The notes under the pieces were generated by a model. That model did not search any database, was not told the origin of the DNA, and worked only from the letters and a program-made list of their open reading frames with translations. Made by a program: the position numbers and the translations under genes. This document shows positions 1-60,032 of a DNA stretch of 60,032 bases, one piece after another. Source of the stretch: a virus; the UHGV virus genome UHGV-0168673; one strand, 5' to 3'. Positions within the stretch are counted from its first letter, which is position 1. Every line of letters begins with the position of its first letter.

Positions 1-49
1 ACGAGATCGCTCAGTGTCTCGTGGGCTCGGAGATGTGTATAAGAGACAG
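1..49. other. Illumina Nextera adapter / i7 index-primer sequence (library artefact, not phage DNA)
   Basis: ACGAGAT + 8-nt index-like CGCTCAGT + GTCTCGTGGGCTCGG + AGATGTGTATAAGAGACAG (Tn5 mosaic end); exact reverse complement of 59984..60032. Confidence 0.9.
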
Positions 50-670
50 GAGGTAAAGAGATTTCATTAGCTCACGCTTCCAATATGTCTCATGCTCAAT
101 AGCATCTTCAATAACGTCTTCGTCTGCATTAATTTCTTTTTGGTATTCGATATCAGCTTTAGCGTTTTCCCAATAACGAGTTTTAATCAGAACATCATCA
201 TAATAACGTCCAATGGATTCAGCACGTTTCATAATAGCTTCATCTAATACAATTTCATCAAATACCTTCGATGGATCAGTATAAAGATTTCGCATGATAT
301 GAGTATATGAACGACTGTGAATAGTTTCACTAAAAGTCCATGTAGCAACCCATGTATCAAGACTTGGGTCTGAAATTAATGACATAAGTACAGCAGATGG
401 CGCGCGACCCTGAATGCTATCTAAAAGTGATTGATACTTCAGGTTATTAGTAAAAATATCTTGCTGATACTGAGGAAGCTTATTAAACTGTGCAGCATCC
501 ATCATCAAGTTTACTTCTTCAGGACGCCAGAAAAATGATAATTGCTTTTCGGTTAAATCTTCAAAAACTTTATGACGTTGAATATCATAACGCGCAATAC
601 CAAGACCTGAACCAAAAAACATAGGTTCTTTTAAAACATCAACTGGATTTGTATTAAAAACTGTGCTCAT
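50..670 (-). CDS. nrdB: Ribonucleotide reductase class Ia small subunit NrdB, N-terminal ~207 codons only; gene runs off the contig into adapter
   Basis: Track ORF 11..670; MSTVFNTNPVDVL..FFWRPEEV..FSETIHSRSY matches T4 NrdB as recalled; the last ~13 codons of the track ORF are adapter-derived. Confidence 0.85.
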
Positions 671-721
671 AAATTTTCCGCTTAGTTAATAGTTGGTGAC
701 TCGTCCGTGAGTCAAATTATA

Positions 722-2986
722 TCATAATTTACAGGATGAACAATCTTCAGCTTTTGGAGTTTCTATTTCATAATCATCAGTACCAGAACCATCGCGGGTA
801 TTATGATAATAGAAATTTTTTCCGCCAAAATACCAAAAATACAAAAGGTCATCAATCATTATTGACATTGGAACCTTGCCTTTAGGGAAGATTTGGGGGT
901 CATAGTATGTATTCGCCGAAGCTGATTGACAAACCCATTTCAGCATAATAGCTACCTGTGTAAGATAAGGTTTATTACCTTTCTTAGCTAATTTCCACGT
1001 ATAATCATAGAGGTCTATGTTATGCTCAATATTGGGCACGACTTGATTAAAGGAACCCTCTTTTGATTCTTTAACAGAGACTGGTCCACGTGGAGGCTCG
1101 ATACCGTTTGTACTGTTAGAAACTTGGGAAGATGACTCACATGGCATAAGTGCTGATAATGTGCTATTACGGATGCCAAAGAGCTTAAGGTCTTCCCGCA
1201 GCGACGACCAGTCACAAACGTATTTTGGAGCTGCGATTTGGTCAATCTTTTTATTGTACCAGTCGATAGGTAATTCGCCTCGAGACCAACGAGTGTCTGA
1301 ATAATATTCGCAAGGTCCTTTTTCTTTGGCGAGCTTGATGGATGCTTTAATGAGTCCATACTGCAATCTCTCAAATAGTTCATGTGTTAAATCGTTAGCG
1401 TCTTCATAAGAAGCAAAATTACTTGCCAGCCAAGCTGCATAGTTAGTAACACCTACGCCAAGGTTTCGACGCTTTTTAGCTTTTTCTGCTTCAGGAACTG
1501 GATATCCTTGGTAATCCAAAAGATTATCAAGAGCACGAACTTGGACTTCTGCTAATTCATTAATTTTATCTTGGTCTTGCCAATCGAAGTTATCTAACAC
1601 AAATGCAGATAACGTGCACAATCCAATTTCAGCATCAGGACTATTCACATCATTTGTTGGAATAGCAATTTCACAGCACAAGTTACTCTGACGAATAGGT
1701 GCCTTTTCACGAATAAACGGAGTATAGTTATTCGTATTATCAATGAACTGTACATAAATCCTTGCTGTTCCTGAGCGTTCAGTCATGAGCAATTCAAATA
1801 GTTCACGGGCTTTAATACGCTTTTTACGAATATTAGGGTCTTTTTCTGCTGCTTCGTATAATTCACGGAAACGGTCTTGGTCTTTAAAATAAGAATAATA
1901 AAGCTCGCCACCCATTTCATGCGGACTGAACAAAGTAATGTAATCGTTCTTTCCGAATCGTTCCATCATCAAATCATTCAGCTGAACACCATAATCCATA
2001 TGACGAATGCGGTTTTCTTCTACGCCTTTGTTATTTTTCAAAACGAGAAGATTTTCAACTTCCAAATGCCAAATAGGATAATAAGCAGTAGCAGCGCCGC
2101 CACGAATTCCACCCTGTGAACATGATTTAACTGCAGTCTGAAAATGTTTCCAAAAAGGAATAACACCAGTATGGCGTACTTCACCCATGCCAATCTTAGA
2201 ACCTTCGGCACGAATCATACCAACGTTAATACCAATTCCAGCGCGTTTAGAGATATATTCAACAATTGAAGCGGAAGCCTTATTGATAGACTTTAATGAA
2301 TCACCTGCCTCAATAACAACGCATGAACTAAACTGTCGAGTCGGAGTACGACAACCAGCCATAATAGGAGTTGGCAATGAAATCTGTCGAGTAGATACCG
2401 CTTCATAAAAACGGATAACATGTTTTAATCTATCAACAGGTTCATCTTGATGCAGTGCCATTCCAATAGTCATAAATGCAAACTGTGGAGTTTCATAAAT
2501 TTGACCAGTGGTTTTATCTTTAACTAAATATTTTTCTTTTAATTGCATCGCCCCGGAATAAGTAAATTCCATATCCCGCTCGTGCTTAATTTTTGATTCT
2601 AAAAATGTAATTTCTTCTGCTGAATATTTTGACAATAATTCAGGGTCATATTTACCTGCATTTACACAATAAGAAATATGGTCAATAAATGAACGTGGTT
2701 CATACTGCCCATAAACATGCTTACGAAGAGCGAACATTAAACAGCGAGCGGCTACATATTGGTAATCAGGCTCTTCAACTGAAATAGAATTTGCAGCAGC
2801 CTTAATGACAATAGTCTGAATATCATCAGTTGTCATTCCATCACGGAGATAAGATTTAATATTTTCATATAATTCATAAGGATCTACTGATGTTCCCTCA
2901 GCTGCCCAAGATAAAACTTTAATAATTTTTTGTGGGTCAAAGCTCTGAGAAACACCACTACTTTTGATAACATTAATTAATTGCAT
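722..2986 (-). CDS. nrdA: Aerobic ribonucleotide reductase large subunit NrdA
   Basis: 754-aa ORF, same length as T4 NrdA; N-terminus [21 protein letters not shown] and catalytic-region motifs as recalled for T4. Confidence 0.95.
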   Translation of the reverse strand: MQLINVIKSSGVSQSFDPQKIIKVLSWAAEGTSVDPYELYENIKSYLRDGMTTDDIQTIVIKAAANSISVEEPDYQYVAARCLMFALRKHVYGQYEPRSFIDHISYCVNAGKYDPELLSKYSAEEITFLESKIKHERDMEFTYSGAMQLKEKYLVKDKTTGQIYETPQFAFMTIGMALHQDEPVDRLKHVIRFYEAVSTRQISLPTPIMAGCRTPTRQFSSCVVIEAGDSLKSINKASASIVEYISKRAGIGINVGMIRAEGSKIGMGEVRHTGVIPFWKHFQTAVKSCSQGGIRGGAATAYYPIWHLEVENLLVLKNNKGVEENRIRHMDYGVQLNDLMMERFGKNDYITLFSPHEMGGELYYSYFKDQDRFRELYEAAEKDPNIRKKRIKARELFELLMTERSGTARIYVQFIDNTNNYTPFIREKAPIRQSNLCCEIAIPTNDVNSPDAEIGLCTLSAFVLDNFDWQDQDKINELAEVQVRALDNLLDYQGYPVPEAEKAKKRRNLGVGVTNYAAWLASNFASYEDANDLTHELFERLQYGLIKASIKLAKEKGPCEYYSDTRWSRGELPIDWYNKKIDQIAAPKYVCDWSSLREDLKLFGIRNSTLSALMPCESSSQVSNSTNGIEPPRGPVSVKESKEGSFNQVVPNIEHNIDLYDYTWKLAKKGNKPYLTQVAIMLKWVCQSASANTYYDPQIFPKGKVPMSIMIDDLLYFWYFGGKNFYYHNTRDGSGTDDYEIETPKAEDCSSCKL

Positions 2987-3303
2987 AAGTCCTCAACTTG
3001 AAAATCGTCTTTAAACAATCGGTTAACTATATGAGCTATTATATCACCATGACACGGCTTTGGTTTACATGTGCATCCTAGCCTCATTCCACGTAAAGGC
3101 TCTAAATGTGCTTTAGTTATTTCTCCGGATTTAATTCGACGTATAAAATCTTTTTTGAATAATTCAATGGCAGCCGGGAGGCTGCCAGCATCTTTACCGA
3201 CGTAATTTCCCCAAAATGTACCGCGGTGAATATTAACATCAAAGTCGGATTTGTATTTATTCACTACCCGGCATAGACGGCCCACGCTGGAATAATTCGT
3301 CAT
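2977..3303 (-). CDS. Hypothetical protein (position of T4 nrdA.1), Cys/His cluster [11 protein letters not shown]
   Basis: 108-aa track ORF overlapping nrdA start by 10 nt; no function inferable. Confidence 0.55.
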
Positions 3304-3520
3304 ATTGTTTTTCCGTTAATACAGTAATATCATAGTAACAATCGGAAGAAGTTTTAACTGTGGAAATTTTATTATCAAAATACTCACGAGTCATTTTATG
3401 AGTATAGTATTTTTTACCATAAATGGTAATAGGCTGTTCTGGTCCTGGAACTTCTAACTCGCTTGGGTTAGGAAGTGTAAAAAGAACAACGCCAGAAGTA
3501 TCTTTAAATCGTAAAATCAT
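3257..3520 (-). CDS. Hypothetical protein (position of T4 nrdA.2)
   Basis: 87-aa track ORF; start overlaps td stop (coupled arrangement). Confidence 0.5.
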
Positions 3521-4377
3521 ATTGCCATTTTCCCTTTAATTGCTGGATGCGATTCATAATTTTCAAGGATAAAATCTTTCGGTTTCATGTATTCAGTTAA
3601 CCAGTAAAGCTGTGTTTCGGTGTCACAATTTCCAAACTCTATAGGCCAATCAATTTTAAGTTCACACAGTTCTTTAGGCTCACGACGTAAAATTTCTTTA
3701 CATTGTGCAGTATGATTCATATAGATGTGAGTATTACCACCAGAAAATATCAAATCTCCTGGGATAAGATTACACATCTTAGCCACAATATGCGTCAAGG
3801 CAGCGTACGAGGCAATGTTGAATGGCAAGCCCAAGAAAACATCTACACTTCTTTGGTACCATTGTAAATCAAGATAACCATTACGCACATTAAACTGATA
3901 GAACATATGACAGGGCGGTAATGCCATTTGATTGATTTCAGCTGGATTCCATGCTGAAACGATTTGACGTCGATCAGTTGGTAATTTTTTAATACGATCA
4001 ATAGTTTCAACTAATTGATCCACACCGCCGAAATCACGCCATTGTTTACCGTATATAGGACCAAGTTCACCACTATGATATCCTAGGTCTTTAGCCTGGT
4101 TTTCATAGTTATCGTCCCAAATAGTTTTACCTTGAATAAGACTGCCATGAGTGCGAAGACGTAAATCATTAACATTGGTAGAACCGGAAATAAACCATAG
4201 AAGCTCAGCAATGCATGCATTCCAGGCGAGCTTTTTAGTTGTTACTGCAGGAAAACCTTTGGTTAAATCCCAACGCAATTTAGTACCGAACAAAGCAATT
4301 GTTCCTGTGCCTGTTCGGTCATCGGTTTCATAACCATTTTCAAAAATGTCTTTAATTAAATCTTGGTATTGTTTCAT
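3517..4377 (-). CDS. td: Thymidylate synthase, uninterrupted (no intron)
   Basis: 286-aa continuous ORF; [26 protein letters not shown] and PPCH active-site region match T4 Td. Confidence 0.95.
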
Positions 4378-4422
4378 TTAGTACCTTATATAAATTATAA
4401 TACATTTTATGAAGCTAAATAA

Positions 4423-4770
4423 TCAATACGGTTTAGCATCAAATTTTCTCTCAATTTCAGGCGTGAAATATAATTCTTTACCGCGTTTGGAAAAGCGACC
4501 AATAATATGATAATTATTCTCATCAAACGTGATATTACCAATATCCATAGCTTTCAACCAAATATCGATATTTCTGTCAAGCTTTATATCAAAATTCCAA
4601 TACGGAGAACTATTACCAAAAATACTGCAAGCGGATTCAGTGAAACAACTGCTATAAATTTTGTCTTTAGGAACTATTAATTGATAGACGCCTTTAATAA
4701 ACTGAGGACCTTGCCATTTTGGTTGTTTCGCGTCTTTTTCTAATAGAATAGGGTAATAATTAAAATTCAT
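4423..4770 (-). CDS. Hypothetical protein encoded between frd and td
   Basis: Track ORF 4423..4782 starts at GTG; first ATG (MNFNYYPILL..) at 4770; no recognisable motif. Confidence 0.55.
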   Translation of the reverse strand: MNFNYYPILLEKDAKQPKWQGPQFIKGVYQLIVPKDKIYSSCFTESACSIFGNSSPYWNFDIKLDRNIDIWLKAMDIGNITFDENNYHIIGRFSKRGKELYFTPEIERKFDAKPY

Positions 4771-4790
4771 ATTTTCCGCCACGTATTATT

Positions 4791-5617
<827 letters not shown>

Positions 5618-5628
5618 ATTATCTCCTA

Positions 5629-5961
5629 TTAAAAAGGATCAGGAATATATCCGCTAGCTTTAATCATTTTAATTAACGTTAGCATTCCTTTATTAACCGC
5701 TAGTGAGATTTCATCAAAAACTTCATCACTAAAAAGTTCTAACACACCCTTCTGAACTTTTAATTTACAGCCAACAATTTCGTCATCGCCTATAGTAAAT
5801 TCATTACCACCAATTCCTCCGAAAAACTTAATTACACCAGTTAACTGTCTTCCACGAGAATATGGGTCGTGTGATAAAGTAATATGAGTCACCCCGGGTA
5901 CAGTTTTAAATTGGCAGCGAATATTTACTTGTGAAATTCCAGTTACATGAATATCAGACAT
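5629..5961 (-). CDS. Hypothetical protein
   Basis: 110-aa track ORF with GAGGA SD. Confidence 0.55.
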   Translation of the reverse strand: MSDIHVTGISQVNIRCQFKTVPGVTHITLSHDPYSRGRQLTGVIKFFGGIGGNEFTIGDDEIVGCKLKVQKGVLELFSDEVFDEISLAVNKGMLTLIKMIKASGYIPDPF

Positions 5962-5971
5962 AATATTTTCC

Positions 5972-6214
5972 TCAAATAGACTTTTTCACAATTTTCCAAT
6001 CAGCTTTAAACTGATCAACGTCAGAGTGATAAATCCAAAATCCTGCGCTTTCTCCATCCTCATAAAGAGGGCATCTATCACATTCATCTTCCCATCCCAT
6101 ATCACGCAAAAGATGTTCAGCTTTTTCAACAAGTTCAGAATCTTTACCGATGATATTAAAATACCATTTACCTCTAACTTCTGAATCTTTGATGCTTTGG
6201 CGTTGTAATCTCAT
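5972..6214 (-). CDS. Hypothetical protein
   Basis: 80-aa track ORF; GAGGAG SD and early-promoter module immediately upstream. Confidence 0.6.
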   Translation of the reverse strand: MRLQRQSIKDSEVRGKWYFNIIGKDSELVEKAEHLLRDMGWEDECDRCPLYEDGESAGFWIYHSDVDQFKADWKIVKKSI

Positions 6215-6243
6215 TTTATTCTCCTCAGTAGTTGATAGGGTAA

Positions 6244-6272
6244 TAGTATCACACTACTACCCTGTTGTAAAC
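6244..6272 (-). promoter_or_regulatory. Early promoter (-35 GTTTAC / -10 TGaTACTAT)
   Basis: Same module as at 7235; upstream of ORF 5972..6214. Confidence 0.55.
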
Positions 6273-6274
6273 AA

Positions 6275-6535
6275 TTATTTTTGAATTTTATCGAGCCACT
6301 TACCAAGCTTAATCATTTCTTTAGTAGCCTTTTCCATACTTCTGAACTTAACCAATAGAGGATAGGTATCGACACCCATAACTAAACTGGTTACAAGACT
6401 GTGTTCACCCACAAGCCATAATGAATACGTTTGAATATCGAGTCCGTAATTTCTGTCTTTATGGACCCGTACACCCATCACTTCAAATTTCTCACTAGCT
6501 TTTTCTACCGCATCCAGGAAATCATCTTTAGTCAT
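6275..6535 (-). CDS. Hypothetical protein
   Basis: Track ORF 6275..6577; I prefer the ATG at 6535 (MTKDDF..) one nt after the upstream stop (TAA-T-ATG coupling); the 6577 ATG is an alternative. Confidence 0.45.
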   Translation of the reverse strand: MTKDDFLDAVEKASEKFEVMGVRVHKDRNYGLDIQTYSLWLVGEHSLVTSLVMGVDTYPLLVKFRSMEKATKEMIKLGKWLDKIQK

Positions 6536-6536
6536 A

Positions 6537-6917
6537 TTAGGCCTTAAAAGTTTTTCGCAAAAGTTCAATGATTTCATCTACATTGTTTTCGTCAACAATG
6601 CAGTGAATTTTTGTTACGCCAGAAACCTTGTCTTTGACTTCATCTTCTTCAGAAGTCGGTTCTTTATACTCACGAAAACAATGAAATTCATCTTCGCAAA
6701 TTTCTAAAAGTCTATCTTTGAGGTAAAAATGCTTTCCATTTGCGCATTCAATGTGTTTTACTGCTTTATATCCATTAGCGACGGAAACTTCTTTAACTTC
6801 AAACCATCCGCCATTATCTCGAATAGCTTTAACGATTGATGAATTAGAACGTGGGCTATAATTAATAAATGTATCAATAAGTCTTGGAACAAGCTCATAC
6901 TTTTTGCCGATATACAT
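6537..6917 (-). CDS. Hypothetical protein
   Basis: Track ORF starts at TTG 6974; first ATG (MYIGKKY) at 6917 preceded by GAGGAA. Confidence 0.55.
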   Translation of the reverse strand: MYIGKKYELVPRLIDTFINYSPRSNSSIVKAIRDNGGWFEVKEVSVANGYKAVKHIECANGKHFYLKDRLLEICEDEFHCFREYKEPTSEEDEVKDKVSGVTKIHCIVDENNVDEIIELLRKTFKA

Positions 6918-6963
6918 TACGGTTTCCTCATTTTGATAGGGGCTTGATAGAGCCCCTTGATAA

Positions 6964-7191
6964 TTATTGTTCAATCAGTCCCATGTAAAATTCTGCGTCT
7001 TCAGAATCCATGCCATCACAATATTCATTAGCCATAAAGCGGGTGAGGTCTTCAAGAGGACCTTCAACAACAATTTGAATACTCCAAAATTTAGAATCTT
7101 GCACACTTGTGATACTAAGTTCAGGATAACGATTACGAATAATCTCTTCAATATATTCAAAATCAACAATGTCAATATCAACTTTAGCCAT
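6964..7191 (-). CDS. Hypothetical protein
   Basis: Track ORF 6964..7254; first ATG (MAKVDID) at 7191 preceded by GAGGAA and an early promoter. Confidence 0.55.
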
Positions 7192-7234
7192 ATTATTTTC
7201 CTCTTTAATCATCAGCAGTATTGCCGATAGTTGT

Positions 7235-7264
7235 ATAGTACCATGGAAGGACAAGGATGTAAAC
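7235..7264 (-). promoter_or_regulatory. Early (sigma70-type) promoter: -35 GTTTAC, 18-nt spacer, TG-extended -10 TACTAT
   Basis: Minus strand GTTTACA..TGGTACTAT with A/T-rich upstream region; directly upstream of ORF 6964..7191. Confidence 0.6.
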
Positions 7265-7289
7265 CGTTTTGTGAAAAAAATTTTTGAAA

Positions 7290-7316
7290 TAAAAAAAGGG
7301 GACCTCTAGGGTCCCC
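7290..7316 (-). terminator. Rho-independent terminator after gene 32
   Basis: Minus strand GGGGACC-CUAGA-GGUCCCC followed by UUUUUUU. Confidence 0.7.
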
Positions 7317-7338
7317 AATTAATTAGTAATATAATCTA

Positions 7339-8247
7339 TTAAAGGTCATTCAAAAGGTCATCCAGGTCCGTGTCATCAGCACTAGATGAACTACCAGAGC
7401 TTGAGCTCATAAAATCATCTTCAGTTTTTGTATTGAAGTCATCAACATTGAATGCATCCAAATCATCAGCAACTTTATCAGCTTTCTTAGCAGCAGTTGC
7501 AGCGGCACCGCCCATCACAGCAGTTCCCATGACTTGACCGAATTTAGTGCTCAGTTCTTCAAACGATTTGAATTTATCTTTAGAAGTCATTTCAGAAAGG
7601 TCAACCATTTGTTCGAACAATTCTTTCTGGAAAGATTCATCATCAATGTTTGGAATCGCAGATTGATTCAGGAATTTAGATTCGTCGTAGTTACTAAATC
7701 CAGAAACTTGTTTAACTTTCAGTACAAAGTTAGCACCTTCCCACGGACAAGTTACATCAACCGGAGTTTCACCCATTTCAACATCAACCGCAATCATCGC
7801 GTTGATTTTATCCCAGATTTTCTTACCGAAACGATATTTAAATACTTTACCTTCGTTTTCTGGAGCAGCTGGGTCTTTTACAACAAGAATGTTAGCCCAG
7901 TAAGAAGTTTTACGTTTAACAAGACTGTACTCTTTATTGTCAGTGTTGTACAGATCATTTTTACTGATGTATTGACATACTGGGCAAGAATCGTAATCAC
8001 CATGGGTAGATGAACATGTTTCAATATACCATTTACCATTTTTCTTGAAACCGTGATTTACAAGAATTGCGAATGGTGCTTGTTCATCATTTTTAGACGG
8101 AAGAAAACGAATTACTGCTTGACCGTTACCCGCATTATCGAGTTTCAGTTTCCACTCGCCTTTATCTTCAGAAGAAAAACCACCTTTATTTCCAGCCAGT
8201 TTAGCCATTTGTGCAGCGAGTTCAGCAGTAGATTTACGTTTAAACAT
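7339..8247 (-). CDS. 32: Single-stranded DNA-binding protein gp32
   Basis: 302-aa ORF; [17 protein letters not shown].. and acidic C-terminal tail match T4 gp32. Confidence 0.97.
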
Positions 8248-8330
8248 TTTTATTTCCTTTTTAATTTAATTAACAGTTGGTGCTATGACGATGTATGACC
8301 TCATAGCTGGTCAGTGAGATAATTATAATC
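8248..8330 (-). promoter_or_regulatory. Gene 32 mRNA leader: autoregulatory translational operator (pseudoknot plus unstructured UUAAA-repeat region)
   Basis: Minus strand ..GACCAGCUAUGAGGUCAUACAUCGUCAUAGCA..CUGUUAAUUAAAUUAAAAAGGAAAUAAAAAUG matches the T4 gene 32 operator as recalled. Confidence 0.7.
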
Positions 8331-8338
8331 TATTTATA
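8331..8338 (-). promoter_or_regulatory. Late promoter motif TATAAATA upstream of gene 32 leader
   Basis: Exact TATAAATA on minus strand, ~84 nt upstream of the gene 32 ATG. Confidence 0.45.
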
Positions 8339-8346
8339 ATAAGCAA

Positions 8347-9000
8347 TTAATACTTACAAGATTTCACAGTTTCAATAAAAACACTTTTAGCTTTATGTGA
8401 ATCAATATTTAAAATTTTTCTATAAGCCTTTAACTTTATAGAATAATTATTCCAGACTAAATTATCAGTCTGTTCATCATGTTTATCAATTATATTTAAA
8501 AACGAATCAAGCAAGATAAACGTCTCAAACGAAATTATATTCGATTGAAGTAGTTTAAAAATATAACTTGATTGAACTTTTGGATTATATTCAAAGATTT
8601 CTTTAAAAGCAGAAACTTCAACTTTTTTACTAAAATAATAAATGTTGCGAATATCTTCTTCAAACTTAAATTTAATTTGCTTTAAGCGTCCGATATATTC
8701 ACGATAAAACACAAGTGCATCAGCGTCAGAGATGTCACCAATCCAAGCATCTTGGTTAGCAACCAAATTGCTTATAAAGATTAAAGCAAGTTCCTTTAAT
8801 TTATATTTTTCTGATAACTTCTGGAAAAAATACTTATCCCTTCGCTTTTGATAAGCGGCATCAGACACCCGCATGCACCAATTATACTTAATAACATCAT
8901 ACTTTCCATTCATATGTTGTTTTATCATTAAGTATAATTTATAAACTGATTTACCATCAATGTATCTTTCACCACCAGCAGGCATGCGGAGTTTAATCAT
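8347..9000 (-). CDS. 59: Helicase loader gp59
   Basis: 217-aa ORF, MIKLRMPAGGERYIDGKSVYKLYLMIKQHMNGKYDV..; same length as T4 gp59. Confidence 0.95.
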   Translation of the reverse strand: MIKLRMPAGGERYIDGKSVYKLYLMIKQHMNGKYDVIKYNWCMRVSDAAYQKRRDKYFFQKLSEKYKLKELALIFISNLVANQDAWIGDISDADALVFYREYIGRLKQIKFKFEEDIRNIYYFSKKVEVSAFKEIFEYNPKVQSSYIFKLLQSNIISFETFILLDSFLNIIDKHDEQTDNLVWNNYSIKLKAYRKILNIDSHKAKSVFIETVKSCKY

Positions 9001-9335
9001 AGTAGAAAATCTAATGTATTAGTTTTTTCACAACGAACAACAGAAGGACGTAAAAGATTTTCGTCGATAGCTTCTGACTGAATTTTTTCAATTATACCCG
9101 AAGGAATAAATTTAGCAAATTGAGTTTCAGGAATAGAGTTTTCTTCTAAGAATGCTGTCGTAGCTTCAAGATAACTCATTCCAAACTCTTCTACCATTTT
9201 TTCAATAATAAATCCATTTTCTTGACGATCAAGAAGCTTTGCTATTTCATCCTTTTCTTTCTTGATTGAAAGTTCTTTTTCTGAAAGACCGGTCTCATCG
9301 ACCGGACGAATATCATTTAGAGAAAACTGTGTCAT
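8997..9335 (-). CDS. 33: Late transcription co-activator gp33
   Basis: Track ORF starts at TTG 9344; from the ATG the product (MTQFSLNDIRPVDETGL.., 112 aa) matches T4 gp33. Confidence 0.85.
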   Translation of the reverse strand: MTQFSLNDIRPVDETGLSEKELSIKKEKDEIAKLLDRQENGFIIEKMVEEFGMSYLEATTAFLEENSIPETQFAKFIPSGIIEKIQSEAIDENLLRPSVVRCEKTNTLDFLL

Positions 9336-9582
9336 AAAGTTCAACTACCTCTTCGGTTTCAGCTTCAAACACATCACGGTTATCTTTATGATATAGAGCC
9401 AAAAGACGATTAAACATCTTGCCATCAACACCAAGTTCATCTTTAGCACGAATTCGAATATCTTTAATCAATTCATTATAACCGGAAATTTTCAGTTTAT
9501 GATCAGATGCTTCTTTAATAAATTTAGCCAAGTCTTCGCCGTGGATAGCTTCATCAAATTCAACCATTTCTTTTTTAGCCAT
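9313..9582 (-). CDS. dsbA: dsDNA-binding protein DsbA
   Basis: 89-aa ORF MAKKEMVEFDEAIHGEDLAKFIKEASDHKLKISGY..; T4 DsbA size and position. Confidence 0.85.
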   Translation of the reverse strand: MAKKEMVEFDEAIHGEDLAKFIKEASDHKLKISGYNELIKDIRIRAKDELGVDGKMFNRLLALYHKDNRDVFEAETEEVVELYDTVFSK

Positions 9583-9590
9583 TATTCACC

Positions 9591-10508
9591 TCAAAATTCA
9601 TTAATGCTATTAGTTAATTTAGAAAGACCCGCTTTTACAAAATATGAATAAATTTTGCCACGCGGTGGTAATTTATATGAATTATAGTAATTCACAATGT
9701 TTGAAGCAATATTATCAGGAATATAATCAAAATCAATTAGAACTAAATTTTCTTTATAACGATTATATTCAGATTCTGTGAGAAGCACCTTAGCTTGCTC
9801 ACGGTCATTAGCAATAGCTTCAACGATTGAAGTTTTCATTGAAGGGGTTCGTTCACCTTCAACTTTGGTAAACCAAAAGTCAGATCGTACTTTAACTGAA
9901 GCAACGTTATCCTTTTTATCGCCTTTAAGGATTTTAGTCATACAGTCAATTTCAGCAGAACCGCTTTTAATTTTAACCCATTTCTTATGCATCGGTGACC
10001 ATTGCTTAACATTTGGATATTTGTGAAGTTGAGTAAAGTCACCATCCGATGAAATGATTAAAATCTTGTGTCCTTCTAAAGAGAACTTTTTAACAAGAAC
10101 AGCAATGTGGTCATCTGCTTCATACTTATCAATATCCATAACGATGTATGGCATATAAGCTTTCAATTCATCTATAACTTTATGACTGGATTCAAAATAA
10201 CCTTCCCAGTCCCAAGTAGATTCTTCTCGTGCTTTTCCACGGTTTTTCTTATAATAATAAGCAAAATCACGACGCCAGTATCCAGATTTCGCGTTATCAA
10301 TACACAATACAATTTTAGTGTATCCAAGCGTTTTTGCTTTTTTGACATTAAACTTAATTGAGTTCAATATCAAATGACGAACCATTGATAAATTAATTTT
10401 TTCTTTATCTGGGAAGTTTACTAAAGCAGTTGAAAGCGCAATTTGACTAAAGTCAATAAAGCAAATTCCTTCTTTGTAGTCTTCATCCAACATCATTTCT
10501 AAATCCAT
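9591..10508 (-). CDS. rnh: RNase H (5'-3' exonuclease / flap endonuclease)
   Basis: Track ORF 9591..10523; internal ATG gives MDLEMMLDEDYKEGI.. (305 aa) as in T4 RNase H. Confidence 0.9.
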   Translation of the reverse strand: MDLEMMLDEDYKEGICFIDFSQIALSTALVNFPDKEKINLSMVRHLILNSIKFNVKKAKTLGYTKIVLCIDNAKSGYWRRDFAYYYKKNRGKAREESTWDWEGYFESSHKVIDELKAYMPYIVMDIDKYEADDHIAVLVKKFSLEGHKILIISSDGDFTQLHKYPNVKQWSPMHKKWVKIKSGSAEIDCMTKILKGDKKDNVASVKVRSDFWFTKVEGERTPSMKTSIVEAIANDREQAKVLLTESEYNRYKENLVLIDFDYIPDNIASNIVNYYNSYKLPPRGKIYSYFVKAGLSKLTNSINEF

Positions 10509-10570
10509 ATGAACCTCGTTCAATTAGTGAGATTTCTATTATATACCATCCGAATCTTAAAGTAAACAAG

Positions 10571-10578
10571 TATAAATA
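10571..10578 (+). promoter_or_regulatory. Late promoter TATAAATA for gene 34
   Basis: Exact TATAAATA 35 nt upstream of the gene 34 ATG. Confidence 0.75.
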
Positions 10579-10612
10579 CTTATTATTGAAAACACAATAG
10601 GAGCCCGGGAGA

Positions 10613-13600
10613 ATGGCCGAGATTAAAAGAAAGTTCAGAGCAGAAGATGGTCTGGACGCAGGTGGTGATAAAATAATCAACGTAGCTTTAGCTGATCGTA
10701 CCGTAGGAACTGACGGTGTTAACGTTGATTACTTAATTCAAGAAAACACAGTTCAACAATATGATCCAACTCGTGGATATTTAAAAGATTTTGTAATCAT
10801 TTATGATAACCGCTTTTGGGCTGCTATAAATGATATTCCAAAACCGGCAGGAGCTTTTAATAGCGGACGCTGGAGAGCATTACGTACAGACGCAAACTGG
10901 ATTACAGTCTCATCTGGTTCATATCAATTAAAATCTGGTGAAGCTATTTCGGTTAACACTGCGGCTGGTAATGATATTACATTTACTTTACCATCTACTC
11001 CAATTGATGGTGATACTATCATTCTCCAAGATATTGGAGGAAAACCTGGAGTTAACCAAGTTTTAATTGTAGCTCCAGTGCAAAGTATTGTAAACTTCAG
11101 AGGCGAGCAAGTACGCTCAGTACTAATGACTCATCCAAAGTCACAGCTAGTTTTAATTTTTAGTAATCGTCTGTGGCAAATGTATGTTGCTGATTATAGT
11201 AGAGAAGCTGTAATTGTAACACCAGCGAATACTTATCAAGCGCAATCAAATGATTTTATCGTACGTAGATTTACTTCTGCTGCACCAATTAATGTCAAAC
11301 TTCCAAGATTTGCTAATCATGGCGATATTATTAATTTCGTCGATTTAGATAAACTAAATCCGCTTTATCATACAATTGTTACTACATACGATGAAACGAC
11401 TTCAGTACAAGAAGTTGGAACTCATTCCATTGAAGGCCGTACATCGATTGACGGTTTCTTGATGTTTGATGATAATGAGAAATTGTGGAGATTGTTTGAC
11501 GGGGATAGTAAAGCGCGTTTACGCATTATAACGACTAATTCTAATATTCGTCCAAACGAAGAAGTTATGGTATTTGGTGCGAATAACGGAACAACCCAAA
11601 CAATTGAGCTTCAGCTTCCAACTAATATTTCTGTTGGTGATACTGTTAAAATTTCCATGAATTACATGAGAAAAGGACAAACAGTTAAAATCAAAGCTGC
11701 CGGTGAAGATAAAATTGCTTCTTCAGTTCAATTACTGCAATTCCCAAAACGCTCAGAATATCCGCCTGAAGCTGAATGGGTTACAGTCCAAGAATTAGTT
11801 TTTAACGGTGAAACTAATTATGTTCCAGTTTTGCAACTTGCTTACATAGAAGATTCTGATGGAAAATATTGGGTTGTACAGCAAAACGTTCCAACCGTAG
11901 AAAGAGTAGACTCTTTAAATGATTCTACTAGAGCAAGATTAGGCGTAATTGCTTTAGCTACACAAGCTCAAGCTAATGTCGATTTAGAAAATTCTCCACA
12001 AAAAGAATTAGCAATTACTCCAGAAACATTAGCTAACCGTACTGCTACAGAAACTCGTAGAGGTATCGCAAGAATAGCAACTACTGCTCAGGTGAATCAG
12101 AACACCACATTCTCTTTTGCTGATGATATTATCATCACTCCTAAAAAGCTGAATGAAAGAACTGCTACAGAAACTCGCAGAGGTGTCGCAGAAATTGCTA
12201 CGCAGCAAGAAACTAATACAGGTACTGATGATACTACAATCATTACTCCTAAAAAGCTTCAAGCTCGTCAAGGTTCTGAATCATTATCTGGTATTGTAAC
12301 TTTTGTATCTACTGCAGGAGCTACTCCAGCTTCTAGTCGTGAATTAAATGGTACAAATGTTTATAATAAAAACACTAATAACTTAGTTGTTTCACCTAAA
12401 GCCTTGGATCAGTATAAAGCTACGCCTACTCAACAGGGTGCAGTAATTTTAGCAGTTGAAAGTGAAGTAATTGCTGGACAAAGCCAAGAAGGATGGGCAA
12501 ATGCGGTTGTAACGCCAGAAACGTTACATAAAAAGACATCAACTGATGCAAGAATTGGTTTAATTGAAATTGCTACGCAAAGTGAAGTTAATACAGGAAC
12601 TGATTATACTCGTGCAGTCACTCCTAAAACTTTAAATGATCGTAGAGCAACTGAAAGTTTAAGTGGTATAGCTGAAATTGCTACACAAGTTGAATTCGAC
12701 GCAGGCGTCGACGATACTCGTATCTCTACACCATTAAAAATTAAAACCAGATTTAATAGTACTGATCGTACTTCTGTTGTTGCTCTATCTGGATTAGTTG
12801 AATCAGGAACTCTCTGGGACCATTATACCCTTAATATTCTTGAAGCAAATGAGACGCAACGTGGTACACTTCGTGTAGCTACACAAGTTGAAGCTGCTGC
12901 AGGAACATTAGATAATGTTTTAATAACTCCTAAAAAGCTTTTAGGTACTAAATCTACCGAATCGCAAGAAGGTGTTATTAAAGTTGCAACTCAGTCTGAA
13001 ACTGTGACTGGAGCATCAGCAAATACTGCTGTATCTCCAAAAAATTTAAAATGGATTGTGCAGAGTGAACCTACCTGGGCAGCTACTACTGCGGTAAGAG
13101 GTTTTGTTAAAACTTCATCTGGTTCAATTACGTTCGTTGGTAATGATACAGTTGGTTCAACACAACCTTTAGAATCGTATGAAAAAAATAGCTATGCTAT
13201 ATCTCCATATGAATTAAACCGTGTATTAGCAAATTATTTACCGTTAAAAGCAAAAGCTGCAGATAGTAATTTATTGGATGGTCTAGATTCATCTCAGTTC
13301 ATTCGTAGGGACATTGCGCAGACAGTTAATGGTTCACTAACCTTAACCCAACAAACGAATCTGAGTGCCCCTCTTGTATCATCTAGTACTGCTGCGTTTG
13401 GTGGTTCAGTTTCGGCAAATAGTACATTAACTATTTCTAATACTGGAACGGCAACTCGTCTGATTTTTGAGAAAGGACCTCAAACTGGAACTAACCCAGC
13501 ACAGACGATGACTATCAGAGTTTGGGGAAATCAGTTTAGTGGCGGATCAGATACAACGCGTTCTACTGTATTTGAAGTTGGTGATGAAACGTCTAATCAC

Positions 13601-14482
13601 TTTTATTCTCAACGCAATAAAGCTGGGAATATAACGTTTAGTATCAATGGTACTGTAATGCCAATAAATGTTAATGCTTCGGGTTCTTTGAATGCGAACG
13701 GCGTAGCAACATTTGGTAGTTCAGTTACAGCCAATGGTGAATTCATTAGCAAGTCTGCAAATGCTTTCAGAGCAATAAACGGTGATTATGGATTCTTTAT
13801 CAGGAATGATGGCGGCAGCACATATTTTATGCTTACTGCATCTGGTGATCAGACCGGTGGATTTAATGGATTACGTCCATTATCAATTAATAATCAATCC
13901 GGTCAAGTCACAATTGGTGAAAGCTTAATCATTGCCAAAGGTGCTACTATAAATTCAGGCGGTTTAACTGTTAACTCGAGAATTCGTTCTCAGGGTACTA
14001 AAACCGCTGATTTATACACCCGTGCACCGACATCTGATACTGTAGGATTCTGGTCAATTGACATTAATGATTCAGCCACTTATAACCAGTTCCCAGGTTA
14101 TTTTAAAATGGTTGAAAAAACTAACGAAGTGACTGGACTTCCGTACTTAGAACGTGGCGAAGAAGTTAAATCTCCTGGTACACTGACACAGTTTGGTAAC
14201 ACACTTGATTCGCTTTACCAAGATTGGATTACTTATCCAACGACACCAGAAGCGCGTACCACTCGCTGGACACGTACATGGCAGAAAACCAAAAACTCTT
14301 GGTCAAGTTTTGTTCAGGTATTTGACGGAGGTAACCCTCCTCAGCCGTCTGATATCGGTGCTTTACCATCTGATAATGCTACAATGGGGAATCTTACTAT
14401 TCGTGATTTCTTACGAATTGGTAATGTTCGCATTATTCCTGACCCAGTGAATAAAACTGTTAAATTTGAATGGGTTGAATAA
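10613..14482 (+). CDS. 34: Long tail fibre proximal subunit gp34
   Basis: 1289-aa ORF, same length as T4 gp34; MAEIKRKFRAEDGLDAGGDKIINVALADR.. Confidence 0.97.
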   Translation: MAEIKRKFRAEDGLDAGGDKIINVALADRTVGTDGVNVDYLIQENTVQQYDPTRGYLKDFVIIYDNRFWAAINDIPKPAGAFNSGRWRALRTDANWITVSSGSYQLKSGEAISVNTAAGNDITFTLPSTPIDGDTIILQDIGGKPGVNQVLIVAPVQSIVNFRGEQVRSVLMTHPKSQLVLIFSNRLWQMYVADYSREAVIVTPANTYQAQSNDFIVRRFTSAAPINVKLPRFANHGDIINFVDLDKLNPLYHTIVTTYDETTSVQEVGTHSIEGRTSIDGFLMFDDNEKLWRLFDGDSKARLRIITTNSNIRPNEEVMVFGANNGTTQTIELQLPTNISVGDTVKISMNYMRKGQTVKIKAAGEDKIASSVQLLQFPKRSEYPPEAEWVTVQELVFNGETNYVPVLQLAYIEDSDGKYWVVQQNVPTVERVDSLNDSTRARLGVIALATQAQANVDLENSPQKELAITPETLANRTATETRRGIARIATTAQVNQNTTFSFADDIIITPKKLNERTATETRRGVAEIATQQETNTGTDDTTIITPKKLQARQGSESLSGIVTFVSTAGATPASSRELNGTNVYNKNTNNLVVSPKALDQYKATPTQQGAVILAVESEVIAGQSQEGWANAVVTPETLHKKTSTDARIGLIEIATQSEVNTGTDYTRAVTPKTLNDRRATESLSGIAEIATQVEFDAGVDDTRISTPLKIKTRFNSTDRTSVVALSGLVESGTLWDHYTLNILEANETQRGTLRVATQVEAAAGTLDNVLITPKKLLGTKSTESQEGVIKVATQSETVTGASANTAVSPKNLKWIVQSEPTWAATTAVRGFVKTSSGSITFVGNDTVGSTQPLESYEKNSYAISPYELNRVLANYLPLKAKAADSNLLDGLDSSQFIRRDIAQTVNGSLTLTQQTNLSAPLVSSSTAAFGGSVSANSTLTISNTGTATRLIFEKGPQTGTNPAQTMTIRVWGNQFSGGSDTTRSTVFEVGDETSNHFYSQRNKAGNITFSINGTVMPINVNASGSLNANGVATFGSSVTANGEFISKSANAFRAINGDYGFFIRNDGGSTYFMLTASGDQTGGFNGLRPLSINNQSGQVTIGESLIIAKGATINSGGLTVNSRIRSQGTKTADLYTRAPTSDTVGFWSIDINDSATYNQFPGYFKMVEKTNEVTGLPYLERGEEVKSPGTLTQFGNTLDSLYQDWITYPTTPEARTTRWTRTWQKTKNSWSSFVQVFDGGNPPQPSDIGALPSDNATMGNLTIRDFLRIGNVRIIPDPVNKTVKFEWVE

Positions 14483-14490
14483 GAGGTATT

Positions 14491-15606
14491 ATGGAAAAAT
14501 TTATGGCAGAGTTTGGACAAGGATATGTCCAAACGCCATTTTTATCGGAAAGCAATTCAGTAAGATATAAAATAAGTATAGCGGGTTCTTGCCCGCTTTC
14601 TACAGCAGGACCATACGTTAAATTTCAGGATAATCCTGTCGGAAGTCAAACATTTAGCGCAGGCCTTCATTTAAGAGTTTTTGACCCTTCTACAGGAGCA
14701 TTAGTTGATAGTAAGTCATATGCTTTTTCGACTTCAAATGATACTACATCAGCTGCTTTTGTTAGCTTCATGAATTCTTTGACAAATAACAGAATTGTTG
14801 CTATATTAACTAACGGAAAGGTTAATTTTCCTCCTGAAGTAGTATCTTGGTTAAGAACCGCCGGAACGTCTGCTTTTCCATCTGACTCTATATTGTCGAG
14901 ATTTGATGTATCATATGCTGCCTTTTATACTTCTTCTAAAAGAGCTATCGCATTAGAGCATGTTAAATTAAGTAATAGAAAAAGCACAGATGATTATCAA
15001 ACTATTTTAGATGTTGTATTTGACAGTTTAGAAGACGTTGGAGCTACAGGGTTTCCAAGAAGAACGTATGAAAGCGTTGAGCAATTCATGTCAGCCGTTG
15101 GTGGAACTAATAACGAAATTGTGCGTCTACCAACTTCAGCTACTATAAGTAAATTATCTGATTATAATTTAGTTCCTGGCGATGTTCTTTATCTTAAAGC
15201 CCAGTTATATGCTGATGCCGATTTACTTGCTCTTGGAACTACAAATATATCCATTCGTTTTTATAATTCATCAAACGGATATATTTCTTCAACACAGGCT
15301 GAGTTTACTGGACAGGCTGGGTCTTGGGAATTAAAGGAAGATTATGTAGTTGTTCCAGAAAACGCTGTAGGATTTACGATATATGCGCAGAGAACTGCTC
15401 AAGCGGGACAAGGCGGTATGCGAAATTTAAGCTTTTCTGAAGTATCAAGAAATGGCGGAATTTCAAAACCAGCTGAATTTGGCATCAATGGTATTCGTGT
15501 TAATTATATCTGTGAATCTGCTTCACCTCCGGATATAATGGTACTTCCTACACAAGCATCGTCTAAAACTGGTAAAGTGTTTGGGCAAGAATTTAGAGAA
15601 GTTTAA
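14491..15606 (+). CDS. 35: Long tail fibre hinge connector gp35
   Basis: 371-aa ORF; body matches T4 gp35 (..SESNSVRYKISIAGSCPLSTAG..); N-terminal ~20 residues differ. Confidence 0.95.
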   Translation: MEKFMAEFGQGYVQTPFLSESNSVRYKISIAGSCPLSTAGPYVKFQDNPVGSQTFSAGLHLRVFDPSTGALVDSKSYAFSTSNDTTSAAFVSFMNSLTNNRIVAILTNGKVNFPPEVVSWLRTAGTSAFPSDSILSRFDVSYAAFYTSSKRAIALEHVKLSNRKSTDDYQTILDVVFDSLEDVGATGFPRRTYESVEQFMSAVGGTNNEIVRLPTSATISKLSDYNLVPGDVLYLKAQLYADADLLALGTTNISIRFYNSSNGYISSTQAEFTGQAGSWELKEDYVVVPENAVGFTIYAQRTAQAGQGGMRNLSFSEVSRNGGISKPAEFGINGIRVNYICESASPPDIMVLPTQASSKTGKVFGQEFREV

Positions 15607-15611
15607 ACTGA

Positions 15612-15637
15612 GGGAGCCTTCGGGTTCCCTTTTTCTT
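15612..15637 (+). terminator. Rho-independent terminator / UUCG hairpin after gene 35
   Basis: GGGAGCC-UUCG-GGUUCCC followed by UUUUUCUUU. Confidence 0.6.
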
Positions 15638-15645
15638 TATAAATA
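15638..15645 (+). promoter_or_regulatory. Late promoter TATAAATA for gene 36
   Basis: Exact TATAAATA 24 nt upstream of the gene 36 ATG. Confidence 0.75.
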
Positions 15646-15668
15646 CTATTAAAATAAAGGGGCATACA

Positions 15669-16334
15669 ATGGCTGATTTAAAAGTAGGTTCAACAACTGG
15701 AGGCTCTGTCATTTGGCATCAAGGAAATTTTCCATTGAATCCAGCCGGTGACGATGTACTCTATAAATCATTTAAAATATATTCAGAATATAATAAACCG
15801 CAAGCTGCTGATAACGATTTCGTTTCTAAAGCTAATGGTGGTACTTATGCATCAAAGGTAACATTTAACGGCGGTGTTCAAGTTCCGTATGCTGTAAACA
15901 ATACAAATCAATCTGGTATTTATCCTGGTAATGGAGATGCAGCTACTTTTGCTACAGCAAATATTGATATTGTTTCATGGTATGGCGTAGGATTTAAATC
16001 ATCACAAGGATCTGCCGGTAGAACTGTAGTAATTAATACACGCAATGGTGATATTAGCACAAAAGGTGTTGTGTCGGCAGCTGGTCAAGTAAGAAGTGAT
16101 GCGGCTGCTCCTATAGCAGCGAATGACCTTACTAGAAAGGACTATGTTGATGGAGCAATAAATACTGTTACAGCAAATGCAAACTCTAGAGTGTTGCGTT
16201 CTGGTGACACTATGACGGGAAACTTAACCGCACCAAACTTTTTCTCACAGAATCCTGCGTCTCAACCTTCTCACGTTCCGCGATTTGATCAAATCGTAAT
16301 TAAGGATTCTGTTCAAGATTTCGGCTATTATTAA
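15669..16334 (+). CDS. 36: Long tail fibre distal connector gp36
   Basis: 221-aa [32 protein letters not shown]..; T4 gp36 size. Confidence 0.95.
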
Positions 16335-16342
16335 GAGGACTT

Positions 16343-19300
16343 ATGGCTACTTTAAAACAAATACAATTTAAAAGAAGCAAAACTGCAGGTCAACGTCCTG
16401 CTGCTTCAGTATTAGCCGAAGGTGAATTGGCTATAAACTTAAAAGACCGTACTCTTTTTACTAAAGATGACTCGGGAAATATTATTGATTTAAGCATTAC
16501 CGCTGGCGGTAATATTAGTGGAAATATCACTCAAACTGGCGATTATACACAGACTGGAAAATTTAATTTAATTGGTCCGCAAATTGTAGCAAGCGGTGGA
16601 TATATTGAGTTTAATTATCGTACTACTGGAAGTGGGGCTTGGTCTGGTCAACACACTGCAAAAGCTCCAATTTTTGTAGATTTAAGCTCAGCTACTTCCA
16701 CATCTGAATATAATCCTATAATTAAACAGCGCTTTAAAGATGGAACTTTTTCATTAGGTACTTTAGTTTCTGAAGGTTCGTTGAAGATTCATTATATCAA
16801 TGAATCTGGCGATTCGAAATATTGGACGTTTCGACGTGACGGCGGATTTGTTGTTGACGGTGGAGGTTTAGCAGTATCAGGAGGTAGTATAACTACATCT
16901 GGAAATATTGCAGCTCTCGGAAATATTACTTCGCCTCAGATTAATACTAAAAATATTATTTTAGATACAAAAGCATTTGGACAATACGATTCGCAATCAT
17001 TAGTTCAATATGTTTATCCTGGAACAGGTGAAGAAAATGGTATAAACTATCTTCGTAAAGTTCGAGCTAAATCAGGCGGAACCATTTACCATGAAATCGC
17101 TTCAGCTCAAACCGGTAAAAATGATGAAATTTCTTGGTGGACCGGAAATACACTTACTACTAAATTAATGGGTCTTCGTAATGATGGCGCAATGGTATTA
17201 CGTCGTTCACTTGCTATTGGCACAATTACCACTGACGAAAATACTAACAACTATGGTTCTCCTACTCCAATGGGAGAAAGATATATTGCTTTGGGCGATG
17301 CTGCCACTGGTTTAAAATACATTAAGCAGGGTGTTTATGATTTAGTAGGTAATTGGAATTCTGTTGCTTCTATTACTCCTGATAGTTTCCGTAGTACTCG
17401 TAAAGCGTTATTTGGACGTTCAGAAGACCAAGGCGGAACCTGGACAATGCCTGGAACGAACGCTGCCTTTTTATCAGTTCAAACACAGGCTGATGAAAAC
17501 ACTGCTGGAGACGGCCAGACGCATATTGGCTATAACTCAGGCGGAAAAATGAACCACTATTTCCGTGGTAAAGGCAAAACTAATATTAATACTCAGGAAG
17601 GTATGGAAGTTAATCCGGGTATTTTGAAATTGGTAACTGGCTCTAATAATGTAATGTTTTATGCTGATGGCGGTATTACATCTGTTAAGCAGCTTTCAAT
17701 ATATAATGGCATATATTTAGCAGCTAATAATTCTACTGCTGGGCTAACATTCGCTCCAACTACTACAATTGATGGCACTAAGCAAATTTTGTGGGAAGGC
17801 GGTACTCGTGCTGGTCAGAATAAAAGCTATGTAACTGTTAAAGCATGGGGTAATTCATTTAATGCATCTGGCGATCGTGCTCGTGAAACAGTTTTTGAAG
17901 TATCAGATGGACAAGGATATTATTTTTATTCACAGCGTGTGGCTCCAAGTGGCTCTGAAACTACTGGGCCTGTTGTAACCCAGTTCAATGGACAAGTTAA
18001 TGCTAGAGGAAGTATTATTACTGACGGAAGTTTTAAAGTTAATGGATTAAGCACTTTAGTCGGTAATGTTACCATGTCTAATGGTTTGTTTGTCCAAGGT
18101 GGTTCTTCTATTACTGGACAAGTTAAAATTGGCGGAACAGCTGATGCATTAAGAATTTGGAATGCTGAATACGGGGCTATTTTCCGTCGTTCTGAAGATA
18201 AGCTTTATATTATTCCAACTCCACAGAATGCTGGTGAATCAGGTGGTATTTCTAATTTACGTCCGTTCTATATTACATTAAGTAATGGTAAAGTTTCCAT
18301 GGATCATGATGTAGATATCGGTGGAGGTAGATTTAAAGTAGAAGTGGCTGGAACTACTGCTAATCAACGCATAACAGTAAATATGGCATCAGATGCTATT
18401 AGAATAAATGCTCCAACACAAGAGTCTTCTAACTTCATTCAAGGACGTAAAGCAGATGTTCCGAAATGGTATTTAGGTATTGGCGATGGCGGAAACGTCG
18501 TTCGTATGCATAGTTACACCCATTCACATGGTATTGCATTAAACTCTGATACTGTCGATATTACTAAGCCTCTTAAAGTCGGAAATGCCCAACTAGGAAC
18601 TGACGGTAATATTACCGGTGGTTCAGGAAACTTTGCTAATTTAAACAGTACAATTGAATCATTAAAAACCGATATTGTTTCAAGTTATCCTATTGGAGCT
18701 CCTATTCCATGGCCAACGGATACTCCTCCTGACGGTTACGCTATTATGGAAGGCCAGACTTTTGATAAGTCTGCATACCCAAAATTGGCTATGGCTTACC
18801 CATCTGGCGTAATTCCAGATATGCGCGGGCAAACTATTAAAGGTAAACCAAGTGGTCGAGCTGTATTAAGCGCAGAAGCCGATGGTGTTAAGGCTCATAG
18901 CCATAGTGCATCGGCTTCAAGTACTGACTTGGGTACTAAAACTACATCAAGCTTTGATTATGGTACTAAAACATCTTCAAGCTTTGATTATGGTACTAAG
19001 ACTAGTAACACCACAGGAAACCATAATCATACAGTGAGTGGTAATACTAGTTCCGCCGGTGCGCACCAACACAACGAAGGGACGTATTTTTCATCGTACG
19101 GATACTTTATGAACGGATACAATATTCGCCAGTCATCGGGAGCTGCCATCGAAACATCCAATAGACAAGGCATAGCGTTTTATGGTAAAACCTCTAGTGC
19201 TGATGCCCACACTCATAGTTGGTCAGGAACCACGAGTACTACAGGTAACCATGCTCATACTGTAGGTATAGGTGCTCATACCCATACTGTAGGTATCGGT

Positions 19301-19420
19301 GCTCATACCCACACGGTAGCAATTGGCTCGCATGGTCATACTATCACTGTAAATAGTACAGGTAATACAGAAAACACGGTTAAAAACATTGCTTTTAACT
19401 ATATCGTTCGTTTAGCATAA
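16343..19420 (+). CDS. 37: Long tail fibre distal subunit gp37 (receptor-binding), T4-type with HxH iron-binding repeats
   Basis: 1025-aa [31 protein letters not shown]..; C-terminus ..[42 protein letters not shown] as in T4. Confidence 0.95.
18932..19009 (+). repeat. Tandem 30-bp repeat (2.6 copies) inside the gp37 tip, encoding GTKT(T/S)SSFDY
   Basis: ggtactaaaactacatcaagctttgattat / ggtactaaaacatcttcaagctttgattat / ggtactaagactagtaac. Confidence 0.85.
19259..19339 (+). repeat. Three tandem 27-bp units in gp37 encoding the His-box nonapeptides TVGIGAHTH / TVGIGAHTH / TVAIGSHGH
   Basis: actgtaggtataggtgctcatacccat / actgtaggtatcggtgctcatacccac / acggtagcaattggctcgcatggtcat. Confidence 0.85.
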
Positions 19421-19450
19421 GGAGAGGGGCTTCGGCCCCTTCTAAATATG
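19421..19450 (+). promoter_or_regulatory. Gene 38 split ribosome-binding site: SD GGAG, then C(UUCG)G hairpin, then AUG
   Basis: GGAG-AGGGGC-UUCG-GCCCCU-ucuaaau-AUG; linear SD-to-AUG distance ~23 nt, shortened by the hairpin. Confidence 0.65.
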
Positions 19451-19999
19451 AAAATATATCATTATTATTTTGACACTAAAGAATTTTACAAAGAAGAAAA
19501 TTACAAACCGGTTAAAGGCCTCGGTCTTCCTGCTCATTCAACAATTAAAAAACCTTTAGAACCTAAAGAAGGATATGCAGTTGTATTTGATGAACGTACT
19601 CAGGATTGGATTTATGAAGAAGACCATCGCGGAAAACGAGCATGGACTTTTAATAAAGAAGAAATTTTTATAAGTGAAATTGGAAGCCCGGTTGGTATAA
19701 CTTTTGATGAGCCTGGCGAATTTGATATATGGACTGATGACGGTTGGAAAGAAGACGAAACATATAAGCAAGTTTTAATTCGTAATAGAAAAATTGAAGA
19801 ATTATATAAAGAGTTCCAAGTTTTAAATAATATGATTGAAGCTTCTGTCGCAAATAAAAAGGAAAAATTTTATTATAAAAACCTTAAGCGGTTCTTTGCT
19901 CTTTTAGAAAAGCATGAGCATTTAGGTGGTGAATTCCCTTCATGGCCTGAAAAAGAACGGAAACCTTGGTATAAGCGTTTATTCAAGCATTACGTATAA
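19448..19999 (+). CDS. 38: gp38, long tail fibre assembly chaperone (T4-type, not the T2-type adhesin)
   Basis: 183-aa ORF, same length as T4 gp38; MKIYHYYFDTKEFYKEENYKPVKGLGLPA.. Confidence 0.9.
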   Translation: MKIYHYYFDTKEFYKEENYKPVKGLGLPAHSTIKKPLEPKEGYAVVFDERTQDWIYEEDHRGKRAWTFNKEEIFISEIGSPVGITFDEPGEFDIWTDDGWKEDETYKQVLIRNRKIEELYKEFQVLNNMIEASVANKKEKFYYKNLKRFFALLEKHEHLGGEFPSWPEKERKPWYKRLFKHYV

Positions 20000-20002
20000 A
20001 TA
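19995..20002 (+). promoter_or_regulatory. Late promoter TATAAATA for the holin gene t, overlapping the gene 38 stop codon
   Basis: cgTATAAATAtc; the TAA of gene 38 lies inside the motif; 18 nt before the t ATG. Confidence 0.7.
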
Positions 20003-20019
20003 TCTTAAAAGGAGGGTCT

Positions 20020-20676
20020 ATGGCAGCACCTAGAATATCATTTTCGCCCTCTGATATTCTATTTGGTGTTCTAGATCGCTTGTTCAAAGATAACGCTACC
20101 GGGAAAGTTCTTGCTTCCCGGGTAGCTGTCGTAATTCTTTTATTTATGATGGCGATTGTTTGGTATAGGGGAGATAGTTTCTTTGAGTACTATAAGCAAT
20201 CAAAGTATGAAACATACAGTGAAATTATTGAAAAGGAAAGAAATGCACGCTTTGAATCTGTCGCCCTGGAACAACTCCAGATAGTTCATATATCATCTGA
20301 GGCAGACTTTAGCGCGGTGTATTCTTTCCGCCCTAAAAACTTAAACTATTTTGTTGATATTATAGCATACGAAGGAAGATTACCTTCAACAATAACTGAA
20401 AAATCACTTGGAGGATATCCTGTTGATAAAACTATGGATGAATATACAGTTCATTTAAATGGACGTCATTATTATTCTGACTCAAAATTTGCTTTTTTAC
20501 CAACTAAAAAGCCTACTCCCGAAATAAACTACATGTACAGTTGTCCATATTTTAATTTGGATAATATCTATGCTGGAACGATAACCATGTACTGGTATAG
20601 AAATGATCATATAAGTAATGACCGCCTTGAATCAATATGTGCTCAGGCGGCCAGAATATTAGGAAGGGCTAAATAA
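20020..20676 (+). CDS. t: Holin T
   Basis: 218-aa ORF MAAPRISFSPSDILFGVLDRLFKDNATGKVL..; one TM segment; matches T4 T. Confidence 0.95.
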   Translation: MAAPRISFSPSDILFGVLDRLFKDNATGKVLASRVAVVILLFMMAIVWYRGDSFFEYYKQSKYETYSEIIEKERNARFESVALEQLQIVHISSEADFSAVYSFRPKNLNYFVDIIAYEGRLPSTITEKSLGGYPVDKTMDEYTVHLNGRHYYSDSKFAFLPTKKPTPEINYMYSCPYFNLDNIYAGTITMYWYRNDHISNDRLESICAQAARILGRAK

Positions 20677-20949
20677 TTATTTGTTCGTATACATCTCTAG
20701 ATATCGATATACACCCTCAAAACCCTCGTTGAATTCGTCGATGAGGGTTTTCTTATCTTCTTGAGTTAATTCAGAAACAATTTTACGGAATGAATTCTGA
20801 TTTAATTTTCTACCTTCATGCGTTACTCCAATCTCATTCAGAAATGCAATAAAATTAGCACGATTTTCAACAATATCTTCTCTGGAAAATTTAATCAAAA
20901 TAGACGCAACAGTAATAATTTCACGAACTGTATCAATGTTTTTATTCAT
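20677..20949 (-). CDS. asiA: Anti-sigma70 factor AsiA
   Basis: 90-aa ORF MNKNIDTVREIITVASILIKFSREDIVENRANFIAF.. matches T4 AsiA. Confidence 0.95.
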   Translation of the reverse strand: MNKNIDTVREIITVASILIKFSREDIVENRANFIAFLNEIGVTHEGRKLNQNSFRKIVSELTQEDKKTLIDEFNEGFEGVYRYLEMYTNK

Positions 20950-20961
20950 TAACTATACCAC

Positions 20962-21114
20962 TCAATTAGTTGACTTTGTTATAATATCATCAGACGCTTG
21001 ATTTGTAAACTGGTCTGTGTTATTTTCTTCAAAAATTTTTTCTACGAATTCTTTGAACGACTCACGTTCCTGAGCTACATTATGCTCGATTACCTTTTCA
21101 AGATTATGACTCAT
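20962..21114 (-). CDS. Small hypothetical protein (50 aa; position of T4 asiA.1), not in ORF track
   Basis: MSHNLEKVIEHNVAQERESFKEFVEKIFEENNTDQFTNQASDDIITKSTN; ATG overlaps the arn stop (ATGA); stop 12 nt before the asiA ATG. Confidence 0.5.
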   Translation of the reverse strand: MSHNLEKVIEHNVAQERESFKEFVEKIFEENNTDQFTNQASDDIITKSTN

Positions 21115-21389
21115 TCGAAATAATCTTCAATTTCATAATCATGGACATAAATCATTATAGTTTTTAATACATCATCAATACTTTTTCCTGGAGCTGGAAT
21201 TACATAAAAATATCCTGCTTTTGAGAGGTCTTTATAAGTTCCAACCAAGAAATCGTTATTCTCAAGATGTAGTTCTTCAACTAATTCATTGACAATTGAG
21301 TGGTATAAATTTGGTAGAAACTTATATAGCTTTTCTAGAATATCAATTTTGATTGTGTATTGAACCACGGACTGAGAATCAATAATCAT
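21111..21389 (-). CDS. arn: Anti-restriction nuclease Arn (McrBC inhibitor)
   Basis: 92-aa ORF MIIDSQSVVQYTIKIDILEKLYKFLPNLYHSIV.. matches T4 Arn. Confidence 0.9.
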   Translation of the reverse strand: MIIDSQSVVQYTIKIDILEKLYKFLPNLYHSIVNELVEELHLENNDFLVGTYKDLSKAGYFYVIPAPGKSIDDVLKTIMIYVHDYEIEDYFE

Positions 21390-21472
21390 AGACCTTCCCC
21401 TTATGTTTCTGTTTGCGATTAGATTCTTTAAACGCTTTCTTCTTATCCTTATGAACAGAAGCTTTATTAAAA

Positions 21473-21691
21473 TTATGCTTTGCGACTAAATTGTTCATAG
21501 TGCTGAATTACCTCTCTTAAACATTTGCATGTGAATGAAAACTTTTTAGCTACACCACATTCAAATATATGTTCTCTTAAATCACGTGTATCAGTATATC
21601 CCATCTCAACAATAAAATGCCGTATTAGATTTTTATCTTTATCATTAAGAGAATTAAAATAGTCAGATTTTGAATTAATTTCCCTGGCCAA
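21473..21691 (-). CDS. Hypothetical protein (arn.1 position)
   Basis: 72-aa track ORF. Confidence 0.5.
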   Translation of the reverse strand: MAREINSKSDYFNSLNDKDKNLIRHFIVEMGYTDTRDLREHIFECGVAKKFSFTCKCLREVIQHYEQFSRKA

Positions 21692-21971
21692 ATTGAATCA
21701 CCTTCAGTTGACGTTTTAACTCTTTTATCATTTCTTCGTTCATCGCAATATAAAGATCACGTAAAGCAGGTTTTAGCATGTCATTTATTATAGAACTAAA
21801 TGGACATACATAATCTTTTCCTACGAGCTTTTTGGTGAATTCCATATCACAGAACTTAAATCCCGGCTCATTGGTATAAATTCCCCAATTAGTTGACATC
21901 ATTTTATTAGCATATTCCAGCGCCTGGATTTGATTCATAATTCCATCAATTTGAAACTTTTTAATATTCAT
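21675..21971 (-). CDS. Hypothetical protein (arn.2 position)
   Basis: 98-aa track ORF. Confidence 0.5.
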   Translation of the reverse strand: MNIKKFQIDGIMNQIQALEYANKMMSTNWGIYTNEPGFKFCDMEFTKKLVGKDYVCPFSSIINDMLKPALRDLYIAMNEEMIKELKRQLKVIQFGQGN

Positions 21972-22432
21972 TAGTAAAGGTCCTCAGAGTAAAGTTCTTT
22001 TTCACTACCACCGCGTTCAATACGTACTTGTCCGGCGTAAGTTGCAATAATCATTGCTTCTTCACGTGTCCAATAATTACTATATTGGTCAATAAACCCT
22101 TGGTCATCATCACAAACTTGCTGAGTAACTAATTGAGGTTTAACTACATCTAAAACTTCTGCCATATCTTTAGAATAATGACGAGCACCTGGAATAATAA
22201 GAGTTCGTCCATCTTTTAATTTAAAACGGTTGGCTGCGCAAACAATTCGTCGTTGATATTTTTGATTTTCGTCCCAATATGCAGACTGCCAACAGATTTC
22301 AGGAACTTCTTTCAGAATATCTTCTTCTGTGCATTTATAACCATGCGCTTTAAATTTTTCAACAAGACTTTCTGGAGTCTCACGAGATAAAGGAACATTC
22401 AACATTTTTAAACGATTAATAAATGGGTTCAT
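21971..22432 (-). CDS. Hypothetical protein (arn.3 position)
   Basis: 153-aa track ORF; stop/start overlap with neighbours. Confidence 0.55.
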
Positions 22433-22758
22433 TTAAACCATCCTTTAATACGTTGCCACAAAGTTTTCTGTTGAGCTTTGTTAACACCAATTGAGCGAAT
22501 AACTGGTTGAGATTCCTGGAATTCTTTATAATCGGCAAGGTAAATTTCGTAAGCTGCATCTGTAAAGGAACTTATCGCTGCCATGAAATTATTGCGAATA
22601 CCTACTGGAGCATCTTTACTTTCACGAATAATCATGTATTTACCAGTCTTAATCTTTACAATAGTTCCAAGATAAGCTCCATGGTACCAAATATCCCAAC
22701 CCTCTTGAGTAGGTTCTGCACAACGACGAAGTTCATTGACAATTTCTAACTTGTTCAT
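22429..22758 (-). CDS. Hypothetical protein (arn.4 position)
   Basis: 109-aa track ORF. Confidence 0.55.
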
Positions 22759-22768
22759 TATTTATTCC

Positions 22769-23404
22769 TCACAGTTCAGATGCTACAGTGATTACAGCTT
22801 CAATGTTTTCTGCCGAGCGTTTAATGTCAAGATACACATTACCGTTTTTAGCGATTTTACATGACATTCCGATATCAGTAAATTTCTGAATATGATGTTC
22901 CATCATTTTATATCCAAAAATTCGCATGTTTCCATTGTTGTTAATTTCAAAATTACGAATTCCGTGAGTGCGTTTTTCTAAAATAGCGAGATAGTTACTG
23001 CGATAAGTTTCAACCTTTTTAAGAACAAATCCATTTTCATCTAAAAGTTTTAACATGAGGTCTTTATCTTCTTCCATATCGGAAGTAATCTCGCGAGCTT
23101 TACGAGTTGCTCGTTTTTTCAGTAGTTCCGGAGCATTTTCTTGTGCGTATAAAGTTGCTGCATTTGAAATAATATCCTGAGCTTCACCAGTAATGATTAA
23201 TCCATCACCAGATTTCTCCACCAGGCCTTTTTTAATTAATACCCCAATATTACTATTAACTACTGCGTTACCTAAATCTGGATGCACCTCACGAACTTCT
23301 GCAGCTGTAATGAAATCTTTCTTAGCAATGGTAATTAAAATCGCAGCAGTTTTTTCATTCAGAACATCGTTAGAAGCTTTGATGATGTAAGTTACTTTAG
23401 ACAT
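22769..23404 (-). CDS. motA: Middle-transcription activator MotA
   Basis: 211-aa ORF MSKVTYIIKASNDVLNEKTAAILITIAKKDFITAAEVREV.. matches T4 MotA. Confidence 0.95.
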   Translation of the reverse strand: MSKVTYIIKASNDVLNEKTAAILITIAKKDFITAAEVREVHPDLGNAVVNSNIGVLIKKGLVEKSGDGLIITGEAQDIISNAATLYAQENAPELLKKRATRKAREITSDMEEDKDLMLKLLDENGFVLKKVETYRSNYLAILEKRTHGIRNFEINNNGNMRIFGYKMMEHHIQKFTDIGMSCKIAKNGNVYLDIKRSAENIEAVITVASEL

Positions 23405-23445
23405 TTTCTAATCTCCGTAATTCTGTATCAGTAGTTGATAGTTGT

Positions 23446-23475
23446 ATAGTACCACAGTATGCTTTGGTTGTAAAC
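23446..23475 (-). promoter_or_regulatory. Early promoter for motA (-35 GTTTAC, TG-extended -10 TACTAT)
   Basis: GTTTACAaccaaagcatactgTGGTACTAT on minus strand; A/T-rich upstream block identical to the module at 7258..7296. Confidence 0.6.
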
Positions 23476-23499
23476 CGTTTTGTGAAAAAAATTTTTGAA

Positions 23500-23527
23500 A
23501 TAAAAAAGGGAGAGCCGAGGCTCTCCC
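23500..23527 (-). terminator. Rho-independent terminator after the motA.1-like ORF
   Basis: Minus strand GGGAGAGC-CUCG-GCUCUCCC followed by UUUUUUA. Confidence 0.65.
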
Positions 23528-23533
23528 TAAAAA

Positions 23534-23683
23534 TTACTGCATGACTGTGATAACTGTCATGATAACACGTTGAATTCCGAACGCAAGAAGACCTCCTGCT
23601 ACGGCTGGAACAACACCTAAACCCGCCAGTAAAATGCTACCGGATACTAATGCAGCGCTTGTAATACCTATGAATGGACTCAT
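23534..23683 (-). CDS. Small hydrophobic protein (49 aa; motA.1 position), not in ORF track
   Basis: MSPFIGITSAALVSGSILLAGLGVVPAVAGGLLAFGIQRVIMTVITVMQ; ATG overlaps gene 52 stop (ATGA). Confidence 0.5.
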   Translation of the reverse strand: MSPFIGITSAALVSGSILLAGLGVVPAVAGGLLAFGIQRVIMTVITVMQ

Positions 23684-25008
23684 TTGATTTCCTCTAAATC
23701 TTTAGTGTATTCAGTAACTACATCAGTAGTTTTCCAATATTCGTTTTCTTCTTTTTTAGCTTTAGCTTCTTCAGCAAGTTTCTTTGCTTCGTCGGAAGTC
23801 ATATGAAAAATATTCATTCCAACTAATTTATCAACATAAGAAGAATACATATCGATTTTCGAAAGTTCTTCGGTCAGTTCTTTACGAGTTTTACCCTGTA
23901 CAACAATTTCACATGAAATTACTTTCTTAATGAAATGTGCCTTGGCAAAGGCTAAACGAAAGGCTGACTCAGTTTCTTTAATTTTGTTATCAATTCGTTT
24001 TTGGACATAAGTTTTACGAACTTCGACGAAGTCTTTGATTAAATCAACTACGTTATCGTAAACTTGTAGTTTTCCTTTCTCATTAATAACCGTAATATTC
24101 TGAGAACGACGCTCAATCAACCCGAAGTCTTTCATAATTTTTGCATGGCGTTCTTCTTCGTTATCGCTCAAAGAATATTCTTTGCGGAATTTAACTTTGA
24201 ATCCAAAACCGTGCTCACCACAAGCATCATCCCATGTAATGAAGCCTTTATCTTCAAGTGGGTCTAAGATTTTACTCACATAAGTTTCACGATCATACTT
24301 ATACGGAATCTCAGTGATATGCATTTGAGTTCGTGAAGTAAACTTGTACGTTCCACGAATTTCATATTGACCGTCAATCTCAACGACTTCACCACGAAAT
24401 TCTGGGAATTCTACCTTCGGTTTAGTTACTTTCTTTCCTTGAAGAGCTTGCAGTACAGCTTTCTTGACAGAAGAAACACTATGAGGAAGAATGTAAGTTG
24501 CATAACCAGTTGCAATACCGGAAACACCATTAAGAAGAACAGTAGGAATAATAGGCAAATAGAAAGCAGGCGGAATGTGTTCTTTATCTTGATGTACCGG
24601 AGCATATTCAGTATCTTTATATACGTTATAGAAATTTTTACTTACACGAGCAAAAATATAACGACTTGCTGCTGCTTTTTGGACGGTACGAGAACCGAAG
24701 TTTCCTTGACCATCTAACAGAGGAAAATTATTATTCCAAGTGTTAGCCATCAAAGCACCTGCATCTTGTGCAGAGTTTTCACCATGATGATATCCAAGGT
24801 CAGCTACACCACCTGCAATAGAAGCAAGTTTGTGAAACTTATCTTTATTTCCTCGTGCCAAATCAAGAGCTCGAGCAATAACAAATCGTTGGACTGGCTT
24901 AAATCCGTCAATCATATTTGGGATAGCACGATTTTCAACCGTGTACATAGCATAAGCCAATGCTTCATTATCAATAATACTTTTTAAATCGCGATTATTC
25001 AGTTGCAT
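23680..25008 (-). CDS. 52: DNA topoisomerase II medium subunit gp52
   Basis: 442-aa ORF MQLNNRDLKSIIDNEALAYAMYTVENRAIPNMIDGFKPVQR.. matches T4 gp52. Confidence 0.95.
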   Translation of the reverse strand: MQLNNRDLKSIIDNEALAYAMYTVENRAIPNMIDGFKPVQRFVIARALDLARGNKDKFHKLASIAGGVADLGYHHGENSAQDAGALMANTWNNNFPLLDGQGNFGSRTVQKAAASRYIFARVSKNFYNVYKDTEYAPVHQDKEHIPPAFYLPIIPTVLLNGVSGIATGYATYILPHSVSSVKKAVLQALQGKKVTKPKVEFPEFRGEVVEIDGQYEIRGTYKFTSRTQMHITEIPYKYDRETYVSKILDPLEDKGFITWDDACGEHGFGFKVKFRKEYSLSDNEEERHAKIMKDFGLIERRSQNITVINEKGKLQVYDNVVDLIKDFVEVRKTYVQKRIDNKIKETESAFRLAFAKAHFIKKVISCEIVVQGKTRKELTEELSKIDMYSSYVDKLVGMNIFHMTSDEAKKLAEEAKAKKEENEYWKTTDVVTEYTKDLEEIK

Positions 25009-25012
25009 AAAT

Positions 25013-25153
25013 TTACCATACTAGTGAATGTAGTGCCATAATAACATCAGAAATGAAAAGCACGACTTGAATTAATCCGAACATTATTCCGTAATATAAC
25101 GCTACCAATAAAGTAGCAAGGGCTAGTGAATAGCCCAAGATTTTCTTAATCAT
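25013..25153 (-). CDS. Small hydrophobic protein (46 aa; 52.1 position), not in ORF track
   Basis: MIKKILGYSLALATLLVALYYGIMFGLIQVVLFISDVIMALHSLVW; stop 4 nt before the gene 52 ATG; ATG overlaps the 3' end of the next small ORF. Confidence 0.45.
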   Translation of the reverse strand: MIKKILGYSLALATLLVALYYGIMFGLIQVVLFISDVIMALHSLVW

Positions 25154-25304
25154 TAGTAGATAACAACACAAATGTTAAATATGCACACATACCCTGGGCT
25201 AAAGCTTGTGAAAACACACTGCTGGCATCAATACAGATAGTTAAAACACATGCTACTATCCAACAAATAAATGAAATAACTCCTAATAATTTTGCGATAT
25301 TCAT
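25146..25304 (-). CDS. ac: Small membrane protein, probable Ac (acriflavine sensitivity) homologue, 52 aa, not in ORF track
   Basis: MNIAKLLGVISFICWIVACVLTICIDASSVFSQALAQGMCAYLTFVLLSTND; size and position between 52 and stp fit T4 ac. Confidence 0.5.
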   Translation of the reverse strand: MNIAKLLGVISFICWIVACVLTICIDASSVFSQALAQGMCAYLTFVLLSTND

Positions 25305-25311
25305 ATTTTCC

Positions 25312-25392
25312 TCACTGGCGTCCGAAGACGCCTTTAGTTTTAAGATTGTTACGATAAAACTGCATCACATGTTCGTTGTGGAAATTACTCAT
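25312..25392 (-). CDS. stp: Stp peptide (26 aa), not in ORF track
   Basis: [26 protein letters not shown] matches T4 Stp; ATG overlaps ndd stop by 1 nt; 3' end forms a UUCG hairpin. Confidence 0.8.
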
Positions 25393-25835
25393 TAATATGC
25401 CTGCAAAACGAATTTAAAGTTATCAGCCAACATACGGTTCATTTCTTCAAGTGTTTGATACTCAGAATGATGATTACGAGTAAACGCCAAAGCTAACTGA
25501 CCTTTACCAAATCCTGTCGTCAGAGGTTTCATCTTAGAAGCAGGCAGATAAAATACTGTGTATGGAACATTGTTATTTGCAATAGTACGCGCAAGTTGAG
25601 ACCGGCGTTGACGAATATGACTTAGAACTGCGCTGAATCCTTGCTTAGAACGCTGATTACCCACATAAAATCGTGCGGATACGCATGAACCATCGAATTC
25701 ATTTACTAAAAAGTAAAATCCAGGTTTAGATAAAATATCTTTATGCGGAGTTCCCAAAAACCATTCACCACCCTTGATTGTACCAATAACAGTAGCACCT
25801 GCGTTGTTCAGATCAGTAACAGTCATATATTTCAT
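25392..25835 (-). CDS. ndd: Nucleoid disruption protein Ndd
   Basis: Track ORF 25392..25883; internal ATG with GAGGAA SD gives [28 protein letters not shown].. as in T4 Ndd (147 aa here). Confidence 0.85.
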
Positions 25836-25895
25836 ATTAATTTCCTCTAAATTATTTTCTACTCCAAGGCCGCATGAATACACACGGCCATTAAA

Positions 25896-26111
25896 TTACT
25901 CGTCGCAGTCGACGCTCAATTCCCAGAATTCTTCTACGGTGTAAGTTTCAGTATCATTTTCAATACAGAAACGTTCATTACTATTATTTGCTAAAGTAGC
26001 ATTAACTGTCGGTTTCTCGCTAGTGCTCTTAAGAGGTGAAATACGAATTAACTGATCACCGTTATCTAAACAGAAAATTTCACCAACTTTTACATCTTTA
26101 AAACTTTTCAT
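25896..26111 (-). CDS. Hypothetical protein (ndd-denB variable region)
   Basis: 71-aa track ORF. Confidence 0.45.
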   Translation of the reverse strand: MKSFKDVKVGEIFCLDNGDQLIRISPLKSTSEKPTVNATLANNSNERFCIENDTETYTVEEFWELSVDCDE

Positions 26112-26226
26112 AATTCACCTCAAGGAGTATAAAATCCAAATGCAGTTGTTGACCATCCCATCCAATATGGGAAATTTGCACCAATGTAAAACATAAGAAT
26201 ATAAAACCAACCGCTCAACAAATTCA

Positions 26227-26445
26227 TCATTTTACACCATTCCAAATTGTTTCAACTACGGATTTTAAACCATTTTGATGAATATCCATTCCGACTACCG
26301 CCATCAAATAGATTCCAACTACAACTGAACCTAAGGCAAAAATCAGCATGAAAATGAATAAAGCCGGAAAAATATTATCGAAAAACCATTCAATAAATGT
26401 AAAAGCACTGCGTTTACGCTTCATATTTTCCTCACATAAATCCAA
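26227..26445 (-). CDS. Hypothetical small membrane protein
   Basis: 72-aa track ORF with two hydrophobic segments. Confidence 0.45.
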   Translation of the reverse strand: MDLCEENMKRKRSAFTFIEWFFDNIFPALFIFMLIFALGSVVVGIYLMAVVGMDIHQNGLKSVVETIWNGVK

Positions 26446-26571
26446 AGTAAGCGTTTAATACATCAATCATTAAAACGATTGGGAATATACTCAAAACTAT
26501 TAGTATTATAACTACATTCCATATAGCTTTAATAATCTTTTTCATTTTCTGTTCCTCCGTAGTTGATAGGG

Positions 26572-26601
26572 TAATAATACCACGGAAGAACAGTCTTGTA
26601 A
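26572..26601 (-). promoter_or_regulatory. Early promoter (-35 GTTTAC / -10 TGgTATTAT)
   Basis: Module followed by conserved leader and GGAGG SD; lies inside track ORF 26432..26680, whose likely true start is the ATG at 26545 (37-aa hydrophobic peptide). Confidence 0.5.
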
Positions 26602-26788
26602 ACAACTTTTTTAAAAATATTCGTAATAAATGTGAATACCAACTACTACCGCTGAAACCTGTGCAACCCACCACGCACAAGCAATAAGTACAGAATTCAA
26701 AATTTTCATAATAACCTCATTACAAAAGTAAATGTTAAACAAATTAATGGAATACTAATTAACCAAACGAAACACCACCATAGTGAAC

Positions 26789-27052
26789 TCATAACTCAAT
26801 CTCAGCGATTTTCATTTCATTACTATTAATAGCCGCTTTAAGACTATCTGAAAGAATTACACCCCAGTGGTCATTCATATGACCATTAATTAAGCGTGTA
26901 ATTTCTTCGGGAGTTGAAAAATAAGGCGTATCAGACTCCCAATGCGATAATCCTAAGCGAGTATAAATCATACCTTCATCATCGCTAGAATATTCAACTG
27001 ACACAAACTCATCAGTTATTTTATGTTTAGCGTAATAAAATTTAAATTTCAT
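26789..27052 (-). CDS. Hypothetical protein
   Basis: 87-aa track ORF with GGAGG SD and early promoter upstream. Confidence 0.5.
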   Translation of the reverse strand: MKFKFYYAKHKITDEFVSVEYSSDDEGMIYTRLGLSHWESDTPYFSTPEEITRLINGHMNDHWGVILSDSLKAAINSNEMKIAEIEL

Positions 27053-27080
27053 TTTCCGCTCCTCCGTAGTTGATAGAGTA

Positions 27081-27110
27081 ATAGTACCACGGTCCTTGTG
27101 GTATGTAAAC
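27081..27110 (-). promoter_or_regulatory. Early promoter (-35 GTTTAC / -10 TGgTACTAT)
   Basis: GTTTACAtaccacaaggaccgTGGTACTATTA on minus strand, upstream of ORF 26789..27052. Confidence 0.55.
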
Positions 27111-27128
27111 CGTTTTGTGAAAAAATTT

Positions 27129-27686
27129 TTAAATGGAAAGATACCATCCGTTGTAGTTGCTTTTTCTTACAACCTTACGAAGGTCTTCTCTGTCACCGAT
27201 GAACTTCGGAGTGTACTGGATGACACCTGGATGAATTTCTTTAGTGTTGAATATAATTATACAGTCAGCGACTTGATGATTTAGAATGGGCCCTAAATTT
27301 ATTCCAGAACCATATGGATACTCTCCGCTGCATCCCGTTGTTACCGAAATCCAACGCGAGTCAGTTTGATGTGTTTTGACTTCTACACGAAGCCCGCAAT
27401 ATTTTGGATGCGCTAAAACATCCCATGCATACGTGTACGGATCATCGACATTTTCTTGGCCTTTATTGACATATCCGCTTAGCCAATCTGCCACAAAAAA
27501 CTCTGCGTACACAGCGATACGGCATCTTTCGATAACTTCTGCTTTATCCTGGTTCGGGTTTTGTTTTAAAGAGTATCTTGCTGTATCAGCAATTTTGACC
27601 TTCATTTCACTAGTCAAGTCACTGTTCGATAGGGTAAATGTCGGAATCTGAAATAGTCTCTGTAAACCCGGATTCGTTTTCTGCAT
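27129..27686 (-). CDS. denB: Endonuclease IV DenB (cytosine-DNA specific)
   Basis: 185-aa ORF MQKTNPGLQRLFQIPTFTLSNSDLTSEMKVKIADTARY..; T4 DenB size. Confidence 0.9.
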   Translation of the reverse strand: MQKTNPGLQRLFQIPTFTLSNSDLTSEMKVKIADTARYSLKQNPNQDKAEVIERCRIAVYAEFFVADWLSGYVNKGQENVDDPYTYAWDVLAHPKYCGLRVEVKTHQTDSRWISVTTGCSGEYPYGSGINLGPILNHQVADCIIIFNTKEIHPGVIQYTPKFIGDREDLRKVVRKSNYNGWYLSI

Positions 27687-27730
27687 TTAAACTTTCCTTT
27701 ATGTCGGAATCATAATTTCTCTTAAAACAA

Positions 27731-27746
27731 AAGGGCCGAAGCCCTT
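27731..27746 (-). other. Intercistronic C(UUCG)G RNA hairpin
   Basis: Minus strand AAGGGC-UUCG-GCCCUU between ORF 27750..27944 and denB. Confidence 0.6.
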
Positions 27747-27749
27747 ATT

Positions 27750-27944
27750 TTATTTGAATTGTGCGATTCTTTTCTCTAGACACTCAGCATAAGATTTCAT
27801 TGAGATGAACTGCGAAAGTAGCAGTTCTTGCTCAACTGCGTTAACTGTTAGAAACTTTGCGCTTTCTAAAAATTTGCTCAGTGCATTAATTTTGAGCATT
27901 AATTGATCGTATTCTTCTTTTACTCGTGCTTGATAACCTAACAT
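27750..27944 (-). CDS. Hypothetical protein (denB.1 position)
   Basis: 64-aa track ORF. Confidence 0.5.
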   Translation of the reverse strand: MLGYQARVKEEYDQLMLKINALSKFLESAKFLTVNAVEQELLLSQFISMKSYAECLEKRIAQFK

Positions 27945-27962
27945 AATTTTCCTTAATATGAT

Positions 27963-27978
27963 AAGGGCCGAAGCCCTT
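27963..27978 (-). other. Intercistronic C(UUCG)G RNA hairpin overlapping the rIIB stop codon
   Basis: Minus strand AAGGGC-UUCG-GCCCUU. Confidence 0.6.
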
Positions 27979-28915
27979 ATTTAAATTGTTCAGTAACGTC
28001 TTCAACTACTTCGTATTGGCAGGTACGCATTTTAGCATCGTTGTAATCAATCGGAATTGATACTACATCACGTGGATGTACTTTAACTTTTACAACTCGG
28101 CTGGTTGAACTGCCAAAGTGACGAATATAAGATTTAGAACACACATGCAGACCACGAGAACAAGTTTGTGTATCATCGTCATTCACACGAGTACGCGGCA
28201 TTTTAACTACTTTACCAGGACTGTTATCAAAGGTGTTTGAGTGACAGTCAAAGTAGTTGTCACGAACTACTTTCCAAGCATAGAAGTAACCATCTTCTGT
28301 AATTTCAATATCGTTTGCTACCAAGAAATCAAAGAGTCGAGATACCGCTTTCTGGCTTGGGTTTTCCAGCAGATTTTCCAAGAACGGAAAATAAAATTCA
28401 AAGTTTTCACCTTTTTCCATCGAATCGAGAATACGATCAACTAAACCAGACCGTAATTCGATATTTTGATAGAACAAGCTTCCGCCTTCAATTCGAACAT
28501 CGCCGGAAATATATTTTTCAACAGCGCGACGAACATTAATTTTTTGTGCCGCTTCTTCCAACTTATCTGCTACAAGCAGATTAAGAATTTCCTGGAAGTT
28601 TGAATGAGTATTAGGAGTTGCGTTATAAGTTACACCGTCAACAGTAATTGAAATGAATTTTTTAGATGCATTCCAAATAATGTCAGATTTAGCAACTGGA
28701 GCAATAACTGCATCGCTATTAACTTTAACTGTAATATCACCGCTAATAGTAACTTTAGAGCGTTTAGCTTCTTCAGCATTTTTCAAAACACGACGAATTG
28801 TGTCAACCGATACACCTTGCCAATCAGCCAATTCCTGTTGGGTGTAATTACCGCTTGAATACAATTTAACAATTTCAGCTTGTTCGTTTTTGGTCAGGCA
28901 TTTAATATTGTACAT
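27977..28915 (-). CDS. rIIB: rIIB protein (rapid-lysis / membrane integrity)
   Basis: 312-aa ORF MYNIKCLTKNEQAEIVKLYSSGNYTQQELADWQGVSVDTIRR.. matches T4 rIIB. Confidence 0.95.
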   Translation of the reverse strand: MYNIKCLTKNEQAEIVKLYSSGNYTQQELADWQGVSVDTIRRVLKNAEEAKRSKVTISGDITVKVNSDAVIAPVAKSDIIWNASKKFISITVDGVTYNATPNTHSNFQEILNLLVADKLEEAAQKINVRRAVEKYISGDVRIEGGSLFYQNIELRSGLVDRILDSMEKGENFEFYFPFLENLLENPSQKAVSRLFDFLVANDIEITEDGYFYAWKVVRDNYFDCHSNTFDNSPGKVVKMPRTRVNDDDTQTCSRGLHVCSKSYIRHFGSSTSRVVKVKVHPRDVVSIPIDYNDAKMRTCQYEVVEDVTEQFK

Positions 28916-28926
28916 AATTTTCCTTA

Positions 28927-31104
28927 TTAGGCCGCAAGGGCCTTCATAGTTTTAGCGATTTGGGAAACTTCATCATCACTCAAAGAGTTACGATAACCGA
29001 TGAAGTCGGAAACAATACGGAATTTCTTGGTAAACTCAGCAACCATTTTATCACTATTTTTTGAAGCATTACGTGATAATTCATCAAAGAGATTAGTTAC
29101 TGTCCAGATATCATGACCGATGGTATCTTTTCCACCATTGAAATACACACCGCGTAATGAACTAACCATATTACCAAGTCGTGTATATTCTTCAGAAACT
29201 TCATCTGTACTGAAGTACTTCATCATAAAATCTAGTTCAGGATACTTGATAATTTTATCAATATATCGTTGAGCTGAACTTGAATAACCTACATACTTAT
29301 CATAATCTACATCATCAAAAGCATCTACATATAAATCACGCAAAGCTTCAAAAATACATTGGCACTGACCAAGTTCTTTTACCTTTTTCTGCAAAAGCGG
29401 ACGAATAACATAAAATTCATTAATGCCAATAAGATTAGCCATACGAATCAAAATATTCATAGATGGATGACAAAGTGATGTAGTACCATCCATAGAGAAA
29501 ATATCAGAACGATGCATATACGCTACATAACCAGTAATTTCATCTGCTTCTGACGTAAGTGTAAATAATTCCTCTTTTTCCCAACGCCCATCTTTAATTT
29601 CAAACTTAAATGCTGTAGCAGCTTTAGGACGAGGAGCTTTACTTTTAACTACCTTTGGAATATAGCTTTTAACTAAAGCTTCAATTTCTGACAAATAATG
29701 AATGTTAACTTCATCACTTTCAAACATTGCCATAATATCAGGAAGCAAATCAATCTGCGATTCTACTTCCGGATTAATAAACAGAAGACGCTCATTGTGA
29801 TGAATATTTAAAGTGTTATTAAATTCACTATCATCTAGCGCATGTGCTAATCCACGGACAATATTAACACGATTTTTAATATTATCAATAACGATATTAA
29901 TTTTTGTTGCATTAATACCAAACAGACGATAACTTGATGCAACGGCTGAAGTTTCATGACTTTGCTTAATGCGCTTCAGTCGAGGGTCAAGATTTACTTC
30001 ATACACAACTCCTGCATTGCATAACTTACTATCAGGTTCAAACATGCTTTGCATCTTCTTATATGACAGATTTTTAGTCGTGAATTTGACCGAATTACTA
30101 ATCATATAATCTCGAGCAGAATATCCCATCTTCATCAATTCACGGTATGTATGACGAGGAGATGTAGATTCTTTAAATCGTTTTACATCTTCATTAAATG
30201 CCTTTTCACTAAGCTCTTTAACTCGTTCAATAATATTTTTACGAGTGCGATCATCTAATGAAAGAGCTTCACGTGATGGAGCAATATCAAGTGAACCCAT
30301 TGGAAATTTAATGTAATTCACTTCATTGCGAATGCTTAGCCAGTTACGGTCTCTAATAACACCATCGATAGGATAAACAATACCGCCATAGATAGCATAT
30401 AATCCACCGCGATCAGGCCAGTATCTTTCTGGATTTACGCCATAATAATCATCAAAATCCGGAAAATAATCAATTTCGCGGTCAAGACCATTAATGATAG
30501 CCAAATCTTTGAACGGTCGCATGATATAAGAAACTTCATAAGCAAAGTTTCTAAAGTCTTTTTCTTCAACTGGAACTACGATTTCAATACCAGTTTTATC
30601 ATCTGGACCCATTTCTTTCACGAATGTAGGTTTAATTTGTGGACCATCACCATCCATGTAAGCTACATAACCACGAATTTCACCTTTATGATACGAAGTA
30701 ATACTAAACGTATCAGTATAACTAAACGGAGATTTAGAACCTAAACCAAATCCGCCAATGAAATCGTTAGATTCAGCTTTAGATGAACTGAAGTATGAAT
30801 TATACAGCCCAGGAGAATTATCATCACCCTGAATATCAAAATCACTCATACCCGGACCAAAATCTCGGCAAACAAATCGTGGATCTAATCGTCCTGGAAC
30901 TTGAATGATAAATTTTTCAGGATTTCCATTAAGTGCATGAGCATCAATCATGTTAGTAATCAATTCACGGACTACTGCGCGAATTTTGTTTGTATACAAA
31001 TCAGATGACAGAATTTTAAATACTTTAGGAGATGCTGTGATGCTAAATGCTTTTGATTTAGAACCATTACCAAGAATTGTTTCTTTTTCAGTGGTGATAA
31101 TCAT
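28927..31104 (-). CDS. rIIA: rIIA protein
   Basis: 725-aa [34 protein letters not shown].. matches T4 rIIA, same length. Confidence 0.95.
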
Positions 31105-31114
31105 AATTTCCTCA

Positions 31115-31318
31115 TTAATTCATATTACGCTTAATAACTTCAGCAACTTCTAGTAGTTCATCTTTAGTTGCAGTGTCGGATTGAATTTTATCTCTAATAT
31201 CTTTAAAGCGGTTTTTAAATTCTTCGGCTTCTCCCATATCGAAAAAGCGTTGAATGATTCTATATTCTCGATGAACTGCTTTATCAAAAAGTTCTAAATT
31301 TACTTTATATGATTTCAT
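31115..31318 (-). CDS. Hypothetical protein (rIIA.1 position)
   Basis: 67-aa track ORF. Confidence 0.6.
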
Positions 31319-31372
31319 TCCAATATCCTCATTTGCCCAATTAATTATACCACATCCTTGTGGTAAAGTAAA

Positions 31373-33190
31373 CTACTGGCTCATCCATTCTTTGCGAAGG
31401 TCAGCATTATCTCCCATGAGCATTTCAAAAAGCTCTTTCCAGTTCTCAGGAAGTTTAACAACATCATATACTGGGTTTTGAATCATCTCACGATATTCAG
31501 ATTTTTCCAAAGAGCCAAGTCCTTTAATATAACGGATGCTATGTTTAGGTAGAGCATCTTTGGCACTCTCATATTCAGCGACTGTATAAAACCATTCTTG
31601 TTTTTTACCGACCTGAGCGATGATTACAGGAGTTTTGACAAAGCGAATTCGTCCTTGCTCAAACAATTCTGGCCAATTACTAAAAAATCCGAGCAGAGAA
31701 GGATAAATGCTTCCTAGACCATCATGGTCAGCATCAGTCATAATAGCAATATTATGATAATTCAAGTTTTCAGCTTTTTCACCAAGAACTAGACCAGTGA
31801 TTGCGCAAATATCAAATAGTTCTTTGTTTTTAAGCATATCGGCATATGACATACCCCAGCTATTAAGAACTTTACCGCGCAATGGATAACCACCATGAAG
31901 TTCTTTATCGCGAACATCAATAAGATATCCGATAGCTGAATCACCCTCAGTCAAGAACAATGTAGTGTCAGCATCTTTACCGCAAAGATTCGCTTTAATA
32001 TGTTTATGAACCTTAGCTTTAGAAGCCTTTTTAGCTGCTTTAGTTTCTGCTGCTTTTTCTGCCGCCAATTTACGAGCCAAAGCAGCTTCAATAATCGGCA
32101 TCAGAATTGCTTCATTATTTAGAATAGCGCGTGAAATCTTTTTAGCGTCAAGTTGAATATGACTACGAATTTCGCCAAATGGAGAAGTCAAACGCTCTTT
32201 AGTTTGAGAATCAAATCGCATGTTTTTCATATCACGAACAAACATAACGATAGTCAAACATTCTTTAACGCGTGCTTTAGTTACATCAATTTTGAACTTA
32301 CGTTTGATTTGTGGAATAAGGTCTTCACAAATATCATCCATAACACAGTCAATGTGATGGCCACCATTCTTAGTATGAATGTTATTGACGTATGTTAATT
32401 GACGAAAACCATCCGGTGAACGACCAACCGCAATAGAACAATTTTCTTGTTCTTGAACAATAGCATGCTCATCATATTGGCGTGCATATTTCTTAAAATT
32501 ACCCTGAACCTTTTTACCATTAAAGGTAAATTGAATATCAGGATAAACAACAGCAAGTGTCTGGAGACGATCTAATGTAATGTCAAGATAAACTTGGGAC
32601 AGCTCATTAGTTTCAAATGACATAAAATCAGGAATGAAAGTAACACGGGTTCCTTTCCATTTTCCAGGAATATCTTCCCATGATTTATTTTCCATGCCGT
32701 TTGAACAACGAACTACAATATTATTTTGACCGTCGCCAGTTTCACCAACAAACATCACAGAAAAAATGTTTGTCAAACTAGAACCAACACCATTCATACC
32801 GCCGGTGACGCGTTCTTTATCATCACCGAAGTTACCTCCTGCTTTTGGAATAGTCCACGCAGCAACAGGACCAGGAATTTCTTCACCGGTAGGTGTTTTA
32901 ACCATCGCTTGTGGAATACCGCGACCGTTATCTTCAACTGTTACTTGATTGTTTTTAATAGTAACATTAATTTTATTTGCGAATTTAAACTTAGTACGAA
33001 TACCTTCATCTACTGAGTTATCGATAATTTCATCAATAAGCTTAACAAGACCAGGTACATACTGAACACTTTCCCATTTACCAAACAGAAAGCGCTCATG
33101 CATTTCATTAGCAGAAGAGCCAATGTACATGCCGCTACGCTTTTTGATATGTTCAATATCGCTCAGAATTTTAATTTCATTCTTAATCAT
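31373..33190 (-). CDS. 39: DNA topoisomerase II large subunit gp39, uninterrupted (T4 gene 39 + gene 60 equivalents in one ORF)
   Basis: Track ORF starts at GTG 33193; from the ATG: MIKNEIKILSDIEHIKKRSGMYIGSS..(GyrB-like ATPase) continuing through ..NIAIMTDADHDGLGSIYPSLLGFF..KEWMSQ (T4 gp60 segment); 605 aa. Confidence 0.9.
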   Translation of the reverse strand: MIKNEIKILSDIEHIKKRSGMYIGSSANEMHERFLFGKWESVQYVPGLVKLIDEIIDNSVDEGIRTKFKFANKINVTIKNNQVTVEDNGRGIPQAMVKTPTGEEIPGPVAAWTIPKAGGNFGDDKERVTGGMNGVGSSLTNIFSVMFVGETGDGQNNIVVRCSNGMENKSWEDIPGKWKGTRVTFIPDFMSFETNELSQVYLDITLDRLQTLAVVYPDIQFTFNGKKVQGNFKKYARQYDEHAIVQEQENCSIAVGRSPDGFRQLTYVNNIHTKNGGHHIDCVMDDICEDLIPQIKRKFKIDVTKARVKECLTIVMFVRDMKNMRFDSQTKERLTSPFGEIRSHIQLDAKKISRAILNNEAILMPIIEAALARKLAAEKAAETKAAKKASKAKVHKHIKANLCGKDADTTLFLTEGDSAIGYLIDVRDKELHGGYPLRGKVLNSWGMSYADMLKNKELFDICAITGLVLGEKAENLNYHNIAIMTDADHDGLGSIYPSLLGFFSNWPELFEQGRIRFVKTPVIIAQVGKKQEWFYTVAEYESAKDALPKHSIRYIKGLGSLEKSEYREMIQNPVYDVVKLPENWKELFEMLMGDNADLRKEWMSQ

Positions 33191-33217
33191 CACTTATCCT
33201 CGTTTGGTTTCGGGAAT

Positions 33218-33245
33218 ATTATACTCCGGCAATCATAAAGCTAAA
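33218..33245 (-). promoter_or_regulatory. Candidate MotA-dependent middle promoter for gene 39
   Basis: Minus strand tttAGCTTTA (one mismatch to MotA box TGCTTtA), 12 nt, TATAAT. Confidence 0.35.
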
Positions 33246-33260
33246 GGCCCGAAGGCCTTT
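33243..33260 (-). other. C(UUCG)G hairpin / possible terminator upstream of gene 39
   Basis: Minus strand AAAGGCC-UUCG-GGCCUUU. Confidence 0.5.
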
Positions 33261-33529
33261 TATTTAAAACGAATAGTTGAATCCTTAAAGAACAGCCCAG
33301 AACATATTGTTCCTTCTACTTTCTGCCCAGTAGGTCCAATAGCACGAAATCCAGTATGTTGGAAATCATTTTCAGAACAACCAAACCAATTATATCCAGT
33401 GATTTCAATATTAGTAAAACCACTTGAAGATAAAATTTTAGTTGCATTATCAGCATCAGTGCATCCTACTAAAGATACTGCTAATACTAATGCTGCAATA
33501 GAACGATTAATATATTTCATAATTTTCAC
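33260..33529 (-). CDS. Hypothetical lipoprotein-like protein (39.1 position)
   Basis: 89-aa track ORF; N-terminal signal peptide ending LVGC (lipobox-like). Confidence 0.5.
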   Translation of the reverse strand: MKIMKYINRSIAALVLAVSLVGCTDADNATKILSSSGFTNIEITGYNWFGCSENDFQHTGFRAIGPTGQKVEGTICSGLFFKDSTIRFK

Positions 33530-33897
33530 TTAAATTTAATAGCTTGAAGGAGACTAATAATTCTTAAACGGCTTCTTTCATCTTTAACTGTAAAAGAAAG
33601 AGGGTCACCAGATTTCATAGTAATAGTACATTCAAAATCAAAATCTTCGGAAACTTCTTTGAAGAAGTCAAATTCTTCATCATAAATTAGAACATTACTC
33701 TGAAAACTGTGAAGAATTTTTCCATCATTTCCGGATGCTGTACTAATCATTGTAACATTATGACCTTTCATATCTTCAACGATAAATTCGCTTGTAGATA
33801 TTACAGCATTAATAGAACCATTCCTATAAATAGCAGACATTAGATATTTCTTTTCTTCGCCTTCGCGAATACGATATTTCTTACCGATTTTAAACAT
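33526..33897 (-). CDS. Hypothetical protein (39.2 position)
   Basis: Track ORF starts at GTG 33903; first ATG at 33897 (MFKIGKKY..). Confidence 0.5.
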   Translation of the reverse strand: MFKIGKKYRIREGEEKKYLMSAIYRNGSINAVISTSEFIVEDMKGHNVTMISTASGNDGKILHSFQSNVLIYDEEFDFFKEVSEDFDFECTITMKSGDPLSFTVKDERSRLRIISLLQAIKFK

Positions 33898-33899
33898 AA

Positions 33900-34076
33900 T
33901 CACCCTTTAAGTAAATCGTAAAAACCACCATTCACATGCTTAGGAGCAGAAGGCCGACGAGTAGACAAACGATGACATTTAGGGCAAACATCATTTTCTC
34001 GTTCAGAAATCTTTTTAATTTTTTCATATTCATGCCCGCAATCTTCGGATTGGCATTTATAATCATACATTGGCAT
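33900..34076 (-). CDS. Small zinc-ribbon-like protein (58 aa), not in ORF track
   Basis: MPMYDYKCQSEDCGHEYEKIKKISERENDVCPKCHRLSTRRPSAPKHVNGGFYDLLKG; Cys pairs C8/C13 and C31/C34; AAGGA SD; wedged between flanking genes with 2-nt gaps. Confidence 0.5.
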   Translation of the reverse strand: MPMYDYKCQSEDCGHEYEKIKKISERENDVCPKCHRLSTRRPSAPKHVNGGFYDLLKG

Positions 34077-34078
34077 AA

Positions 34079-34504
34079 TTATTCCTTAAAATGTGCTTTC
34101 AACATCTGATACAAGGACCATGCATGTTCATTATTTTCAATAGTAACTTTCATGACCGGGAATTCTGTGAAATCTTCTATTTGTTCTTGCTCTTTCTCTT
34201 CCTGCTCTTGCTCTTCGGCTGCCTGGTATGGATTTTCCACTTCATCAAAGAACTCAGCTTCGCTCGCTGAAAGCCAGATAAAATCTTCATCCAAAATATC
34301 TTTACCAGAAGATAACGCCAATTTTCCACTAGATGTCACAAGTTTAGTAGGACGACCAAGATAGTCAATATCTGTAACTCTAAAAGGTTCCATACCTAAA
34401 CGTCGTGCATAAATTCCGTTTTCAGTATGATATTTAATAAATTTTTCTTGAGCTTGTTTATTTTTAAATTGATACCATTTATTAACTTCAAATCTAATAG
34501 CCAT
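34079..34504 (-). CDS. Hypothetical acidic protein, 141 aa (position and size of T4 goF/comC-alpha; sequence not recognised)
   Basis: Track ORF; Glu-rich segment [12 protein letters not shown]. Confidence 0.5.
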
Positions 34505-34719
34505 TAATAAATTTCCTTCCAGTAAGTTGTACCGTCTTCAGTGATTTCACGGAATACACCATAAATCGGTTGTTTATCACCAACCTTTTCATACACATAA
34601 ACCGAAGTCAAGTGAGTAAACTTGATGGTGTGTTCCTTTTGAACTACTACCAAATCTGGATCGAATAATACATCTTCAAATTCGTCATTAGTGCAATTCT
34701 GAACAATTTTACGTTTCAT
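34504..34719 (-). CDS. Hypothetical protein, 71 aa (position and size of T4 cef; sequence not recognised)
   Basis: Track ORF; start overlaps upstream stop. Confidence 0.5.
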
Positions 34720-34732
34720 TACAATTTCCTCA

Positions 34733-35014
34733 TTAATTAAACATTGGAGCGATACGTTTCAGAAGAGTAGCAGCACCTTTAGCGAATTTTACATCATGAA
34801 AAACAGTTTCTTCTTCTGTAACAACTCGAACTTTAATATTTTCACAATCCCAATTTTTACGAACAATCTTCAAAAGCTGCAGTAAATCTTTACATTCAGC
34901 AATATCGATAACACATCCACGAGAATCTTCCATTATCGCACGATAACCGTAAGCCATACCATAATCATTGAAAGATTGCTCGATGATAATTAAGTTTTCC
35001 ATTTTATTCTCCAA
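34733..35014 (-). CDS. Hypothetical protein
   Basis: 93-aa track ORF. Confidence 0.5.
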   Translation of the reverse strand: MENKMENLIIIEQSFNDYGMAYGYRAIMEDSRGCVIDIAECKDLLQLLKIVRKNWDCENIKVRVVTEEETVFHDVKFAKGAATLLKRIAPMFN

Positions 35015-35099
35015 GTTGTTTTCTGTATCAGTAGTTGATATTGATATAGTACCATAATCAACTACTGATGTATATAGTTTTATGAAAAAAATTTAAACT

Positions 35100-35591
35100 T
35101 TATGCATAGCGAGCTTTGCTGTAGTGTTTAATCCAACTTTCAGGAATGACTTTGTATGTTCCTAAAAATACCGCGTTGTACAGCTTAACACCGTCTTCTA
35201 CCCACTGATCGGTAATGTATGCGCACATAGCACGAGTACGGTTAACAACCCCTTCCTCACCTTCAGTAAATTCAAACTCATAAGGAGCAACGAACTTAAT
35301 AGCCTGACCGAGTTTCCACTTAAAGTCTACACCTACATGCGAAGTATCAATCGTTTCAATTCCTTTAGCAGGAACAGCTTTCAAAAACGCAGATTCAAGA
35401 AATTTCGCACGAACATAGCCAAACTGAGTTTTAGACTTTCCATCTTTAGGAATGATACGCACTTTTACTTCAGAATCTTCATCTTTAACACCGTGTTTAA
35501 GCTGAATGCTTACAACTTCGACCAATTTTCCTGCTGCTTTAGAACGGGATTTATCAGATACACGAGCAATTTCACCGATATTAATAATCAT
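35100..35591 (-). CDS. Hypothetical protein, 163 aa (position and size of T4 MotB); shares a C-terminal domain with the next ORF
   Basis: Track ORF; C-terminal ..ITDQWVEDGVKLYNAVFLGTYKVIPESWI. Confidence 0.5.
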   Translation of the reverse strand: MIINIGEIARVSDKSRSKAAGKLVEVVSIQLKHGVKDEDSEVKVRIIPKDGKSKTQFGYVRAKFLESAFLKAVPAKGIETIDTSHVGVDFKWKLGQAIKFVAPYEFEFTEGEEGVVNRTRAMCAYITDQWVEDGVKLYNAVFLGTYKVIPESWIKHYSKARYA

Positions 35592-35635
35592 AGTTATCTC
35601 TCACTTGTTAAAAAGATTTTATACTCCACGGGACC

Positions 35636-35665
35636 ATTATACTCTGGTCCCAAGAGTTTGTAAAC
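35636..35665 (-). promoter_or_regulatory. Early promoter (-35 GTTTAC / -10 TATAAT)
   Basis: GTTTACaaactcttgggaccagagTATAAT on minus strand; -10 sits between a 7-bp inverted repeat GGGACCA/TGGTCCC. Confidence 0.55.
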
Positions 35666-36168
35666 TAGCTTACACGAACATTAATCACTGCGCTACGAGG
35701 AACTACAGAGTATTCTCCAGCATGAACTACGTTCAGAAGTTCAACGCCATCTTCAATCCACTGGTCAGTTACCCAACCACCGACCGGATTCGCGAATGGA
35801 CGACGAATGTAAACCGCCTTACACAACAAATCAGTCGGGTCTTCAATTTTTTCAACTGGTGCCACATACATAGAAACTAAATCCATATCAATATGGAATT
35901 TTTCCTGTTCTTCTTTTTCAATTTCTGTCAATAGACTAAAATCTTTTTCATAAATAATAAGCGATGACACCATTCCATAATAGTTTCTAATTTCAATATA
36001 CATCATGCCGATAAGAATTCCGCTATTAACACTAATAACAGTAAAAGGATATCCGCCAGTTAAAGCAAGAAGTTCACAAAACTTATTATGAGATGTATTA
36101 GACAGTACCGGAAAATTCTTAATTTCATCAAATTTTTTCAATTGATAAACAGCATTATTTTTAATCAT
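35665..36168 (-). CDS. Hypothetical protein, paralogous C-terminal domain to ORF 35100..35591
   Basis: 167-aa track ORF; ..VTDQWIEDGVELLNVVHAGEYSVVPRSAV. Confidence 0.5.
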   Translation of the reverse strand: MIKNNAVYQLKKFDEIKNFPVLSNTSHNKFCELLALTGGYPFTVISVNSGILIGMMYIEIRNYYGMVSSLIIYEKDFSLLTEIEKEEQEKFHIDMDLVSMYVAPVEKIEDPTDLLCKAVYIRRPFANPVGGWVTDQWIEDGVELLNVVHAGEYSVVPRSAVINVRVS

Positions 36169-36178
36169 AATTTTCTCT

Positions 36179-36691
36179 TTAATCTAAGGTAATAAAGCCT
36201 TTTAATTCGGCATGCGATTTGCGGAACATTACTTGATGTCCGCCAATGATAACTTGGTCATCTGGCACTTCATAAATCGCAATGTACATTCCACGTTCTT
36301 TTAAGTCTTTACGCTCTTCTCGAGTGAACCATCTCATCATATCATATTCACTAGCGAAAGCAAAATGATATAATGCAATAAACCACAATGGAATATAATT
36401 TTCAATTCGTGAATAATCTTTATTCCATTTAGTTTTAATAACATCATTAGCATTTTCAACTAATAACTTATCATCGTGTGGAATAGGAATACTTTCATGG
36501 CTTTCATAATTATCGCTATGATGATGAAATGACGATGAATTAATACCGCAAAATTTTAGCCAAGTTCGAGTTTTCATAGAATCAAATCCACGATAAGGAG
36601 TTGATTGAACGCATAACTCTTGCCTAATTTTGACTATACCACTATCATCATTTAATGCGCTAAACGATGATTCAACACGATAAATTTTCAT
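36179..36691 (-). CDS. Hypothetical protein
   Basis: Track ORF 36179..36730; first SD-preceded ATG at 36691 (MKIYRVESSF..); the early promoter at 36719..36748 lies inside the track extension. Confidence 0.5.
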   Translation of the reverse strand: MKIYRVESSFSALNDDSGIVKIRQELCVQSTPYRGFDSMKTRTWLKFCGINSSSFHHHSDNYESHESIPIPHDDKLLVENANDVIKTKWNKDYSRIENYIPLWFIALYHFAFASEYDMMRWFTREERKDLKERGMYIAIYEVPDDQVIIGGHQVMFRKSHAELKGFITLD

Positions 36692-36718
36692 TTTATTATC
36701 CTCAGTAGCTATGGTGTT

Positions 36719-36748
36719 ATAGTACCACAACTAACCGAGGAAGTAAAC
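36719..36748 (-). promoter_or_regulatory. Early promoter (-35 GTTTAC / -10 TGgTACTAT)
   Basis: GTTTACttcctcggttagttgTGGTACTATAA on minus strand. Confidence 0.5.
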
Positions 36749-36754
36749 AACTTT

Positions 36755-37438
36755 TTATCGTTTTGTTGGAAGAGATAGAGGATCGCATTCTTCCTCTGAT
36801 GGAGCATCTTCAAGACCCATAGCGTATCGCAAAGCATACTTCATCATCAGGATGTCTTTCGCACAGTCATGAATAGAATCATGTGCAACGAATCCATCTA
36901 AAGTTCCTTTTGGAAGAGGACACGTGGTCATATCACGAACAAGCAGAAGTGCTTCAATTCTGGTACGAATATCACGCTGATTCCAGAATTTACATGGTTC
37001 TAACTTAAATGTATCAAGCTCATTCTCGGAAACGCCATTAAGACGTTGAATATCGCGAATGAGATCGACTAAAATTGGAAAATCAAACGACATTCCACGG
37101 CACCAGCCTTGAGATTTCCAAGGATCGATATTATGTGCATTGATGTAATCGTTGAATTTTGCAATACCATCAATGGTGCTTACATCTTCATCGGATGGTG
37201 CAATATTTTTTCGAGCTTCAGGAGACTGATTTTTCCACCATTCGATAGTGCTTTTAGTAAAAAGACGATGTCCTTTTTGGCTTTTTAAATCAAATTTGAT
37301 TTTAATGCCACGTGAAACTAGTTCATCGAATGATTCAACTACTTCTGGGTTAGGGTCAAAAGCAATTACAGCCAAATCAATAACAGCTGCTTTTTCACCG
37401 CTTCCCATTGTTTCAAAATCTATAATAAAATCAAACAT
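36755..37438 (-). CDS. dexA: Exonuclease A (DEDDh 3'-5' exonuclease)
   Basis: 227-aa ORF MFDFIIDFETMGSGEKAAVIDLAVIAFDPNPEV.. matches T4 DexA. Confidence 0.9.
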   Translation of the reverse strand: MFDFIIDFETMGSGEKAAVIDLAVIAFDPNPEVVESFDELVSRGIKIKFDLKSQKGHRLFTKSTIEWWKNQSPEARKNIAPSDEDVSTIDGIAKFNDYINAHNIDPWKSQGWCRGMSFDFPILVDLIRDIQRLNGVSENELDTFKLEPCKFWNQRDIRTRIEALLLVRDMTTCPLPKGTLDGFVAHDSIHDCAKDILMMKYALRYAMGLEDAPSEEECDPLSLPTKR

Positions 37439-37695
37439 TAAATTTTCCTCGCTAAATCACGAATTTGGCCTACAGTATAGTCTTGAATATAAACTTTATT
37501 AATAGGCTCATCAATAAATTTTGCCATAGATTCAATATCTTTTTGTATCTCTTCAAGACTGTATACTATCTTTAAAGCTTTTTCGCGAATAGTAACATTA
37601 TCAGGTCCTGAATTTTCTTGAATGACAGCTTTAACATTTGCCATAAGAGATTTAAACTGGTACCAACTCAACTCAATCATTAATAATCGCCTCAT
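37438..37695 (-). CDS. Hypothetical protein (dexA.1 position); paralogue of the next ORF
   Basis: 85-aa track ORF; LEEIQKDIESMAKF..YIQDYTVGQIRDL. Confidence 0.5.
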   Translation of the reverse strand: MRRLLMIELSWYQFKSLMANVKAVIQENSGPDNVTIREKALKIVYSLEEIQKDIESMAKFIDEPINKVYIQDYTVGQIRDLARKI

Positions 37696-37933
37696 AAAGA
37701 TAGCTAATTTCGCCTAAAACATAATCACTGATTGTGACAGTTTTCACTTCACCACAAAAGAATTCTAACGCAATTAAATCTCGTTCAATTTCTTCTAATT
37801 GAAGCATCAACTTACTAGATTCAATTTTTACAGTTTCACGATTTTTACCATGAGCAATTTCATAAATTTCGCTAACTTTATCCTGAAGAAGATAAAACTG
37901 ATCTTTAGTTATTTCCACGAATAGCTTCCTCAA
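37673..37933 (-). CDS. Hypothetical protein (dexA.2 position); paralogue of the previous ORF
   Basis: 86-aa track ORF; LEEIERDLIALEFF..TISDYVLGEISYL. Confidence 0.5.
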   Translation of the reverse strand: MRKLFVEITKDQFYLLQDKVSEIYEIAHGKNRETVKIESSKLMLQLEEIERDLIALEFFCGEVKTVTISDYVLGEISYLYEAIIND

Positions 37934-38165
37934 ATTTAATTAGTAATTTACAGACACTTTCATCTAGTGTAATTACCGTATCTGTATTACTGTGATATGA
38001 TTGTTTTTCAATTCGTTTAATTGCTAATATAGTATCACTTATAAGATAAAGCTTATGAAGGAGCTCAGCTCCTGTTACCATAACATCGAGATTATCTTGC
38101 TTATTAGTATGCTTCCTTATACCATCTATTAGACGATTTAAATATTTTGAATTGATGTTAATCAT
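37905..38165 (-). CDS. Hypothetical protein
   Basis: 86-aa track ORF. Confidence 0.5.
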   Translation of the reverse strand: MININSKYLNRLIDGIRKHTNKQDNLDVMVTGAELLHKLYLISDTILAIKRIEKQSYHSNTDTVITLDESVCKLLIKFEEAIRGNN

Positions 38166-38171
38166 ATAGCC

Positions 38172-39491
38172 TCACACATAAAACACATCATAACGACCGC
38201 GGGTGACACCAACATAAAGAAGTTGTTGAGCTAGTTCAGCATCTGCATAATGAATACAAGGCGTATAAATGAAAGCACGGTCTACAGACATACCCTGAGC
38301 TTTATGGAATGTTGATGCAGGAAGTGCTTTCACTTTACTGAACTGTGATTTAGCATCCCAAAAATCACTCCATGGAGCTTTTCCGCCTTTGTTCCAATTT
38401 TTATAAGTTTCTGCCGTTTTACCTAAAAACAGGTTAAACTTATATAGCTCTTCATCAGATGAAATTATTTTAATCTTTTCACGATAATATTCATCATCGC
38501 CGTAAGTTTCTACTGTTAAATCCCAATGACGAATTAAGTATTCTCCAGGAACACCACGAGCTTTAACAAACGTCGATGTATACTCTGCTTCTATAATACG
38601 AACTAATTGCCCATTATTAAAAATAATTTCTGATACAGGCTTTCCATCAATTTTATATGTTTTAATTAATGGTTCCTGCATTACAATAATTTCACCGACA
38701 ATAAAATCTTTATCAGTTTCAAAAATCTTTTTACGAATAATGCTATTTAACTTATCAACAGATTTATTCGTAAATGCCATCACACGATTTTCAAACAAAT
38801 CATCTAATGATTTAACAATTGAAAAATAATTTACCATAAAATCGCGTAAAGCGGTATCACCAGTAAATCCACGTACTCCATGCCCGTCAACAACTTTATC
38901 ATAAATCCACTTACCGTTACGAACGTCAGTAGCTACATCAATAATAGGAGCATTACTGCGTTTAACTTCAGTGAGTTCACACTGATAAAAATCTTTATGT
39001 GTAAAGAATGGACTGATATAAGCAGTGTTTTCTCCTGGGTCAACAGGTCTGATTTGCTTATTATCACCTATTCCAATTATGGTACACCATGGCGGGATAG
39101 TTGAAAGCAGAATTTTAAATAGCTTTCTATCATACATTGACACTTCGTCGCAGATTAATACCCTGCATTTAGCTAAATCTGGTACTTCCTTCTGTTCAAA
39201 AAGAACGTTTTCTTCATACGTAACTGGGTTAATTTTAAGAATACTGTGAATAGTACTCGCTTCTTTCCCCGACAGTTTTGAAAGAATCTTTTTAGCTGCA
39301 TGTGTAGGAGCTGCCAAAATGATACCAGTTTCGCCTGTTGATATTAAAGCTTCAATGATGAACTTAGTAAGAGTAGTCTTACCAGTACCAGCAGGTCCAT
39401 TAATAGTTACATGATGTTTCTTTTCTTTAATAGCCCTCATAACAATGTTAAAGGCATTTTTCTGGCCTTCGGTCAAATCATCAAATGTCAT
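38172..39491 (-). CDS. dda: Dda DNA helicase (SF1B)
   Basis: 439-aa ORF MTFDDLTEGQKNAFNIVM..GPAGTGKTT (Walker A) matches T4 Dda. Confidence 0.95.
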   Translation of the reverse strand: MTFDDLTEGQKNAFNIVMRAIKEKKHHVTINGPAGTGKTTLTKFIIEALISTGETGIILAAPTHAAKKILSKLSGKEASTIHSILKINPVTYEENVLFEQKEVPDLAKCRVLICDEVSMYDRKLFKILLSTIPPWCTIIGIGDNKQIRPVDPGENTAYISPFFTHKDFYQCELTEVKRSNAPIIDVATDVRNGKWIYDKVVDGHGVRGFTGDTALRDFMVNYFSIVKSLDDLFENRVMAFTNKSVDKLNSIIRKKIFETDKDFIVGEIIVMQEPLIKTYKIDGKPVSEIIFNNGQLVRIIEAEYTSTFVKARGVPGEYLIRHWDLTVETYGDDEYYREKIKIISSDEELYKFNLFLGKTAETYKNWNKGGKAPWSDFWDAKSQFSKVKALPASTFHKAQGMSVDRAFIYTPCIHYADAELAQQLLYVGVTRGRYDVFYV

Positions 39492-39799
39492 CGTAAATTC
39501 CCTGCAATTGGTATACTAACAATACGCCCAGTATCTAAAATTCGCTGATATAATCTTTGTGTGTCTACATCAGGCTTAACATGTTTAACTTCTATTTTAT
39601 TAAACCAAAATTTACGTGGAGTCTCAACTAATCTTGGAATTCCCTTACCTAAAGCTAGTTGATACTGCTCTTTAAGAGTGGTAAATACTTTATCAGCAAT
39701 CTTCCATTCAAAAAATACAGCAGGACGATGTTCATCAAGTGGAACTGGCGCCGTAAATCCGTCTTTGTCTCGGTAAACTATCGCATATACATAAAACAT
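39488..39799 (-). CDS. Hypothetical protein (dda.1 position)
   Basis: 103-aa track ORF; start overlaps dda stop. Confidence 0.5.
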   Translation of the reverse strand: MFYVYAIVYRDKDGFTAPVPLDEHRPAVFFEWKIADKVFTTLKEQYQLALGKGIPRLVETPRKFWFNKIEVKHVKPDVDTQRLYQRILDTGRIVSIPIAGNLR

Positions 39800-39800
39800 A

Positions 39801-40547
39801 TTATCCTCGGATAAGTTTAAAAATTGAACAATTTAGCGGGTATCCTCTTTTCAGTTTAAGTTTATCAATAAAAGACAAGTTTTGATACCGCTCTACACCT
39901 TGAATAATTTTATCACACATATCATATTGCATTTCTGCTTCTGACAACTTTTTCACGGTTTTCCAATCCGAGCCTTTAAGAAGAACGTTCAATTTAACAA
40001 CTTCAGCGCCTTCTGCTATGCGAGAACCATCAATACGAGCTTTAAGTGCTATAATCCTTAGCTTAATGTCAGAGGTCTGTTTTGATTTAGAAAGCTGAGA
40101 AATGTGTTCAATTCGATTTTCACGCTTTTTCTGTATAGCTTTAATTTGATTATAAGTCTTTTTGATTTTAGCCCATTTCTTTTCATCTAAATTTAGTTTA
40201 TGAACTTTTTTCGCAGATGAACGACCAATTCGCAAAGCAAATAAATCCCGTTTTTCAATCAACTCTTCTAAAGTATAATCAGAACGAAATGTATTATACT
40301 TTTTCTTTACTGCAATAACATTCCCTTTAATGTATCCAATGTTATTATCAAAACGTTCTAATGATAATTTCTCTCCTTCAATACGATTATCAAAAGGTTC
40401 TCCCGAGTAAGCACAAACTTTCTGATCTAAAATGTTCTTAATGTAATTGAAGTCTAAGTTAAAATCTTTAGAACGTCTTTTTGCAGATGCCTGAGTATGC
40501 TCTAAACGACGTTTAATTTTACGAATTTGGTTATTAGACAGCTTCAT
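39801..40547 (-). CDS. srd: Basic protein, probable Srd homologue (by size and position between dda.1 and modA)
   Basis: 248-aa track ORF, lysine/arginine-rich; sequence not independently recognised. Confidence 0.5.
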   Translation of the reverse strand: MKLSNNQIRKIKRRLEHTQASAKRRSKDFNLDFNYIKNILDQKVCAYSGEPFDNRIEGEKLSLERFDNNIGYIKGNVIAVKKKYNTFRSDYTLEELIEKRDLFALRIGRSSAKKVHKLNLDEKKWAKIKKTYNQIKAIQKKRENRIEHISQLSKSKQTSDIKLRIIALKARIDGSRIAEGAEVVKLNVLLKGSDWKTVKKLSEAEMQYDMCDKIIQGVERYQNLSFIDKLKLKRGYPLNCSIFKLIRG

Positions 40548-40583
40548 ATTTTTCTCACATCTTACGGACGGTTAACTACTTAT

Positions 40584-40612
40584 ACTATAACATTTTTACT
40601 TTAACTTGTAAA
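40584..40612 (-). promoter_or_regulatory. Early promoter upstream of the srd-like gene (-35 TTTACA, 17 nt, -10 TATAGT)
   Basis: Minus strand aTTTACAagttaaagtaaaaatgtTATAGT. Confidence 0.45.
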
Positions 40613-40628
40613 TAACTTTATGTAAAAA

Positions 40629-40653
40629 TGCTTTAAAAATTTCATGGTATAAT
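40629..40653 (+). promoter_or_regulatory. Plus-strand MotA-box-like middle promoter (aTGCTTTA, 12 nt, TGgTATAAT) pointing antisense into modA
   Basis: aaaTGCTTTAaaaatttcaTGGTATAATg on plus strand in the srd-modA intergenic region. Confidence 0.3.
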
Positions 40654-40670
40654 GAATCTAAGTCCTTCCA

Positions 40671-41273
40671 TTATAGATTAAATCCTTCAAAATCAAGAGT
40701 ATAGATAGTGTATGTTGAATACTTTTTATACTCATATCTATCTGCAATTCTAAATACACTTCCAGCTGGTATCATTACTTCTTGTTCATCTGAAACTAAT
40801 TCCATATTACGATAGCGATGGCTATCCGGAAACTTAAAGTTTGGATTATATTCTTTGCAGCGTAGAGCTTTTATAGCATACTCCTGGAAATTGAATACCA
40901 TAGGAGCTTTGAATTCAAAAATAACTTGTGTGTTATACTCTAAACCGGAAGCAAAATGTAGAGCTATATTTTTATCATATGAAGCTGATACGACTTTATC
41001 AAATGTAATAATATCAATTCCTTGATTTAATACTTGCTTAGTCTCAGCTGGAACACCTCTCCAAAGAGGTTTATCGTTTGGAACCAAACGAGATTTGATT
41101 ATTTCATTTAACCAAGTATGGTCATCTGGCTTATTAGTAATACAATGAATTAAAAGTTCAATTTCAGATAAATTAAACCCTTCAGAAAGCAATTCTTCAC
41201 GAATAGAAGCACGCACCGATGCATCCATTGATTTTATTTTAAAATCTTTTAGTTGCATTACTGAGTATTTCAT
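40671..41273 (-). CDS. modA: ADP-ribosyltransferase ModA
   Basis: 200-aa ORF, size and position of T4 ModA; paralogue of the adjacent ORF. Confidence 0.75.
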   Translation of the reverse strand: MKYSVMQLKDFKIKSMDASVRASIREELLSEGFNLSEIELLIHCITNKPDDHTWLNEIIKSRLVPNDKPLWRGVPAETKQVLNQGIDIITFDKVVSASYDKNIALHFASGLEYNTQVIFEFKAPMVFNFQEYAIKALRCKEYNPNFKFPDSHRYRNMELVSDEQEVMIPAGSVFRIADRYEYKKYSTYTIYTLDFEGFNL

Positions 41274-41893
41274 TCAACTACCTCAATATCATAAACTTTA
41301 AATGTTCCAAATGAATCGTGTAATTTTTCTTTTGAAATAGAAGTTATTCTATACTTTCCAATTGGAATCATCCATTCTTGTTCATGTACAATCATCATTA
41401 AGTTATCAGTTCTTTCTGAATCTAACCCATCAGTATCTTCATACGTGTACTTAAACTCAGTATTAGGAGAAGAAAGTATAATATCGCTGATATGGTCAGA
41501 ATAATTAAAAGCTTTATCAGTTTTTAAGCGAAGTACTATTTCAGTGAAATATTCAGCATAAGAAAAAGAACACGCTGTATGCAAACTAGTAGTAAATGAA
41601 TCTACCCTGTTCGTTGAAAACACTTCTCCAACTTGCAAATCTTTAATAAGTTCTTTTGTCGATTTTGATATACCACGATATAATTGATAAGGCGATTTAG
41701 TTAAATGCTTTTTAATGATTTTATTCAACTGTCTGTGAAGAGCTTCATTCTTTTTGGCTTCCATACATTGCCAAAGAACAGACTGCTCAAAGTCAGTAAA
41801 TTTTTCACAGACTTTTTTATACATATCATATTGAAAATCAACGCTTTCAGCTTTTATAGATAACTGTTCAACATCTACAGGATTAATAATCAT
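41270..41893 (-). CDS. modB: ADP-ribosyltransferase ModB
   Basis: 207-aa ORF, size and position of T4 ModB; GGAGG SD and early promoter upstream. Confidence 0.75.
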   Translation of the reverse strand: MIINPVDVEQLSIKAESVDFQYDMYKKVCEKFTDFEQSVLWQCMEAKKNEALHRQLNKIIKKHLTKSPYQLYRGISKSTKELIKDLQVGEVFSTNRVDSFTTSLHTACSFSYAEYFTEIVLRLKTDKAFNYSDHISDIILSSPNTEFKYTYEDTDGLDSERTDNLMMIVHEQEWMIPIGKYRITSISKEKLHDSFGTFKVYDIEVVE

Positions 41894-41919
41894 GATAGCC
41901 TCCGTATACTTCAGAAGCT

Positions 41920-41949
41920 ATCATATCATCGTTAGAAAGGAAAGTAAAC
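41920..41949 (-). promoter_or_regulatory. Early promoter for modB-modA (-35 GTTTAC / -10 TGaTATGAT)
   Basis: Minus strand GTTTACtttcctttctaacgaTGATATGAT. Confidence 0.5.
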
Positions 41950-41960
41950 AACTTTTTGAA

Positions 41961-42143
41961 TTATTTTGCCCAGGGAGCCCAAGGCGGAGGGTCAAGATGG
42001 TATGAAGCTAGTTCTTCTAGAAGAGCATCTGGGGCTTCAATTCCATAATTCTGTAATACTATACGGTACTCTTTCTTATAATCACTAGAATCATTCTGGT
42101 TATTCGTAGAATGATTATCTTCTAACATCTCAAATAAATCCAT
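41961..42143 (-). CDS. Hypothetical protein
   Basis: 60-aa track ORF. Confidence 0.45.
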   Translation of the reverse strand: MDLFEMLEDNHSTNNQNDSSDYKKEYRIVLQNYGIEAPDALLEELASYHLDPPPWAPWAK

Positions 42144-42151
42144 ATTAATTC

Positions 42152-42622
42152 CTAGCGATAAAAACCAAAGTGACGATTAGCTTCAATGATCTTTCTTTCT
42201 TCTTCGGACATTCTCCAGCGTAGTCCAACATCAAAATGAGCCCAGACCATCCTAACAAATGCATTTATATCTTTAATATCTTCAATAATGAATGTTTTAC
42301 TTTTAGAAGGTTGACTCGCTAATTTAACTTTATCGTCTTCAAACATGTCAAAAAGACCATATTCATGAGCTCTTTTATAGCCTTTAATAGTTAAAGCTTC
42401 AGAAGAAGAAAATGGTGAATCTGTATTCTGCAAAATATCTTCAGTATGCTTTATAATTAGAATAACATTTTCTGGATATTTTCTTTCTTTTATATCTTTA
42501 ATTAAAATATCCGGATTTTCTGCTAAAGGAATAATTAACGAGCATTTTTTATCAAGTGTATTTACTGATTTACCTTCTTTAGACATAAATTCTATTGAAT
42601 ATAATTTTGCTACTTCAATCAT
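42152..42622 (-). CDS. Hypothetical protein
   Basis: 156-aa track ORF. Confidence 0.5.
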
Positions 42623-42779
42623 GTGATTTCCTTTTGCCTACTAATGGACCGTCAGGAATTTTGTTTTCCTGAATGTATTTCTCATTTTCTTCCATCATTT
42701 TACTACCGATTTTAAGAAGCAAATCCATTGCTTCATTTGCTTTAGCCTTTGCCTCTTCTAACGTCATATCTTTGGTCAT
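42615..42779 (-). CDS. Small hypothetical protein (54 aa), not in ORF track
   Basis: [54 protein letters not shown]; ATGA overlap with upstream stop; stop overlaps downstream ATG. Confidence 0.45.
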
Positions 42780-42979
42780 GATTTATCACCATAGATGTCT
42801 CTCATCAATTTAAGCGCTGAGCGTTCTAATTTCTTTTCTTTCTCAGCACTAATCATTGATTTCATCCATTCTTCTGACTCGTTCTGCATTTCTTTATTTG
42901 CTTGTTCAACCCAACCATCATCAATATACATTGAGTTTGGTCTATTGAACCATTCAAGCATTTTCTTCAGAGCTTTCAT
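42776..42979 (-). CDS. Hypothetical protein, 67 aa (possibly srh by position)
   Basis: Track ORF. Confidence 0.45.
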
Positions 42980-43439
42980 CTATTTTACCTAAAACAATAG
43001 TAGGAGCATCGTCAAATTCATGAATTTTTAGCAATTTTGGATTTAAATTATTCCATACATAATAAATAAAGTATGATAAAGCATCTTCACTCGCAATTAT
43101 AAATTTATTTCCTTCATTTATTTTCCAGTCATATACTGAATCGTACGAATAAAAAGATAAAGGATTACCATTATATTGTTCTGCGCTAACATTAATGTAT
43201 TCGGATTTAGTAAATGCTTCAATTGCTCTAAACGGACTATTTGGCACAGTTTCAATAATTCCGATCTTTTTAAGTTTTATTTCAACATCTTCTGGAACTG
43301 GCATTGAAACGAAATTTTCTACGAGATACATAGGGTTACAATAACCCTTATCAATCACTACGGCTACAGTAATTGGAACATCTTTAGCAAACGACATGCT
43401 ATTACTGCTAATATACATTTCAAACAAAATCGCTTCCAT
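42954..43439 (-). CDS. Hypothetical protein, 161 aa from first ATG (possibly mrh by size and position)
   Basis: Track ORF 42954..43472; ATG at 43439 (MEAILFEM..) lies 8 nt after the upstream stop. Confidence 0.45.
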
Positions 43440-43447
43440 AATTTTCC

Positions 43448-43789
43448 TCAATCGCAAGATGTAGATGAACAACTAGAATCACAAGAACTTCCACATGAAT
43501 CACCCGCCCATACATGAACAGGAACATTAGTGTCATATGAATCAGAACTAGACTGTGTATTCTGTGCATTAGATGATGTAGTAGGTACTGACCAGCGCCA
43601 AGGATTTTTATAATATTCTTGGGCTTCTTCATAAGTCATAGTAACTGCTTCTACTGTTCCATCTCCCATATAAACATATTCAACTACAGTTAAAGGAAGG
43701 TAGTCATTTGAAATAGGAACTACACCTTCCCCAGGAGTCGTAGAGAAAAAATCCGTAAAGAAACTTTTAAACCAATTAAAGATAAACAT
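43448..43789 (-). CDS. Hypothetical protein with Cys/Ser-rich C-terminal tail
   Basis: 113-aa track ORF ending ..[20 protein letters not shown]; ATG overlaps upstream stop by 1 nt. Confidence 0.5.
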
Positions 43790-43995
43790 TACAGAAAGCC
43801 TCTTTTGAATTCGACTTGCTTCTCACCATAATCATATCGAATCTCTGCATTAAATTCGACAGAACCATCTGCGTACATCATAAATGAATGCACAACAACT
43901 TCTGTAGACCATGGTTGCAATTCATATTTCTTCATTACATGCCGTGAAATGATAATATCTAAATCTTCATTTGGTTTAATCCAACGATTTAACAT
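43789..43995 (-). CDS. Hypothetical protein
   Basis: 68-aa track ORF with GAGGAG SD and early promoter upstream. Confidence 0.5.
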   Translation of the reverse strand: MLNRWIKPNEDLDIIISRHVMKKYELQPWSTEVVVHSFMMYADGSVEFNAEIRYDYGEKQVEFKRGFL

Positions 43996-44021
43996 AGCGC
44001 TCTCCTCTATAAGATAATTCT

Positions 44022-44051
44022 ATTATACCATACTCATTGTGGAAAGTAAAC
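44022..44051 (-). promoter_or_regulatory. Early promoter (-35 GTTTAC / -10 TGgTATAAT)
   Basis: GTTTACtttccacaatgagtaTGGTATAAT on minus strand. Confidence 0.6.
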
Positions 44052-44060
44052 CGGTAAAAT

Positions 44061-44086
44061 GAAAAAAGGACTCCCGAAGGAGTCCT
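44061..44086 (-). terminator. Rho-independent terminator after soc (UUCG loop)
   Basis: Minus strand AGGACUCC-UUCG-GGAGUCCU followed by UUUUUU. Confidence 0.75.
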
Positions 44087-44101
44087 TGAATTATTAACCA
44101 C

Positions 44102-44338
44102 CTATTTCTGTAGGTGTAAACATTGCAGCATTGCAGCATTCTTAGTTTTCCAAGTTGCTGCATCGGAAACTACATCAGAATAAGCTGCTTTTTCTGACGG
44201 AAAGATTTGATAATGAGAATCTGCAATACGGTGTTCATTTGAATATACATCAAATGCTACAGAAACTTCCATACCTTTAACTTCTTTGCCTTCACCTGCT
44301 GGATGAGTAAAGGTCTTGATGTTAACGAAACCACCCAT
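44102..44338 (-). CDS. soc: Small outer capsid protein Soc
   Basis: 78-aa ORF ..FVNIKTF..VSVAF..YQIFPSEKAAYS.. resembles T4 Soc; late promoter upstream. Confidence 0.8.
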   Translation of the reverse strand: MGGFVNIKTFTHPAGEGKEVKGMEVSVAFDVYSNEHRIADSHYQIFPSEKAAYSDVVSDAATWKTKNAAMLQCLHLQK

Positions 44339-44369
44339 AATAAACTCCTTTATTGTTTAATTACAGGTG

Positions 44370-44377
44370 TATTTATA
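44370..44377 (-). promoter_or_regulatory. Late promoter TATAAATA for soc
   Basis: Exact TATAAATA on minus strand ~31 nt upstream of the soc ATG. Confidence 0.7.
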
Positions 44378-44551
44378 TCAGTCTTCAATGAAAACTTGTG
44401 CCAGGAATTCGTGTTCATCTTGAATTTGTTTATATAAAGCCATTACAGCATTTATATTAGAGCTATCTACTTTAAGTTGATAAGCATACCACTCGTGTAA
44501 ATTAATTAAAGCTTTTTGACGTCTAATAAATTCTTCTTTGGATATTTTCAT
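44375..44551 (-). CDS. Small hypothetical protein (58 aa), not in ORF track
   Basis: MKISKEEFIRRQKALINLHEWYAYQLKVDSSNINAVMALYKQIQDEHEFLAQVFIED; ATG overlaps upstream stop; would overlap the soc late promoter, so uncertain. Confidence 0.35.
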
Positions 44552-44742
44552 TTTGAATGCTCTATAATTAATTTTAAAGCTTCTTCACTGACAAAAATTT
44601 CGTCAGGACCTTCTATAACTTCAACCATACGAAGTTGATTAGTTAAGAGCTCACATACGAGCTCCTTGTTATAATCTTTAAATAGCTGGTCAATGCGTTT
44701 CTTATGGGCTTTCTTGAGCTGACGCTTATTTAAACGAGCCAT
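44548..44742 (-). CDS. Hypothetical basic protein
   Basis: 64-aa track ORF; ATG overlaps gene 56 stop by 1 nt. Confidence 0.5.
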   Translation of the reverse strand: MARLNKRQLKKAHKKRIDQLFKDYNKELVCELLTNQLRMVEVIEGPDEIFVSEEALKLIIEHSK

Positions 44743-45260
44743 TAATAACCTCGGTCTTGACGAGCGAAGTTTTCAGCATTTTTCAGGTAATAAAGTTTAA
44801 AGATTTCTTCAGCTGACATTCCAAGAGCAATAAATTTATTCATGAAAAAGTGAAATTGGTCAATCAGTTCAAATTTAATTTCAAGCTGATCTTCAGGAGA
44901 TAAATCTTGAATTTTCTTGGATTGCATTTCAGAATAACGTTTCTTCCAAGGTTTCCATACAGCAGAAGCTTCTTTTTCACCATTACTCATACCACCAAGA
45001 GAAGTATATAGCTCGCGAGTTTCATCTGCGATATAATCGTCTTGGTTTCGCAACCAAGCAAGAACTTCTCCTGCAGTTTCAAGTGAATCAGGATGACGAT
45101 TTGTTTCTGGTTTATCATTAGCCAAACGAATCTGTAAATGCCGCTGCATGTCAAGCATAACCTGCAGTGGGTCAATATTGTGCATAATATTCTCAGCATA
45201 TGCACGATTTGCTTTATCAACACCTTTGATCAAATGAGCACATTCATTAAAGTGAGCCAT
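44742..45260 (-). CDS. 56: dCTPase / dCTP pyrophosphatase gp56
   Basis: Track ORF starts at GTG 45353; from ATG 45260: MAHFNECAHLIKGVDKA..LQVMLDMQRHLQIRLAN..KEASAVWK..EIFKLYYLKNAENFARQDRGY matches T4 gp56. Confidence 0.9.
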   Translation of the reverse strand: MAHFNECAHLIKGVDKANRAYAENIMHNIDPLQVMLDMQRHLQIRLANDKPETNRHPDSLETAGEVLAWLRNQDDYIADETRELYTSLGGMSNGEKEASAVWKPWKKRYSEMQSKKIQDLSPEDQLEIKFELIDQFHFFMNKFIALGMSAEEIFKLYYLKNAENFARQDRGY

Positions 45261-45331
45261 TATTTTTCCTTTCAATTCATGGGTTAGTAGATTAATTATA
45301 CAATAAATATATAAAGCAATAAGGAGGACAT

Positions 45332-45532
45332 ATGGTACAAAAATTAATGGCACTTGTTAATGCCATAAAAGGTAATAAAAAACGTATAGCTTTTACTATT
45401 TCTGCTATGGTAGGAATTTTACTCTGGAACTTTATTCTATCACCTGTTGCAATTGCACATGGTATTAATATTCCAGTAGTTACTCTTGATACATTTGTAG
45501 ATTTAGCATTTGCTTTAGTTGGGTTAATTTAA
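45332..45532 (+). CDS. Small predicted membrane protein (66 aa) on the opposite strand
   Basis: Strong SD AAGGAGGA 5 nt before ATG; two hydrophobic segments; stop overlaps the gene 61 stop (convergent). Confidence 0.5.
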   Translation: MVQKLMALVNAIKGNKKRIAFTISAMVGILLWNFILSPVAIAHGINIPVVTLDTFVDLAFALVGLI

Positions 45533-46557
45533 ATCTTAGCATATTTAGATAACCGCATTTTAGCCATCAACCCCTGGGCAATATTATTTTTCATATATTC
45601 CATAATTTGTTCAGGGGTTGCACCTTCCTTTCTAATCATATCATTAACATCTTTTGATTTCCAGGGAGATTTATCCCAAAACATAACCCTTTCTCCTGCA
45701 TCAACTAATTTAGTCATTCGCTTAATAGTGTCAGGATGACGAGGTTCATTATCTAAAACCCACACACGTCTATCTTTAAATGGAACAACTTCTAGGTCTA
45801 ATTGACCACCCGTAATAGCTATACCATTTTCAATAAAAAGTGAATCTATAGGTCCTTCTAGAACATATACATCACCATCTTTAACTCGTTCAACACCGTA
45901 AATTTTTGTTGCCTCAGGATAAGCTTTAATGGTGATATATTTTTGAGGAGCATCTTTCTTTAATGCACGTCCTTGAAAAGACTCAGCTTTTCCATTAGCA
46001 TTATAAATTGGAATAACAAGACGAGGCTCAGAAATTTCCTTTTTGTATGTTCCCGGTGCTATGCTATTAACTAATTTAGGCCATTCAGTTGTAAACCAAA
46101 GATATTTCCATTTATCCTTTGGAATACAACGAGCTTTTACATATTTTATAATTGCATGGTCTTCCGCCAGTTTATCTAATCGAACACATGACGGAAGAGA
46201 TTTAATTATTTTCTTCTCAGGTTGTTTAGGAAGTTCTTTAGGTTTTTCTACTGGACGACTTTTACCTTTTTCTTTTCTTATTTCAAAGATATACTCACGA
46301 TATAAATCAGGTTCAAACTCCTTTAAATATATTCCGATTGGTGCATGATAGTTACAGTTATAACAATGAATATTTCCTTCATTATTATCACCATAATACC
46401 ATCCACGAGCTTTATTCTGATCGGTTTTTGAATCTCCACAAACAGGGCATCTAAACCGCAATTTAAAAGTTGAACTATTATTTACTTGTGCGAATTTAGG
46501 TAAATGAGCCAATGCACGATACGCAAACTCATTATCAATCCAAGGTATTGATGACAT
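45529..46557 (-). CDS. 61: DNA primase gp61
   Basis: 342-aa ORF MSSIPWIDNEFAYRALAHLPKF..CPVCGDS..CYNC (zinc ribbon) matches T4 gp61. Confidence 0.95.
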   Translation of the reverse strand: MSSIPWIDNEFAYRALAHLPKFAQVNNSSTFKLRFRCPVCGDSKTDQNKARGWYYGDNNEGNIHCYNCNYHAPIGIYLKEFEPDLYREYIFEIRKEKGKSRPVEKPKELPKQPEKKIIKSLPSCVRLDKLAEDHAIIKYVKARCIPKDKWKYLWFTTEWPKLVNSIAPGTYKKEISEPRLVIPIYNANGKAESFQGRALKKDAPQKYITIKAYPEATKIYGVERVKDGDVYVLEGPIDSLFIENGIAITGGQLDLEVVPFKDRRVWVLDNEPRHPDTIKRMTKLVDAGERVMFWDKSPWKSKDVNDMIRKEGATPEQIMEYMKNNIAQGLMAKMRLSKYAKI

Positions 46558-46723
46558 TTTTACTCTTCTTTTTCTTTAGATTCCTCTTTTTCTTTTTAGG
46601 AATCTGCTCAGGACCTTTATTTACTACAGCACCTGACGTTGTTCCAGTAGAGATATTTTCAGGATTACCACCTGAATCTCCAGCTACCATATCTTCTTTG
46701 ATAAATTCTTTATATGTTTTCAT
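46535..46723 (-). CDS. Hypothetical basic protein (61.1 position)
   Basis: 62-aa track ORF; lysine-rich C-terminus. Confidence 0.5.
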   Translation of the reverse strand: MKTYKEFIKEDMVAGDSGGNPENISTGTTSGAVVNKGPEQIPKKKKRNLKKKKSKNVINTLD

Positions 46724-46724
46724 A

Positions 46725-47081
46725 TTAACCTCTATTCATAAAAGCATTAAAAATTTGGTCATCAATAGATGGAATAGCAACCTTTTCGGCATCATTTAGC
46801 AAATCATTAATTTCATCAGATAACATAACACATGTGCCTTTATTTCCTGTAATTGTTACTGCACAATTACGAACGTTTTCTTTATCAAATTTTAGGTTAA
46901 TATTTTCGTAGTGAAAATCCTTTAATGCCGAATATATCTTTAAAATGAAATTGTCTTTTACTACAATAAACCCAACCTCACTATTAAAACGCGGTTCATG
47001 GAAACTGTAATAAACCTTTTCATCTATAAAATCGTATGAAATTTTTTCCATTTTTAAATATGAAAATTCAGAACTATACAT
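46725..47081 (-). CDS. Hypothetical protein; C-terminal tail duplicated from the adjacent 210-aa ORF
   Basis: 118-aa track ORF ending ..SIDDQIFNAFMNRG. Confidence 0.5.
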   Translation of the reverse strand: MYSSEFSYLKMEKISYDFIDEKVYYSFHEPRFNSEVGFIVVKDNFILKIYSALKDFHYENINLKFDKENVRNCAVTITGNKGTCVMLSDEINDLLNDAEKVAIPSIDDQIFNAFMNRG

Positions 47082-47082
47082 A

Positions 47083-47715
47083 TTAACCTTTATTCATAAA
47101 AGCATTAAAAATTTGATCGTCAATAGAAACTTTTACTTTAGGCTGTTCTTCAAACGGTAATTCATATCCACATATTACAATTTTGTGATCGATACCAAAA
47201 TACACAGAAGCAATATTATTAATATTATTTTCAGTGAAATCTAAATCAACATCAATATCTTTTTGACTAACGCTCAAAGGATAATTAATACGAATAATTC
47301 GATTATCTTTAACAAAGATTCCACCGACATACTCTGTGCTGCGTTTAAAGTTTACACGTTTCCTAAATGAAAAATATTCAGGTTCTTTATGGGCTCGACT
47401 CATAGGGCTTAAAGTGTATTCCGAATATGAAATATCAAATCCTACACCTTCAATATGAGCCAAAGTGTCATGATTAAACCAATTATAATCGTATGCCAAA
47501 TCCATTAAATTGTAATATGTGAAAGGCACCGGATTAACATCATATGTTGTACCTTTAAAATCTGCCCAGGCAACGATTTCGTTATCTTTAACAATTACAA
47601 AAATTGTGCCAATAAGATATCCACGGTTATTTTCATCAGGCGTTATATTATAACATTGTGCATCAGGAAATTTACCGTATTTAAACGGTGGATTTTTGTG
47701 CATATAATAAATCAT
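47083..47715 (-). CDS. Hypothetical protein (61.2 position)
   Basis: 210-aa track ORF ending ..SIDDQIFNAFMNKG. Confidence 0.55.
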   Translation of the reverse strand: MIYYMHKNPPFKYGKFPDAQCYNITPDENNRGYLIGTIFVIVKDNEIVAWADFKGTTYDVNPVPFTYYNLMDLAYDYNWFNHDTLAHIEGVGFDISYSEYTLSPMSRAHKEPEYFSFRKRVNFKRSTEYVGGIFVKDNRIIRINYPLSVSQKDIDVDLDFTENNINNIASVYFGIDHKIVICGYELPFEEQPKVKVSIDDQIFNAFMNKG

Positions 47716-47716
47716 A

Positions 47717-48010
47717 TTATTCGCCTGTGATTTCGGTTACGATATTTTTGTTATTAAAGTTTTTATCGCAGTACAGAACATAATTATACTGCATTACACC
47801 ACCAGACTTAAGTTGTTTTTGCACTTCAGCTTTCATTTCAGGACGATCGCGCTCAACGATATTCATAATATCCGCTTCAATTTGAGTTTCAACTTCAGTC
47901 TGATCTGCAGTCATAGACCATTCACACAAATCTTTATCATATCCTGCCATAGCAGGCTGAGCAGCACAAGAAGCCAAAGTAAAAATTGTAGCAAAAATAA
48001 ATTTTTTCAT
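47717..48010 (-). CDS. sp: Spackle periplasmic protein (superinfection exclusion)
   Basis: 97-aa ORF with signal peptide MKKFIFATIFTLASCAAQPAMAGYDKDLCEW.. matches T4 Sp. Confidence 0.9.
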   Translation of the reverse strand: MKKFIFATIFTLASCAAQPAMAGYDKDLCEWSMTADQTEVETQIEADIMNIVERDRPEMKAEVQKQLKSGGVMQYNYVLYCDKNFNNKNIVTEITGE

Positions 48011-48038
48011 GATAATCTCCTCAGTAGTTTATGTTTAT

Positions 48039-48068
48039 ATAGTATCTCAATTTCCAACAAAAGTAAAC
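48039..48068 (-). promoter_or_regulatory. Early promoter for sp (-35 GTTTAC / -10 TACTAT)
   Basis: GTTTACttttgttggaaattgagaTACTATAT on minus strand. Confidence 0.5.
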
Positions 48069-48070
48069 AG

Positions 48071-48328
48071 CTATTTTAAAACTTCTGCGTAATCACATGT
48101 TACAAACTGTTTCTCTAGCTTAACGATTTTACGAAAATACCTTTTATACTGACGAATCTGCCTCTTCGTAGGACGTACAGCAAACTTAATAAATTCCACT
48201 CGACCAAATGGAGGACTTTCTTCTGCTGGAATATCTAACACCAATTCCCACGTATCTGCAATAAGTGCTTTGAATTGAGTATTTTTCCTGACGTTATACG
48301 GAGTAGGTTTAAATAAAACAATATGCAT
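48071..48328 (-). CDS. Hypothetical protein (61.4 position)
   Basis: Track ORF 48071..48382; ATG at 48328 (MHIVLFKP..) with GAGGA SD, one nt after the dmd stop. Confidence 0.5.
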   Translation of the reverse strand: MHIVLFKPTPYNVRKNTQFKALIADTWELVLDIPAEESPPFGRVEFIKFAVRPTKRQIRQYKRYFRKIVKLEKQFVTCDYAEVLK

Positions 48329-48329
48329 A

Positions 48330-48512
48330 TTATCCTCGGCAATCCACTTCGCACACTTTCTTGTCATCAATGAAAGCTTCAACTAATGCTTTATTAACTT
48401 CAGCATATTGAGTAGTAGCCCATTGAACGTCATCTTTCATCATTGTGATTTCTTTAGTAAACATGCTTTCATTCTTAAACCACCCCATAAAAACTACCTT
48501 TACCAATTCCAT
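48330..48512 (-). CDS. dmd: Dmd antitoxin (inhibitor of host RnlA/LsoA toxins)
   Basis: 60-aa ORF MELVKVVFMGWFKNESMFTKEITMMKDDVQW.. matches T4 Dmd. Confidence 0.85.
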   Translation of the reverse strand: MELVKVVFMGWFKNESMFTKEITMMKDDVQWATTQYAEVNKALVEAFIDDKKVCEVDCRG

Positions 48513-48541
48513 AACAATCTCCTCATTTAACCAACAAGACT

Positions 48542-48571
48542 ACTATACCATAGTCTTGTCAGCTTGTAAAC
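48542..48571 (-). promoter_or_regulatory. Early promoter for dmd (-35 GTTTAC / -10 TGgTATAGT)
   Basis: GTTTACaagctgacaagactaTGGTATAGTA on minus strand, abutting the gene 41 stop. Confidence 0.55.
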
Positions 48572-49998
48572 TAAAATTTTAATTCATTTGCCAAAGCATC
48601 TAACTGTGCTCGAGTGGATTCATTTCTTTGATAGCGATTCTGTTCAGCCTGAATCTGTTGTGAACCTGCTACTTCACTCACTTCAGTTGGAGTAGAATCT
48701 TGTTCAATTTCTACCCATTTCTGATTTCCCTTTTGAACACCCATCAAAAACTTATTCCACTTATTCTTATCGCCATATCGCGATTTGATTTGCTTAATGA
48801 GTTGTTGTTCAGCAGCTGCTAGCTCCTCGGTTTCAATGACCGCAAGCATAAAATCAGCTGTTGCTGGAAGACCAGCAGATTCTGCGATATCACTCATGTT
48901 AACATCGGAAGAGTCCCAAGCTTGTTTACCAACCTGTGCTGCAGTCCAAAGAACAGTTTCGGTTTCAACAGCAAGAGCACGCAATTCCTCTGCAATAGCT
49001 TTAACAGTTGTGTAACTATTTTCTGAGTAAACTCTGATGCGACAAGATTTACAAATACCTAGATAGTCGACAATAATGATTGTTGGAACAAAATTCTTTT
49101 TGAGCTTCAATTCATTCAAGAGAGACCTGAATGTGTTAGCATCTGCCCCACCAGTAGGGTACTGTTTAACAATTAAACGACCGAGAGTAGATTTCTCACG
49201 CCATTTTTCCATTTTTCCTTTATACTCAGCGTAAGAAATATGCCCATCATCAATGTCATCAAGAGAAACATCGAGCATATTAGCGTCAATACGTTTAGCA
49301 CAGACTTCTTCTGCCATTTCCATGGAGATATAAAGAACGTTATGTCCAAGCTGTAAATAATCTGCTGCTAATGAACACAATCCTAATGATTTACCAACGT
49401 TAACGCCAGCCATTAAAACGTTCAGTGTTCCAGTTTCAGCTCCGCCTTTAGTAATTTTGTTTAGAATTCTGAGTTTAAATGGAACCTTACGAGCTTTATT
49501 CATATAAGATAGCCAACGTGCTTCATAGTCATCCATCCAATCATGGCCAACGTAGCTATCAAATGAAATTGATAATGCTTGTCGCATGATGTCAGGAATA
49601 GCACCAACATCCGGCATTTTCTTATTTCGTTTTTCCGGAGGAAGCTCAGCATTAGTTTGAATTTCGATTATTTTAGACGTAGCATTAAACATCGCCCTTT
49701 GCTGAACATATTTTTCTGTTTCTTTTACTAACCAGCTGTGGTCTTCCGGAGAATCAGCTAGTTTTGAAATAAGTGTTTTTACACCAGAATATTCTGTTTC
49801 AGTAAATGAACTATTTTCTAATGCAACATTTAACGCATTAATAGATGGAACGCTATGGTACTCATTAACATGAGATTTAATTAATTTAAATGTATTTTTA
49901 GCTGGACCACTTTCAAAATATTCTGAATCCATATATGGCCAAACTTTTGAAAAATAAGCTTGATCAAATATGAGATGAGAAAGAATAATTTCTACCAC
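48571..49998 (-). CDS. 41: Replicative DNA helicase gp41
   Basis: 475-aa ORF MVEIILSHLIFDQAYFSKVWPYMDSEYF.. matches T4 gp41, same length. Confidence 0.97.
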   Translation of the reverse strand: MVEIILSHLIFDQAYFSKVWPYMDSEYFESGPAKNTFKLIKSHVNEYHSVPSINALNVALENSSFTETEYSGVKTLISKLADSPEDHSWLVKETEKYVQQRAMFNATSKIIEIQTNAELPPEKRNKKMPDVGAIPDIMRQALSISFDSYVGHDWMDDYEARWLSYMNKARKVPFKLRILNKITKGGAETGTLNVLMAGVNVGKSLGLCSLAADYLQLGHNVLYISMEMAEEVCAKRIDANMLDVSLDDIDDGHISYAEYKGKMEKWREKSTLGRLIVKQYPTGGADANTFRSLLNELKLKKNFVPTIIIVDYLGICKSCRIRVYSENSYTTVKAIAEELRALAVETETVLWTAAQVGKQAWDSSDVNMSDIAESAGLPATADFMLAVIETEELAAAEQQLIKQIKSRYGDKNKWNKFLMGVQKGNQKWVEIEQDSTPTEVSEVAGSQQIQAEQNRYQRNESTRAQLDALANELKF

Positions 49999-50007
49999 AC
50001 TTACTCC

Positions 50008-50352
50008 TTAAAAGAATTTAAACTTTTTCTTTGACCTTTTATTAAATGCATCTTGTAGTTGCATTGTAATACATTTTTCTACATGAGGAGCTAACTCAGC
50101 TTTTCTTTCTTGGTCAAGAACAGCAAAGTCCATTACAACCTTTCCATCAACCCAATTTAATTTTGTCACATACACAATGTGCGTAGAACCATCTTCTAGT
50201 TTAATGACAATCTCCTGGATAACATTTTCCATGGCAGATTTAATTATCTTAAGAGACTCATTAAAAAGACGTTCTTTTCTTTCTTCTTCCCCCTCCGAAG
50301 AGGGGGATTCATCGATAATTTCTAGATCTAAGTCTAAATCATCTTTATTCAT
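50008..50352 (-). CDS. 40: gp40 head vertex assembly protein
   Basis: Track ORF starts at GTG 50370; ATG at 50352 overlaps the uvsX 3' end; MNKDDLDLDLEIIDE.. 114 aa. Confidence 0.7.
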   Translation of the reverse strand: MNKDDLDLDLEIIDESPSSEGEEERKERLFNESLKIIKSAMENVIQEIVIKLEDGSTHIVYVTKLNWVDGKVVMDFAVLDQERKAELAPHVEKCITMQLQDAFNKRSKKKFKFF

Positions 50353-51526
50353 TAAATTCTTCCATATCACTTAACTGCTCGAGGTCAGTTTCTAAATCAG
50401 CAGCTGATTTACTTTTACTTTCTGGAGATTTAAATTTTTCAACCTTTGAGTTAATTAATTCATCAACTTCAGCTTCAACAATTTCATTACTATCAATAGC
50501 ACCTAACTGATAAGCACGCTTAATAGCATCTCGGAATGGTTGATGCTTAAATAAAGGACCCCAGAATGTAGTGCAGTTAGTATCTTTTGCACGCCAAGAT
50601 TTTTCTTCGCGAATCATCTCGCCGGTTTCTTCATCAAGAAATTCACGAGCATACCAACCATTTTTAGGTTTTACAACAAATCCTAATTCTAGAGCCATAT
50701 CTAACAATCCAGAATAAGGATCGATACCACCGTCAAATTTAACATCAATAAAGAATTTACTTTTTTCTTTAACGGTACGAGATTTTTCTACATTTAGAAC
50801 AAATTGATACCCCTGAAGATCAGAACCATCTTTAATCTGGCGTTTACCGATAATGAATACAGTATCAGCCGAATACATTACGCCTGTACCACCTGTCATC
50901 ACGGTTTTACTAAACATTTCAATTGTTTCAATTGTATGGTTAACCGCAACACATGGAATATTTTTAATGCTAAAATAAGGAGTAACAATACGGAATAATG
51001 ACTTCAGTGATTTAGCACGAGTCATATCTGCCACAGATTTTTCATTTAAGGCATCTTCCGTTTCTTTCTTAGAAGCCATATTACCGATTGAGTCGATGAA
51101 TACAATAACCTTTTCACCGCGCTCAATAGCTTCAAGCTGGTTCACCATATCAATTTTCAGCTGTTCAACTGACTGGATTGGCGTATGAATTACTCGTTCC
51201 GGGTCAACTCCCATGGATCGCAAATAAGCTGGAGTAATACCAAATTCGCTATCATAGAATAGACAAACCGCGTCAGGATATTTGTTCAAATATGCCGCAA
51301 CCATAGTCAAAGACATATTTGATTTAAAGTGTTTAGAAGGCCCTGCGAAAATAGTTAAACCAGACTGCATGCCGCCATCAATCGCACCAGAAATAGCAAT
51401 ATTAAGCATTGGGATTTTTGTACGGATTACATCCTTTTCATTAAAGAATTTAGATGTAGTCAGTTCAGCAGTCATTTTAGAAGTGGAAGCTTTAATCAAA
51501 CGGGATTTTAAATCTGCAATAGACAT
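50345..51526 (-). CDS. uvsX: UvsX recombinase (RecA homologue)
   Basis: 393-aa ORF; RecA-fold motifs and acidic C-terminus as in T4 UvsX. Confidence 0.95.
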   Translation of the reverse strand: MSIADLKSRLIKASTSKMTAELTTSKFFNEKDVIRTKIPMLNIAISGAIDGGMQSGLTIFAGPSKHFKSNMSLTMVAAYLNKYPDAVCLFYDSEFGITPAYLRSMGVDPERVIHTPIQSVEQLKIDMVNQLEAIERGEKVIVFIDSIGNMASKKETEDALNEKSVADMTRAKSLKSLFRIVTPYFSIKNIPCVAVNHTIETIEMFSKTVMTGGTGVMYSADTVFIIGKRQIKDGSDLQGYQFVLNVEKSRTVKEKSKFFIDVKFDGGIDPYSGLLDMALELGFVVKPKNGWYAREFLDEETGEMIREEKSWRAKDTNCTTFWGPLFKHQPFRDAIKRAYQLGAIDSNEIVEAEVDELINSKVEKFKSPESKSKSAADLETDLEQLSDMEEFNE

Positions 51527-51603
51527 TCATTTTTTCCATAGGCATCATTATATTTTCCTCACTGGTTAAAGATAGAGTAATTATAACACAATAAATTTAG
51601 GCA

Positions 51604-52446
51604 TTAATCAACTGCTATTGGATGAATAGCATTAAACTTATGAAATGCTTCTGATTTTTCTTTGCGCGAAACACACATGCGAAGAACCTTTAATGGCTCG
51701 TCTTCTTCACCCAACGATTTTCGTTTTTCAATATTAGAAGTTTTCCAACGAGCTTGCTCTGGAAACTCTCTATTGATTTGCTCAAGCGCTCTATTATGTT
51801 TAGAATTACTACGAATTGAACTACACCCGCCAGGAGCTTGTGCTTTTCCAGATACAACCAGATATTTGAACAAGGCCAAATGCGGATAACCTTGATTAAT
51901 TAAATTGAGAAATGCATACATATCTTCGCATAAATCAATTTTTCCATACCCAATTTGTTCTGTCGTAAGTTTTCCGAGGTCATACCATGTATTCGTGAAT
52001 CCATATGAATTTTCACGATAATTACCCCAAGATGAAGTAATTTTAAAAATTGGTAGGCGAGCATGACCATGATAATACCCGCAATCCATGGCATCTTCAA
52101 CGTATTGAATCAATTCATAGAACTGTTCACGGGTTAATTGATTGACTTTATCTACACAACGACGGTCATCTCTTTTTCGCATTGAACTCATACGAATAGT
52201 AGTATCATCGTCAATCATCCAGATTCGTTGACCTGCATACATATTAGTAATTGCTTTACGAGTACCGGCAATTCCGTTTACATCATCAGGAATAGTTATA
52301 ATTTTAGCTCTAGACCCATAAGCGTCATGATAAGCTTTTTCTTCGTGTTCACGCACTACAATATGGGGTTCATAATCAGTCGGAAACATATCAAGGGCAG
52401 AAACTGCCCCGACACGCTGATAACTTGGAATTACGAATTGAATCAT
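51604..52446 (-). CDS. Putative glycosyltransferase (GT-A-like, DxD motif) at the position of T4 beta-glucosyltransferase
   Basis: Track ORF starts at GTG 52452; ATG at 52446 overlaps gene 42 stop (ATGA); 280 aa, VIPSYQR near N-terminus and IWMIDDDTTI; not T4 Bgt (351 aa). Confidence 0.55.
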   Translation of the reverse strand: MIQFVIPSYQRVGAVSALDMFPTDYEPHIVVREHEEKAYHDAYGSRAKIITIPDDVNGIAGTRKAITNMYAGQRIWMIDDDTTIRMSSMRKRDDRRCVDKVNQLTREQFYELIQYVEDAMDCGYYHGHARLPIFKITSSWGNYRENSYGFTNTWYDLGKLTTEQIGYGKIDLCEDMYAFLNLINQGYPHLALFKYLVVSGKAQAPGGCSSIRSNSKHNRALEQINREFPEQARWKTSNIEKRKSLGEEDEPLKVLRMCVSRKEKSEAFHKFNAIHPIAVD

Positions 52447-53183
52447 TTCCACTCACCTTTATAGTCTTTTTTCACAATATGAGTTTCGCCAGTATTCCAC
52501 CAATGATCAACCAAGTAAAAATGACGAGAATATACATGAAGACTTCCGACATTCCATATAATAGAACCTGCTTTATACTGACGAGTTGAATCGCCTGCAT
52601 TCAAATCAGATACTAATTTATCTAATACGTATTTTTGCCATGCATAATCATTACGGAATCCGAAGACCACGTCATTTGAGCGCATGCTTACTACTGCATT
52701 GACTTTCTTATCACGAATCAGGTACTGTACTGTATTAGTACACATGAAATCTGACATACCATCTTTATTGTAGTCAAATTGCATGGATGGACGAGTATAA
52801 ATCATGATACCACGTCGAGAATCAGGATTTTGACCAAGTTCAGCTAAACACATATCATACTGGGCGTAGTTATCTTCTGACCAAATAGCCCAACCATAAT
52901 TCGAGTTAATTTCGCCTTTAGAAGATGCTACTTGCTGCCAAATCTTCGGTGTTTCACCTGGAATATCTTTAACAAACAGACTTTGAGACTTGTACCATTC
53001 AAGTTCACGCTGAATGTATTCATCATTAAGAGCGCCAAAAATAAAGGGTTCATCTGCTACAAATGATGCGCCAATAATTTCAATAGTTTTAACACCAGTT
53101 TTATCAACTACGAAATCTTTTTCTTTTAATGCAAGCCCCAAATGAAGACGGATTTCTTCAACTGTCAAAGAGTCACTAATCAT
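52443..53183 (-). CDS. 42: dCMP hydroxymethylase gp42
   Basis: 246-aa ORF MISDSLTVEEIRLHLGLALKEKDFVVDKTGVKTIE.. matches T4 gp42. Confidence 0.95.
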   Translation of the reverse strand: MISDSLTVEEIRLHLGLALKEKDFVVDKTGVKTIEIIGASFVADEPFIFGALNDEYIQRELEWYKSQSLFVKDIPGETPKIWQQVASSKGEINSNYGWAIWSEDNYAQYDMCLAELGQNPDSRRGIMIYTRPSMQFDYNKDGMSDFMCTNTVQYLIRDKKVNAVVSMRSNDVVFGFRNDYAWQKYVLDKLVSDLNAGDSTRQYKAGSIIWNVGSLHVYSRHFYLVDHWWNTGETHIVKKDYKGEWK

Positions 53184-53336
53184 TTAAACCTCAATTGATA
53201 CATTCATATTTAACTTGTAACAGTAATAAACCCCAACCTAAAATAATAGTTGGAATCATAGCAGGAACTGTTACGCTATAGTATATACTTATTATAACCA
53301 TCAAGATTAAAAGCAACACTGTTATAATTTTGCTTT

Positions 53337-53588
53337 TCATTCCTTCTCTCTGATGATAATTACCTGATTTGGTTGTGCAGACTTTTTAGTTTCACCCGCA
53401 ATTGACCAAATAAATGTAATAAACCAACCAATAATTGACCAGTTAAACAGTAAAGATGTGAAAAAGATTCCTACTGTCGATTTTGACCCACGCATCAAGG
53501 CGATAAACCATGGAAGCATGTATATAATAATAGCCAACACACCTGAAACTAAAACCATAAAAATTGAACCTGCTACTAAAGTTTCCAT
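53337..53588 (-). CDS. imm: Superinfection immunity protein Imm
   Basis: 83-aa two-TM ORF METLVAGSIFMVLVSGVLAIIIYMLPWFIALMRG.. matches T4 Imm. Confidence 0.9.
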   Translation of the reverse strand: METLVAGSIFMVLVSGVLAIIIYMLPWFIALMRGSKSTVGIFFTSLLFNWSIIGWFITFIWSIAGETKKSAQPNQVIIIREKE

Positions 53589-53599
53589 GTTTTCCTCAC

Positions 53600-53980
53600 T
53601 TAGTCAATTTTTTTTTTTACACATGAATTATAAGAATTCACTACATACTCCATCGGAGCATTTTTACCAGTACGCCATTGGTAATTATTAGCCCAATTTG
53701 CCCAAAGCTCGGCGCAGTAGTTTTCAATTTTTTCTTCGCGTGTAATTACATCAGAATTACGATATGCTTGAGCAGATTCATCCGGACGAATAGCTTCGTC
53801 AAAATTCGCCTGCATTTGTTCTACTGTTTGCTTTGGAGCTTCTTTATAACACTTGACATTAGGATTATAAAATTTGCTTGAACAGTTTACAATTTTTCCT
53901 ACACCAGACTGATTTACTACCGGTCCTTGAGCTACACAACCAGTAAGACCTAATGCAATAACCAAAATAGCGATTTTCAT
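53600..53980 (-). CDS. Hypothetical lipoprotein (imm.1 position)
   Basis: 126-aa track ORF with signal peptide and LTGC lipobox. Confidence 0.6.
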   Translation of the reverse strand: MKIAILVIALGLTGCVAQGPVVNQSGVGKIVNCSSKFYNPNVKCYKEAPKQTVEQMQANFDEAIRPDESAQAYRNSDVITREEKIENYCAELWANWANNYQWRTGKNAPMEYVVNSYNSCVKKKID

Positions 53981-53990
53981 AATAATTTCC

Positions 53991-54239
53991 TCAAATGCAA
54001 GTAGTAATTACTCCAGTAGTGCTTATGCAGGTATTACCCATTTGCACACCTAAAGATCCATTTGTATTCACATGAAGATTATCATCAATTTTAACTGATA
54101 TTTTACCATTAGTGTGAATAACGGTGCTAGATTTAATCACAGGTTGAGTATCATTTTCAACACTAACAAATGGAACTGCTACTAATGCAACTAAACAAAC
54201 TGCTAAGCATCCCATAACAATTTTCATTTTATTCTCCAA
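53991..54239 (-). CDS. Hypothetical secreted/membrane protein
   Basis: 82-aa track ORF with hydrophobic N-terminus; early promoter upstream. Confidence 0.5.
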   Translation of the reverse strand: MENKMKIVMGCLAVCLVALVAVPFVSVENDTQPVIKSSTVIHTNGKISVKIDDNLHVNTNGSLGVQMGNTCISTTGVITTCI

Positions 54240-54264
54240 ATCTGTATCAGTAGTTGATAGTTGT

Positions 54265-54294
54265 ATAGTACCACAGAAGAACAGTCTTGTAAAC
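54265..54294 (-). promoter_or_regulatory. Early promoter (-35 GTTTAC / -10 TGgTACTAT)
   Basis: GTTTACaagactgttcttctgTGGTACTATACAACTATCAACTACTGA; module near-identical to the motA promoter. Confidence 0.55.
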
Positions 54295-54375
54295 AGTTTT
54301 GTGAAAATTTTTTTAGGGAATTCTAAAGGTCCAGAATCATCTGTTTTTCATAAGTATAGATTTATATTACTTGTA

Positions 54376-54398
54376 TGAAAAAGGGACCCGGAGGTCCC
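54376..54398 (-). terminator. Rho-independent terminator after gene 43
   Basis: Minus strand GGGACC-UCCG-GGUCCC followed by UUUUU. Confidence 0.65.
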
Positions 54399-54411
54399 TA
54401 GATTTATTCTA

Positions 54412-57108
54412 TCAGCCAAACAGGAAGTCTAACGAAGCTTTTTCTTCATAGTCCATACCAGCCGATTCACACATGCCTGCAAGCGGTTTAACAAACGATT
54501 TTTGGAACAAAGTTGAGTAGTCAATCCAAGACAATACGTCAGAACGAATTTCTTTTGGAAGTTCTGTGCCCGACGGCCAAGCAATGCACTTGTCACCAAA
54601 TGGATTTCCTTCACGCAATGGAAGAACCATTACTTTATTTCCATCCAAAATTGGAGCTACACCTAAACCGTTAACAGCTCGACGATAAGTTAGCACACCA
54701 CGAATATGGAACGGGCATTTAAATCCTGGCCAACCTTTATCATCATATTTCGCTATATCGTTCGCAGTTTTTACTTCAGCGATAACTTTATAGTCAAGTT
54801 GACGATATTCTTTCTCGAAGTTCTTGTAGTATTCTTGAACAGACTCTTCACCTTCCTGAAGAATACGACGAATACTTTCTTCGAGTGCTTCTTGCACTGC
54901 TTTTGGTGTTGAACTCTGCTGAGTTTCCATACCCATGATTTTTAGATGCGGTTCAGCAAATCGCTTATCTTCCATATCATAAACGTTCAGAGCATAACGC
55001 TTTTTCGCTTTCCAAAATCCGCCAACGCCCTTTGAACCAAGTGGAGGGCAAGAAATAGCTTCACGGTCCATATGCATCAGATGCTCGCGGTTATTCATAT
55101 AATCACATAACTCACGATATGCAACATCAATCATAGGTTCCATCTTTTTCTTACCGAATTGATTCATGAATTCAACTAAATCGTTCTGCTCTTTGAATCG
55201 GTCAAGACCAACTTTTTCAATAACTTTATCTACACAAACATATACCGAATCAGTATCACCTGCTGCGATGAAATCTTCGCCATTAGTTCCACATACTTTA
55301 TTCAGATACTCATTAATTTTACGAGCAATCCACTGAATACCAACTTGACCAAAAATTGTGATAGCAGTAGCATTTCGCAAATCATAGTAACGGAAATGAA
55401 TGTTACCAAGAGCACCATAAAGACTATTAATAAGAATTTTACGGTTCAGCTGATTTGTGTTAGCAAGTGTAGCTGCTTTTTCACATTCTTCAATCAAACT
55501 ATTGAGAACAGATTCAGTATAATTCGATAGTTCATTTAAGAAATCATCACTGAACTTAACATATCGTTCAACTTCAGGTTTAGTTGAACAAGACCCTGCG
55601 CCTTTCATAATAATCTTTTTAATAGCTTCGGCATTCATTTCTTCAGCGAACATTTTCTTTTTCCAATCTTTACGCTGGAAAAATACTTTAGCGATTTCCT
55701 TTGGAATGATACCTTCTTGATGCTTATCGTACATCCATCCATTCGGAGAACAAGAATATTCATCACTCGGTTTAGGAGCTGTTCCTGCGATATATTCATG
55801 AATTGGATGAACTTTAAACTGCCCACGAATAGTCTCAGGACTAATGTTAACCTGACGAATAATGCTCGGATACAGAGACGTCAAGTCAAAACTCATAATA
55901 TATCGACGAGCAATTGGTTTAGGTTCAAACACAAATGCACCCGGAAAACTCTGTTTAACATGCGAACCTTGTTGAGGAATAACCTTATGTTCACCTTTCA
56001 ATGAGTTAAAAATAATAGCATCCCAGGTTTTAATAGGACTCATTACACCAGAAAAAGGCATTTTAGCGTAATAAGACATACTTAAAACTAGATCGATAAA
56101 CCCGCGGATTTTATCAATTGCTTGAACTGATTCTACGTCAATGATGTTATAACTAATGTATCGTTGATGATTAGTCTCACGAAGTTTATTAATAGGACCG
56201 TCGTATGGTAATTTACCTTTTTTGGTTTCATGCTGAGCAACTGATTCCAAAGAGAATGACGGCAAATTAGTAAATGCGAATTTCTTGTACAAATCTAAAT
56301 AATCAAGAATAGATACGCCATCAATAGAATAAATTTCTTTGCTACCGTACATATTTTGAATTAGTTTAGATTTTACTCGACCGATTGGAGAGAAGCGTTT
56401 CATACTACGTTCACCGAGAACCATTTTAACGCGATTCATGATATATGGAACGTCAAATCCCTCAATATTCCAACCAGTAAAAATAGCAGGTCGTTTCTGT
56501 TCCCAAAGATTGATATATTCCATGAGCATATCACGCTCGTTATCGAATGGCATATAAATTACTCGGTCAAGAATTTCTTGAGGAACTTCATCACCACCTT
56601 CACAGTCAAGCTTAGCAGCTAACTTTGCATCCCATTTTGATACTGAACCGTACATTGAATTCAAAAGGTCGAAAACATAAAAACGGTCATCAATTGAATC
56701 GTAATGAGTGATAGCATCAATTTCATATTCTGCTTTCATTGGGTCAGGAAATTTATCACCAGTAACCTCAATGTCACAGTTAGCTACACGAACAAATTTT
56801 CGGTCATAAACAATTTCTGAACCATATGTATCACTGATATAAGCGAGTTTAAAATCGTTCATACCGAGAGCTTCGAGACCGATGTCTTCCATTCGTTTCA
56901 TCCAATCTCGAGCATCTTTCATTGATGAAAATTTTTGAGGAGCGCAATTTTTACCATAGATGTCTTTGTACTTTGACTCTTCCTTACAATGCCTAAACAT
57001 AGTCGGAAGATATTCTACTTCACGAGTACGTTCCTTTCCGTTTTCATCAATATAACGTTCAACAATGTTATTTCCGACTGTTTCGATAGAGATATAAAAT
57101 TCTTTCAT
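54412..57108 (-). CDS. 43: DNA polymerase gp43 (family B)
   Basis: 898-aa ORF MKEFYISIETVGNNIVERYIDENGKERTREVEYLPTMF.. matches T4 gp43, same length. Confidence 0.97.
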   Translation of the reverse strand: MKEFYISIETVGNNIVERYIDENGKERTREVEYLPTMFRHCKEESKYKDIYGKNCAPQKFSSMKDARDWMKRMEDIGLEALGMNDFKLAYISDTYGSEIVYDRKFVRVANCDIEVTGDKFPDPMKAEYEIDAITHYDSIDDRFYVFDLLNSMYGSVSKWDAKLAAKLDCEGGDEVPQEILDRVIYMPFDNERDMLMEYINLWEQKRPAIFTGWNIEGFDVPYIMNRVKMVLGERSMKRFSPIGRVKSKLIQNMYGSKEIYSIDGVSILDYLDLYKKFAFTNLPSFSLESVAQHETKKGKLPYDGPINKLRETNHQRYISYNIIDVESVQAIDKIRGFIDLVLSMSYYAKMPFSGVMSPIKTWDAIIFNSLKGEHKVIPQQGSHVKQSFPGAFVFEPKPIARRYIMSFDLTSLYPSIIRQVNISPETIRGQFKVHPIHEYIAGTAPKPSDEYSCSPNGWMYDKHQEGIIPKEIAKVFFQRKDWKKKMFAEEMNAEAIKKIIMKGAGSCSTKPEVERYVKFSDDFLNELSNYTESVLNSLIEECEKAATLANTNQLNRKILINSLYGALGNIHFRYYDLRNATAITIFGQVGIQWIARKINEYLNKVCGTNGEDFIAAGDTDSVYVCVDKVIEKVGLDRFKEQNDLVEFMNQFGKKKMEPMIDVAYRELCDYMNNREHLMHMDREAISCPPLGSKGVGGFWKAKKRYALNVYDMEDKRFAEPHLKIMGMETQQSSTPKAVQEALEESIRRILQEGEESVQEYYKNFEKEYRQLDYKVIAEVKTANDIAKYDDKGWPGFKCPFHIRGVLTYRRAVNGLGVAPILDGNKVMVLPLREGNPFGDKCIAWPSGTELPKEIRSDVLSWIDYSTLFQKSFVKPLAGMCESAGMDYEEKASLDFLFG

Positions 57109-57145
57109 AGATATTCCTTAGTTTATAGCCCGAGTTATTAGGCTC
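57109..57145 (-). promoter_or_regulatory. Gene 43 translational operator (hairpin adjacent to SD)
   Basis: Minus strand GAGCCUAAUAACUCGGGCUAUAAACUAAGGAAUAUCUAUG matches the T4 gp43 autoregulatory site as recalled. Confidence 0.6.
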
Positions 57146-57165
57146 TGATATATTATACTCCAAAT

Positions 57166-57183
57166 AAGGGGCCGAAGCCCCTT
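57166..57183 (-). other. C(UUCG)G hairpin between regA and gene 43
   Basis: Minus strand AAGGGGC-UUCG-GCCCCUU. Confidence 0.55.
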
Positions 57184-57185
57184 GC

Positions 57186-57554
57186 TTAATTACCAATCGT
57201 ATATTTAGGAACGAGTTTCCATTCATGTTTTTGTTTAAAAGAAATAACTCGGAAGTTATTAGTTAAATCTTTCATAAAAGTTCTTTGACCAGGAACGATT
57301 TCAATCAGTCCCCAATCTTCTAACAGCCATGCAATCGAATCACGACGAACTTCATCTTCTTCTGTCATTTCAACTTGCCGGCCATCCATACGAAGCATTT
57401 CTTTAAAATGAACGATATAGTATAGTCCTTTTTTCTGAAGAATATGACAGGACTGATACAGAACTTTATCTTTATTATTAGCAATTCCCATACGAGTCAA
57501 AGTTTCTTTTACTTTCAGAAAATCTTCAGGTTTTTTAAGAGTAATTTCAATCAT
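57186..57554 (-). CDS. regA: Translational repressor RegA
   Basis: 122-aa ORF MIEITLKKPEDFLKVKETLTRMGIANNKDKVLYQSCHILQKKG.. matches T4 RegA. Confidence 0.9.
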   Translation of the reverse strand: MIEITLKKPEDFLKVKETLTRMGIANNKDKVLYQSCHILQKKGLYYIVHFKEMLRMDGRQVEMTEEDEVRRDSIAWLLEDWGLIEIVPGQRTFMKDLTNNFRVISFKQKHEWKLVPKYTIGN

Positions 57555-57555
57555 T

Positions 57556-58119
57556 TTACCATTCCAATGCTAGTTTTTTGAGTTGTTTCTGTTCTTTTAC
57601 GTTCTTAGTCACTTCTTTTAAAAAATCATCCGTGACTAATCCTTTAAGTTCTTTTAATACTAAAGGTAGTTTTCCATTTTTAGTAAGAATTGATTTATAG
57701 TTAATTGCATCATTTGTATTAACTTGATACCGCTTAGCAATTAACTTAATAATCAATACTTCGGTGGAATCTTCAACTAGTTTTGCCCATTTACCATATC
57801 TTTTACCCCGAGGAACAGCAGCCATCAGATAATTAAAATGGGCTTCATCGCTTAAACCTGATCCAATTAAATTCATAGCATATACAGCTGGCATGCACTC
57901 CGGAAATTGTGATAATGCATTTTCAACCATGAATTTTGAATAATCTTTTTGAGCGATAGAGCATTTAGTTTTATTATTAATAGCTCCAATTATTTCAAAA
58001 AACTCATTTTCAGCTTTTTCTTTAAAAGAATCAGCAGCGGATTGGACAGCTGTCCAATCTTTTGAATACCAAGCAACTTGATGCTCGTTTAATTGAATAT
58101 CATCTTCAAATAAGCTCAT
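57556..58119 (-). CDS. 62: Clamp loader small subunit gp62
   Basis: Track ORF 57556..58140; from ATG 58119: [22 protein letters not shown].. (187 aa) as in T4. Confidence 0.9.
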
Positions 58120-58120
58120 A

Positions 58121-59080
58121 TCACTTCCACTGCATTTCACATGCTAACTGAATGAAAAGATAAGCTAGATGCAATTCAGTATTAGCTGCAATACCATGAT
58201 ACTGATTATTTTCGCCGACAATTTCGTACATACGAATAATACTCTGTGGAGTTACACGTGAATAGATTTCTTCGGCAAGTTTACCCACGAACCACGAATA
58301 ATCAGCTGCATATTTTGGTGCTAAAGCTCTGAGTTGTTTAACATCTTTATTTTTGAGAGACTCAAGAACATCATCAATAGCACCACGATCGTTAGTAACC
58401 AGTGATAAAATACCAGCATCCAAAACACCTTTAGATGAATAACTATCGAGCTCGCCAATAGTTTTACGAAAATCAGGAAAATTCTTTTTAACCAAAGCTG
58501 CTACAACTTTCATATCAGCTATAGCAATTCCTTCATGCTTGCAGATTTCAGTCAATCGACGAATCATCTGCTTCATCATTTCAATTTTATCTTCATCGGT
58601 CGGTTGACCGAACGTAATAACTCGGCAGCGTGACTGAAGCGGTTTAATAATACCATCAATATTGTTAGCAGTAATAATAATACTACAGTTTGAACTATAA
58701 GCTTCCATAAAGGAACGAAGATGTCGCTGAGACTCTGCTAATCCTGAGCGGTCAAATTCATCAATAACTATTACTTTTTGACGACCATCAAATGAAGCGG
58801 CGCTGGCAAAATTAGTCAAAGGACCACGAACGAAATCAATTTTACAGTCTGATCCATTCACAAACATCATATCAGCATTTACATCATGACACAATGCTTT
58901 CGCTACAGTTGTTTTACCTGTTCCTGGAGAAGGAGAATGAAGAATAATATGTGGAATCTTACCTTTACTTGTAATAGATTTAAAGGTTTCTTTATCAAAG
59001 GCGGGAAGAATACATTCATCGATAGTAGATGGACGATATTTCTGTTCAAGAATGTGTTCTTTTTCATTTACGGTAATCAT
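58121..59080 (-). CDS. 44: Clamp loader large subunit gp44 (AAA+ ATPase)
   Basis: Track ORF starts at TTG 59095; from ATG 59080: [32 protein letters not shown].. (319 aa) as in T4. Confidence 0.9.
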
Positions 59081-59113
59081 AATTTCCTCATTCAAGTTTT
59101 AGTGTAAATTATA

Positions 59114-59128
59114 AAGGGCCGAAGCCCT
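59114..59128 (-). other. C(UUCG)G hairpin between genes 45 and 44
   Basis: Minus strand AGGGC-UUCG-GCCCU. Confidence 0.55.
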
Positions 59129-59131
59129 CTA

Positions 59132-59818
59132 TTAAAAATCGTGGGTAGAATCAGCTTCAAGAGCTACTACATAATTCGCATGTTCACCTTCAAATTTAGC
59201 AGCACCTTGTTTACCTTTTGCCCAGAGCAGAAGTTTATAATTTCCTGGTTGCATTTTCATATTTGCCATATTGATAATGAAATTAAATGTATTTTCACCA
59301 TCATAATCACCAAGAGTCAAAGAATATTTAACACGAGTCAAAGCAGAATCTTCTACTTTATTAAAACCGTTAATTACGATTTTACCTTCTTTTACCGTGA
59401 TAGCAATTGTATCAATTTGCAGACCACGAGATACACGCAACAGTTGTTGAAGGTCTTCAGCTTTAATTTCAGTAACAACAGATGCTACCGGGAATGGAAT
59501 TGGTTTATTAGGAGCAACTACTGTACTCGGATCGGCTGCTGGCCAAAAAATTGTTGAACGAGCATCAGCAATTTTAATATTTCCATCTTCTGACTGGGAA
59601 ATTTCTGCATCATCATTAACTAGAGACAGAATACCAAGAAAACCGTTCAAATCGTAAATCGCTACATCAAAATCAATAGTGTCAGAAATATTTGCTTCTG
59701 CATAAGTTGTACCATTAACTGCGCGAGTCATAATAAATTGACCTGATTTAAGCATAATGCCAGAGTTAATAGTAGCGAAATTTTTCAAAATATTCAGTGT
59801 GTCTTTAGATAATTTCAT
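59132..59818 (-). CDS. 45: Sliding clamp gp45
   Basis: 228-aa ORF MKLSKDTLNILKNFATINSGIMLKSGQFIMTRAVNGT.. matches T4 gp45. Confidence 0.95.
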   Translation of the reverse strand: MKLSKDTLNILKNFATINSGIMLKSGQFIMTRAVNGTTYAEANISDTIDFDVAIYDLNGFLGILSLVNDDAEISQSEDGNIKIADARSTIFWPAADPSTVVAPNKPIPFPVASVVTEIKAEDLQQLLRVSRGLQIDTIAITVKEGKIVINGFNKVEDSALTRVKYSLTLGDYDGENTFNFIINMANMKMQPGNYKLLLWAKGKQGAAKFEGEHANYVVALEADSTHDF

Positions 59819-59983
59819 TTCAATTTCCTATTTACATAATAGTTAGACCAGGACCGTACAGCACCCTGATAAGATTCGTCGTTAAACCCATTAGCTACTG
59901 CAATTTTACGAAATTTATTATAACTTGGTTTTCCGTAAGCATGCCATAAAGATTTTAATTCATCTTCATGTTCAATCCAAGTT
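59815..59983 (-). CDS. rpbA: RpbA (RNA polymerase-binding protein), C-terminal fragment; 5' end lost at contig/adapter junction
   Basis: Track ORF 59815..60012; first 10 residues MGSEMCIRDR are translated adapter; remainder ..TWIEHEDELKSLWHAYGKPSYNKF.. lies where T4 rpbA sits upstream of gene 45. Confidence 0.55.
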
Positions 59984-60032
59984 CTGTCTCTTATACACAT
60001 CTCCGAGCCCACGAGACACTGAGCGATCTCGT
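59984..60032. other. Illumina Nextera adapter / i7 index-primer sequence (library artefact)
   Basis: CTGTCTCTTATACACATCT + CCGAGCCCACGAGAC + index-like ACTGAGCG + ATCTCGT; reverse complement of 1..49. Confidence 0.9.

Follow-up and report, generated by a model that had tools for sequence, protein, structure and literature searches.

The window analysed here is a virus contig of 60,032 nt (UHGV virus genome UHGV-0168673), and the 49 nt at each of its two ends are almost certainly untrimmed adapter from the i7 side of an Illumina Nextera (Tn5 tagmentation) library, built by the assembler into both ends of a contig with low coverage. The observations behind this assignment are the identity, position and orientation of the adapter, the finding of the same sequence on contigs unrelated to this one, the fact that genomes of relatives run on beyond either junction, and the SPAdes-style, low-coverage provenance of the contig. 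Since one adapter stands at both ends, facing outward each time, the contig has a 49-bp terminal inverted repeat that is artificial.

Positions 1–49 and 59984–60032 are exact reverse complements of each other (49 of 49 positions), both by direct reading and by a repeat finder applied to the whole window, as the earlier note on this DNA had stated. The sequence of the left end is ACGAGATCGCTCAGTGTCTCGTGGGCTCGGAGATGTGTATAAGAGACAG, and the right end reads CTGTCTCTTATACACATCT-CCGAGCCCACGAGAC-ACTGAGCG-ATCTCGT on the plus strand. This terminal pair is the sole perfect inverted repeat in the window (the runner-up is 38 nt at 76%), and, at the base composition of the window, a perfect inverted repeat of 49 nt at the termini would arise by chance with a probability of ~1.6e-28. 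Both ends have a G+C content of 53%, compared with 35% for the interior. The 34-mer GTCTCGTGGGCTCGGAGATGTGTATAAGAGACAG occurs exactly at 16–49 (+) and 59984–60017 (−), with 0 occurrences expected from shuffles, and the 19-nt mosaic end AGATGTGTATAAGAGACAG within it occurs exactly at 31–49 (+) and 59984–60002 (−). Elsewhere in the window the mosaic end is absent even with up to 3 mismatches allowed, and there is no sign of internal chimeric joins. The i5-side adapter, TCGTCGGCAGCGTC plus mosaic end, was also sought in the window and is absent. Base 59984 (C) coincides with the phage base expected at that position.

Features of the window, with the evidence or a description for each
Feature	Position	Strand	Basis or description
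Left adapter	1..49	+	published oligonucleotides and sibling contigs
P7 3' tail ACGAGAT	1-7	+	last 7 of the 24 Illumina P7 bases
Nextera i7 index N724, CGCTCAGT, primer form	8-15	+	published index tables
Read-2/i7 primer stub, GTCTCGTGGGCTCGG	16-30	+	Tn5ME-B / N724 primer
Tn5 mosaic end, AGATGTGTATAAGAGACAG, adjoining the insert	31-49	+	Tn5ME-B
Genuine phage DNA	50..59983	.	collinear with GiZh
Right adapter, exact reverse complement of 1-49	59984..60032	-	sequence comparison
Chimeric nrdB ORF, 219 aa	11..670	-	nrdB 5' part in codons 1-207 (670..50); full length 392 codons in Kha5h
Chimeric right-hand ORF	59815..60012	-	GTG start in adapter; first 10 codons adapter
Departure from GiZh	18290-19250		gene 37 tail fibre, distal part (gp37 tip), ~78% identity
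Departure from GiZh	35204-35914		motB region, ~80% identity
Departure from GiZh	44332-44546		short unaligned stretch near soc
Departure from GiZh	57186-57189		220-bp ORF43.1 segment between gene 43 and regA missing

The composition of the 49-mer corresponds to published reagents. The Tn5ME-B oligonucleotide for the Illumina system consists of GTCTCGTGGGCTCGG followed by AGATGTGTATAAGAGACAG, and Tn5MErev is CTGTCTCTTATACACATCT (Picelli et al. 2014, PMC4248319). The i7 primer N724 is given as CAAGCAGAAGACGGCATACGAGAT-CGCTCAGT-GTCTCGTGGGCTCGG in two independent papers (PMC7492085, PMC8225968), and the Nextera XT v2 index table lists N724 as CGCTCAGT in the primer and as ACTGAGCG in the sample sheet (PMC7589761). 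The make-up proposed earlier, namely P7 tail, 8-nt index, GTCTCGTGGGCTCGG and Tn5 mosaic end, agrees with all of these sources. Primer N724 contributes its last 30 nt as positions 1–30, and the mosaic end follows at 31–49. Likeness to the Nextera i7 N724 adapter extends over all 49 positions at both ends, with the mosaic end beside the insert and in the orientation of forward-read read-through; the difference is that the window retains 7 of the 24 P7 bases, whereas sibling contigs retain up to 24. In the Nextera layout, a forward read (Read 1) running off a short insert enters the i7 side, mosaic end first.

The identical 49-mer was found by an exact-match scan of IMG/VR at 13 ends of 12 other contigs, all from dataset 3300045988. 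The 40-nt flanks of these 13 sibling ends are all different, ranging from AT-rich to GC-rich, and the contigs are unrelated. Four of the sibling ends run 4–19 nt further out (GCAT, ACGGCAT, CAGAAGACGGCAT and TTCAAGCAGAAGACGGCAT), these being the rest of P7, and it is because sibling contigs extend outward to TTCAAGCAGAAGACGGCAT that the 7-nt tail in the window can be assigned to P7. The 34-mer, which is free of the index, occurs in at least 120 IMG/VR stretches, and the counts that follow for this 34-mer are among the matches listed. Among these, the generic adapter lies within 42 nt of the locus end in 135 of 136 occurrences, and 28 kinds of 8-mer precede the 34-mer, including all 24 N7xx indexes of the published table (PMC7589761). 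Where the i7 adapter is present on both ends, both ends carry the same index (L021, L077, L120, L122 and the window); whole IMG/VR contigs with the same i7 adapter and index at both ends also include UViG_3300045988_106567. Contigs of this kind, bearing one index at two ends, pass a 20-bp inverted terminal repeat (ITR) test for a "closed genome". In other IMG/VR contigs an i7 end is paired with an i5 end.

The sole occurrence far from a locus end among the 136 matches listed is at 3701–3734 of L027 (IMGVR_UViG_3300010234_000504, 190,684 bp), where the 8 nt ahead of the adapter are GGAATCTA, which is not a catalogue index; a chimeric join could account for this internal copy, as could a partial adapter within a large contig. 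Dataset 3300045988 is the source of every one of the 12 contigs that bear the N724 49-mer and, among the matches listed, of most of the generic adapter matches, with many indexes. It has the look of a pool of many Nextera libraries that had not been trimmed.

Deposited phage genomes carry the sequence as well. A blastn search with the 49-mer against GenBank phage records returned 80 records from at least 10 host genera, including Escherichia, Listeria, Salmonella, Streptococcus, Acinetobacter, Enterococcus and Bacillus. The Tequatrovirus records MK373781.1 / NC_054922.1 and MK327946.1 share the Nextera i7 architecture (poly-T, full P7, 8-nt index, GTCTCGTGGGCTCGG and mosaic end) but differ from the window in the internal position of the adapter, which results from the joining or rotation of permuted contigs. 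In the "complete" genome MK373781.1 / RefSeq NC_054922.1 the adapter lies at ~146,170–146,360, between rnh and gene 34, and in the "complete" genome MK327946.1 it lies at ~76,640–76,759 and breaks the gp5 baseplate hub/lysozyme gene into two CDS.

The 59.9 kb between the adapters are an internal arc from the genome of a T4-like phage (Tequatrovirus), starting at nrdB codon 207. Its genes run in the order nrdB, nrdA, td, frd, 32, 59, 33, rnh, 34–38, t, asiA, motA, 52, followed by rIIB, rIIA, 39, dexA, dda, modA/B, 56, 61, 41, uvsX, and then by 42, 43, regA, 62, 44, 45 and a homing-endonuclease-like gene. By local blastn, window 50–59984 corresponds to positions 20478–81195 of phage GiZh (KT184311, 166,514 bp) in 7 same-strand collinear blocks, an aligned arc of 61 kb without rearrangement that makes up 36% of the GiZh genome, which is 2.8 times longer. 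Unaligned gaps relative to GiZh come to <1 kb in total, and two blocks (481 and 465 nt) have an identity of only ~78–80%; departures from collinearity are limited to the four intervals given in the table. In megablast searches with the ends and three chunks of the window, hundreds of Tequatrovirus genomes matched at 95–99% identity. The best relative differs by end, being Kha5h at the left and GiZh at the right. No Rfam family was detected in the whole window at gathering thresholds, and the td region of the window is therefore intron-free, unlike that of T4. ARAGORN detected no tRNA genes in the whole window; the T4 tRNA cluster lies outside the arc of the genome covered here.

At both junctions the relatives run on, in accord with the earlier view that the ends are not phage termini. 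Among ~700–1100 matching phage records in megablast, none has an alignment extending outward of position 46 at the left end or of 59984 at the right, the overlap of a few bases into the adapter being due to chance identities. To the left of the junction, Kha5h and T4 carry nrdB codon 208 onward (in Kha5h the gene strand continues ...CTGTTTGCAT...), and the window holds 207 of the 392 codons. To the right, GiZh continues into the rest of a 295-codon ORF, rpbA, 45.2 and 46. Eight full-length contigs (164–170 kb) that encode an identical gp45 run on across the junctions likewise.

The two terminal ORFs are chimeras of phage and adapter. The coordinates given for them earlier, and the counts of adapter codons (13 C-terminal in the nrdB ORF and 10 N-terminal in the right-hand ORF), proved correct. 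NrdB residues 1–207 match PF00268 (E = 5.7e-20), and codons 208–219 are adapter-encoded LSLIHISEPTRH, closed by a TGA inside the index, for 13 codons in all. In the right-hand ORF the adapter supplies nine whole codons and two thirds of the tenth. The claim that both terminal ORFs are contaminated by adapter holds, but the label rpbA for the right-hand ORF does not. Positions 59982..59818 encode residues 241–295 (the C-terminus, 55 codons) of a 295-aa homing-endonuclease-like protein, and these 55 phage-encoded residues are 100% identical by tblastn to amino acids 241–295 of the 295-aa ORF of GiZh. The family matched is phrog_655, "homing endonuclease", with E = 4.3e-33 for the full protein and E = 4.8e-9 for the fragment in the window; no Pfam domain scored above threshold in the 295-aa protein. 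GiZh RpbA matches phrog_1285, which the right-hand fragment does not match, and a tblastn search with GiZh RpbA against the whole window gave no match, meaning that rpbA is absent from the window. An identity of the right-hand ORF as RpbA (PF10789 / phrog_1285) is ruled out by the phrog_655 match together with the lack of a tblastn match to RpbA.

In full genomes the 295-codon ORF sits between gene 45 and rpbA, with rpbA upstream of it. The gene (2483–3370 in L002) overlaps both of its neighbours by 4 nt and is unannotated in GiZh. Its distribution is sporadic: the 165-nt fragment is found in 25 phage records, compared with 669 that match the gene 44–45 region, and among the eight full-length contigs with identical gp45 the gene is present in six and absent from two.

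An exact-protein look-up with the translation of the chimeric ORF 11..670 returned two ENA assemblies, ERZ653772 and ERZ654398, in which this 219-aa product is among the called genes. The window is contig NODE_20_length_60032_cov_7.147773 of ERZ653772, with identity throughout the first 3670 bases; this is a SPAdes-style contig with a k-mer coverage of ~7. The match in ERZ654398 is NODE_3460_length_1385_cov_3.4 (1385 nt; L141), which has the N724 adapter on both ends and hence an artificial inverted repeat of its own. It has the junction at window 50 in common with the window and is identical to window 50–1340, and it enters the N724 adapter at 1340, where the window goes on into nrdA. The adapter at 1340 shows an arbitrary Tn5 cut site that was read straight through in another assembly of the same phage. 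The two assemblies evidently share a library or sample.

These observations can be accommodated by the following sequence of events. Tn5 loaded with mosaic-end oligonucleotides would have cut the phage DNA at 49|50 and 59983|59984 and joined adapters to it, and index PCR with primer N724 would then have put on the index and P7. Where the insert did not fill the length of the read, the forward read would have passed into the mosaic end, CCGAGCCCACGAGAC, ACTGAGCG and ATCTCGT, and such reads would have been left untrimmed. The assembler would have run into adapter where the genuine phage path ended, perhaps owing to the k-mer coverage of ~7 and possibly to strain polymorphism at mobile elements. 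The adapter stop codon closes the cut nrdB ORF, and the adapter GTG opens the right-hand ORF. We infer both that short-insert read-through was the source of the adapter and why the assembly stopped at the two sites.

One variant of this explanation accepts the artefact and ascribes the breaks to co-occurring T4-like strains that differ in mobile elements, with adapter as the only unbranched extension of the path. We regard it as possible but rather unlikely. In T4 nrdB, a group I intron (with I-TevIII) is inserted ~55 nt from the place of the left junction, the exon flanks near that insertion site differ between T4 and Kha5h, the right junction falls inside the homing-endonuclease-like gene with its presence/absence pattern (25 versus 669 records), and the closest relative changes from Kha5h at the left end to GiZh at the right. 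However, neither junction falls exactly on an insertion boundary, a k-mer coverage of 7 is sufficient alone, and the adapter junction at 1340 lies in plain nrdA coding sequence, so that a polymorphic site is not needed. As far as visible, the nrdB intron itself is absent both from Kha5h and from the lineage of the window.

A natural Tn5/IS50-type transposon, or another element bounded by 19-bp terminal inverted repeats recognised by a transposase, is an exceedingly improbable source of the ends. Each arm does carry, as its inner 19 nt, a Tn5 transposase binding site that is functional, the two being in inverted arrangement, and these sites resemble the natural ends in length, in 16 of the 19 outside-end bases and in being bound by the same transposase family. 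However, the natural IS50 outside end is CTGACTCTTATACACAAGT (PMC11574922), from which the 19-mer of the window differs at 3 of 19 positions, and these substitutions are those of the engineered mosaic end, a synthetic and hyperactive in-vitro substitute for the wild-type IS50 ends (PMC4248319). Outside the 19-mer, moreover, the window has Illumina primer flanks, namely Illumina-specific sequence, a catalogue index and P7, and unrelated contigs are capped by the same ends. The window ends are probably not the wild-type IS50 inside end either. The window also differs from a natural element in having neither a transposase gene nor antibiotic-resistance cargo: 60 kb of collinear T4-type genes lie between the ends, and gaps of <1 kb leave no space for a transposase gene. 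The synthetic mosaic end and the collinear T4-type DNA bear out the earlier statement that this is not a transposon.

Equally far-fetched is the reading of the repeats as true ITRs of a linear genome of ~60 kb, like those of protein-primed phages, since the perfect 49-bp inverted repeat at both contig ends, which passes the CheckV criterion of an ITR of at least 20 bp (PMC8116208), stands on a contig that is 36% of a Tequatrovirus genome, with nrdB cut at codon 207 of 392 and the 295-codon gene at codon 241, while eight full-length contigs of 164–170 kb and GenBank genomes cross both sites and a second contig (NODE_3460) has the same adapter at window 1340. In contrast to the ITRs of linear phage genomes, the repeat in the window is exogenous, and the contig is a fragment of a circularly permuted genome. 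Headful packaging leaves T4-type genomes with circular permutation and terminal redundancy, their terminal repeats being direct rather than inverted. Because of this circular permutation and direct terminal redundancy, no defined ends are expected.

Within the adapter explanation, two details of the ends stand out. Exactly 49 nt of adapter remain at either end of the window, as they do at 9 of the 13 N724-bearing sibling ends; elsewhere, among the matches listed, the retained length is 34–76 nt, with a soft peak at 47–49 and another at 76. This constant length is explained by no trimming rule or k-mer size that we can name, and could be due to a trimming rule, the read length or the structure of the assembly graph. 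A de Bruijn hub vertex with k = 49 was considered as its cause and rejected, because the contig name is SPAdes-style and retained lengths on other contigs spread over 34–76 nt. The default k values of SPAdes are 21, 33 and 55. The second detail is the presence of i7 at both ends rather than of i7 and i5, which would be a coincidence of about 1-in-2 or else an effect of reverse-read processing.

For sequence catalogues the consequences are practical. The artificial 49-bp repeat passes the 20-bp ITR completeness rule of CheckV though the contig is 36% of the genome (PMC8116208), a protein fusing NrdB to adapter is already in public gene calls (the two ENA assemblies), and the right-hand gene invites a wrong name. 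Contamination of this kind is common across IMG/VR and extends to GenBank and RefSeq phage genomes. According to the CheckV paper, 33% of the ITR contigs in IMG/VR are >90% complete, and adapters go unmentioned there (PMC8116208); adapter-made ITRs could contribute to the poor CheckV agreement for ITR contigs. A literature search on CheckV and adapter contamination found no published report of adapter-derived ITRs in the library covered. We are evenly divided on whether such ITRs amount to a systematic, unflagged error in public virus catalogues. The 49 bases themselves have no biological meaning and say nothing on phage ends, packaging or transposition. Their importance lies in quality control: the usable sequence of this phage is 50–59983, and nrdB and the homing-endonuclease-like gene are truncated at its edges.

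Follow-up and report, generated by a model that had tools for sequence, protein, structure and literature searches.

A conserved and probably ancestral gene at the frd-td junction of T4-like phages, with T4 as the exception

The window analyzed here is the whole 60,032-nt stretch of the virus genome UHGV-0168673, and the locus under study is the junction in it between frd and td. The gap from frd to td covers positions 4378 to 4790 and measures 413 bp, as against the roughly 410 bp of the initial annotation, and it holds a single long open reading frame (ORF), for which both the coordinates and the 115-aa product first reported were borne out. We refer to this ORF as X, to its tandem paralog as Y, and to an alternative 68- to 69-aa ORF at the frd-td junction as Z. 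The features of the junction are as follows, in the direction of transcription:

4791-5372, minus strand: frd, dihydrofolate reductase, 193 aa (PF00186 DHFR_1, E = 2.8e-18), stop codon TGA at 4793-4791
4783-4797, minus strand: upstream copy of a 15-nt direct repeat, TAAATGAAATAATAC, comprising the frd stop and td-start-like sequence
4771-4790, minus strand: frd-X spacer, 20 nt, AATAATACGTGGCGGAAAAT, with a weak Shine-Dalgarno (SD)-like GGCGGA
4423-4770, minus strand: gene X (RB32ORF229c; phrog_1928), ATG at 4770, 115 aa, N terminus MNFNYYPILLEKDAKQPKWQGPQF
4378-4422, minus strand: X-td spacer, 45 nt, with a MotA-box-like TTAGCTTCA, a TATAAT -10-like hexamer, and an AAGG SD 7 nt 5′ of the td ATG
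4366-4380, minus strand: downstream copy of the 15-nt direct repeat, TAAATGAAACAATAC, at the true td start
3517-4377, minus strand: td, thymidylate synthase, 286 aa (PF00303, E = 2.5e-95), uninterrupted

An in-frame GTG at 4782, 5′ of the X ATG, would make the product 119 aa; because homologs begin at the ATG, it was not taken as the start. X had been described as SD-preceded, and SD-like sequence is present ahead of its ATG (GGCGGAAAAT) but is weak. An ATG within the frd stop opens a two-codon relic, ATG AAA TAA. The 20-nt frd-X spacer is also found in RB18, T6, and F2/OLB35, whereas NHEP36 and the metagenomic contig L012 have none, the X ATG overlapping the frd stop there (ATGA). In F2 and OLB35, the frd coding sequence is annotated 36 nt longer, running across this spacer into X. 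About 30 nt of the X-td spacer is missing from NHEP36, F2, and OLB35. A sigma-70 scan returned TTGATT-18-TATTAT at 4426-4397, and the equivalent stretch of phage Lutter (MT682714) carries a "promoter" annotation. The composition of the X-td spacer suggests a putative promoter and, with it, that in window-type alleles td may have acquired start signals of its own. The GC content of X is 31.6%, versus 37.5 to 38.3% in the flanks.

To judge whether X is a gene, we compared it with copies in other phage genomes. Other coliphage copies differ from it at 8 to 31 synonymous and 1 to 11 nonsynonymous positions (dN/dS = 0.02 to 0.05), and a 62%-identical metagenomic copy gives a dN/dS of 0.15. The product matches phrog_1928, a family of unassigned function, with residues 4 to 111 aligned to profile positions 2 to 125 of 126 (E = 3.8e-35). 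Searches by tblastn recovered X from 589 of 50,697 phage records, 363 at ≥90% identity (T2, T6, RB5, RB18, RB32, and RB51 among others) and 226 at <60%. The window copy is 100% identical to that of vB_EcoM-S1P5QW and 97 to 99% identical to those of T2, T6, RB5, RB18, and RB51; across the junction stretch as a whole, the closest relative of the window is phage TH09 (99.7%). Because dN/dS is low, the phrog_1928 profile matches, and the gene recurs in 589 records, these sequence comparisons indicate that X is a real gene under strong purifying selection and not a chance ORF. The initial annotation had proposed conservation and coding signal as a check on X, and both were found.

An exhaustive profile HMM search of 1.84 billion representatives returned only 21 clusters, of 95- to 119-aa single-domain proteins bar one spurious match, P0021, a 321-aa repetitive reverse-transcriptase fragment that we rejected as a relative. 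No paralog of X was detected elsewhere in the 60-kb window. GenBank notes name the gene RB32ORF229c, and hundreds of T4-like phages already carry it annotated as "hypothetical protein," so that nothing about it is peculiar to the window genome. The window copy is an ordinary member of the RB32ORF229c/phrog_1928 family, from which it shows no difference, and the family has no assigned function, Pfam model, or solved structure. Literature searches by family name, N-terminal peptide, and locus found nothing on this gene. As the yield of a genome scan, then, X is an ordinary hypothetical gene, catalogued and uncharacterized.

We then asked where X-family genes lie in other T4-like genomes. Diverged homologs (26 to 46% identity) were confined to T4-like genomes and were found between frd and td at every locus examined in at least 10 Tevenvirinae genera, among them Jiaodavirus, Marfavirus, Kanagawavirus, Mosugukvirus, Gelderlandvirus, Winklervirus, and Moonvirus, and also on metagenomic T4-like contigs. 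These orthologs mostly overlap the end of frd. The order in Jiaodavirus PKO111 is frd-X-td; it is frd-X-Y-td in Mosugukvirus PM2, Marfavirus F48, Kanagawavirus ZX14, Gelderlandvirus UTK0003, Winklervirus Kc304, and Moonvirus CF1, with adjacent genes overlapping by 1 to 23 nt except in F48, where td is preceded by an additional 42-aa ORF and a short gap. Contig L012 is arranged frd-X-Y-Z-td, with ATGA overlaps at frd/X, Y/Z, and Z/td and a 17-nt overlap at X/Y. Overall, frd lay upstream with X-family genes next at 27 of 27 loci, and td lay downstream at all 26 loci that reach it; 5 further metagenomic loci show the same placement. X thus lies in the frd-td operon and, as judged by the gene overlaps, is translationally coupled there in most genera. 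Identity to the window across genera is 26 to 62% for X, 43 to 53% for frd, and 70 to 82% for td. The divergence of X tracks that of frd, the pattern expected of vertical co-inheritance. From this synteny, X appears to be a widely conserved ancestral gene of the frd-td locus, and T4 the exception. The initial annotation had proposed a lineage-specific accessory gene and a comparison of frd-td junctions across T4-like genomes: X is indeed accessory, in a nucleotide-metabolism operon, and absent from T4, but its spread over so many records and genera argues against lineage specificity.

Two further ORFs occur at the junction in relatives:

L009, 2808-3155; L011, 2817-3176; L018, 1809-2159; L012, 4332-4673: copies of Y
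L004, 1079-1285; L005, 1079-1285; L012, 4670-4879: Z (phrog_9550), basic, pI about 10.3

Y (113 to 124 aa) follows X in tandem in most other genera and is recovered by the X profile (hmmsearch E = 1e-9 to 1e-18); Y and the Jiaodavirus X ortholog also match phrog_1928. At locus L028, a Y-like copy appears to come before X. The tandem pairing of X and Y suggests an ancestral heterodimer. Z (68 to 69 aa) is unrelated to X and is ATGA-coupled to frd. The L012 copy (69 aa) is 81% identical to the 68-aa ORF that replaces X in the Tequatroviruses P922, JK08, and pSs-1 and is also found in JS98. Z is present at ≥90% identity in about 135 records, JS98 included, and has 40 to 43% identical homologs in Phapecoctavirus phages, which are not T4-like.

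The T4 junction was examined to establish how it differs from that of the window. In T4 (NC_000866; td end 145112, frd start 145109), frd and td overlap by 4 nt (ATGA) with no ORF between them, which agrees with the overlap that the initial annotation ascribed to T4. A three-way alignment gave a clean 417-bp difference between the window and T4, the 3′ end of frd being the same in both. The coliphage junction exists in at least four states, the Z allele described above and the following:

Allele A: frd/td overlap; T4, RB55, fDHCT2, and Mosigvirus G53
Allele B: X flanked by spacers of 20 nt (upstream) and 45 nt (downstream); about 360 records, among them RB18 and T6, and the window
Allele B′: X directly adjoining frd or overlapping it, and separated from td by 13 to 15 nt; NHEP36, F2, and Mosigvirus utam OLB35

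The T4 difference is bounded by the 15-nt repeat TAAATGAAA(T/C)AATAC at 4797-4783 and 4380-4366, the copies of which are identical at 14 of 15 positions and spaced 417 nt apart. When the sequence was shuffled, a pair of this kind turned up somewhere in the 601-nt region in 10 of 300 trials. A simulated deletion between the two copies produced a 75-nt junction that is present exactly in T4. More generally, gene boundaries at the junction share short ...AAATGAA... motifs, which, to judge from their sequence, can mediate precise loss. Homologous recombination in flanking sequence can likewise transfer any allele, as the mosaic phage NHEP36 (L015, 917-2724) illustrates: its frd is 56% identical to that of the window while X and td are 92% and 88% identical, which indicates a recombination breakpoint at the frd/X boundary. 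On the sequence evidence, the T4 junction is best explained by an ancestral module having been lost. X is dispensable, given that null alleles occur naturally.

An association of X with the td intron was considered and rejected. Under co-conversion during I-TevI homing, X would be anticorrelated with the intron; however, X and the intron occur together in T6, Pu-Krd-SF2, EC128, and VEc20, the intron occurs alone in T4, neither is present in fDHCT2, and Z occurs with the intron in JK08 and without it in P922. Since X is found both with and without the intron, intron homing fails to explain the pattern. In T4 and T6, td contains the intron and I-TevI with it; an Rfam scan of the window detected no group I intron. 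In Klebsiella phage PKO111 (L008, 3668-4399), a free-standing I-TevI-like endonuclease gene lies on the opposite strand directly downstream of an intronless td.

To gain insight into the X protein, we modeled it with AlphaFold2 from a 23-sequence alignment (pLDDT = 91.9; pTM = 0.84). The model has strands at residues 6-12, 27-34, 38-40, 48-50, and 62-64, a helix at 68-76, and strands at 80-82, 86-96, and 99-104; X is thus confidently predicted to be a small β-barrel with one helix. The initial annotation had recognized no motif, and the searches agree: X had no match in Pfam (E ≤ 10), NCBIfam, or PADLOC (0 families at E ≤ 10), 23 family members scanned against Pfam likewise had none, and PDB searches with the single sequence and two profiles returned noise only. 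A BFVD structure search returned only uncharacterized T4-like phage proteins, including the 115-aa Y protein of PM2 (TM = 0.66). X has a confident predicted structure with no neighbor among solved structures, the weak structural neighbors being mostly OB folds (HIN, Teb1, S1, RNase E S1, Cdc13, TPP1, RPA, SSB, and RuvA domain I). Across X and Y, residues Q16, W19, G27, G91, K95, and G97 are invariant and L9, Y29, F93, and F102 nearly so; the alignment contains no conserved acidic, His, or Cys catalytic constellation. The median pI is 8.7.

Taken together, the evidence leads us to lean, by a modest margin, toward a joint reading in which T4 has lost an ancestral frd-td module and X is functionally tied to the enzymes of the thymidylate cycle. 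Under this reading, X would be a noncatalytic binding protein, probably a dimer (X-Y, or X-X where Y has been lost), acting as an accessory partner of the thymidylate-cycle or dNTP-synthesis enzymes or as a binder of an enzyme ligand, and its binding face would be formed by the conserved Q/W loop and the GRFxKxG hairpin. We put forward this picture of the protein only tentatively. On synteny and translational coupling, X may be a candidate subunit of the T4-type dNTP-synthetase complex. In protozoa, dihydrofolate reductase (DHFR) and thymidylate synthase (TS) form a bifunctional DHFR-TS with a junction, or linker, region between the two. Like that junction, X comprises about 100 presumably noncatalytic residues encoded between DHFR and TS, in the same 5′-to-3′ order and made together with both. 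In contrast to it, X is a separate polypeptide, bears no sequence or structural relation to the junction, and is dispensable, as T4 does without it; the likeness would be a functional analogy only. A bolder and unlikely version holds that X and Y form a hitherto unrecognized ligand-binding pair of new or very divergent OB-like fold, a dedicated DHFR-TS accessory that would serve as a separate-polypeptide counterpart of the protozoan junction or would tether thymidylate synthesis to DNA or RNA. If true, loss of this accessory pair from T4 would explain why it was never studied. T4 is unrepresentative at frd-td, since most T-even-type phages, T2 and T6 included, carry X; ancestrally there appear to have been two paralogs, at a fixed operon position between two thymidylate-cycle enzymes. 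Natural knockouts (T4) and replacements (the Z allele) make X a cheap target for work on nucleotide metabolism and host interaction.

Alternatively, X could be a host-takeover or counter-defense protein that, as with many small nonessential early genes of T4-type phages, binds a host protein or neutralizes a defense, with its place between frd and td a matter of history. Very close relatives differ in carrying X, Z, or neither, as is usual for accessory genes, the GC content of X lies below that of its flanks, and the product is a small orphan-fold protein without enzymatic motifs. However, arms-race genes tend to diversify and to move, whereas X combines an unusually low dN/dS (0.02 to 0.05) with a single locus in at least 10 genera on different hosts; nor did it match PADLOC, a library of defense systems and not of anti-defense proteins. 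We consider this alternative doubtful. T4-type "hyperplastic" regions hold variable small-ORF cassettes, and seg and mob homing endonucleases insert between T4 genes. The X locus resembles these in being polymorphic between conserved genes in close relatives; it differs in lacking a nuclease motif, in its fixed locus, and in its strong purifying selection, which give X a quasi-core-like character.

X could instead be an OB-type binder of single-stranded nucleic acid, linked to replication or serving in regulation, for example by controlling the operon mRNA or as an ssDNA tether. The OB fold is a five-stranded closed β-barrel in which a helix separates strands 3 and 4. As in the OB domains of SSB, RPA, S1, HIN, and Teb1, the predicted X structure is a small β-barrel, with its helix between what may be the equivalents of strands 3 and 4; the order of strands, helix, and strands fits β1-3/α/β4-5. 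The conserved residues would lie in loops flanking an OB binding face, with Q/W and R/K/G falling, on our mapping, in the would-be L12 and L45 loops. We treat the resemblance to these weak neighbors, dominated by OB folds, as a lead and not as a classification, and this role for X seems quite improbable.

The initial annotation had spoken of an insertion, which in its strict form would be a recent, lineage-specific arrival of a foreign cassette in an ancestral overlapping frd/td. The two genes overlap in T4 and in most Mosigvirus phages, X is lower in GC than its flanks, and the window type has spacers of its own, unlike the ATGA-coupled NHEP36 and L012. Moreover, the sequence after the frd stop, ATGAAATAATAC, resembles the td start, ATGAAACAATAC, and the 15-nt repeat is target-duplication-like. 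As proof of insertion, however, this td-start relic is weakened by comparison with relatives: it matches at 11 of 12 positions in the window but is degraded to 8 or 9 of 12 in RB18, T6, and F2, and in NHEP36, where X is ATGA-coupled to frd, the counterpart of the 15-nt repeat is just AAATGAA (7 nt). There is neither a mobility gene nor an endonuclease motif. Orthologs lie at this position in many genera, and their divergence parallels that of frd. Synteny thus largely refutes a foreign insertion, which we regard as very improbable. The relic is weakly compatible with a reinsertion episode within Tequatrovirus, where X may have been reacquired by recombination, X not being foreign to the subfamily. 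X was also rejected as a homing endonuclease (GIY-YIG or HNH) or mobile cassette, as it had no Pfam or PHROG nuclease match and occupies one locus in all genomes examined.

Finally, it is hardly credible that X represents an additional DHFR of unconventional type or is related to NrdA.2, even though records of JLBYU22, Kelasse, ADUt, and HMD-9 carry "putative dihydrofolate reductase (x2)" labels and an RB18 record notes "NrdA.2," as X matched neither PF00186, the type II (R67) family, nor any Pfam model at E ≤ 10, gave hhalign probabilities of 0.5% to a hand-entered R67 sequence and 1.2% to the window NrdA.2, and has no DHFR among its structural neighbors and no conserved catalytic residues. 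Profile and structure comparison thus lend no support to the labels "putative dihydrofolate reductase" and "NrdA.2" that X carries in OK272484, MW749001, OQ466432, PV287714, and MH553563.

Several other features of the window deserve mention. Between frd and frd.1/frd.2 (5372-6577), the window has extra small ORFs that are absent from T4 and annotated in RB18:

5372-5617: ORF of 81 aa
5629-5961: 110-aa DUF7247 protein
6275-6577: ORF of 100 aa

No relation of X to the neighboring DUF7247 ORF was found. The window genome also lacks the free-standing homing endonucleases that T4 has at the nrdA/nrdB and 32/59 junctions: nrdA is followed directly by nrdB (670-722), without mobE or nrdB.1, and gene 32 directly by gene 59 (8248-8346), without segG. 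At the left end of the window, positions 1-49 (minus strand) consist of the Illumina Nextera adapter CTGTCTCTTATACACATCTCCGAGCCCACGAGAC, the index ACTGAGCG, and then ATCTCGT. This contig-end artifact truncates the nrdB ORF (11-670), leaving about 200 genuine codons followed by a spurious C terminus and stop.

Follow-up and report, generated by a model that had tools for sequence, protein, structure and literature searches.

The early promoters of phage T4 are unusually strong and are the phage's means of capturing the host RNA polymerase. For E. coli, the UP-element consensus (rrnB P1 type) reportedly goes back to Estrem et al. in 1998. In the promoter-early stem-loop (PeSL) model (Arbiol 2010; Comeau 2014), an AT-rich region, an early promoter, an SD sequence and a start codon are combined with a stem-loop (PMC2839356, PMC4122927); the PST and T4 consensus is TTTACW-N17-TAYWAT, and the ndd.4/ndd.5 region was highlighted by Comeau et al. 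(PMC4122927). The PeSL with its ORF has been discussed beside lambdoid morons and integron cassettes (PMC2839356). A further element, the RegB/S1 site, is an 11-nt GGAGRAYARAA sequence in the translation initiation regions of early mRNAs, with the T4 consensus GGAGAAUAAAA; Durand et al. found that nothing specific is required 5' of GGAG, the motA RNA is a good RegB substrate, and the motB RNA is a substrate used by these authors (PMC1702504).

We analyzed a window of 60,032 nt, the whole stretch of phage DNA considered here, which shares 94–99% identity with Tequatrovirus genomes and is colinear with T4 from approximately 139 kb to 32.6 kb; judged by this identity and gene order, it is a Tequatrovirus segment syntenic with T4. 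The pattern GTTTAC-N18-TANNNT has 16 matches in the window, all on the minus strand, compared with 0.91 expected. We catalogued 16 cassettes, all in the early (counter-clockwise) orientation, upstream of early genes (frd.1, frd.3, rnh, asiA, motA, ndd.4, the ndd.6 side, rIIA.1, cef, motB, motB.2, modB, mrh.2, sp, dmd, and the imm.1 side), every one of which has a positional counterpart in T4 on the same strand and at the same locus. A −35 GTTTAC, a spacer of 17 or 18 nt and TAnnnT are exact in 15 cassettes, and the −35 is degenerate in one (35051); the minus strand has six exact occurrences of TATCAACTAC, all of them inside cassettes. The repeats are very probably sigma-70-dependent early promoters of a T4-like phage, including an exchanging subfamily of the PeSL type. 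Apart from the two loci described further below, the cassettes, named by gene or by the first base of the −10, are as follows.

6212–6295, minus strand: predicted frd.1 early promoter cassette; −10 at 6248–6243; predicted +1 at 6236; an exact RegB/S1 site, GGAGAAUAAAA, closes the leader AUCAACUACUGA just before AUG.
10506–10590, minus strand: predicted rnh early promoter, counterpart of T4 Pe148.6; −10 at 10543–10538; predicted +1 at 10531, corresponding to T4 150,727.
20947–21033, minus strand: predicted asiA early promoter; −10 at 20986–20981.
26543–26626, minus strand: predicted ndd.4 early promoter cassette; −10 at 26579–26574; spacer almost identical to that of 54270.
27050–27133, minus strand: cassette below denB, predicted to drive an 87-aa ORF (26789–27052); −10 at 27086–27081.
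31316–31396, minus strand: predicted rIIA.1 early promoter; −10 at 31349–31344.
35000–35098, minus strand: cef-side cassette with a degenerate −35, ATATAC; −10 at 35051–35046; the leader AUCAACUACUGAUACAGA ends in an exact GGAGAAUAAAA.
35589–35688, minus strand: predicted motB early promoter; −10 at 35641–35636, with GGGACC/GGTCCC arms around it; leader site GGAGUAUAAAA.
36689–36771, minus strand: predicted motB.2 early promoter; −10 at 36724–36719; leader site GGAUAAUAAAA.
41891–41972, minus strand: predicted modB early promoter; −10 at 41925–41920.
43993–44087, minus strand: terminator after soc (44087–44066) and predicted mrh.2 early promoter; −10 at 44027–44022; the third true terminator–promoter composite.
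48008–48091, minus strand: predicted sp early promoter; −10 at 48044–48039.
48510–48594, minus strand: predicted dmd early promoter; −10 at 48547–48542, bracketed by an inverted repeat (9 bp, perfect in T4).
54225–54317, minus strand: cassette below gene 43, counterpart of T4 Pe26.4; −10 at 54270–54265; the leader ends in an exact GGAGAAUAAAA.

The near-copies that the first-pass annotation had listed are all real, their −10 elements beginning at 6248, 26579, 27086, 35051, 36724, 48044, and 54270. Further copies lie at 10543, 20986, 31349, 35641, 41925, 44027, and 48547, with a degenerate one at 40589. For an unannotated T4-like genome, this provides a map of 16–17 early promoters, three terminators and six probable RegB sites.

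The consensus derived from the cassettes consists of an A/T-rich UP element, GTTTAC at −36 to −31, a TGTGG-extended −10 (tgTGgTA.tAT) and TAnnnT. It was compared with the promoter consensus published in PMC1524935, PMC2988021, and PMC4122927; it agrees with the T4 early promoter descriptions in the first two, and the cassettes match the PeSL consensus of the third, bearing out the initial impression that the repeats resemble T4 early promoters. Conservation exceeds the 99.9th percentile of random columns at −52, −44, −42, −40, −38, −17 to −13, and +2 to +8, all of them positions not used in selecting the cassettes. A generic sigma-70 scan was uninformative, since it returned 81 promoter-like sites compared with 81.8 expected; only the T4-specific pattern discriminates. 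In the promoters predicted here, the A/T-rich UP element would be bound by the C-terminal domains of the RNA polymerase alpha subunits, the other recognition elements being a T4-type −35, (G)TTTAC, a TGn-extended −10 and the −10 hexamer TAnnnT. The predicted start point lies 7 nt after the −10, which gives short leaders, with an SD and an ATG 19–38 nt after +1 in every cassette. This rule was validated on the T4 coordinates of Pe26.4 (27,044) and Pe148.6 (150,727; PMC6024815), onto which the predicted starts at 54258 and 10531, respectively, map exactly. Initiation in this phage is thus a prediction, with start sites assigned through T4 orthology. The A of AUCAACUAC is the predicted +1 and coincides with start coordinates published for T4; the ACAACU that had been taken for part of the transcribed leader is instead the discriminator (−6 to −1).

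Three intrinsic terminators with T-runs lie upstream of cassettes (7298–7316, 23507–23528, and 44066–44087; dG −13 to −16 kcal/mol). The proposed composite of terminator, promoter and leader therefore holds at 7240, 23451, and 44027, whereas a search for hairpins and T-runs did not recover it at the other 13 of the 16 cassettes, and the term "terminator–promoter cassette" fits a minority. In these three, which include both loci of the 39-nt repeat treated below, the promoter adjoins the upstream gene's terminator, whose T-run passes directly into the UP element. Arms of at least 6 bp bracketing the −10 were found in 8 of 31 cassette types compared with 5.3% expected, and about half of the cassettes have neither an upstream terminator nor bracketing arms.

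RegB/S1 sites matching at 10 or more of 11 positions were found at 6 of the 16 cassette-driven gene starts (the 6248, 23451, 35051, 35641, 36724, and 54270 leaders) and at none of the 85 other starts (p = 6e-6); the window has three exact GGAGAATAAAA sites, every one of which is within a cassette leader and overlaps the SD. In approximately one-third of the cassettes, the SD region would thus double as an 11-nt RegB/S1 site, and such a module of promoter and RegB site would give strong transcription at once and then a programmed inactivation of the early mRNA, the predicted sites presumably being cleaved by RegB in this phage. An Rfam scan of the whole window gave no family match and therefore no known RNA element in the leaders; a full-text literature search for the leader sequence (ATCAACTAC, CAACTACTGAGGA) returned nothing relevant. 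Conservation of AUCAACUAC at +1 to +9 has to be counted against the best explanation, which gives no function for it. NAD-capping at the +1A was considered as a cause of the conserved start and dropped, as the sequence from −3 to +4 does not seem to resemble a capping-favorable context.

The first-pass annotation had also reported a 39-bp block identical at two loci. This 39-mer, TGTAAACCGTTTTGTGAAAAAAATTTTTGAAATAAAAAA, is indeed exact at 7258–7296 and 23469–23507, with 0 such repeats expected by chance in 100 shuffles; no third copy with up to three mismatches was found in the window. The features at the two loci, frd.3 and motA, are as follows.

7298–7316, minus strand: terminator hairpin after gene 32, GGGGACC-CTAGA-GGTCCCC, then a T-run; dG −13.1; "terminator" in fPS-90.
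7265–7297, minus strand: T-run that passes into a full UP element (AAAAATTTTTTT..AAAA), most of the 39-mer; UP match 14/15.
7235–7264, minus strand: predicted frd.3 core early promoter; −35 GTTTAC at 7264–7259; 18-nt spacer ending in TGG; −10 TACTAT at 7240–7235.
7189–7234, minus strand: frd.3 discriminator ACAACT and leader; predicted +1 at 7228; 37-nt leader with SD GAGG; ATG at 7191–7189.
23507–23528, minus strand: terminator after motA.1, AGGGAGAGC-CTCG-GCTCTCCCT, with T-run; nine pairs, six of them GC; "terminator" in fPS-90.
23446–23506, minus strand: predicted motA early promoter with the second 39-mer copy; UP; −35 GTTTAC at 23475–23470; spacer S9; −10 TACTAT at 23451–23446.
23402–23445, minus strand: motA discriminator and 35-nt leader AUCAACUACUGAUACAGAAUUAC; predicted +1 at 23439; ATG at 23404–23402.

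The two loci have 77 nt in common at 86% identity (7226–7302 and 23437–23513), made up of the identical 39-mer and an identical 18-nt block of −10 and discriminator, with a differing spacer core between them. The 39-mer itself comprises the T-run of the upstream terminator, a near-perfect UP element and the −35. Scored over the 15 specified positions of −59 NNAAAWWTWTTTTNNAAAANNN −38, the UP element matches at 14 in both cassettes and lies at the expected distance from the −35; the block at 7265–7297 is identical to 23476–23507. In the annotated relative fPS-90, both loci are marked with "terminator" and "predicted early promoter". In the motA leader, a RegB-type site, GGAGAUUAGAA, doubles as the SD.

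The identity of the 39-mers could reflect a recent non-crossover gene conversion between the frd.3 and motA cassettes, which are 16.2 kb apart; only conversions could survive there, because a crossover between the two would delete essential genes. The two copies have one rare allele in common (C at −58, A5T7, G at −37), found at neither locus in 13 other two-locus genomes, the nearest being the frd.3 copy of fPS-90, which differs at −37; in T4 the two copies are likewise identical to each other but belong to a different chimeric allele, and ectopic transfer of the adjacent spacer between frd.3 and motA is documented in Pu-Krd-SF7, PinkRuby, and others. However, one transition and the lengths of homopolymers, which are easily mutated or mis-sequenced, are all that separates the alleles; identity within a genome was observed in 3 of 14 genomes compared with 1.3 expected (permutation P = 0.084); and the mean within-genome distance of the UP block equals the permuted value and is no smaller than that between genomes. 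Concerted evolution of the two 39-mers, suggested by the comparison of T4 with the window, is thus unsupported across the 14 genomes. Because the UP element is close to the consensus and offers few polymorphic sites, and given this P value, the identity requires no recent exchange, and we consider a recent conversion possible but doubtful. Copies were paired on GenBank Tequatrovirus genomes instead of IMG/VR contigs; a scan of the IMG/VR viral contigs for the 15-mer CACAAAACGGTTTAC had returned 56 loci, mostly chance matches in unrelated contigs, and was set aside.

Beyond the 39-mer, alignment of the cassettes revealed mosaic sharing that extends well past the −35 and −10 hexamers. Three pairs share at least 19 of 23 positions of the UP block (0.01 expected from column shuffles) and five pairs share at least 20 of 24 positions of the leader block (0 expected), the 27086 cassette having the same type of UP block as 7240 and 23451; the partners are discordant from segment to segment. 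Across 15 genomes, four spacer alleles are found in the frd.3 cassette, S15 being the one of this window, and three of the four also occur at the motA, ndd.6 or motA-distal loci; Pu-Krd-SF7, PinkRuby, and others carry a motA-type spacer at frd.3. Each of the frd.3 spacer alleles has exact matches (51/51) in several phages, roughly 85–320 records apiece. The chimeric cassettes therefore appear to derive from recombination between copies, as in the PeSL model, and the long blocks that frd.1, frd.3, motA, ndd.4, the ndd.6 side, cef, and the imm.1 side share beyond the functional consensus would serve as portable homology, presumably for the phage's own recombination system. Through exchange between nonallelic cassettes, short patches, the 18-nt spacer among them, would be swapped. 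Nine of the 16 promoters show no trace of exchange and are stable orthologues, which sets them apart from this subfamily.

It is conceivable, and we put it forward only tentatively, that the subfamily forms a genome-wide network of short-patch ectopic gene conversion in which frd.3 is a recurrent recipient, three of its four alleles having been donated, in which spacer swaps between invariant flanks retune promoter strength or regulation, and in which the repeats bracketing the −10 as well as AUCAACUAC are functional and not simply inherited by common descent. Each frd.3 allele is present in tens to hundreds of phages. Candidate functions for such elements include processing of read-through RNA, open-complex formation and S1 loading. 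We found no match for a network of this kind, or for such roles of the bracketing repeats and AUCAACUAC, in the papers examined, beyond the general PeSL model.

Pure functional convergence, in which each copy was selected independently toward an optimal promoter, leader and SD without any exchange, is improbable as an account of the repeats as a whole and is largely refuted for the mosaic subfamily. The most strongly conserved blocks do coincide with functional elements (UP at 14/15, −35, extended −10, RegB/S1 site), the nine stable promoters have only consensus positions in common, and identity of the UP block within genomes falls short of significance. However, a null model of column shuffles that preserves the consensus fails to reproduce the shared blocks; the 18-nt spacer, which has no known sequence requirement, is alike at 13 of 14 positions between the 54270 and 26579 cassettes; the spacers behave as discrete alleles that switch loci between phages; and junctions of ORF indels lie inside cassettes, with overlaps of 17–23 nt.

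These junctions bear directly on exchange between cassettes, the reading we prefer. In comparisons with T4, LF73P3, and ES21, breakpoints fall at 6212/6228 and 6285 in the frd.1 cassette and at 34993–34995 on the cef side; with T4, LF73P3, and TH09 they fall at 27047–27090 in the 27086 cassette, where TH09 has 702 extra nt. Alignments overlap by 17–23 nt at the junctions. In T4 the ndd.6-side cassette drives what is left of the 87-aa ORF, eight codons, whereas the window has this ORF intact; LF73P3 and ES21 have the order cassette, 75-aa ORF, cassette, motA, and the 54270 cassette of the window drives an extra 78-aa ORF (53991–54227) ahead of imm.1, bounded by ATGAAAAT. Exchange between neighboring cassettes, or between a cassette and a gene start of the ATGAAAAT type, would add or remove such small ORFs. 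Cassette spans contain 13 of 68 breakpoints compared with 3.6% expected under a uniform null (p = 7e-7), but this enrichment vanishes against other gene boundaries, so that structural breakpoints are no commoner at cassettes: 5 of 17 cassette boundaries were hit compared with 25 of 80 others (OR 0.92, p = 1.0), and among boundaries with gaps of at least 60 nt the counts are 4 of 12 and 5 of 17. Many breakpoints lie instead at homing-endonuclease genes or at GGGCCGAAGCCC terminators. Without enrichment per boundary, the case for shuffling rests on the mosaic alleles and the anatomy of the junctions and not on position alone. The initial suggestion that the cassettes are sites of recombination or module shuffling thus stands as far as mosaic alleles and junctions inside cassettes are concerned, but not in its use of the identical 39-mer as evidence of exchange.

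A dedicated site-specific system or mobile element, with integron-like attachment sites or a miniature transposon, is barely credible and was rejected: Arbiol et al. raise a possible helper recombinase and liken the PeSL with its ORF to integrons, and the cassettes do flank small, variable ORFs, but the junctions are scattered over UP (6285), −10 (23454, 27090), leader (6228, 27055–27068), and ATG (34993, 54214), in keeping with homology-driven exchange and not with cutting at one fixed position, T4 has all 16 cassettes at the corresponding loci, neither terminal inverted repeats nor target duplications were seen, and similar indels occur at unrelated repeats (GGGCCGAAGCCC terminators and a 49-nt repeat at 46721/47079).

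Both the early promoters and their role in shuffling are already published, and the observation is real but ordinary; what it recovers from raw sequence are two established T4 themes, multi-element early promoters and the portable homology of PeSLs. Morons and integron cassettes likewise consist of small accessory ORFs moving together with a promoter and a terminator of their own; here, in contrast, the homology for exchange is provided by the regulatory sequences themselves, and there is neither an integrase nor a fixed attachment site. As in E. coli, a full UP element (14/15 positions) is held by the 39-mer, but here it belongs to a phage early promoter and its distal end is the U-tract of an upstream terminator. 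The leader 3' ends of six cassettes match the RegB/S1 targets of Durand et al. (2006; PMC1702504) at 10 or more of 11 positions, whereas ten cassettes lack a good site, and the conserved 5' part of the leader, AUCAACUAC, lies outside the defined RegB site. From the T4 early promoters, with their UP, −35, TGn, and −10 elements, there is no essential difference: architecture and consensus are alike (GTTTAC at −36 to −31, an A-rich UP, a GT-rich extended −10 and TAnnnT), and this phage varies in the frd.3 spacer alleles, the ndd.6-side leader and the ORF that follows some promoters. Compared with the described PeSLs (PMC2839356, PMC4122927), an upstream stem-loop is present at only 3 of the 16 cassettes, several others having arms that bracket the −10 as in the RB49/phi1 class, and in this sample the cassettes are not enriched in breakpoints relative to other gene boundaries; the composite of AT-rich region, early promoter, SD and start codon is the same, with a stem-loop at some of the cassettes, chimeric cassettes and small-ORF indels between neighboring cassettes are seen here too, the ndd.4/ndd.5 region being among the variable loci, and the proposed mechanism is that of the published PeSL model.

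The 39-nt block TGTAAACCGTTTTGTGAAAAAAATTTTTGAAATAAAAAA, which the first-pass annotation had described as identical at two loci, is indeed found exactly at 7258-7296 and 23469-23507; a search of the window for a third copy at three or fewer mismatches returned none, and none is expected by chance. The near-copies listed alongside it are also real, as repeat finding joins both 39-mer loci with 6211, 26542, 27049, 35037, 48007, and 54233. A pattern search of the window for GTTTAC-N18-TANNNT gave 16 matches against 0.91 expected, with 16/16 on the minus strand, and the decamer TATCAACTAC has exactly six minus-strand occurrences, every one just 3' of such a promoter. The repetition of this cassette, an early promoter with its leader, is far beyond chance. 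A generic sigma-70 scanner showed no discrimination (81 sites vs. 81.8 expected). An exact GTTTAC-N18-TACAAT at 11066-11095 (minus strand) lies antisense within the tail-fibre gene 34, with neither an SD nor an ATG downstream and not at the T4 oriG equivalent (about 12,750); it may be an antisense promoter or may have arisen by chance.

The window derives from a Tequatrovirus, with phage TH09 as the closest match (98.9%) and T4 about 94% identical at the locus, and is colinear with T4 from ~139.2 kb across the coordinate origin to 32.6 kb. Sixteen cassettes were placed 5' of genes, assigned by position, and a probable 17th early promoter was found upstream of the srd orthologue, where the -35 is ATTTAC in the window versus GTTTAC in T4, LF73P3, and ES21.

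Cassettes and the genes they precede (first base of the -10, minus strand, where used as a name).
6248: frd.1
7240: frd.3
10543: rnh
asiA
23451: motA
26579: ndd.4
27086: ndd.6 side, below denB
rIIA.1
35051: cef
motB
motB.2
modB
44027: mrh.2
sp
dmd
54270: imm.1 side, below gene 43
40584-40613, minus: probable early promoter upstream of srd, ATTTAC-N18-TATAGT

Aligned on the -10, the 16 cassettes give the consensus aAaa..tttt.A.AaA...GTTTAC, an 18-nt spacer ending in tgTGg, TA.tAT, a 6-nt discriminator, and aTcaacTA..ga. Both hexamers were used for selecting the cassettes, so that their conservation is by construction; the non-selected positions -52, -44, -42, -40, -38, -17 to -13, and +2 to +8 nevertheless exceed the 99.9th percentile of random columns, and because conservation extends to these positions the similarity is not confined to generic hexamers. 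The proposed identity as T4 early promoters agrees with the published consensus, in which GTTTAC spans -36 to -31, UP-like A-rich sequence covers -40 to -44, and a stretch rich in G and T lies upstream of -12 (PMC1524935), also described as "UP/-35/TGn/-10" (PMC2988021) and, for the promoter-early stem-loops (PeSLs) of PST/T4, as TTTACW-N17-TAYWAT (PMC4122927). With +1 predicted 7 nt past the -10, the starts of cassettes 54270 and 10543 fall at T4 coordinates 27,044 and 150,727, which are the Hinton laboratory coordinates for regions beginning at Pe26.4 and Pe148.6, both promoters studied by primer extension (PMC6024815). The ACAACU previously read as transcribed leader is therefore the untranscribed discriminator; transcripts are predicted to begin with AUCAACUAC, and leader length ranges from 19 to 38 nt.

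On the transcribed strand, the 39-mer runs from the T-run of the upstream terminator through AAAAATTTTTTTCACAAAACG to GTTTAC. Both copies match the UP consensus, -59 NNAAA(A/T)(A/T)T(A/T)TTTTNNAAAANNN -38 (Estrem et al., quoted in PMC5664571), at 14/15 specified positions, the highest among all cassettes. A canonical terminator hairpin with T-run was found 5' of only three cassettes.

Terminators before cassettes.
7240: after gene 32
23451: after motA.1
44027: after soc

The terminator-promoter-leader composite thus holds for these three and is a minority, not the general, form. The record of Yersinia phage fPS-90 annotates a "terminator" and a "predicted early promoter" at the frd.3 and motA loci alike.

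The target of the phage RNase RegB with S1 is the 11-nt single-stranded GGAGRAYARAA, with T4 consensus GGAGAAUAAAA (Durand et al., PMC1702504). The leaders of 6248, 35051, and 54270 end exactly in GGAGAAUAAAAUG, the only exact sites in the window, and those of motA, motB, and motB.2 score 10/11. Scores of at least 10/11 were reached by 6/16 cassette-driven gene starts versus 0/85 other starts (p=6e-6). Since leader 3' ends match this target, the conserved SD end would be explained as a known device for early-mRNA inactivation, an account that does not extend to the 5' part, AUCAACUAC. An Rfam scan of the window gave no match.

The cassettes are mosaic, as segments have discordant partners. In the UP segment, 7240 equals 23451 and is near 27086; in the spacer, 54270 is near 26579; by leader, 54270, 23451, and 35051 form one group and 27086, 26579, and 6248 another. 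Against a column-shuffle null that keeps per-position base frequencies and breaks linkage between positions, three UP pairs were at least 19/23 identical (0.01 under the null), five leader pairs at least 20/24 (0 under the null), and the best spacer pair, 54270 versus 26579, reached 13/14 (null mean best 8.9); consensus-preserving shuffles are unable to reproduce the common blocks. Nine promoters (dmd, sp, mrh.2, modB, motB.2, motB, rIIA.1, rnh, and ndd.4) have stable orthologues in seven genomes, among which the AUCAACUAC subfamily shows whole-segment variation. The frd.3 cassette carries four 18-nt spacer alleles between invariant flanks in 15 genomes.

Spacer alleles of the frd.3 cassette.
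S15: 7/15 genomes; at no other locus
S14: 4/15; also ndd.6-side cassette
S11: 3/15; also motA-side cassette of LF73P3
S9: 1/15 (Pu-Krd-SF7); also motA cassette

Allele-specific queries of 51 nt, including the frd.3-specific leader, matched exactly in several phages per allele, in approximately 320 (S15), 100 (S14), 85 (S11), and 85 (S9) records, counts that overlap somewhat as their sum exceeds the number of genomes. Because the essential genes 32, 59, and 33 and the tail-fibre genes separate the frd.3 and motA cassettes, we infer that exchange between them would be viable only as non-crossover patches, in keeping with the observed pattern. The idea of homogenization of the 39-mers came from T4 and the window phage, each with two identical copies of alleles differing between the phages. 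Block variation in 14 genomes is limited to position -58 (C/T), position -37, and A-run and T-run lengths; within-genome identity (3/14 genomes vs. 1.3 expected, P=0.084) and a mean within-genome distance equal to the permuted value do not support it. Recent conversion may have occurred in the window lineage, because both window copies carry an allele unique to them in the sample.

Chained alignments to T4, NIC06P2, LF73P3, ES21, TH09, and T2 gave 68 unique breakpoints, tail-fibre genes excluded. The suggestion that gene-order breakpoints fall at cassettes stands relative to sequence fraction (13/68 in spans covering 3.6% of sequence, p=7e-7) but not per gene boundary (5/17 with vs. 25/80 without a cassette, OR 0.92, p=1.0; 4/12 vs. 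5/17 for gaps of at least 60 nt). Many other breakpoints lie at homing-endonuclease genes (mobE, I-TevI, segG, mobA, segF, segA) or GGGCCGAAGCCC terminator repeats. Compared with T4, the window has no mobE, no td intron with I-TevI, no segG, and no 1.1-kb insert (60.1, mobA, gene 60 bypass region), and its segF, dam, and segA/beta-gt regions are different; homing-endonuclease cassettes thus lie behind a large share of structural differences.

Window positions of these differences from T4.
670-726
3825-3830
8310-8346
31708-31773
44283-44779
45300-47079
51514-52461

Junction anatomy is more specific than breakpoint counts. In LF73P3 and ES21, a 75-aa ORF and then a second cassette stand between the first cassette and motA, and the alignments overlap by 23 nt; at the cassette 27086, TH09 has 702 extra nt and the overlap is likewise 23 nt. 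In the window, a 78-aa ORF between cassette 54270 and imm.1 is flanked by the repeat ATGAAAAT, and the ndd.6-side 87-aa ORF (26789-27052; MKFKFYY...SNEMKIAEIEL-stop) is intact; in T4 the cassette there drives only an 8-codon C-terminal remnant, MKIAEIEL-stop (AF158101 ~166,996-167,048). The T4 deletion junction is at ATGAAAATCGCT, and T4's leader at this ndd.6-side cassette, up to and including the first four codons (ATGAAAATCGCT), is nearly identical to the leader at its imm.1 locus. Junctions are spread between UP element and start codon, which fits homology-driven exchange rather than a fixed recombination site.

In T4 (AF158101 ~146,004-146,143), LF73P3, and ES21, the gene driven by the frd.1-side cassette is a hydrophobic, unannotated ORF of 22 aa, MFAPYIMAAVMLVCLYLLIKAC, between frd.2 and frd.1; these 62 nt are missing from the window (equivalent 6212-6228), where the first gene behind the cassette is frd.1 itself. 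Terminator-like hairpins of nearly identical sequence, AAGGGCCGAAGCCCTT with a T-rich tail, form a family at 27731-27753, 27963-27985, 33244-33266, 57167-57189, and 59114-59136, two copies being 232 nt apart with a small unit between. Indels at these hairpins (LF73P3, 242 nt at 27700-27708; ES21, 219 nt at 57186-57189) recall the GGGC/GCCC-associated T4 deletions (Mosig, cited by Arbiol et al., PMC2839356). A 49-nt direct repeat, 94% identical (46721-46769 and 47079-47127, 358 nt apart), spans a gene start; 46734-47716 is absent from NIC06P2, and alignments of T4, LF73P3, and ES21 resume at 47079. Here a non-cassette repeat has mediated either a tandem duplication or an indel.

Perfect inverted repeats flank the -10 hexamer in some cassettes, the 5' arm lying in the spacer and its 3' partner running from the discriminator to +6 (e.g., GACAAGACT/AGTCTTGTC at T4 dmd, GGGACC/GGTCCC at motB).

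Repeats bracketing the -10.
48542-48571: dmd
35636-35665: motB
6243-6272: frd.1
10538-10567: rnh
35046-35075: cef side

Such arms occur in 8/31 distinct cassette types (7 genomes) versus 5.3% for mismatched pairings of spacer and downstream sequence (p=1.7e-4); both would be cotranscribed only in read-through RNA from upstream. In the cef-side cassette (35046-35075), which has a degenerate -35, ATATAC, the spacer ATCAGTAGTTGAT is the reverse complement of the start of the cassette's leader (35027-35039), ATCAACTACTGAT; T4, NIC06P2, and TH09 share this arrangement.

For T4, early promoters, UP elements, and RegB sites belong to textbook knowledge. Mosaic segments, spacer alleles at several loci, and junction anatomy bear out the cassettes as candidates for recombination or module shuffling, and both have been described before: the composite motif and its proposed modular-shuffling role were published as PeSLs for RB49/phi1 (PMC2839356), and a further study broadened this to the T4/PST and KVP40/nt-1 pairs, with the ndd.4/ndd.5 region among the cases (PMC4122927). 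Our additions are modest: the catalogue for the window genome, spacer alleles as evidence of ectopic exchange in short patches, the lack of enrichment per gene boundary, and, in one quarter of the cassette types, inverted repeats around the -10, which resemble the RB49/phi1 PeSL class "stem-loop overlapping the -10 box".

Follow-up and report, generated by a model that had tools for sequence, protein, structure and literature searches.

Two tandem repeats in a T4-type gp37 tip as probable matching halves of an extra needle-stem rung

Introduction

What is the role of tandem repeats at the distal tip of a phage tail fibre, and does their copy number decide which host is recognized? This question is raised by gene 37 (16343..19420, on the plus strand, as are all features described here) of the virus genome UHGV-0168673, of which a stretch of 60,032 nucleotides, here called the window, was analysed. 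The open reading frame encodes a long tail fibre distal subunit of 1025 aa with the Pfam domains Collar (PF07484) and gp37_trimer (PF20744). A sequence-only reading had described in its tip two in-frame arrays, with units of 30 and 27 bp, and had suggested that gain or loss of units is a plausible host-range switch.

The system closest to hand is the tip of T4 gp37 (PDB 2XGF; Bartual et al. [quoted passage not shown] PMC9603124 places the two arms of the T4 stem at residues 882-931 and 960-1009, 50 residues each, and seven irons coordinated by HxH motifs are described in PMC6957217, PMC11705849 and PMC12609058. The contact with the receptor has been mapped to head residues 932-959 (PMC9603124, PMC5221442 and PMC6957217). 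Tips of this kind form the T4/lambda-type RBP tip family of Magaziner and Salmond (2022; PMC9659904), with a conserved distal tip of about 215 aa and a variable specificity segment in its middle. The family takes in the Stf of Ur-lambda and many side tail fibres of enterobacterial prophages, and phage SHBML-50-1 is listed in it; the paper does not discuss repeats, matched numbers or recombination.

Results

Gene 37 of the window is composed of parts with different relatives. From 16343 to 18993 its DNA is 100% identical to that of Shigella phage SHBML-50-1, and from about 17850 to the end of the gene it is 99-100% identical to PhiZZ6. The N-terminal half of gp37 in PhiZZ6, JK45 and JLBYU31 differs from that of the window (in PhiZZ6 several blocks are only 16-60% identical), whose shaft is of the SHBML-50-1 type. 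The window is a new mosaic, which joins a head type known from GenBank records to the shaft of another phage. The statement that most of gp37 matches T4 was wrong in degree: the amino-acid identity over the whole protein is 55.6% and there are blocks with as little as 14-31%, while the last 70 residues are identical in both. The adjacent gene 38 (19448..19999) encodes a T4-type tail-fibre assembly chaperone of 183 aa, 98.4% identical to T4 gp38 and annotated as such in relatives; it is no T2-type adhesin. In fibres of the T2, T6 and S16 type, a gp38 adhesin of about 260 aa caps a cleaved gp37 (PMC3157838). Such a gp37 lacks a needle and head of its own. The window is different, as its gp38 is the chaperone of 183 aa and its gp37 has a complete needle and head.

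The tip could be mapped onto 2XGF over its whole 257 aa (E=1.4e-86 in phmmer, residues 1-257 of the query pairing with 16-242 of the chain). A tail collar domain precedes the stem (PF07484, 43.9 bits with a cut-off of 24, residues 785-832); the N-terminal part of this collar or knob lies at 18680..18892 (gp37 residues 780-850, corresponding to T4 811-881, with T4 borders from PMC9603124) and its C-terminal strand, identical in T4, at 19367..19417. Between them the ascending arm of the needle stem occupies 18893..19072, with HxH motifs at 18896..18904, 19022..19030 and 19064..19072, and the descending arm 19190..19366, with HxH motifs at 19208..19216, 19250..19258, 19277..19285, 19304..19312 and 19331..19339. 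The arms are 60 and 59 aa long, compared with 50 and 50 in T4, and the alignment gaps coincide exactly with an FDY unit and a His-box unit, one of each. The earlier description of T4 as having a single FDY unit, one GIGAHTHTV unit fewer and a different, shorter head thus agrees with 2XGF and NC_000866, and the tip is not identical to that of T4, having one unit more per array and an unrelated head. All the HxH motifs listed earlier are present, three on the ascending and five on the descending arm; they are, however, the standard set and not "extra" ones, since only one of the eight goes beyond the seven of T4.

The head (19073..19189), defined by comparison of tips and by the mapping, has 39 residues, as opposed to 28 of unrelated sequence in T4. 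It is of the PhiZZ6/JK45/JLBYU31/PhiZZ23 type, and those of T4, SHBML-50-1 and TuIb could not be aligned with it. The arrays, then, sit in the needle stem and flank a swappable receptor-binding head; they do not form it. The view that this segment specifies receptor recognition applies to the head between the arrays and is not supported for the repeats, which are located in the stem.

How do the two arrays stand to each other in space? The T4 contacts G921-F970 and G964-H929, published in PMC6957217, fix an antiparallel register with i+j of about 1891, in which F902 of the FDY unit is level with H989 of GIGAHTH. An AlphaFold2 monomer of the 257-aa tip, built from an alignment of 51 sequences, was poor (pLDDT 58.8, pTM 0.29), and the best Foldseek match of this low-confidence model was 2xgf_A (TM 0.34-0.40, rmsd 13 A). 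A monomer model is useless for unit packing in a needle that is obligately trimeric and interwoven, and the pairing of FDY with His-box units therefore rests on T4 numbering and on the comparative counts given below.

Both arrays were confirmed by Tandem Repeats Finder within the gp37 ORF and are in frame with it. The 30-bp array (18932..19004, 2.4 copies, 86% matches) consists of two full GTKTxSSFDY units (18932..18991) and a partial third reaching to 19009, all histidine-free spacers of the ascending arm. The 27-bp array (19256..19319, 2.4 copies, 91% matches) consists of two TVGIGAHTH units followed, up to 19339, by a diverged TVAIGSHGH; these are the His-box units of the descending arm, each of which is one predicted iron site. 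In T4 and PhiZZ23 there is one unit fewer in either array. Copies 1 and 2 agree at 27 of 30 positions in the first array and at 26 of 27 in the second (27 of 27 in SHBML-50-1), while the third copies have diverged to 15-16 matches. Scored binomially, the tandem matches reached -log10P values of 12.5 and 13.8, compared with at most 7.6 in the best of 500 codon shuffles of gene 37. The Pfam profile for phage tail fibre repeats (PF03335, Phage_fiber, 14 residues) gave 18.2 bits over four stretches of the stem (E=0.0024), just below its gathering cut-off of 20 bits, and 53.2 and 38.6 bits for two homologues, P0018 and P0005; the His-box units match this model weakly, and the FDY spacers lie outside it. 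A literature search combining "His box" with tail fiber gave no match.

In the alignment the F, D, Y and G and both histidines of the units are invariant, although the DNA identity of units between genomes is 73%. As the units are kept as protein despite this drift, they are structural elements first. We saw no family-wide concerted evolution: units within a genome have an identity of 0.73, no higher than the 0.73-0.77 for the same unit between genomes, so that ongoing turnover of units is not general, and recent homogenization is confined to some T4-like phages. Nor do the arrays look like a hypermutable contingency locus, which would be a long homogeneous array with frequent changes of copy number that switch a phenotype. 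There are only 2.4 copies per array, the third is diverged, the unit lengths are multiples of 3 nt and matched changes are needed in both arrays.

A regularity emerged from the number of units on the two arms. In 258 parsed homologous tips (12 truncated or frameshifted database entries were left out), the distance between the first two HxH motifs is 12+10n residues if and only if n spacings of nine residues occur on the descending arm, for n from 1 to 6. Spacings of 14 residues are likewise equal on both arms (0/0, 1/1 or 2/2), and two apparent outliers proved to be parsing artefacts. The same rule is followed by 13 phage tips and by 46 of 47 further distinct tips from viral contigs. The exception is a metagenome contig, IMGVR_UViG_3300030021_000020, here called L005, which has two FDY units and one His-box unit fewer; either matching is not absolute or the assembly of this contig is chimeric. 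When near-identical heads were clustered, six of the clusters were found to combine at least two architectures, with every change matched on both arms. Head and needle length therefore vary independently of each other. The roughly 300 homologues, most of them prophage side tail fibres of the T4/lambda-type tip family, are related, and the independent events among them are far fewer, with at least 6-8 visible. Since the copy numbers are coupled throughout this set, gain or loss in a single array is no free switch. We did not find this matched-module rule stated in the literature surveyed, a survey that excluded key structural papers.

Where else does the tip of the window occur? The 821-bp tip is a single ungapped match in PhiZZ6 (Citrobacter), JLBYU31 (Escherichia) and JK45 (Shigella), independent assemblies from the UK, the USA and Ireland, with the same head, the same copy numbers and 99.3-99.8% DNA identity. 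PhiZZ23 has the head of the window with 2 aa different, and its tip is shorter by exactly 30 nt and 27 nt, giving 1+1 rungs, the remaining DNA being 96-100% identical to that of PhiZZ6 and the window. PhiZZ6, with 2+2, and PhiZZ23 come from the same isolation host, Citrobacter rodentium DBS100. Our literature search found no paper on PhiZZ6 or PhiZZ23 and no receptor information on JK45 or JLBYU31. TuIa, TuIb, SHBML-50-1 and most sequenced T4-type tips likewise have 2+2; it is T4 that has the short form. In classical usage, and as their names indicate, the receptors are OmpF for TuIa and OmpC for TuIb. The TuIa and TuIb tips (X55190, X55191; Montag et al. 1990) and the TuIb-type Tequatrovirus tips of AdolfPortmann, KAW1E185, PhiZZ30, JK36 and p000v have an architecture identical to that of the window, with eight HxH motifs spaced 42,14 / 14,9,9,9; their head has 46 residues and is of another sequence type. 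The gp37 of the window is thus an ordinary T4-type fibre tip in its common long-needle form.

Comparison of close relatives also located the borders of the exchanged head. Against SHBML-50-1 the dense differences form a cassette at 18994..19255, made up of one 14-aa rung and the head, with both edges in or at the arrays. Against TuIb, AdolfPortmann and KAW1E185, every difference lies within 18946..19270 and the flanking DNA is 100% identical. The edges of the exchanged cassette coincide with the two arrays in both cases, and in the comparison with PhiZZ23 the SNP pattern switches inside an FDY unit. Cassettes ending at array edges were seen in three comparisons only, and conserved sequence next to a variable head attracts alignment boundaries in any case.

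Discussion

In this work we asked what the two tandem arrays of a gp37 tip are for. Our preferred reading, to which we give a probability of roughly 80%, is that the two repeats are matching halves of one extra rung in the needle stem, the window having 2+2 where T4 has one of each, and that the head carries the specificity. Each chain would climb from the collar to the head and then return, so that three chains make a six-stranded needle; metal ions on the axis would staple it, each bound by an HxH motif from every chain. The 30-bp unit would supply ten ascending spacer residues lacking histidine and the 27-bp unit nine descending His-box residues; one of each at equal height would form a rung. 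Two such rungs in place of one predict eight iron sites instead of seven, and together with the longer arms a needle that may be roughly 3 nm longer than that of T4. Receptor specificity would reside in the 39-residue head between the arms. As the arrays are also conserved in DNA, they could serve as joining places at which heads recombine with shafts, and crossovers out of register within them might raise or lower the number of units. Of the products, those with unequal unit numbers on the two arms would be lost; we infer selection for matched arms because mismatched forms are nearly absent.

Could the repeats matter only as patches of DNA homology for the swapping of heads, with rung number a neutral by-product as long as the arms match? 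We consider this a possible, though not the better, account. Blocks of divergence stop within the arrays whether the comparison is with SHBML-50-1, with the TuIb-type phages, with PhiZZ23 or between L005 and TuIa; one and the same head is found with different rung numbers, and both the 1+1 and the 2+2 states are abundant. However, a role in DNA alone does not account for units that stay conserved as protein where their DNA has drifted.

The reading of the arrays as matching rung halves can also be carried further. Perhaps needle length is quantized and selected in its own right, through matched modules (a 10-aa FDY with a 9-aa His-box unit, or 14 aa with 14 aa) that are toggled by out-of-register recombination in the arrays. 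A change of one rung would then alter the reach of the head through LPS or O-antigen, and with it adsorption and host range, while leaving the head untouched. We think this rather unlikely.

More doubtful still is the original suggestion that host range is switched by the gain or loss of repeat units as such, acting through needle length or the geometry of the tip. There are observations in its favour. Close relatives differ in copy number, PhiZZ6 and the window each having one unit more than PhiZZ23 in both arrays, and the near-identity of the first two copies suggests recent duplication or conversion. The paper on the structure of Bas63 reports that HxH number tracks needle length. Tetart et al. 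(1996) reported, as cited in PMC7002106 and PMC5221442, that T4 mutants in which part of the C-terminal adhesin region of gp37 is duplicated in frame had a host range widened to Yersinia; these mutants were selected in the laboratory. The window, too, carries an in-frame duplication relative to T4 in this region. The units, however, lie in the stem, whereas the host-range and receptor mutations of T4 map to the head, and any useful change would require two separate, matched indels. Slippage, too, would be infrequent in arrays of only 2.4 copies. The six head types each occur with more than one rung number, and PhiZZ6 and PhiZZ23, differing in rung number, share both head and isolation host, which argues that copy number is no obvious host switch. 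A host-range switch thus has a precedent in the laboratory but is unsupported by the present comparisons.

That the extra units are a mis-resolved tandem repeat, a risk raised in the sequence-only reading, is hardly credible: although short-read assemblers can miscount near-identical units and L005 has an odd count of 2+1, the arrays of 60-80 bp are shorter than ordinary reads, the same ungapped tip in the independently assembled PhiZZ6, JK45 and JLBYU31 shows that the copy number is no artefact, 2+2 was also found in SHBML-50-1, in TuIa and TuIb (sequenced by the Sanger method in 1990) and in many others, and an error in one array would violate the matched-number rule, with which the window complies.

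With the arrays read as matching halves of an additional rung, the apparent oddity of the window becomes ordinary biology. For the engineering of fibres, the FDY and His-box arrays would be the best places at which to join chimeras, provided that the two arms keep the same number of units. Where the counts disagree, as they do in L005, one may suspect a chimeric assembly or an unusual protein. Lastly, the number of HxH motifs would offer a simple read-out, from sequence, of the predicted iron content of the virion, 8 x 6 fibres here compared with 7 x 6 in T4.

Results

The distal end of gp37 carries two in-frame tandem arrays, both within the final 500 bases of an ORF of 1025 codons (16343..19420, + strand). 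Tandem Repeats Finder reported for gene 37 a 30-bp unit in 2.4 copies at 18932..19004 and a 27-bp unit in 2.4 copies at 19256..19319. Copies 1 and 2 match at 27/30 positions in the first array and at 26/27 in the second, and the best tandem matches reached -log10P values of 12.5 and 13.8, against at most 7.6 in codon shuffles of the gene (n=500). The translations agree with those of the sequence-only reading, and the in-frame arrays that it described are thereby borne out, together with eight HxH histidine-pair motifs in the tip. In the His-box array of Shigella phage SHBML-50-1 the two GIGAHTHTV units are alike in DNA at 27/27 positions; in the window the pair is alike at 24-26/27, depending on the frame, and in TuIa it differs at 4-5 sites. 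This differing likeness is suggestive of a recent duplication or gene conversion that only some lineages underwent.

The C-terminal 257 residues of gp37 match the T4 tip structure PDB 2XGF (E=1.4e-86), and the alignment contains three differences in all. T4 is without one GTKTxSSFDY (FDY) unit and one GIGAHTHTV (His-box) unit that the window has, as the sequence-only reading had correctly stated, and its segment between the arrays is shorter and not related to that of the window. The further claim that most of gp37 matches T4 was overstated: overall amino-acid identity is 55.6%, and it falls to just 14-31% in residues 51-200 and 651-750. These shaft blocks (16493..16942 and 18293..18592) are essentially unrelated to T4 gp37, with indels, and the second differs from the Citrobacter phage PhiZZ23 too. 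Gene 37 is a fine-grained mosaic far beyond the tip.

The surrounding fibre cluster has the typical T4 order: gp34 (10613..14482), gp35 (14491..15606), gp36 (15669..16334), gp37, gp38 (19448..19999) and then holin t (20020..20676). Gp38 is 98.4% identical to that of T4, and the arrangement is therefore that of T4, with the adhesin within gp37 itself and gp38 as a chaperone, and not that of T2/T6 (PMC3157838). In the gap that separates the gene 37 stop codon (19418..19420) from the gene 38 start (19448), GGGGCTTCGGCCCC (19426..19439) stands just downstream of an AAGGAG; it is predicted to fold into a stem of 5 bp closed by a UUCG tetraloop, and its T4 counterpart is the same minus one C.

In T4 gp37 the collar comprises residues 811-881 and 1010-1026, the stem 882-931 outward and 960-1009 returning, and the head 932-959 (PMC9603124). 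The needle carries seven irons along its length, and HxH motifs coordinate each of them (PMC6957217, PMC11705849, PMC12609058), and the head is where receptor and host-range mutations map (PMC5221442, PMC6957217). Carried over to the window through the alignment, these borders give an ascending arm of 60 residues (18893..19072), a head of 39 (19073..19189) and a descending arm of 59 (19190..19366), and both arrays therefore lie within the stem, the ascending arm holding the 30-bp array and the descending arm the 27-bp one. The published T4 contacts G921-F970 and G964-H929 (PMC6957217) set an antiparallel register of i+j ~1891, in which F902 in the FDY unit and H989 in GIGAHTH stand at one height; the two units would thus face each other in the stem. 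The FDY unit would then be a histidine-free spacer on the outward strand, and the His-box unit a metal site at the same height on the returning strand, the two together forming one rung.

Are the copy numbers of the two units coupled? We parsed the HxH spacing in 258 homologous tips, drawn from a 90%-cluster search and a 50%-representative search together with T4, PhiZZ23 and the window. In all 258, including two that had seemed to deviate through parsing artefacts, the first and second HxH are separated by a span of 12+10n residues, where n is the number of nine-residue spacings on the descending arm (n=1-6), and 14-residue spacings are equal between the arms (0/0, 1/1 or 2/2). The rule was also kept by 46 of 47 further distinct viral-contig tips and by 13 phage tips fetched singly, although these roughly 300 tips are kin and hence not 300 independent tests. 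They fall into about 12 architecture classes, and in each of six clusters with near-identical heads two or more architectures occur, matched every time. The clearest case is PhiZZ23, of the same head type as the window, from which it differs by two head residues and by exactly 30 nt and 27 nt that are missing.

The sole exception, L005 (IMGVR_UViG_3300030021_000020), is a 10.5-kb metagenome contig whose tip ORF ends near 2268 and which has two FDY units but is one 27-bp His-box unit short. Its head cassette is 100% identical to that of TuIa and the SNP pattern changes over at the deletion; it is therefore either a real out-of-register recombinant with mismatched units or the product of a chimeric metagenome assembly.

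Four homologues from the 50%-representative search have equal arm lengths despite odd units. One FDY unit of P0225 has turned into NHDHG, which puts an HxH on the spacer; in P0265 an additional HxH stands nine residues past the first; P0217 sets seven His boxes opposite four irregularly spaced FDY units; and P0251 has two 14-aa rungs and a single FDY unit that lacks the common leader. Two proteins from the 90%-cluster search (P0038, P0042), labelled 'phage terminase large subunit family protein', combine terminase PF05876, collar and tail-fibre-repeat domains, and could represent ORFs that were fused, or called wrongly, at the junctions of prophages or contigs.

Discussion

The structure 2XGF and later work have already described how this needle folds, its HxH iron sites and its variable head, and the His-box unit is a curated Pfam repeat, PF03335, which scores 18.2 bits in the window (cut-off 20 bits) and 38-53 bits in homologues. 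The T4/lambda tip family is known to be wide with conserved flanks (PMC9659904), and HxH number is roughly linked to needle length (PMC12609058). We found neither an explicit matched-module rule nor cassette edges coinciding with the arrays in the literature examined, in which the primary structural and genetic work is represented through papers that cite it; we claim no priority for either point.

The arrays probably also have a role as DNA. Over 16343..18993, gene 37 of the window matches that of SHBML-50-1 at 100%; it is densely divergent over 18994..19255 and near-identical thereafter. TuIb, AdolfPortmann and KAW1E185 agree with the window at every position of 18721..18945 and 19271..19420; their 149-150 differences all fall between these two stretches. 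The upstream SNPs of PhiZZ23 end within the FDY unit, and the identical block shared by L005 and TuIa likewise ends at the arrays. The exchanged unit is thus the head plus the inner rung, with its borders in both arrays. Such a cassette agrees with an earlier proposal that motifs conserved in the locus mediate adhesin swapping (Tetart 1998, as cited in PMC3157838). Copy number could change when the arrays cross over with a shift of one unit; such events would be expected to yield mismatched and matched products equally often. Since mismatched forms are nearly absent, we infer that equal arm lengths are under selection.

The window has HxH spacings of 42,14 on the ascending and 14,9,9,9 on the descending arm (8 HxH), an architecture common to TuIa and TuIb, whose sequences date from 1990, and to SHBML-50-1, AdolfPortmann, AndreasVesalius, KAW1E185, PhiZZ30, JK36 and p000v; T4 and PhiZZ23 have the short form. 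The entire tip, with its head, recurs ungapped at 99.3-99.8% DNA identity in PhiZZ6, JLBYU31 and JK45, isolated in three countries, so the worry that the repeat copy number is an assembly artefact is ruled out in practice. Gp37 of the window is a new mosaic of a known kind, joining an SHBML-50-1 shaft to a PhiZZ6-type tip. In the phage collection no record matched the window throughout when 1..25000 was compared (best 96.5% over 25 kb); the best matches were ESh33 at 96.5% and GiZh, SHBML-50-1 and PhiZZ6 at ~96.6%, and the genome is probably an unsampled or unlisted Tequatrovirus mosaic.

Could a change in copy number switch the host range, as the sequence-only reading proposed? We consider this unlikely. 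Although close relatives are polymorphic in copy number and the array units are nearly identical, the units lie outside the head that contacts the receptor, and two matched events would be required for a viable change. Duplications in gene 37 let T4 gain Yersinia infection, according to the passage of PMC7002106 that cites Tetart 1996. However, PhiZZ6 (two units per arm) and PhiZZ23 (one per arm) share the same head and the same isolation host, C. rodentium DBS100, and rung number varies within several head types. The hosts of phages with the head type of the window are E. coli K-12 derivatives and C. rodentium. A needle longer by ~3 nm may have a quantitative effect on how far the receptor can be reached through the LPS.

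Follow-up and report, generated by a model that had tools for sequence, protein, structure and literature searches.

Gene 39 of a mosaic Tequatrovirus encodes the topoisomerase II large subunit in one uninterrupted reading frame

The MobA element is a mobile cassette that enters an uninterrupted gene for the topoisomerase II large subunit (Topo2L), according to the account by Manning and Atkins (2022, bioRxiv 10.1101/2022.08.31.505936), which cites Bonocora et al. (PNAS 2011), and to Edgell et al. (PMC2988022). By the same account, the element in phage HY01 deletes 64 nt of the host gene, adds C- and N-terminal extensions to the two resulting proteins and brings in the translational bypass, and experiments on T2 showed both nicking by MobA and transfer of the cassette (bioRxiv 10.1101/2022.08.31.505936). 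The same work describes independent cassette insertions in several phage clades and, in other clades, elements that have lost some of their parts as well as 'hit and run' cases. The uninterrupted state itself has been known since T2/T4 comparisons (Huang et al. 1988; Bonocora et al. 2011, both as relayed by Manning and Atkins; Edgell et al. 2010, PMC2988022). For T6, gp39 together with gp52 has been resolved by cryo-EM with and without DNA, and its relaxation activity has been measured (Nat Commun 2024, PMC11461880); structures of T6 gp39 are deposited as PDB 8ylu, 8yo1, 8yo5, 8yo7, 8yod and 8yon.

The interrupted state is seen in the T4 reference (NC_000866, of which positions 1-8000 were compared). 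Its annotated order is rIIA, rIIA.1, 60, 60.1, mobA (defective), 39 and 39.1, and gene 60 is annotated as two joined pieces with a 50-nt 'translational bypass' at 2803-2852, a gap between codons 46 and 47 that ribosomes hop. The T4 element splits TOPRIM, gives gp39 a 43-aa tail and gp60 about 30 new residues, and carries an HNH endonuclease gene or pseudogene. RB51 and RB32 carry the unsplit gene, annotated '60plus39', as does the DNA analysed here, a stretch of 60,032 nt that we call the window. Its minus strand almost certainly holds a Tequatrovirus gene 39 in the normal uninterrupted state (T2/T6 type), encoding the GyrB-like topoisomerase II subunit in one 605-aa chain, between the same flanking genes (39.1 and rIIA.1) that enclose genes 39 and 60 in T4. 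The gene and the elements around it are as follows.

31373..33190, minus strand: gene 39, DNA topoisomerase II large subunit, unsplit ('60plus39' type), 605 aa plus TAG stop
33197..33201, minus strand: putative Shine-Dalgarno sequence GAGGA, read from the sequence, 6 nt upstream of the ATG at 33190
33218..33241, minus strand: promoter-like element, GCTTTA (33236-33241, MotA-box-like), 12 nt, then TATAAT (33218-33223), recognised by eye
33243..33260, minus strand: stem-loop AAAGGCC-TTCG-GGCCTTT (UUCG tetraloop), directly after gene 39.1, recognised by eye
31115..31318, minus strand: rIIA.1, the immediate downstream neighbour of gene 39, which is also the neighbour of T4 gene 60

The ORF listing gives a single minus-strand ORF at 31373..33193, with 606 aa counted from a GTG. 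We take its actual start to be the ATG at 33190, which yields 605 aa, because GAGGA lies 6 nt upstream and the resulting N-terminus, MIKNEIK, is also that of T4, T2 and T6 gp39. Translation would then be conventional, running from this ATG to the TAG at 31373-31375 without recoding. The product contains the peptide quoted in the initial annotation (NIAIMTDADHDGLGSIYPSLLGFFSNWPELFEQGRIRFVK ... KEWMSQ), and it is matched over its full length by PHROG 543, 'DNA topoisomerase II large subunit' (E = 2.4e-295). The single 605-aa ORF proposed in the initial annotation was confirmed by a gap-free 605-residue alignment to T6 gp39 (8ylu_C). The ORF sequence was inspected for a frameshift, an internal stop and a bypass-like untranslated gap, any of which would have contradicted that proposal, and all three are absent across the 605 codons. 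With stops taken at about 7% of random codons, a hand estimate puts the chance of 605 open codons in DNA of about 36% G+C at about 1e-19.

The GCTTTA/TATAAT element at 33218..33241 resembles the T4 middle-promoter consensus and may be active as a middle promoter. The stem-loop at 33243..33260 is likely a terminator or an mRNA-stabilising hairpin. A sigma-70 scan around gene 39 did not list the promoter-like element among its sites, a terminator scan of the same region did not call the stem-loop, and the number of sites from the two scans was no higher than in shuffled sequence.

The Pfam domains HATPase_c, DNA_gyraseB and TOPRIM_C all fall in the same polypeptide, and the catalytic motifs lie between and within them.

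32744..33052, minus strand: GHKL ATPase core, Pfam HATPase_c, aa 47-149, above the Pfam cut-off
32039..32443, minus strand: transducer, Pfam DNA_gyraseB, aa 250-384, 51 bits against a cut-off of 27
31934..31948, minus strand: TOPRIM catalytic glutamate motif EGDSA, aa 415-419, located in gp39 in T4
31718..31735, minus strand: TOPRIM DxDxD metal-binding motif DADHDG, aa 486-491
31379..31636, minus strand: C-terminal TOPRIM-associated domain, Pfam TOPRIM_C, aa 519-604, located in gp60 in T4

The ATPase core carries the GHKL motifs EIIDN (54-58, N-box), DNGRG (87-91, the G1 DxGxG) and GGMNGVG (130-136, the G2 GxxGxG), and the transducer carries the QTK loop with its lysine in the sequence FDSQTK (SQTK at aa 328-331). 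TOPRIM is complete in one chain, with EGDSA 415-419 and DADHDG 486-491 sharing one ORF. The earlier description of T4 gp39 as the GyrB-like ATPase domain was correct in that the ATPase is present, but T4 gp39 also includes the transducer and the first half of TOPRIM with EGDSA. With EGDSA in T4 gp39 and DxDxD in gp60, the T4 gene is divided within TOPRIM, immediately before the DxDxD motif.

Bacterial GyrB and ParE share with the window gp39 the domain order (GHKL, transducer, TOPRIM, tail) and the catalytic motifs, and solved GyrB/ParE chains match it with E-values of 1e-36 to 1e-47. Sequence scores against eukaryotic Topo II are higher (E about 1e-59), and the best score against the NCBIfam GyrB/ParE equivalogs is 233.5 bits, below their cut-offs of 740 to 900. 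By these sequence comparisons, the window gp39 is the B-type subunit of a type IIA topoisomerase and not an orthologue of bacterial gyrase or Topo IV. The T-even enzyme relaxes DNA (PMC11461880). It is not known to supercoil DNA. The partner subunit is encoded elsewhere in the window.

23680..25008, minus strand: gene 52, GyrA-like DNA-cleavage subunit and partner of gp39, 442 aa, DNA_topoisoIV E = 3e-76

This gp52 is 99.5% identical to T4 gp52 and contains the active-site tyrosine motif AASRY. Together with gp52, gp39 would form an A2B2 type IIA topoisomerase, as has been shown structurally and enzymatically for T6 Topo II. In such an enzyme, ATP-driven dimerisation of gp39 would drive the passage of a duplex through a transient double-strand break mediated by gp52. 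The difference of only two residues from the assayed T6 gp39 leads us to infer ATP-dependent relaxation activity for the window enzyme.

Comparison with T4 places the junctions exactly. Window residues 1-473 are 98.5% identical to T4 gp39 1-473, and window residues 472-605 are 95.5% identical to T4 gp60 27-160; in the protein alignment, nothing in the window corresponds to the C-terminal 43 residues of T4 gp39 or to the N-terminal ~30 of T4 gp60. The union of gp39 and the gp60 segment in one gene, as first proposed, is thus supported by alignments to both T4 proteins. At the DNA level, window 33362-31773 matches T4 5500-3911 upstream of the site (96.9%), and window 31708-31015 matches T4 2793-2100 downstream of it (99.3%). 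Between these blocks, window 31764-31719 matches T4 2899-2854 at only 76%, and this T4 segment is HomR, the cassette's diverged copy of the target. Homology to T4 DNA stops at window 31773 and restarts at 31708, so that 64 nt in the window stand against 1,117 nt in reference T4.

31709..31772, minus strand: empty MobA insertion site, 64 nt, CDS nt 1419-1482, coding roughly AENLNYHNIAIMTDADHDGLGS

The 1,117-nt T4 element includes both the HomR copy (76% identity) and the 50-nt bypass gap. The HY01 element is 1,106 nt long with an intact mobA (273 codons), and the 64-nt/1,106-nt geometry that we measured against HY01 is the same as the published one. Positions 31709-31772 are the unoccupied homing site of the MobA cassette, which in T4 and about 9% of sequenced close relatives takes the place of these 64 nt with the HNH endonuclease gene, the extensions, the diverged target copy and the 50-nt bypass gap. 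Alignment to T4 genes 39 and 60, the intervening insert and T2 gene 39 recovered both the exact junctions and an unsplit gene of T2 type.

Neither mobA nor the bypass element was expected from the first reading of the sequence, and direct searches agreed with both expectations. A tblastn search of the 60-kb window with HY01 MobA returned only a chance match (E = 3.4), and the site holds just 64 nt. The whole T4 insert, compared with the window by blastn (word size 7) and tblastx, gave only chance 12-17-mers and the HomR homology at 31703-31777. Allowing as many as 18 mismatches for the 50-nt gap sequence and 4 for the take-off hairpin gave no match to either in the window; three matches at 6/19 mismatches look like noise and lie far from gene 39. 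The T4 bypass site reads GAT GGA, then UAG, the 50-nt gap, GGA, and then TTA GGT TCT, whereas the window codons GAT GGT CTA GGA AGC are unbroken, and the take-off glycine, Gly491, is encoded by GGT and not GGA. The would-be take-off region folds weakly and non-significantly (z about -0.5 to -0.6), and no counterpart of the perfect 10-bp stem with UUCG loop of T4 was found in the folded window segment. The window protein lacks the nascent-peptide signal KYKLQNNVRRSIKSS, which in T4 belongs to the N-terminal extension of gp60, and also lacks the insert-derived C-terminal extension of gp39. No Rfam family matched anywhere in the window at gathering thresholds.

The closest likeness is to the unsplit genes of T2, T6 and RB51, in which gene 39 has the same length as in the window (1,818 nt). 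T2 gene 39 (AP018813 2447..4264, 605 aa) has the same architecture, and its product shares 604 of 605 residues with the window protein (F70L). At the DNA level the two genes share 96.6% identity overall, rising to 100% over CDS nt 1380-1520, which holds the MobA target region; the 61 nucleotide differences, mostly synonymous, lie outside this segment. T6 gp39 (PDB 8ylu_C) is identical at 603 of 605 residues in a gap-free alignment over 1-605, and D173T and Q526H are the only differences. The RB51 gene is 97.5% identical in DNA and differs at two amino acids. With target DNA (CDS nt 1380-1520) that matches T2 base for base, the window phage would be susceptible to MobA homing and could be used as a natural recipient in experiments on it.

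The uninterrupted junction is also the common state among phage records. A 131-nt junction query (31680-31810) was counted only when fully covered, and the counts refer to records, some genomes being present as both GenBank and RefSeq copies. The uninterrupted junction occurs in 451 phage records, including T2 at 100% identity, and most of the covering records reach 95% identity or more. The T4-type cassette occurs in 43 phage records, and cassette-bearing genomes such as T4 match only the last 29 nt of the query. A figure of 494 covered records was set aside, as it could include split alleles whose two parts had been joined over the 1.1-kb insert. With 451 against 43 records, the uninterrupted state is the norm (about nine-tenths of records), and the cassette is present in about 9%. 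The unsplit arrangement is already known and ordinary; the exception is T4, with a divided gene and a ribosome hop. As regards the MobA/bypass cassette, the locus is a textbook 'empty site', one further example of a pattern that is already established. In annotation, it should be called as one 605-aa topoisomerase II large subunit, with no join or bypass feature carried over from the T4 reference.

That the split state of T4 is the derived one, as the initial annotation stated, agrees with the published account (Bonocora 2011, as relayed in bioRxiv 10.1101/2022.08.31.505936). The unsplit architecture is regarded as ancestral because TOPRIM is contiguous in every other type IIA topoisomerase and because the cassette is a mobile element. 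The term 'ancestral arrangement' therefore suits the gene architecture; for this particular lineage, a history free of invasion and restoration is probable. The MobA/bypass cassette could have been present in an ancestor of this phage and then been removed exactly, through homologous recombination with a co-infecting phage that lacked it, so that the present allele would be a restored one. T-even genomes are highly mosaic, and identity to T4 differs between the upstream (96.9%) and downstream (99.3%) sides of the site and varies blockwise across the window, so recombination near the gene 39 locus clearly occurs; partial loss of the element and 'hit and run' events in other clades (bioRxiv 10.1101/2022.08.31.505936) point the same way. 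Against such a history, the 64-nt segment has the parental sequence, the same as in T2 and matching HomR at only 76%, with no cassette-derived polymorphism; the window protein retains no remnants of the extensions; and the empty site is the majority state (451 versus 43 records). A precise restoration would leave no trace in the sequence. A restored allele is improbable, and a lineage whose gene 39 is simply the normal uninterrupted one of the T2/T6 type is much preferred.

The quality of the contig bears on a second alternative. Illumina Nextera adapter read-through was found at 1-49 (minus) and 59984-60032 (plus), in the order CTGTCTCTTATACACATCTCCGAGCCCACGAGAC, index ACTGAGCG, then ATCTCGT. 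With adapter at both ends, the window is a complete contig whose real phage sequence spans 50-59983. A truncated nrdB ORF (11..670) was considered as an intron case and rejected, as the adapter creates its false C-terminus, which ends in LSLIHISEPTRH and a stop. The untrimmed adapter indicates incomplete read clean-up and could suggest that the contiguous ORF arose in assembly, for instance from a mixed phage population whose split allele is masked in a chimeric or consensus contig. Such an artefact is very hard to reconcile with the data: the adapter is confined to the two termini, with none within 30 kb of gene 39; the gene is base-for-base colinear with the 1,818-nt genes of T2, T6 and RB51; and its junction is common to 451 records, mostly at 95% identity or more and at 100% in T2. 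The adapter does not affect gene 39, though the quality of the assembly is imperfect. Another recoding or mobile element (intein, intron or frameshift site) elsewhere in the ORF, considered since the topoisomerase and nucleotide-metabolism genes of T-even phages are frequent targets of mobile elements, was not found and has a negligible likelihood given the gap-free alignment to T6 gp39 over 605 residues, the length shared with T2, T6 and RB51 and the lack of any Rfam match in the window.

The uninterrupted gene 39 lies in a mosaic Tequatrovirus genome whose closest records, teqskov and S1P5QW, share about 97% identity with it. The six T4 homing-endonuclease genes of this interval (mobE, I-TevI with the td intron, segG, mobA, segF and segA) are absent from the window; for mobE, I-TevI, segG, segF and segA, tblastn with the T4 proteins gave no window match at E <= 0.01. 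Since all six genes are absent, the mobA site is not the only empty one in this genome.

671-725, 3826-3829, 8311-8345, 44378-44778 and 51515-52460: window positions for the other five T4 homing-endonuclease genes, which are absent here

The td gene is a contiguous 286-aa ORF at 3517..4377. At the position of T4 segF, the window has small ORFs of PHROGs 9053 and 5782 (function unassigned). The T4 annotation has segF directly adjoining gene 56, and the window gp56 (dCTPase; 44742..45260, minus strand) is 69% identical to T4 gp56 at the protein level, where its neighbours are roughly 95-99% identical. Genes 56 and 61 are only 20 nt apart in the window (45301-45320), and T4 has ~900 nt there, including dam (DNA adenine methyltransferase); no Dam homolog was found in the 60-kb window. 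The beta-gt gene of T4 is likewise absent from the window, and a 282-aa glycosyltransferase (51604..52452, minus strand; Pfam TAGT) replaces T4 segA and the beta-glucosyltransferase. This enzyme belongs to PHROG 842, 'beta-glucosyl-HMC-alpha-glucosyltransferase' (E = 1e-88), and is of T2/T6 type, whereas gp38 (19448..19999) is of T4 type (98% identity); the genome is thus a mosaic of T2/T6-like and T4-like modules. Near gene 39, a 125-aa ORF absent in T4 lies between 39.1 and 39.2 (33526..33903, minus strand). It corresponds to 'ORF005c' of RB51, RB32 and T6 (PHROG 622) and is weakly similar to the N-terminal part of goF-family PHROGs.

A discrepancy was also observed within the T4 reference itself. 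At gene 39 codons 326-328, NC_000866 encodes MR-LIR-QTK, and MR-FDS-QTK is encoded in the window, in T2 and T6, and in HY01, which bears the cassette. The T4 reference DNA differs there by a compensating -1/+1 pair, CGATTGATTCGTCAA against CGATTTGATTCTCAA, inside the conserved QTK loop. The LIR at 326-328 of the T4 reference is probably an old sequencing error or a laboratory-strain change.
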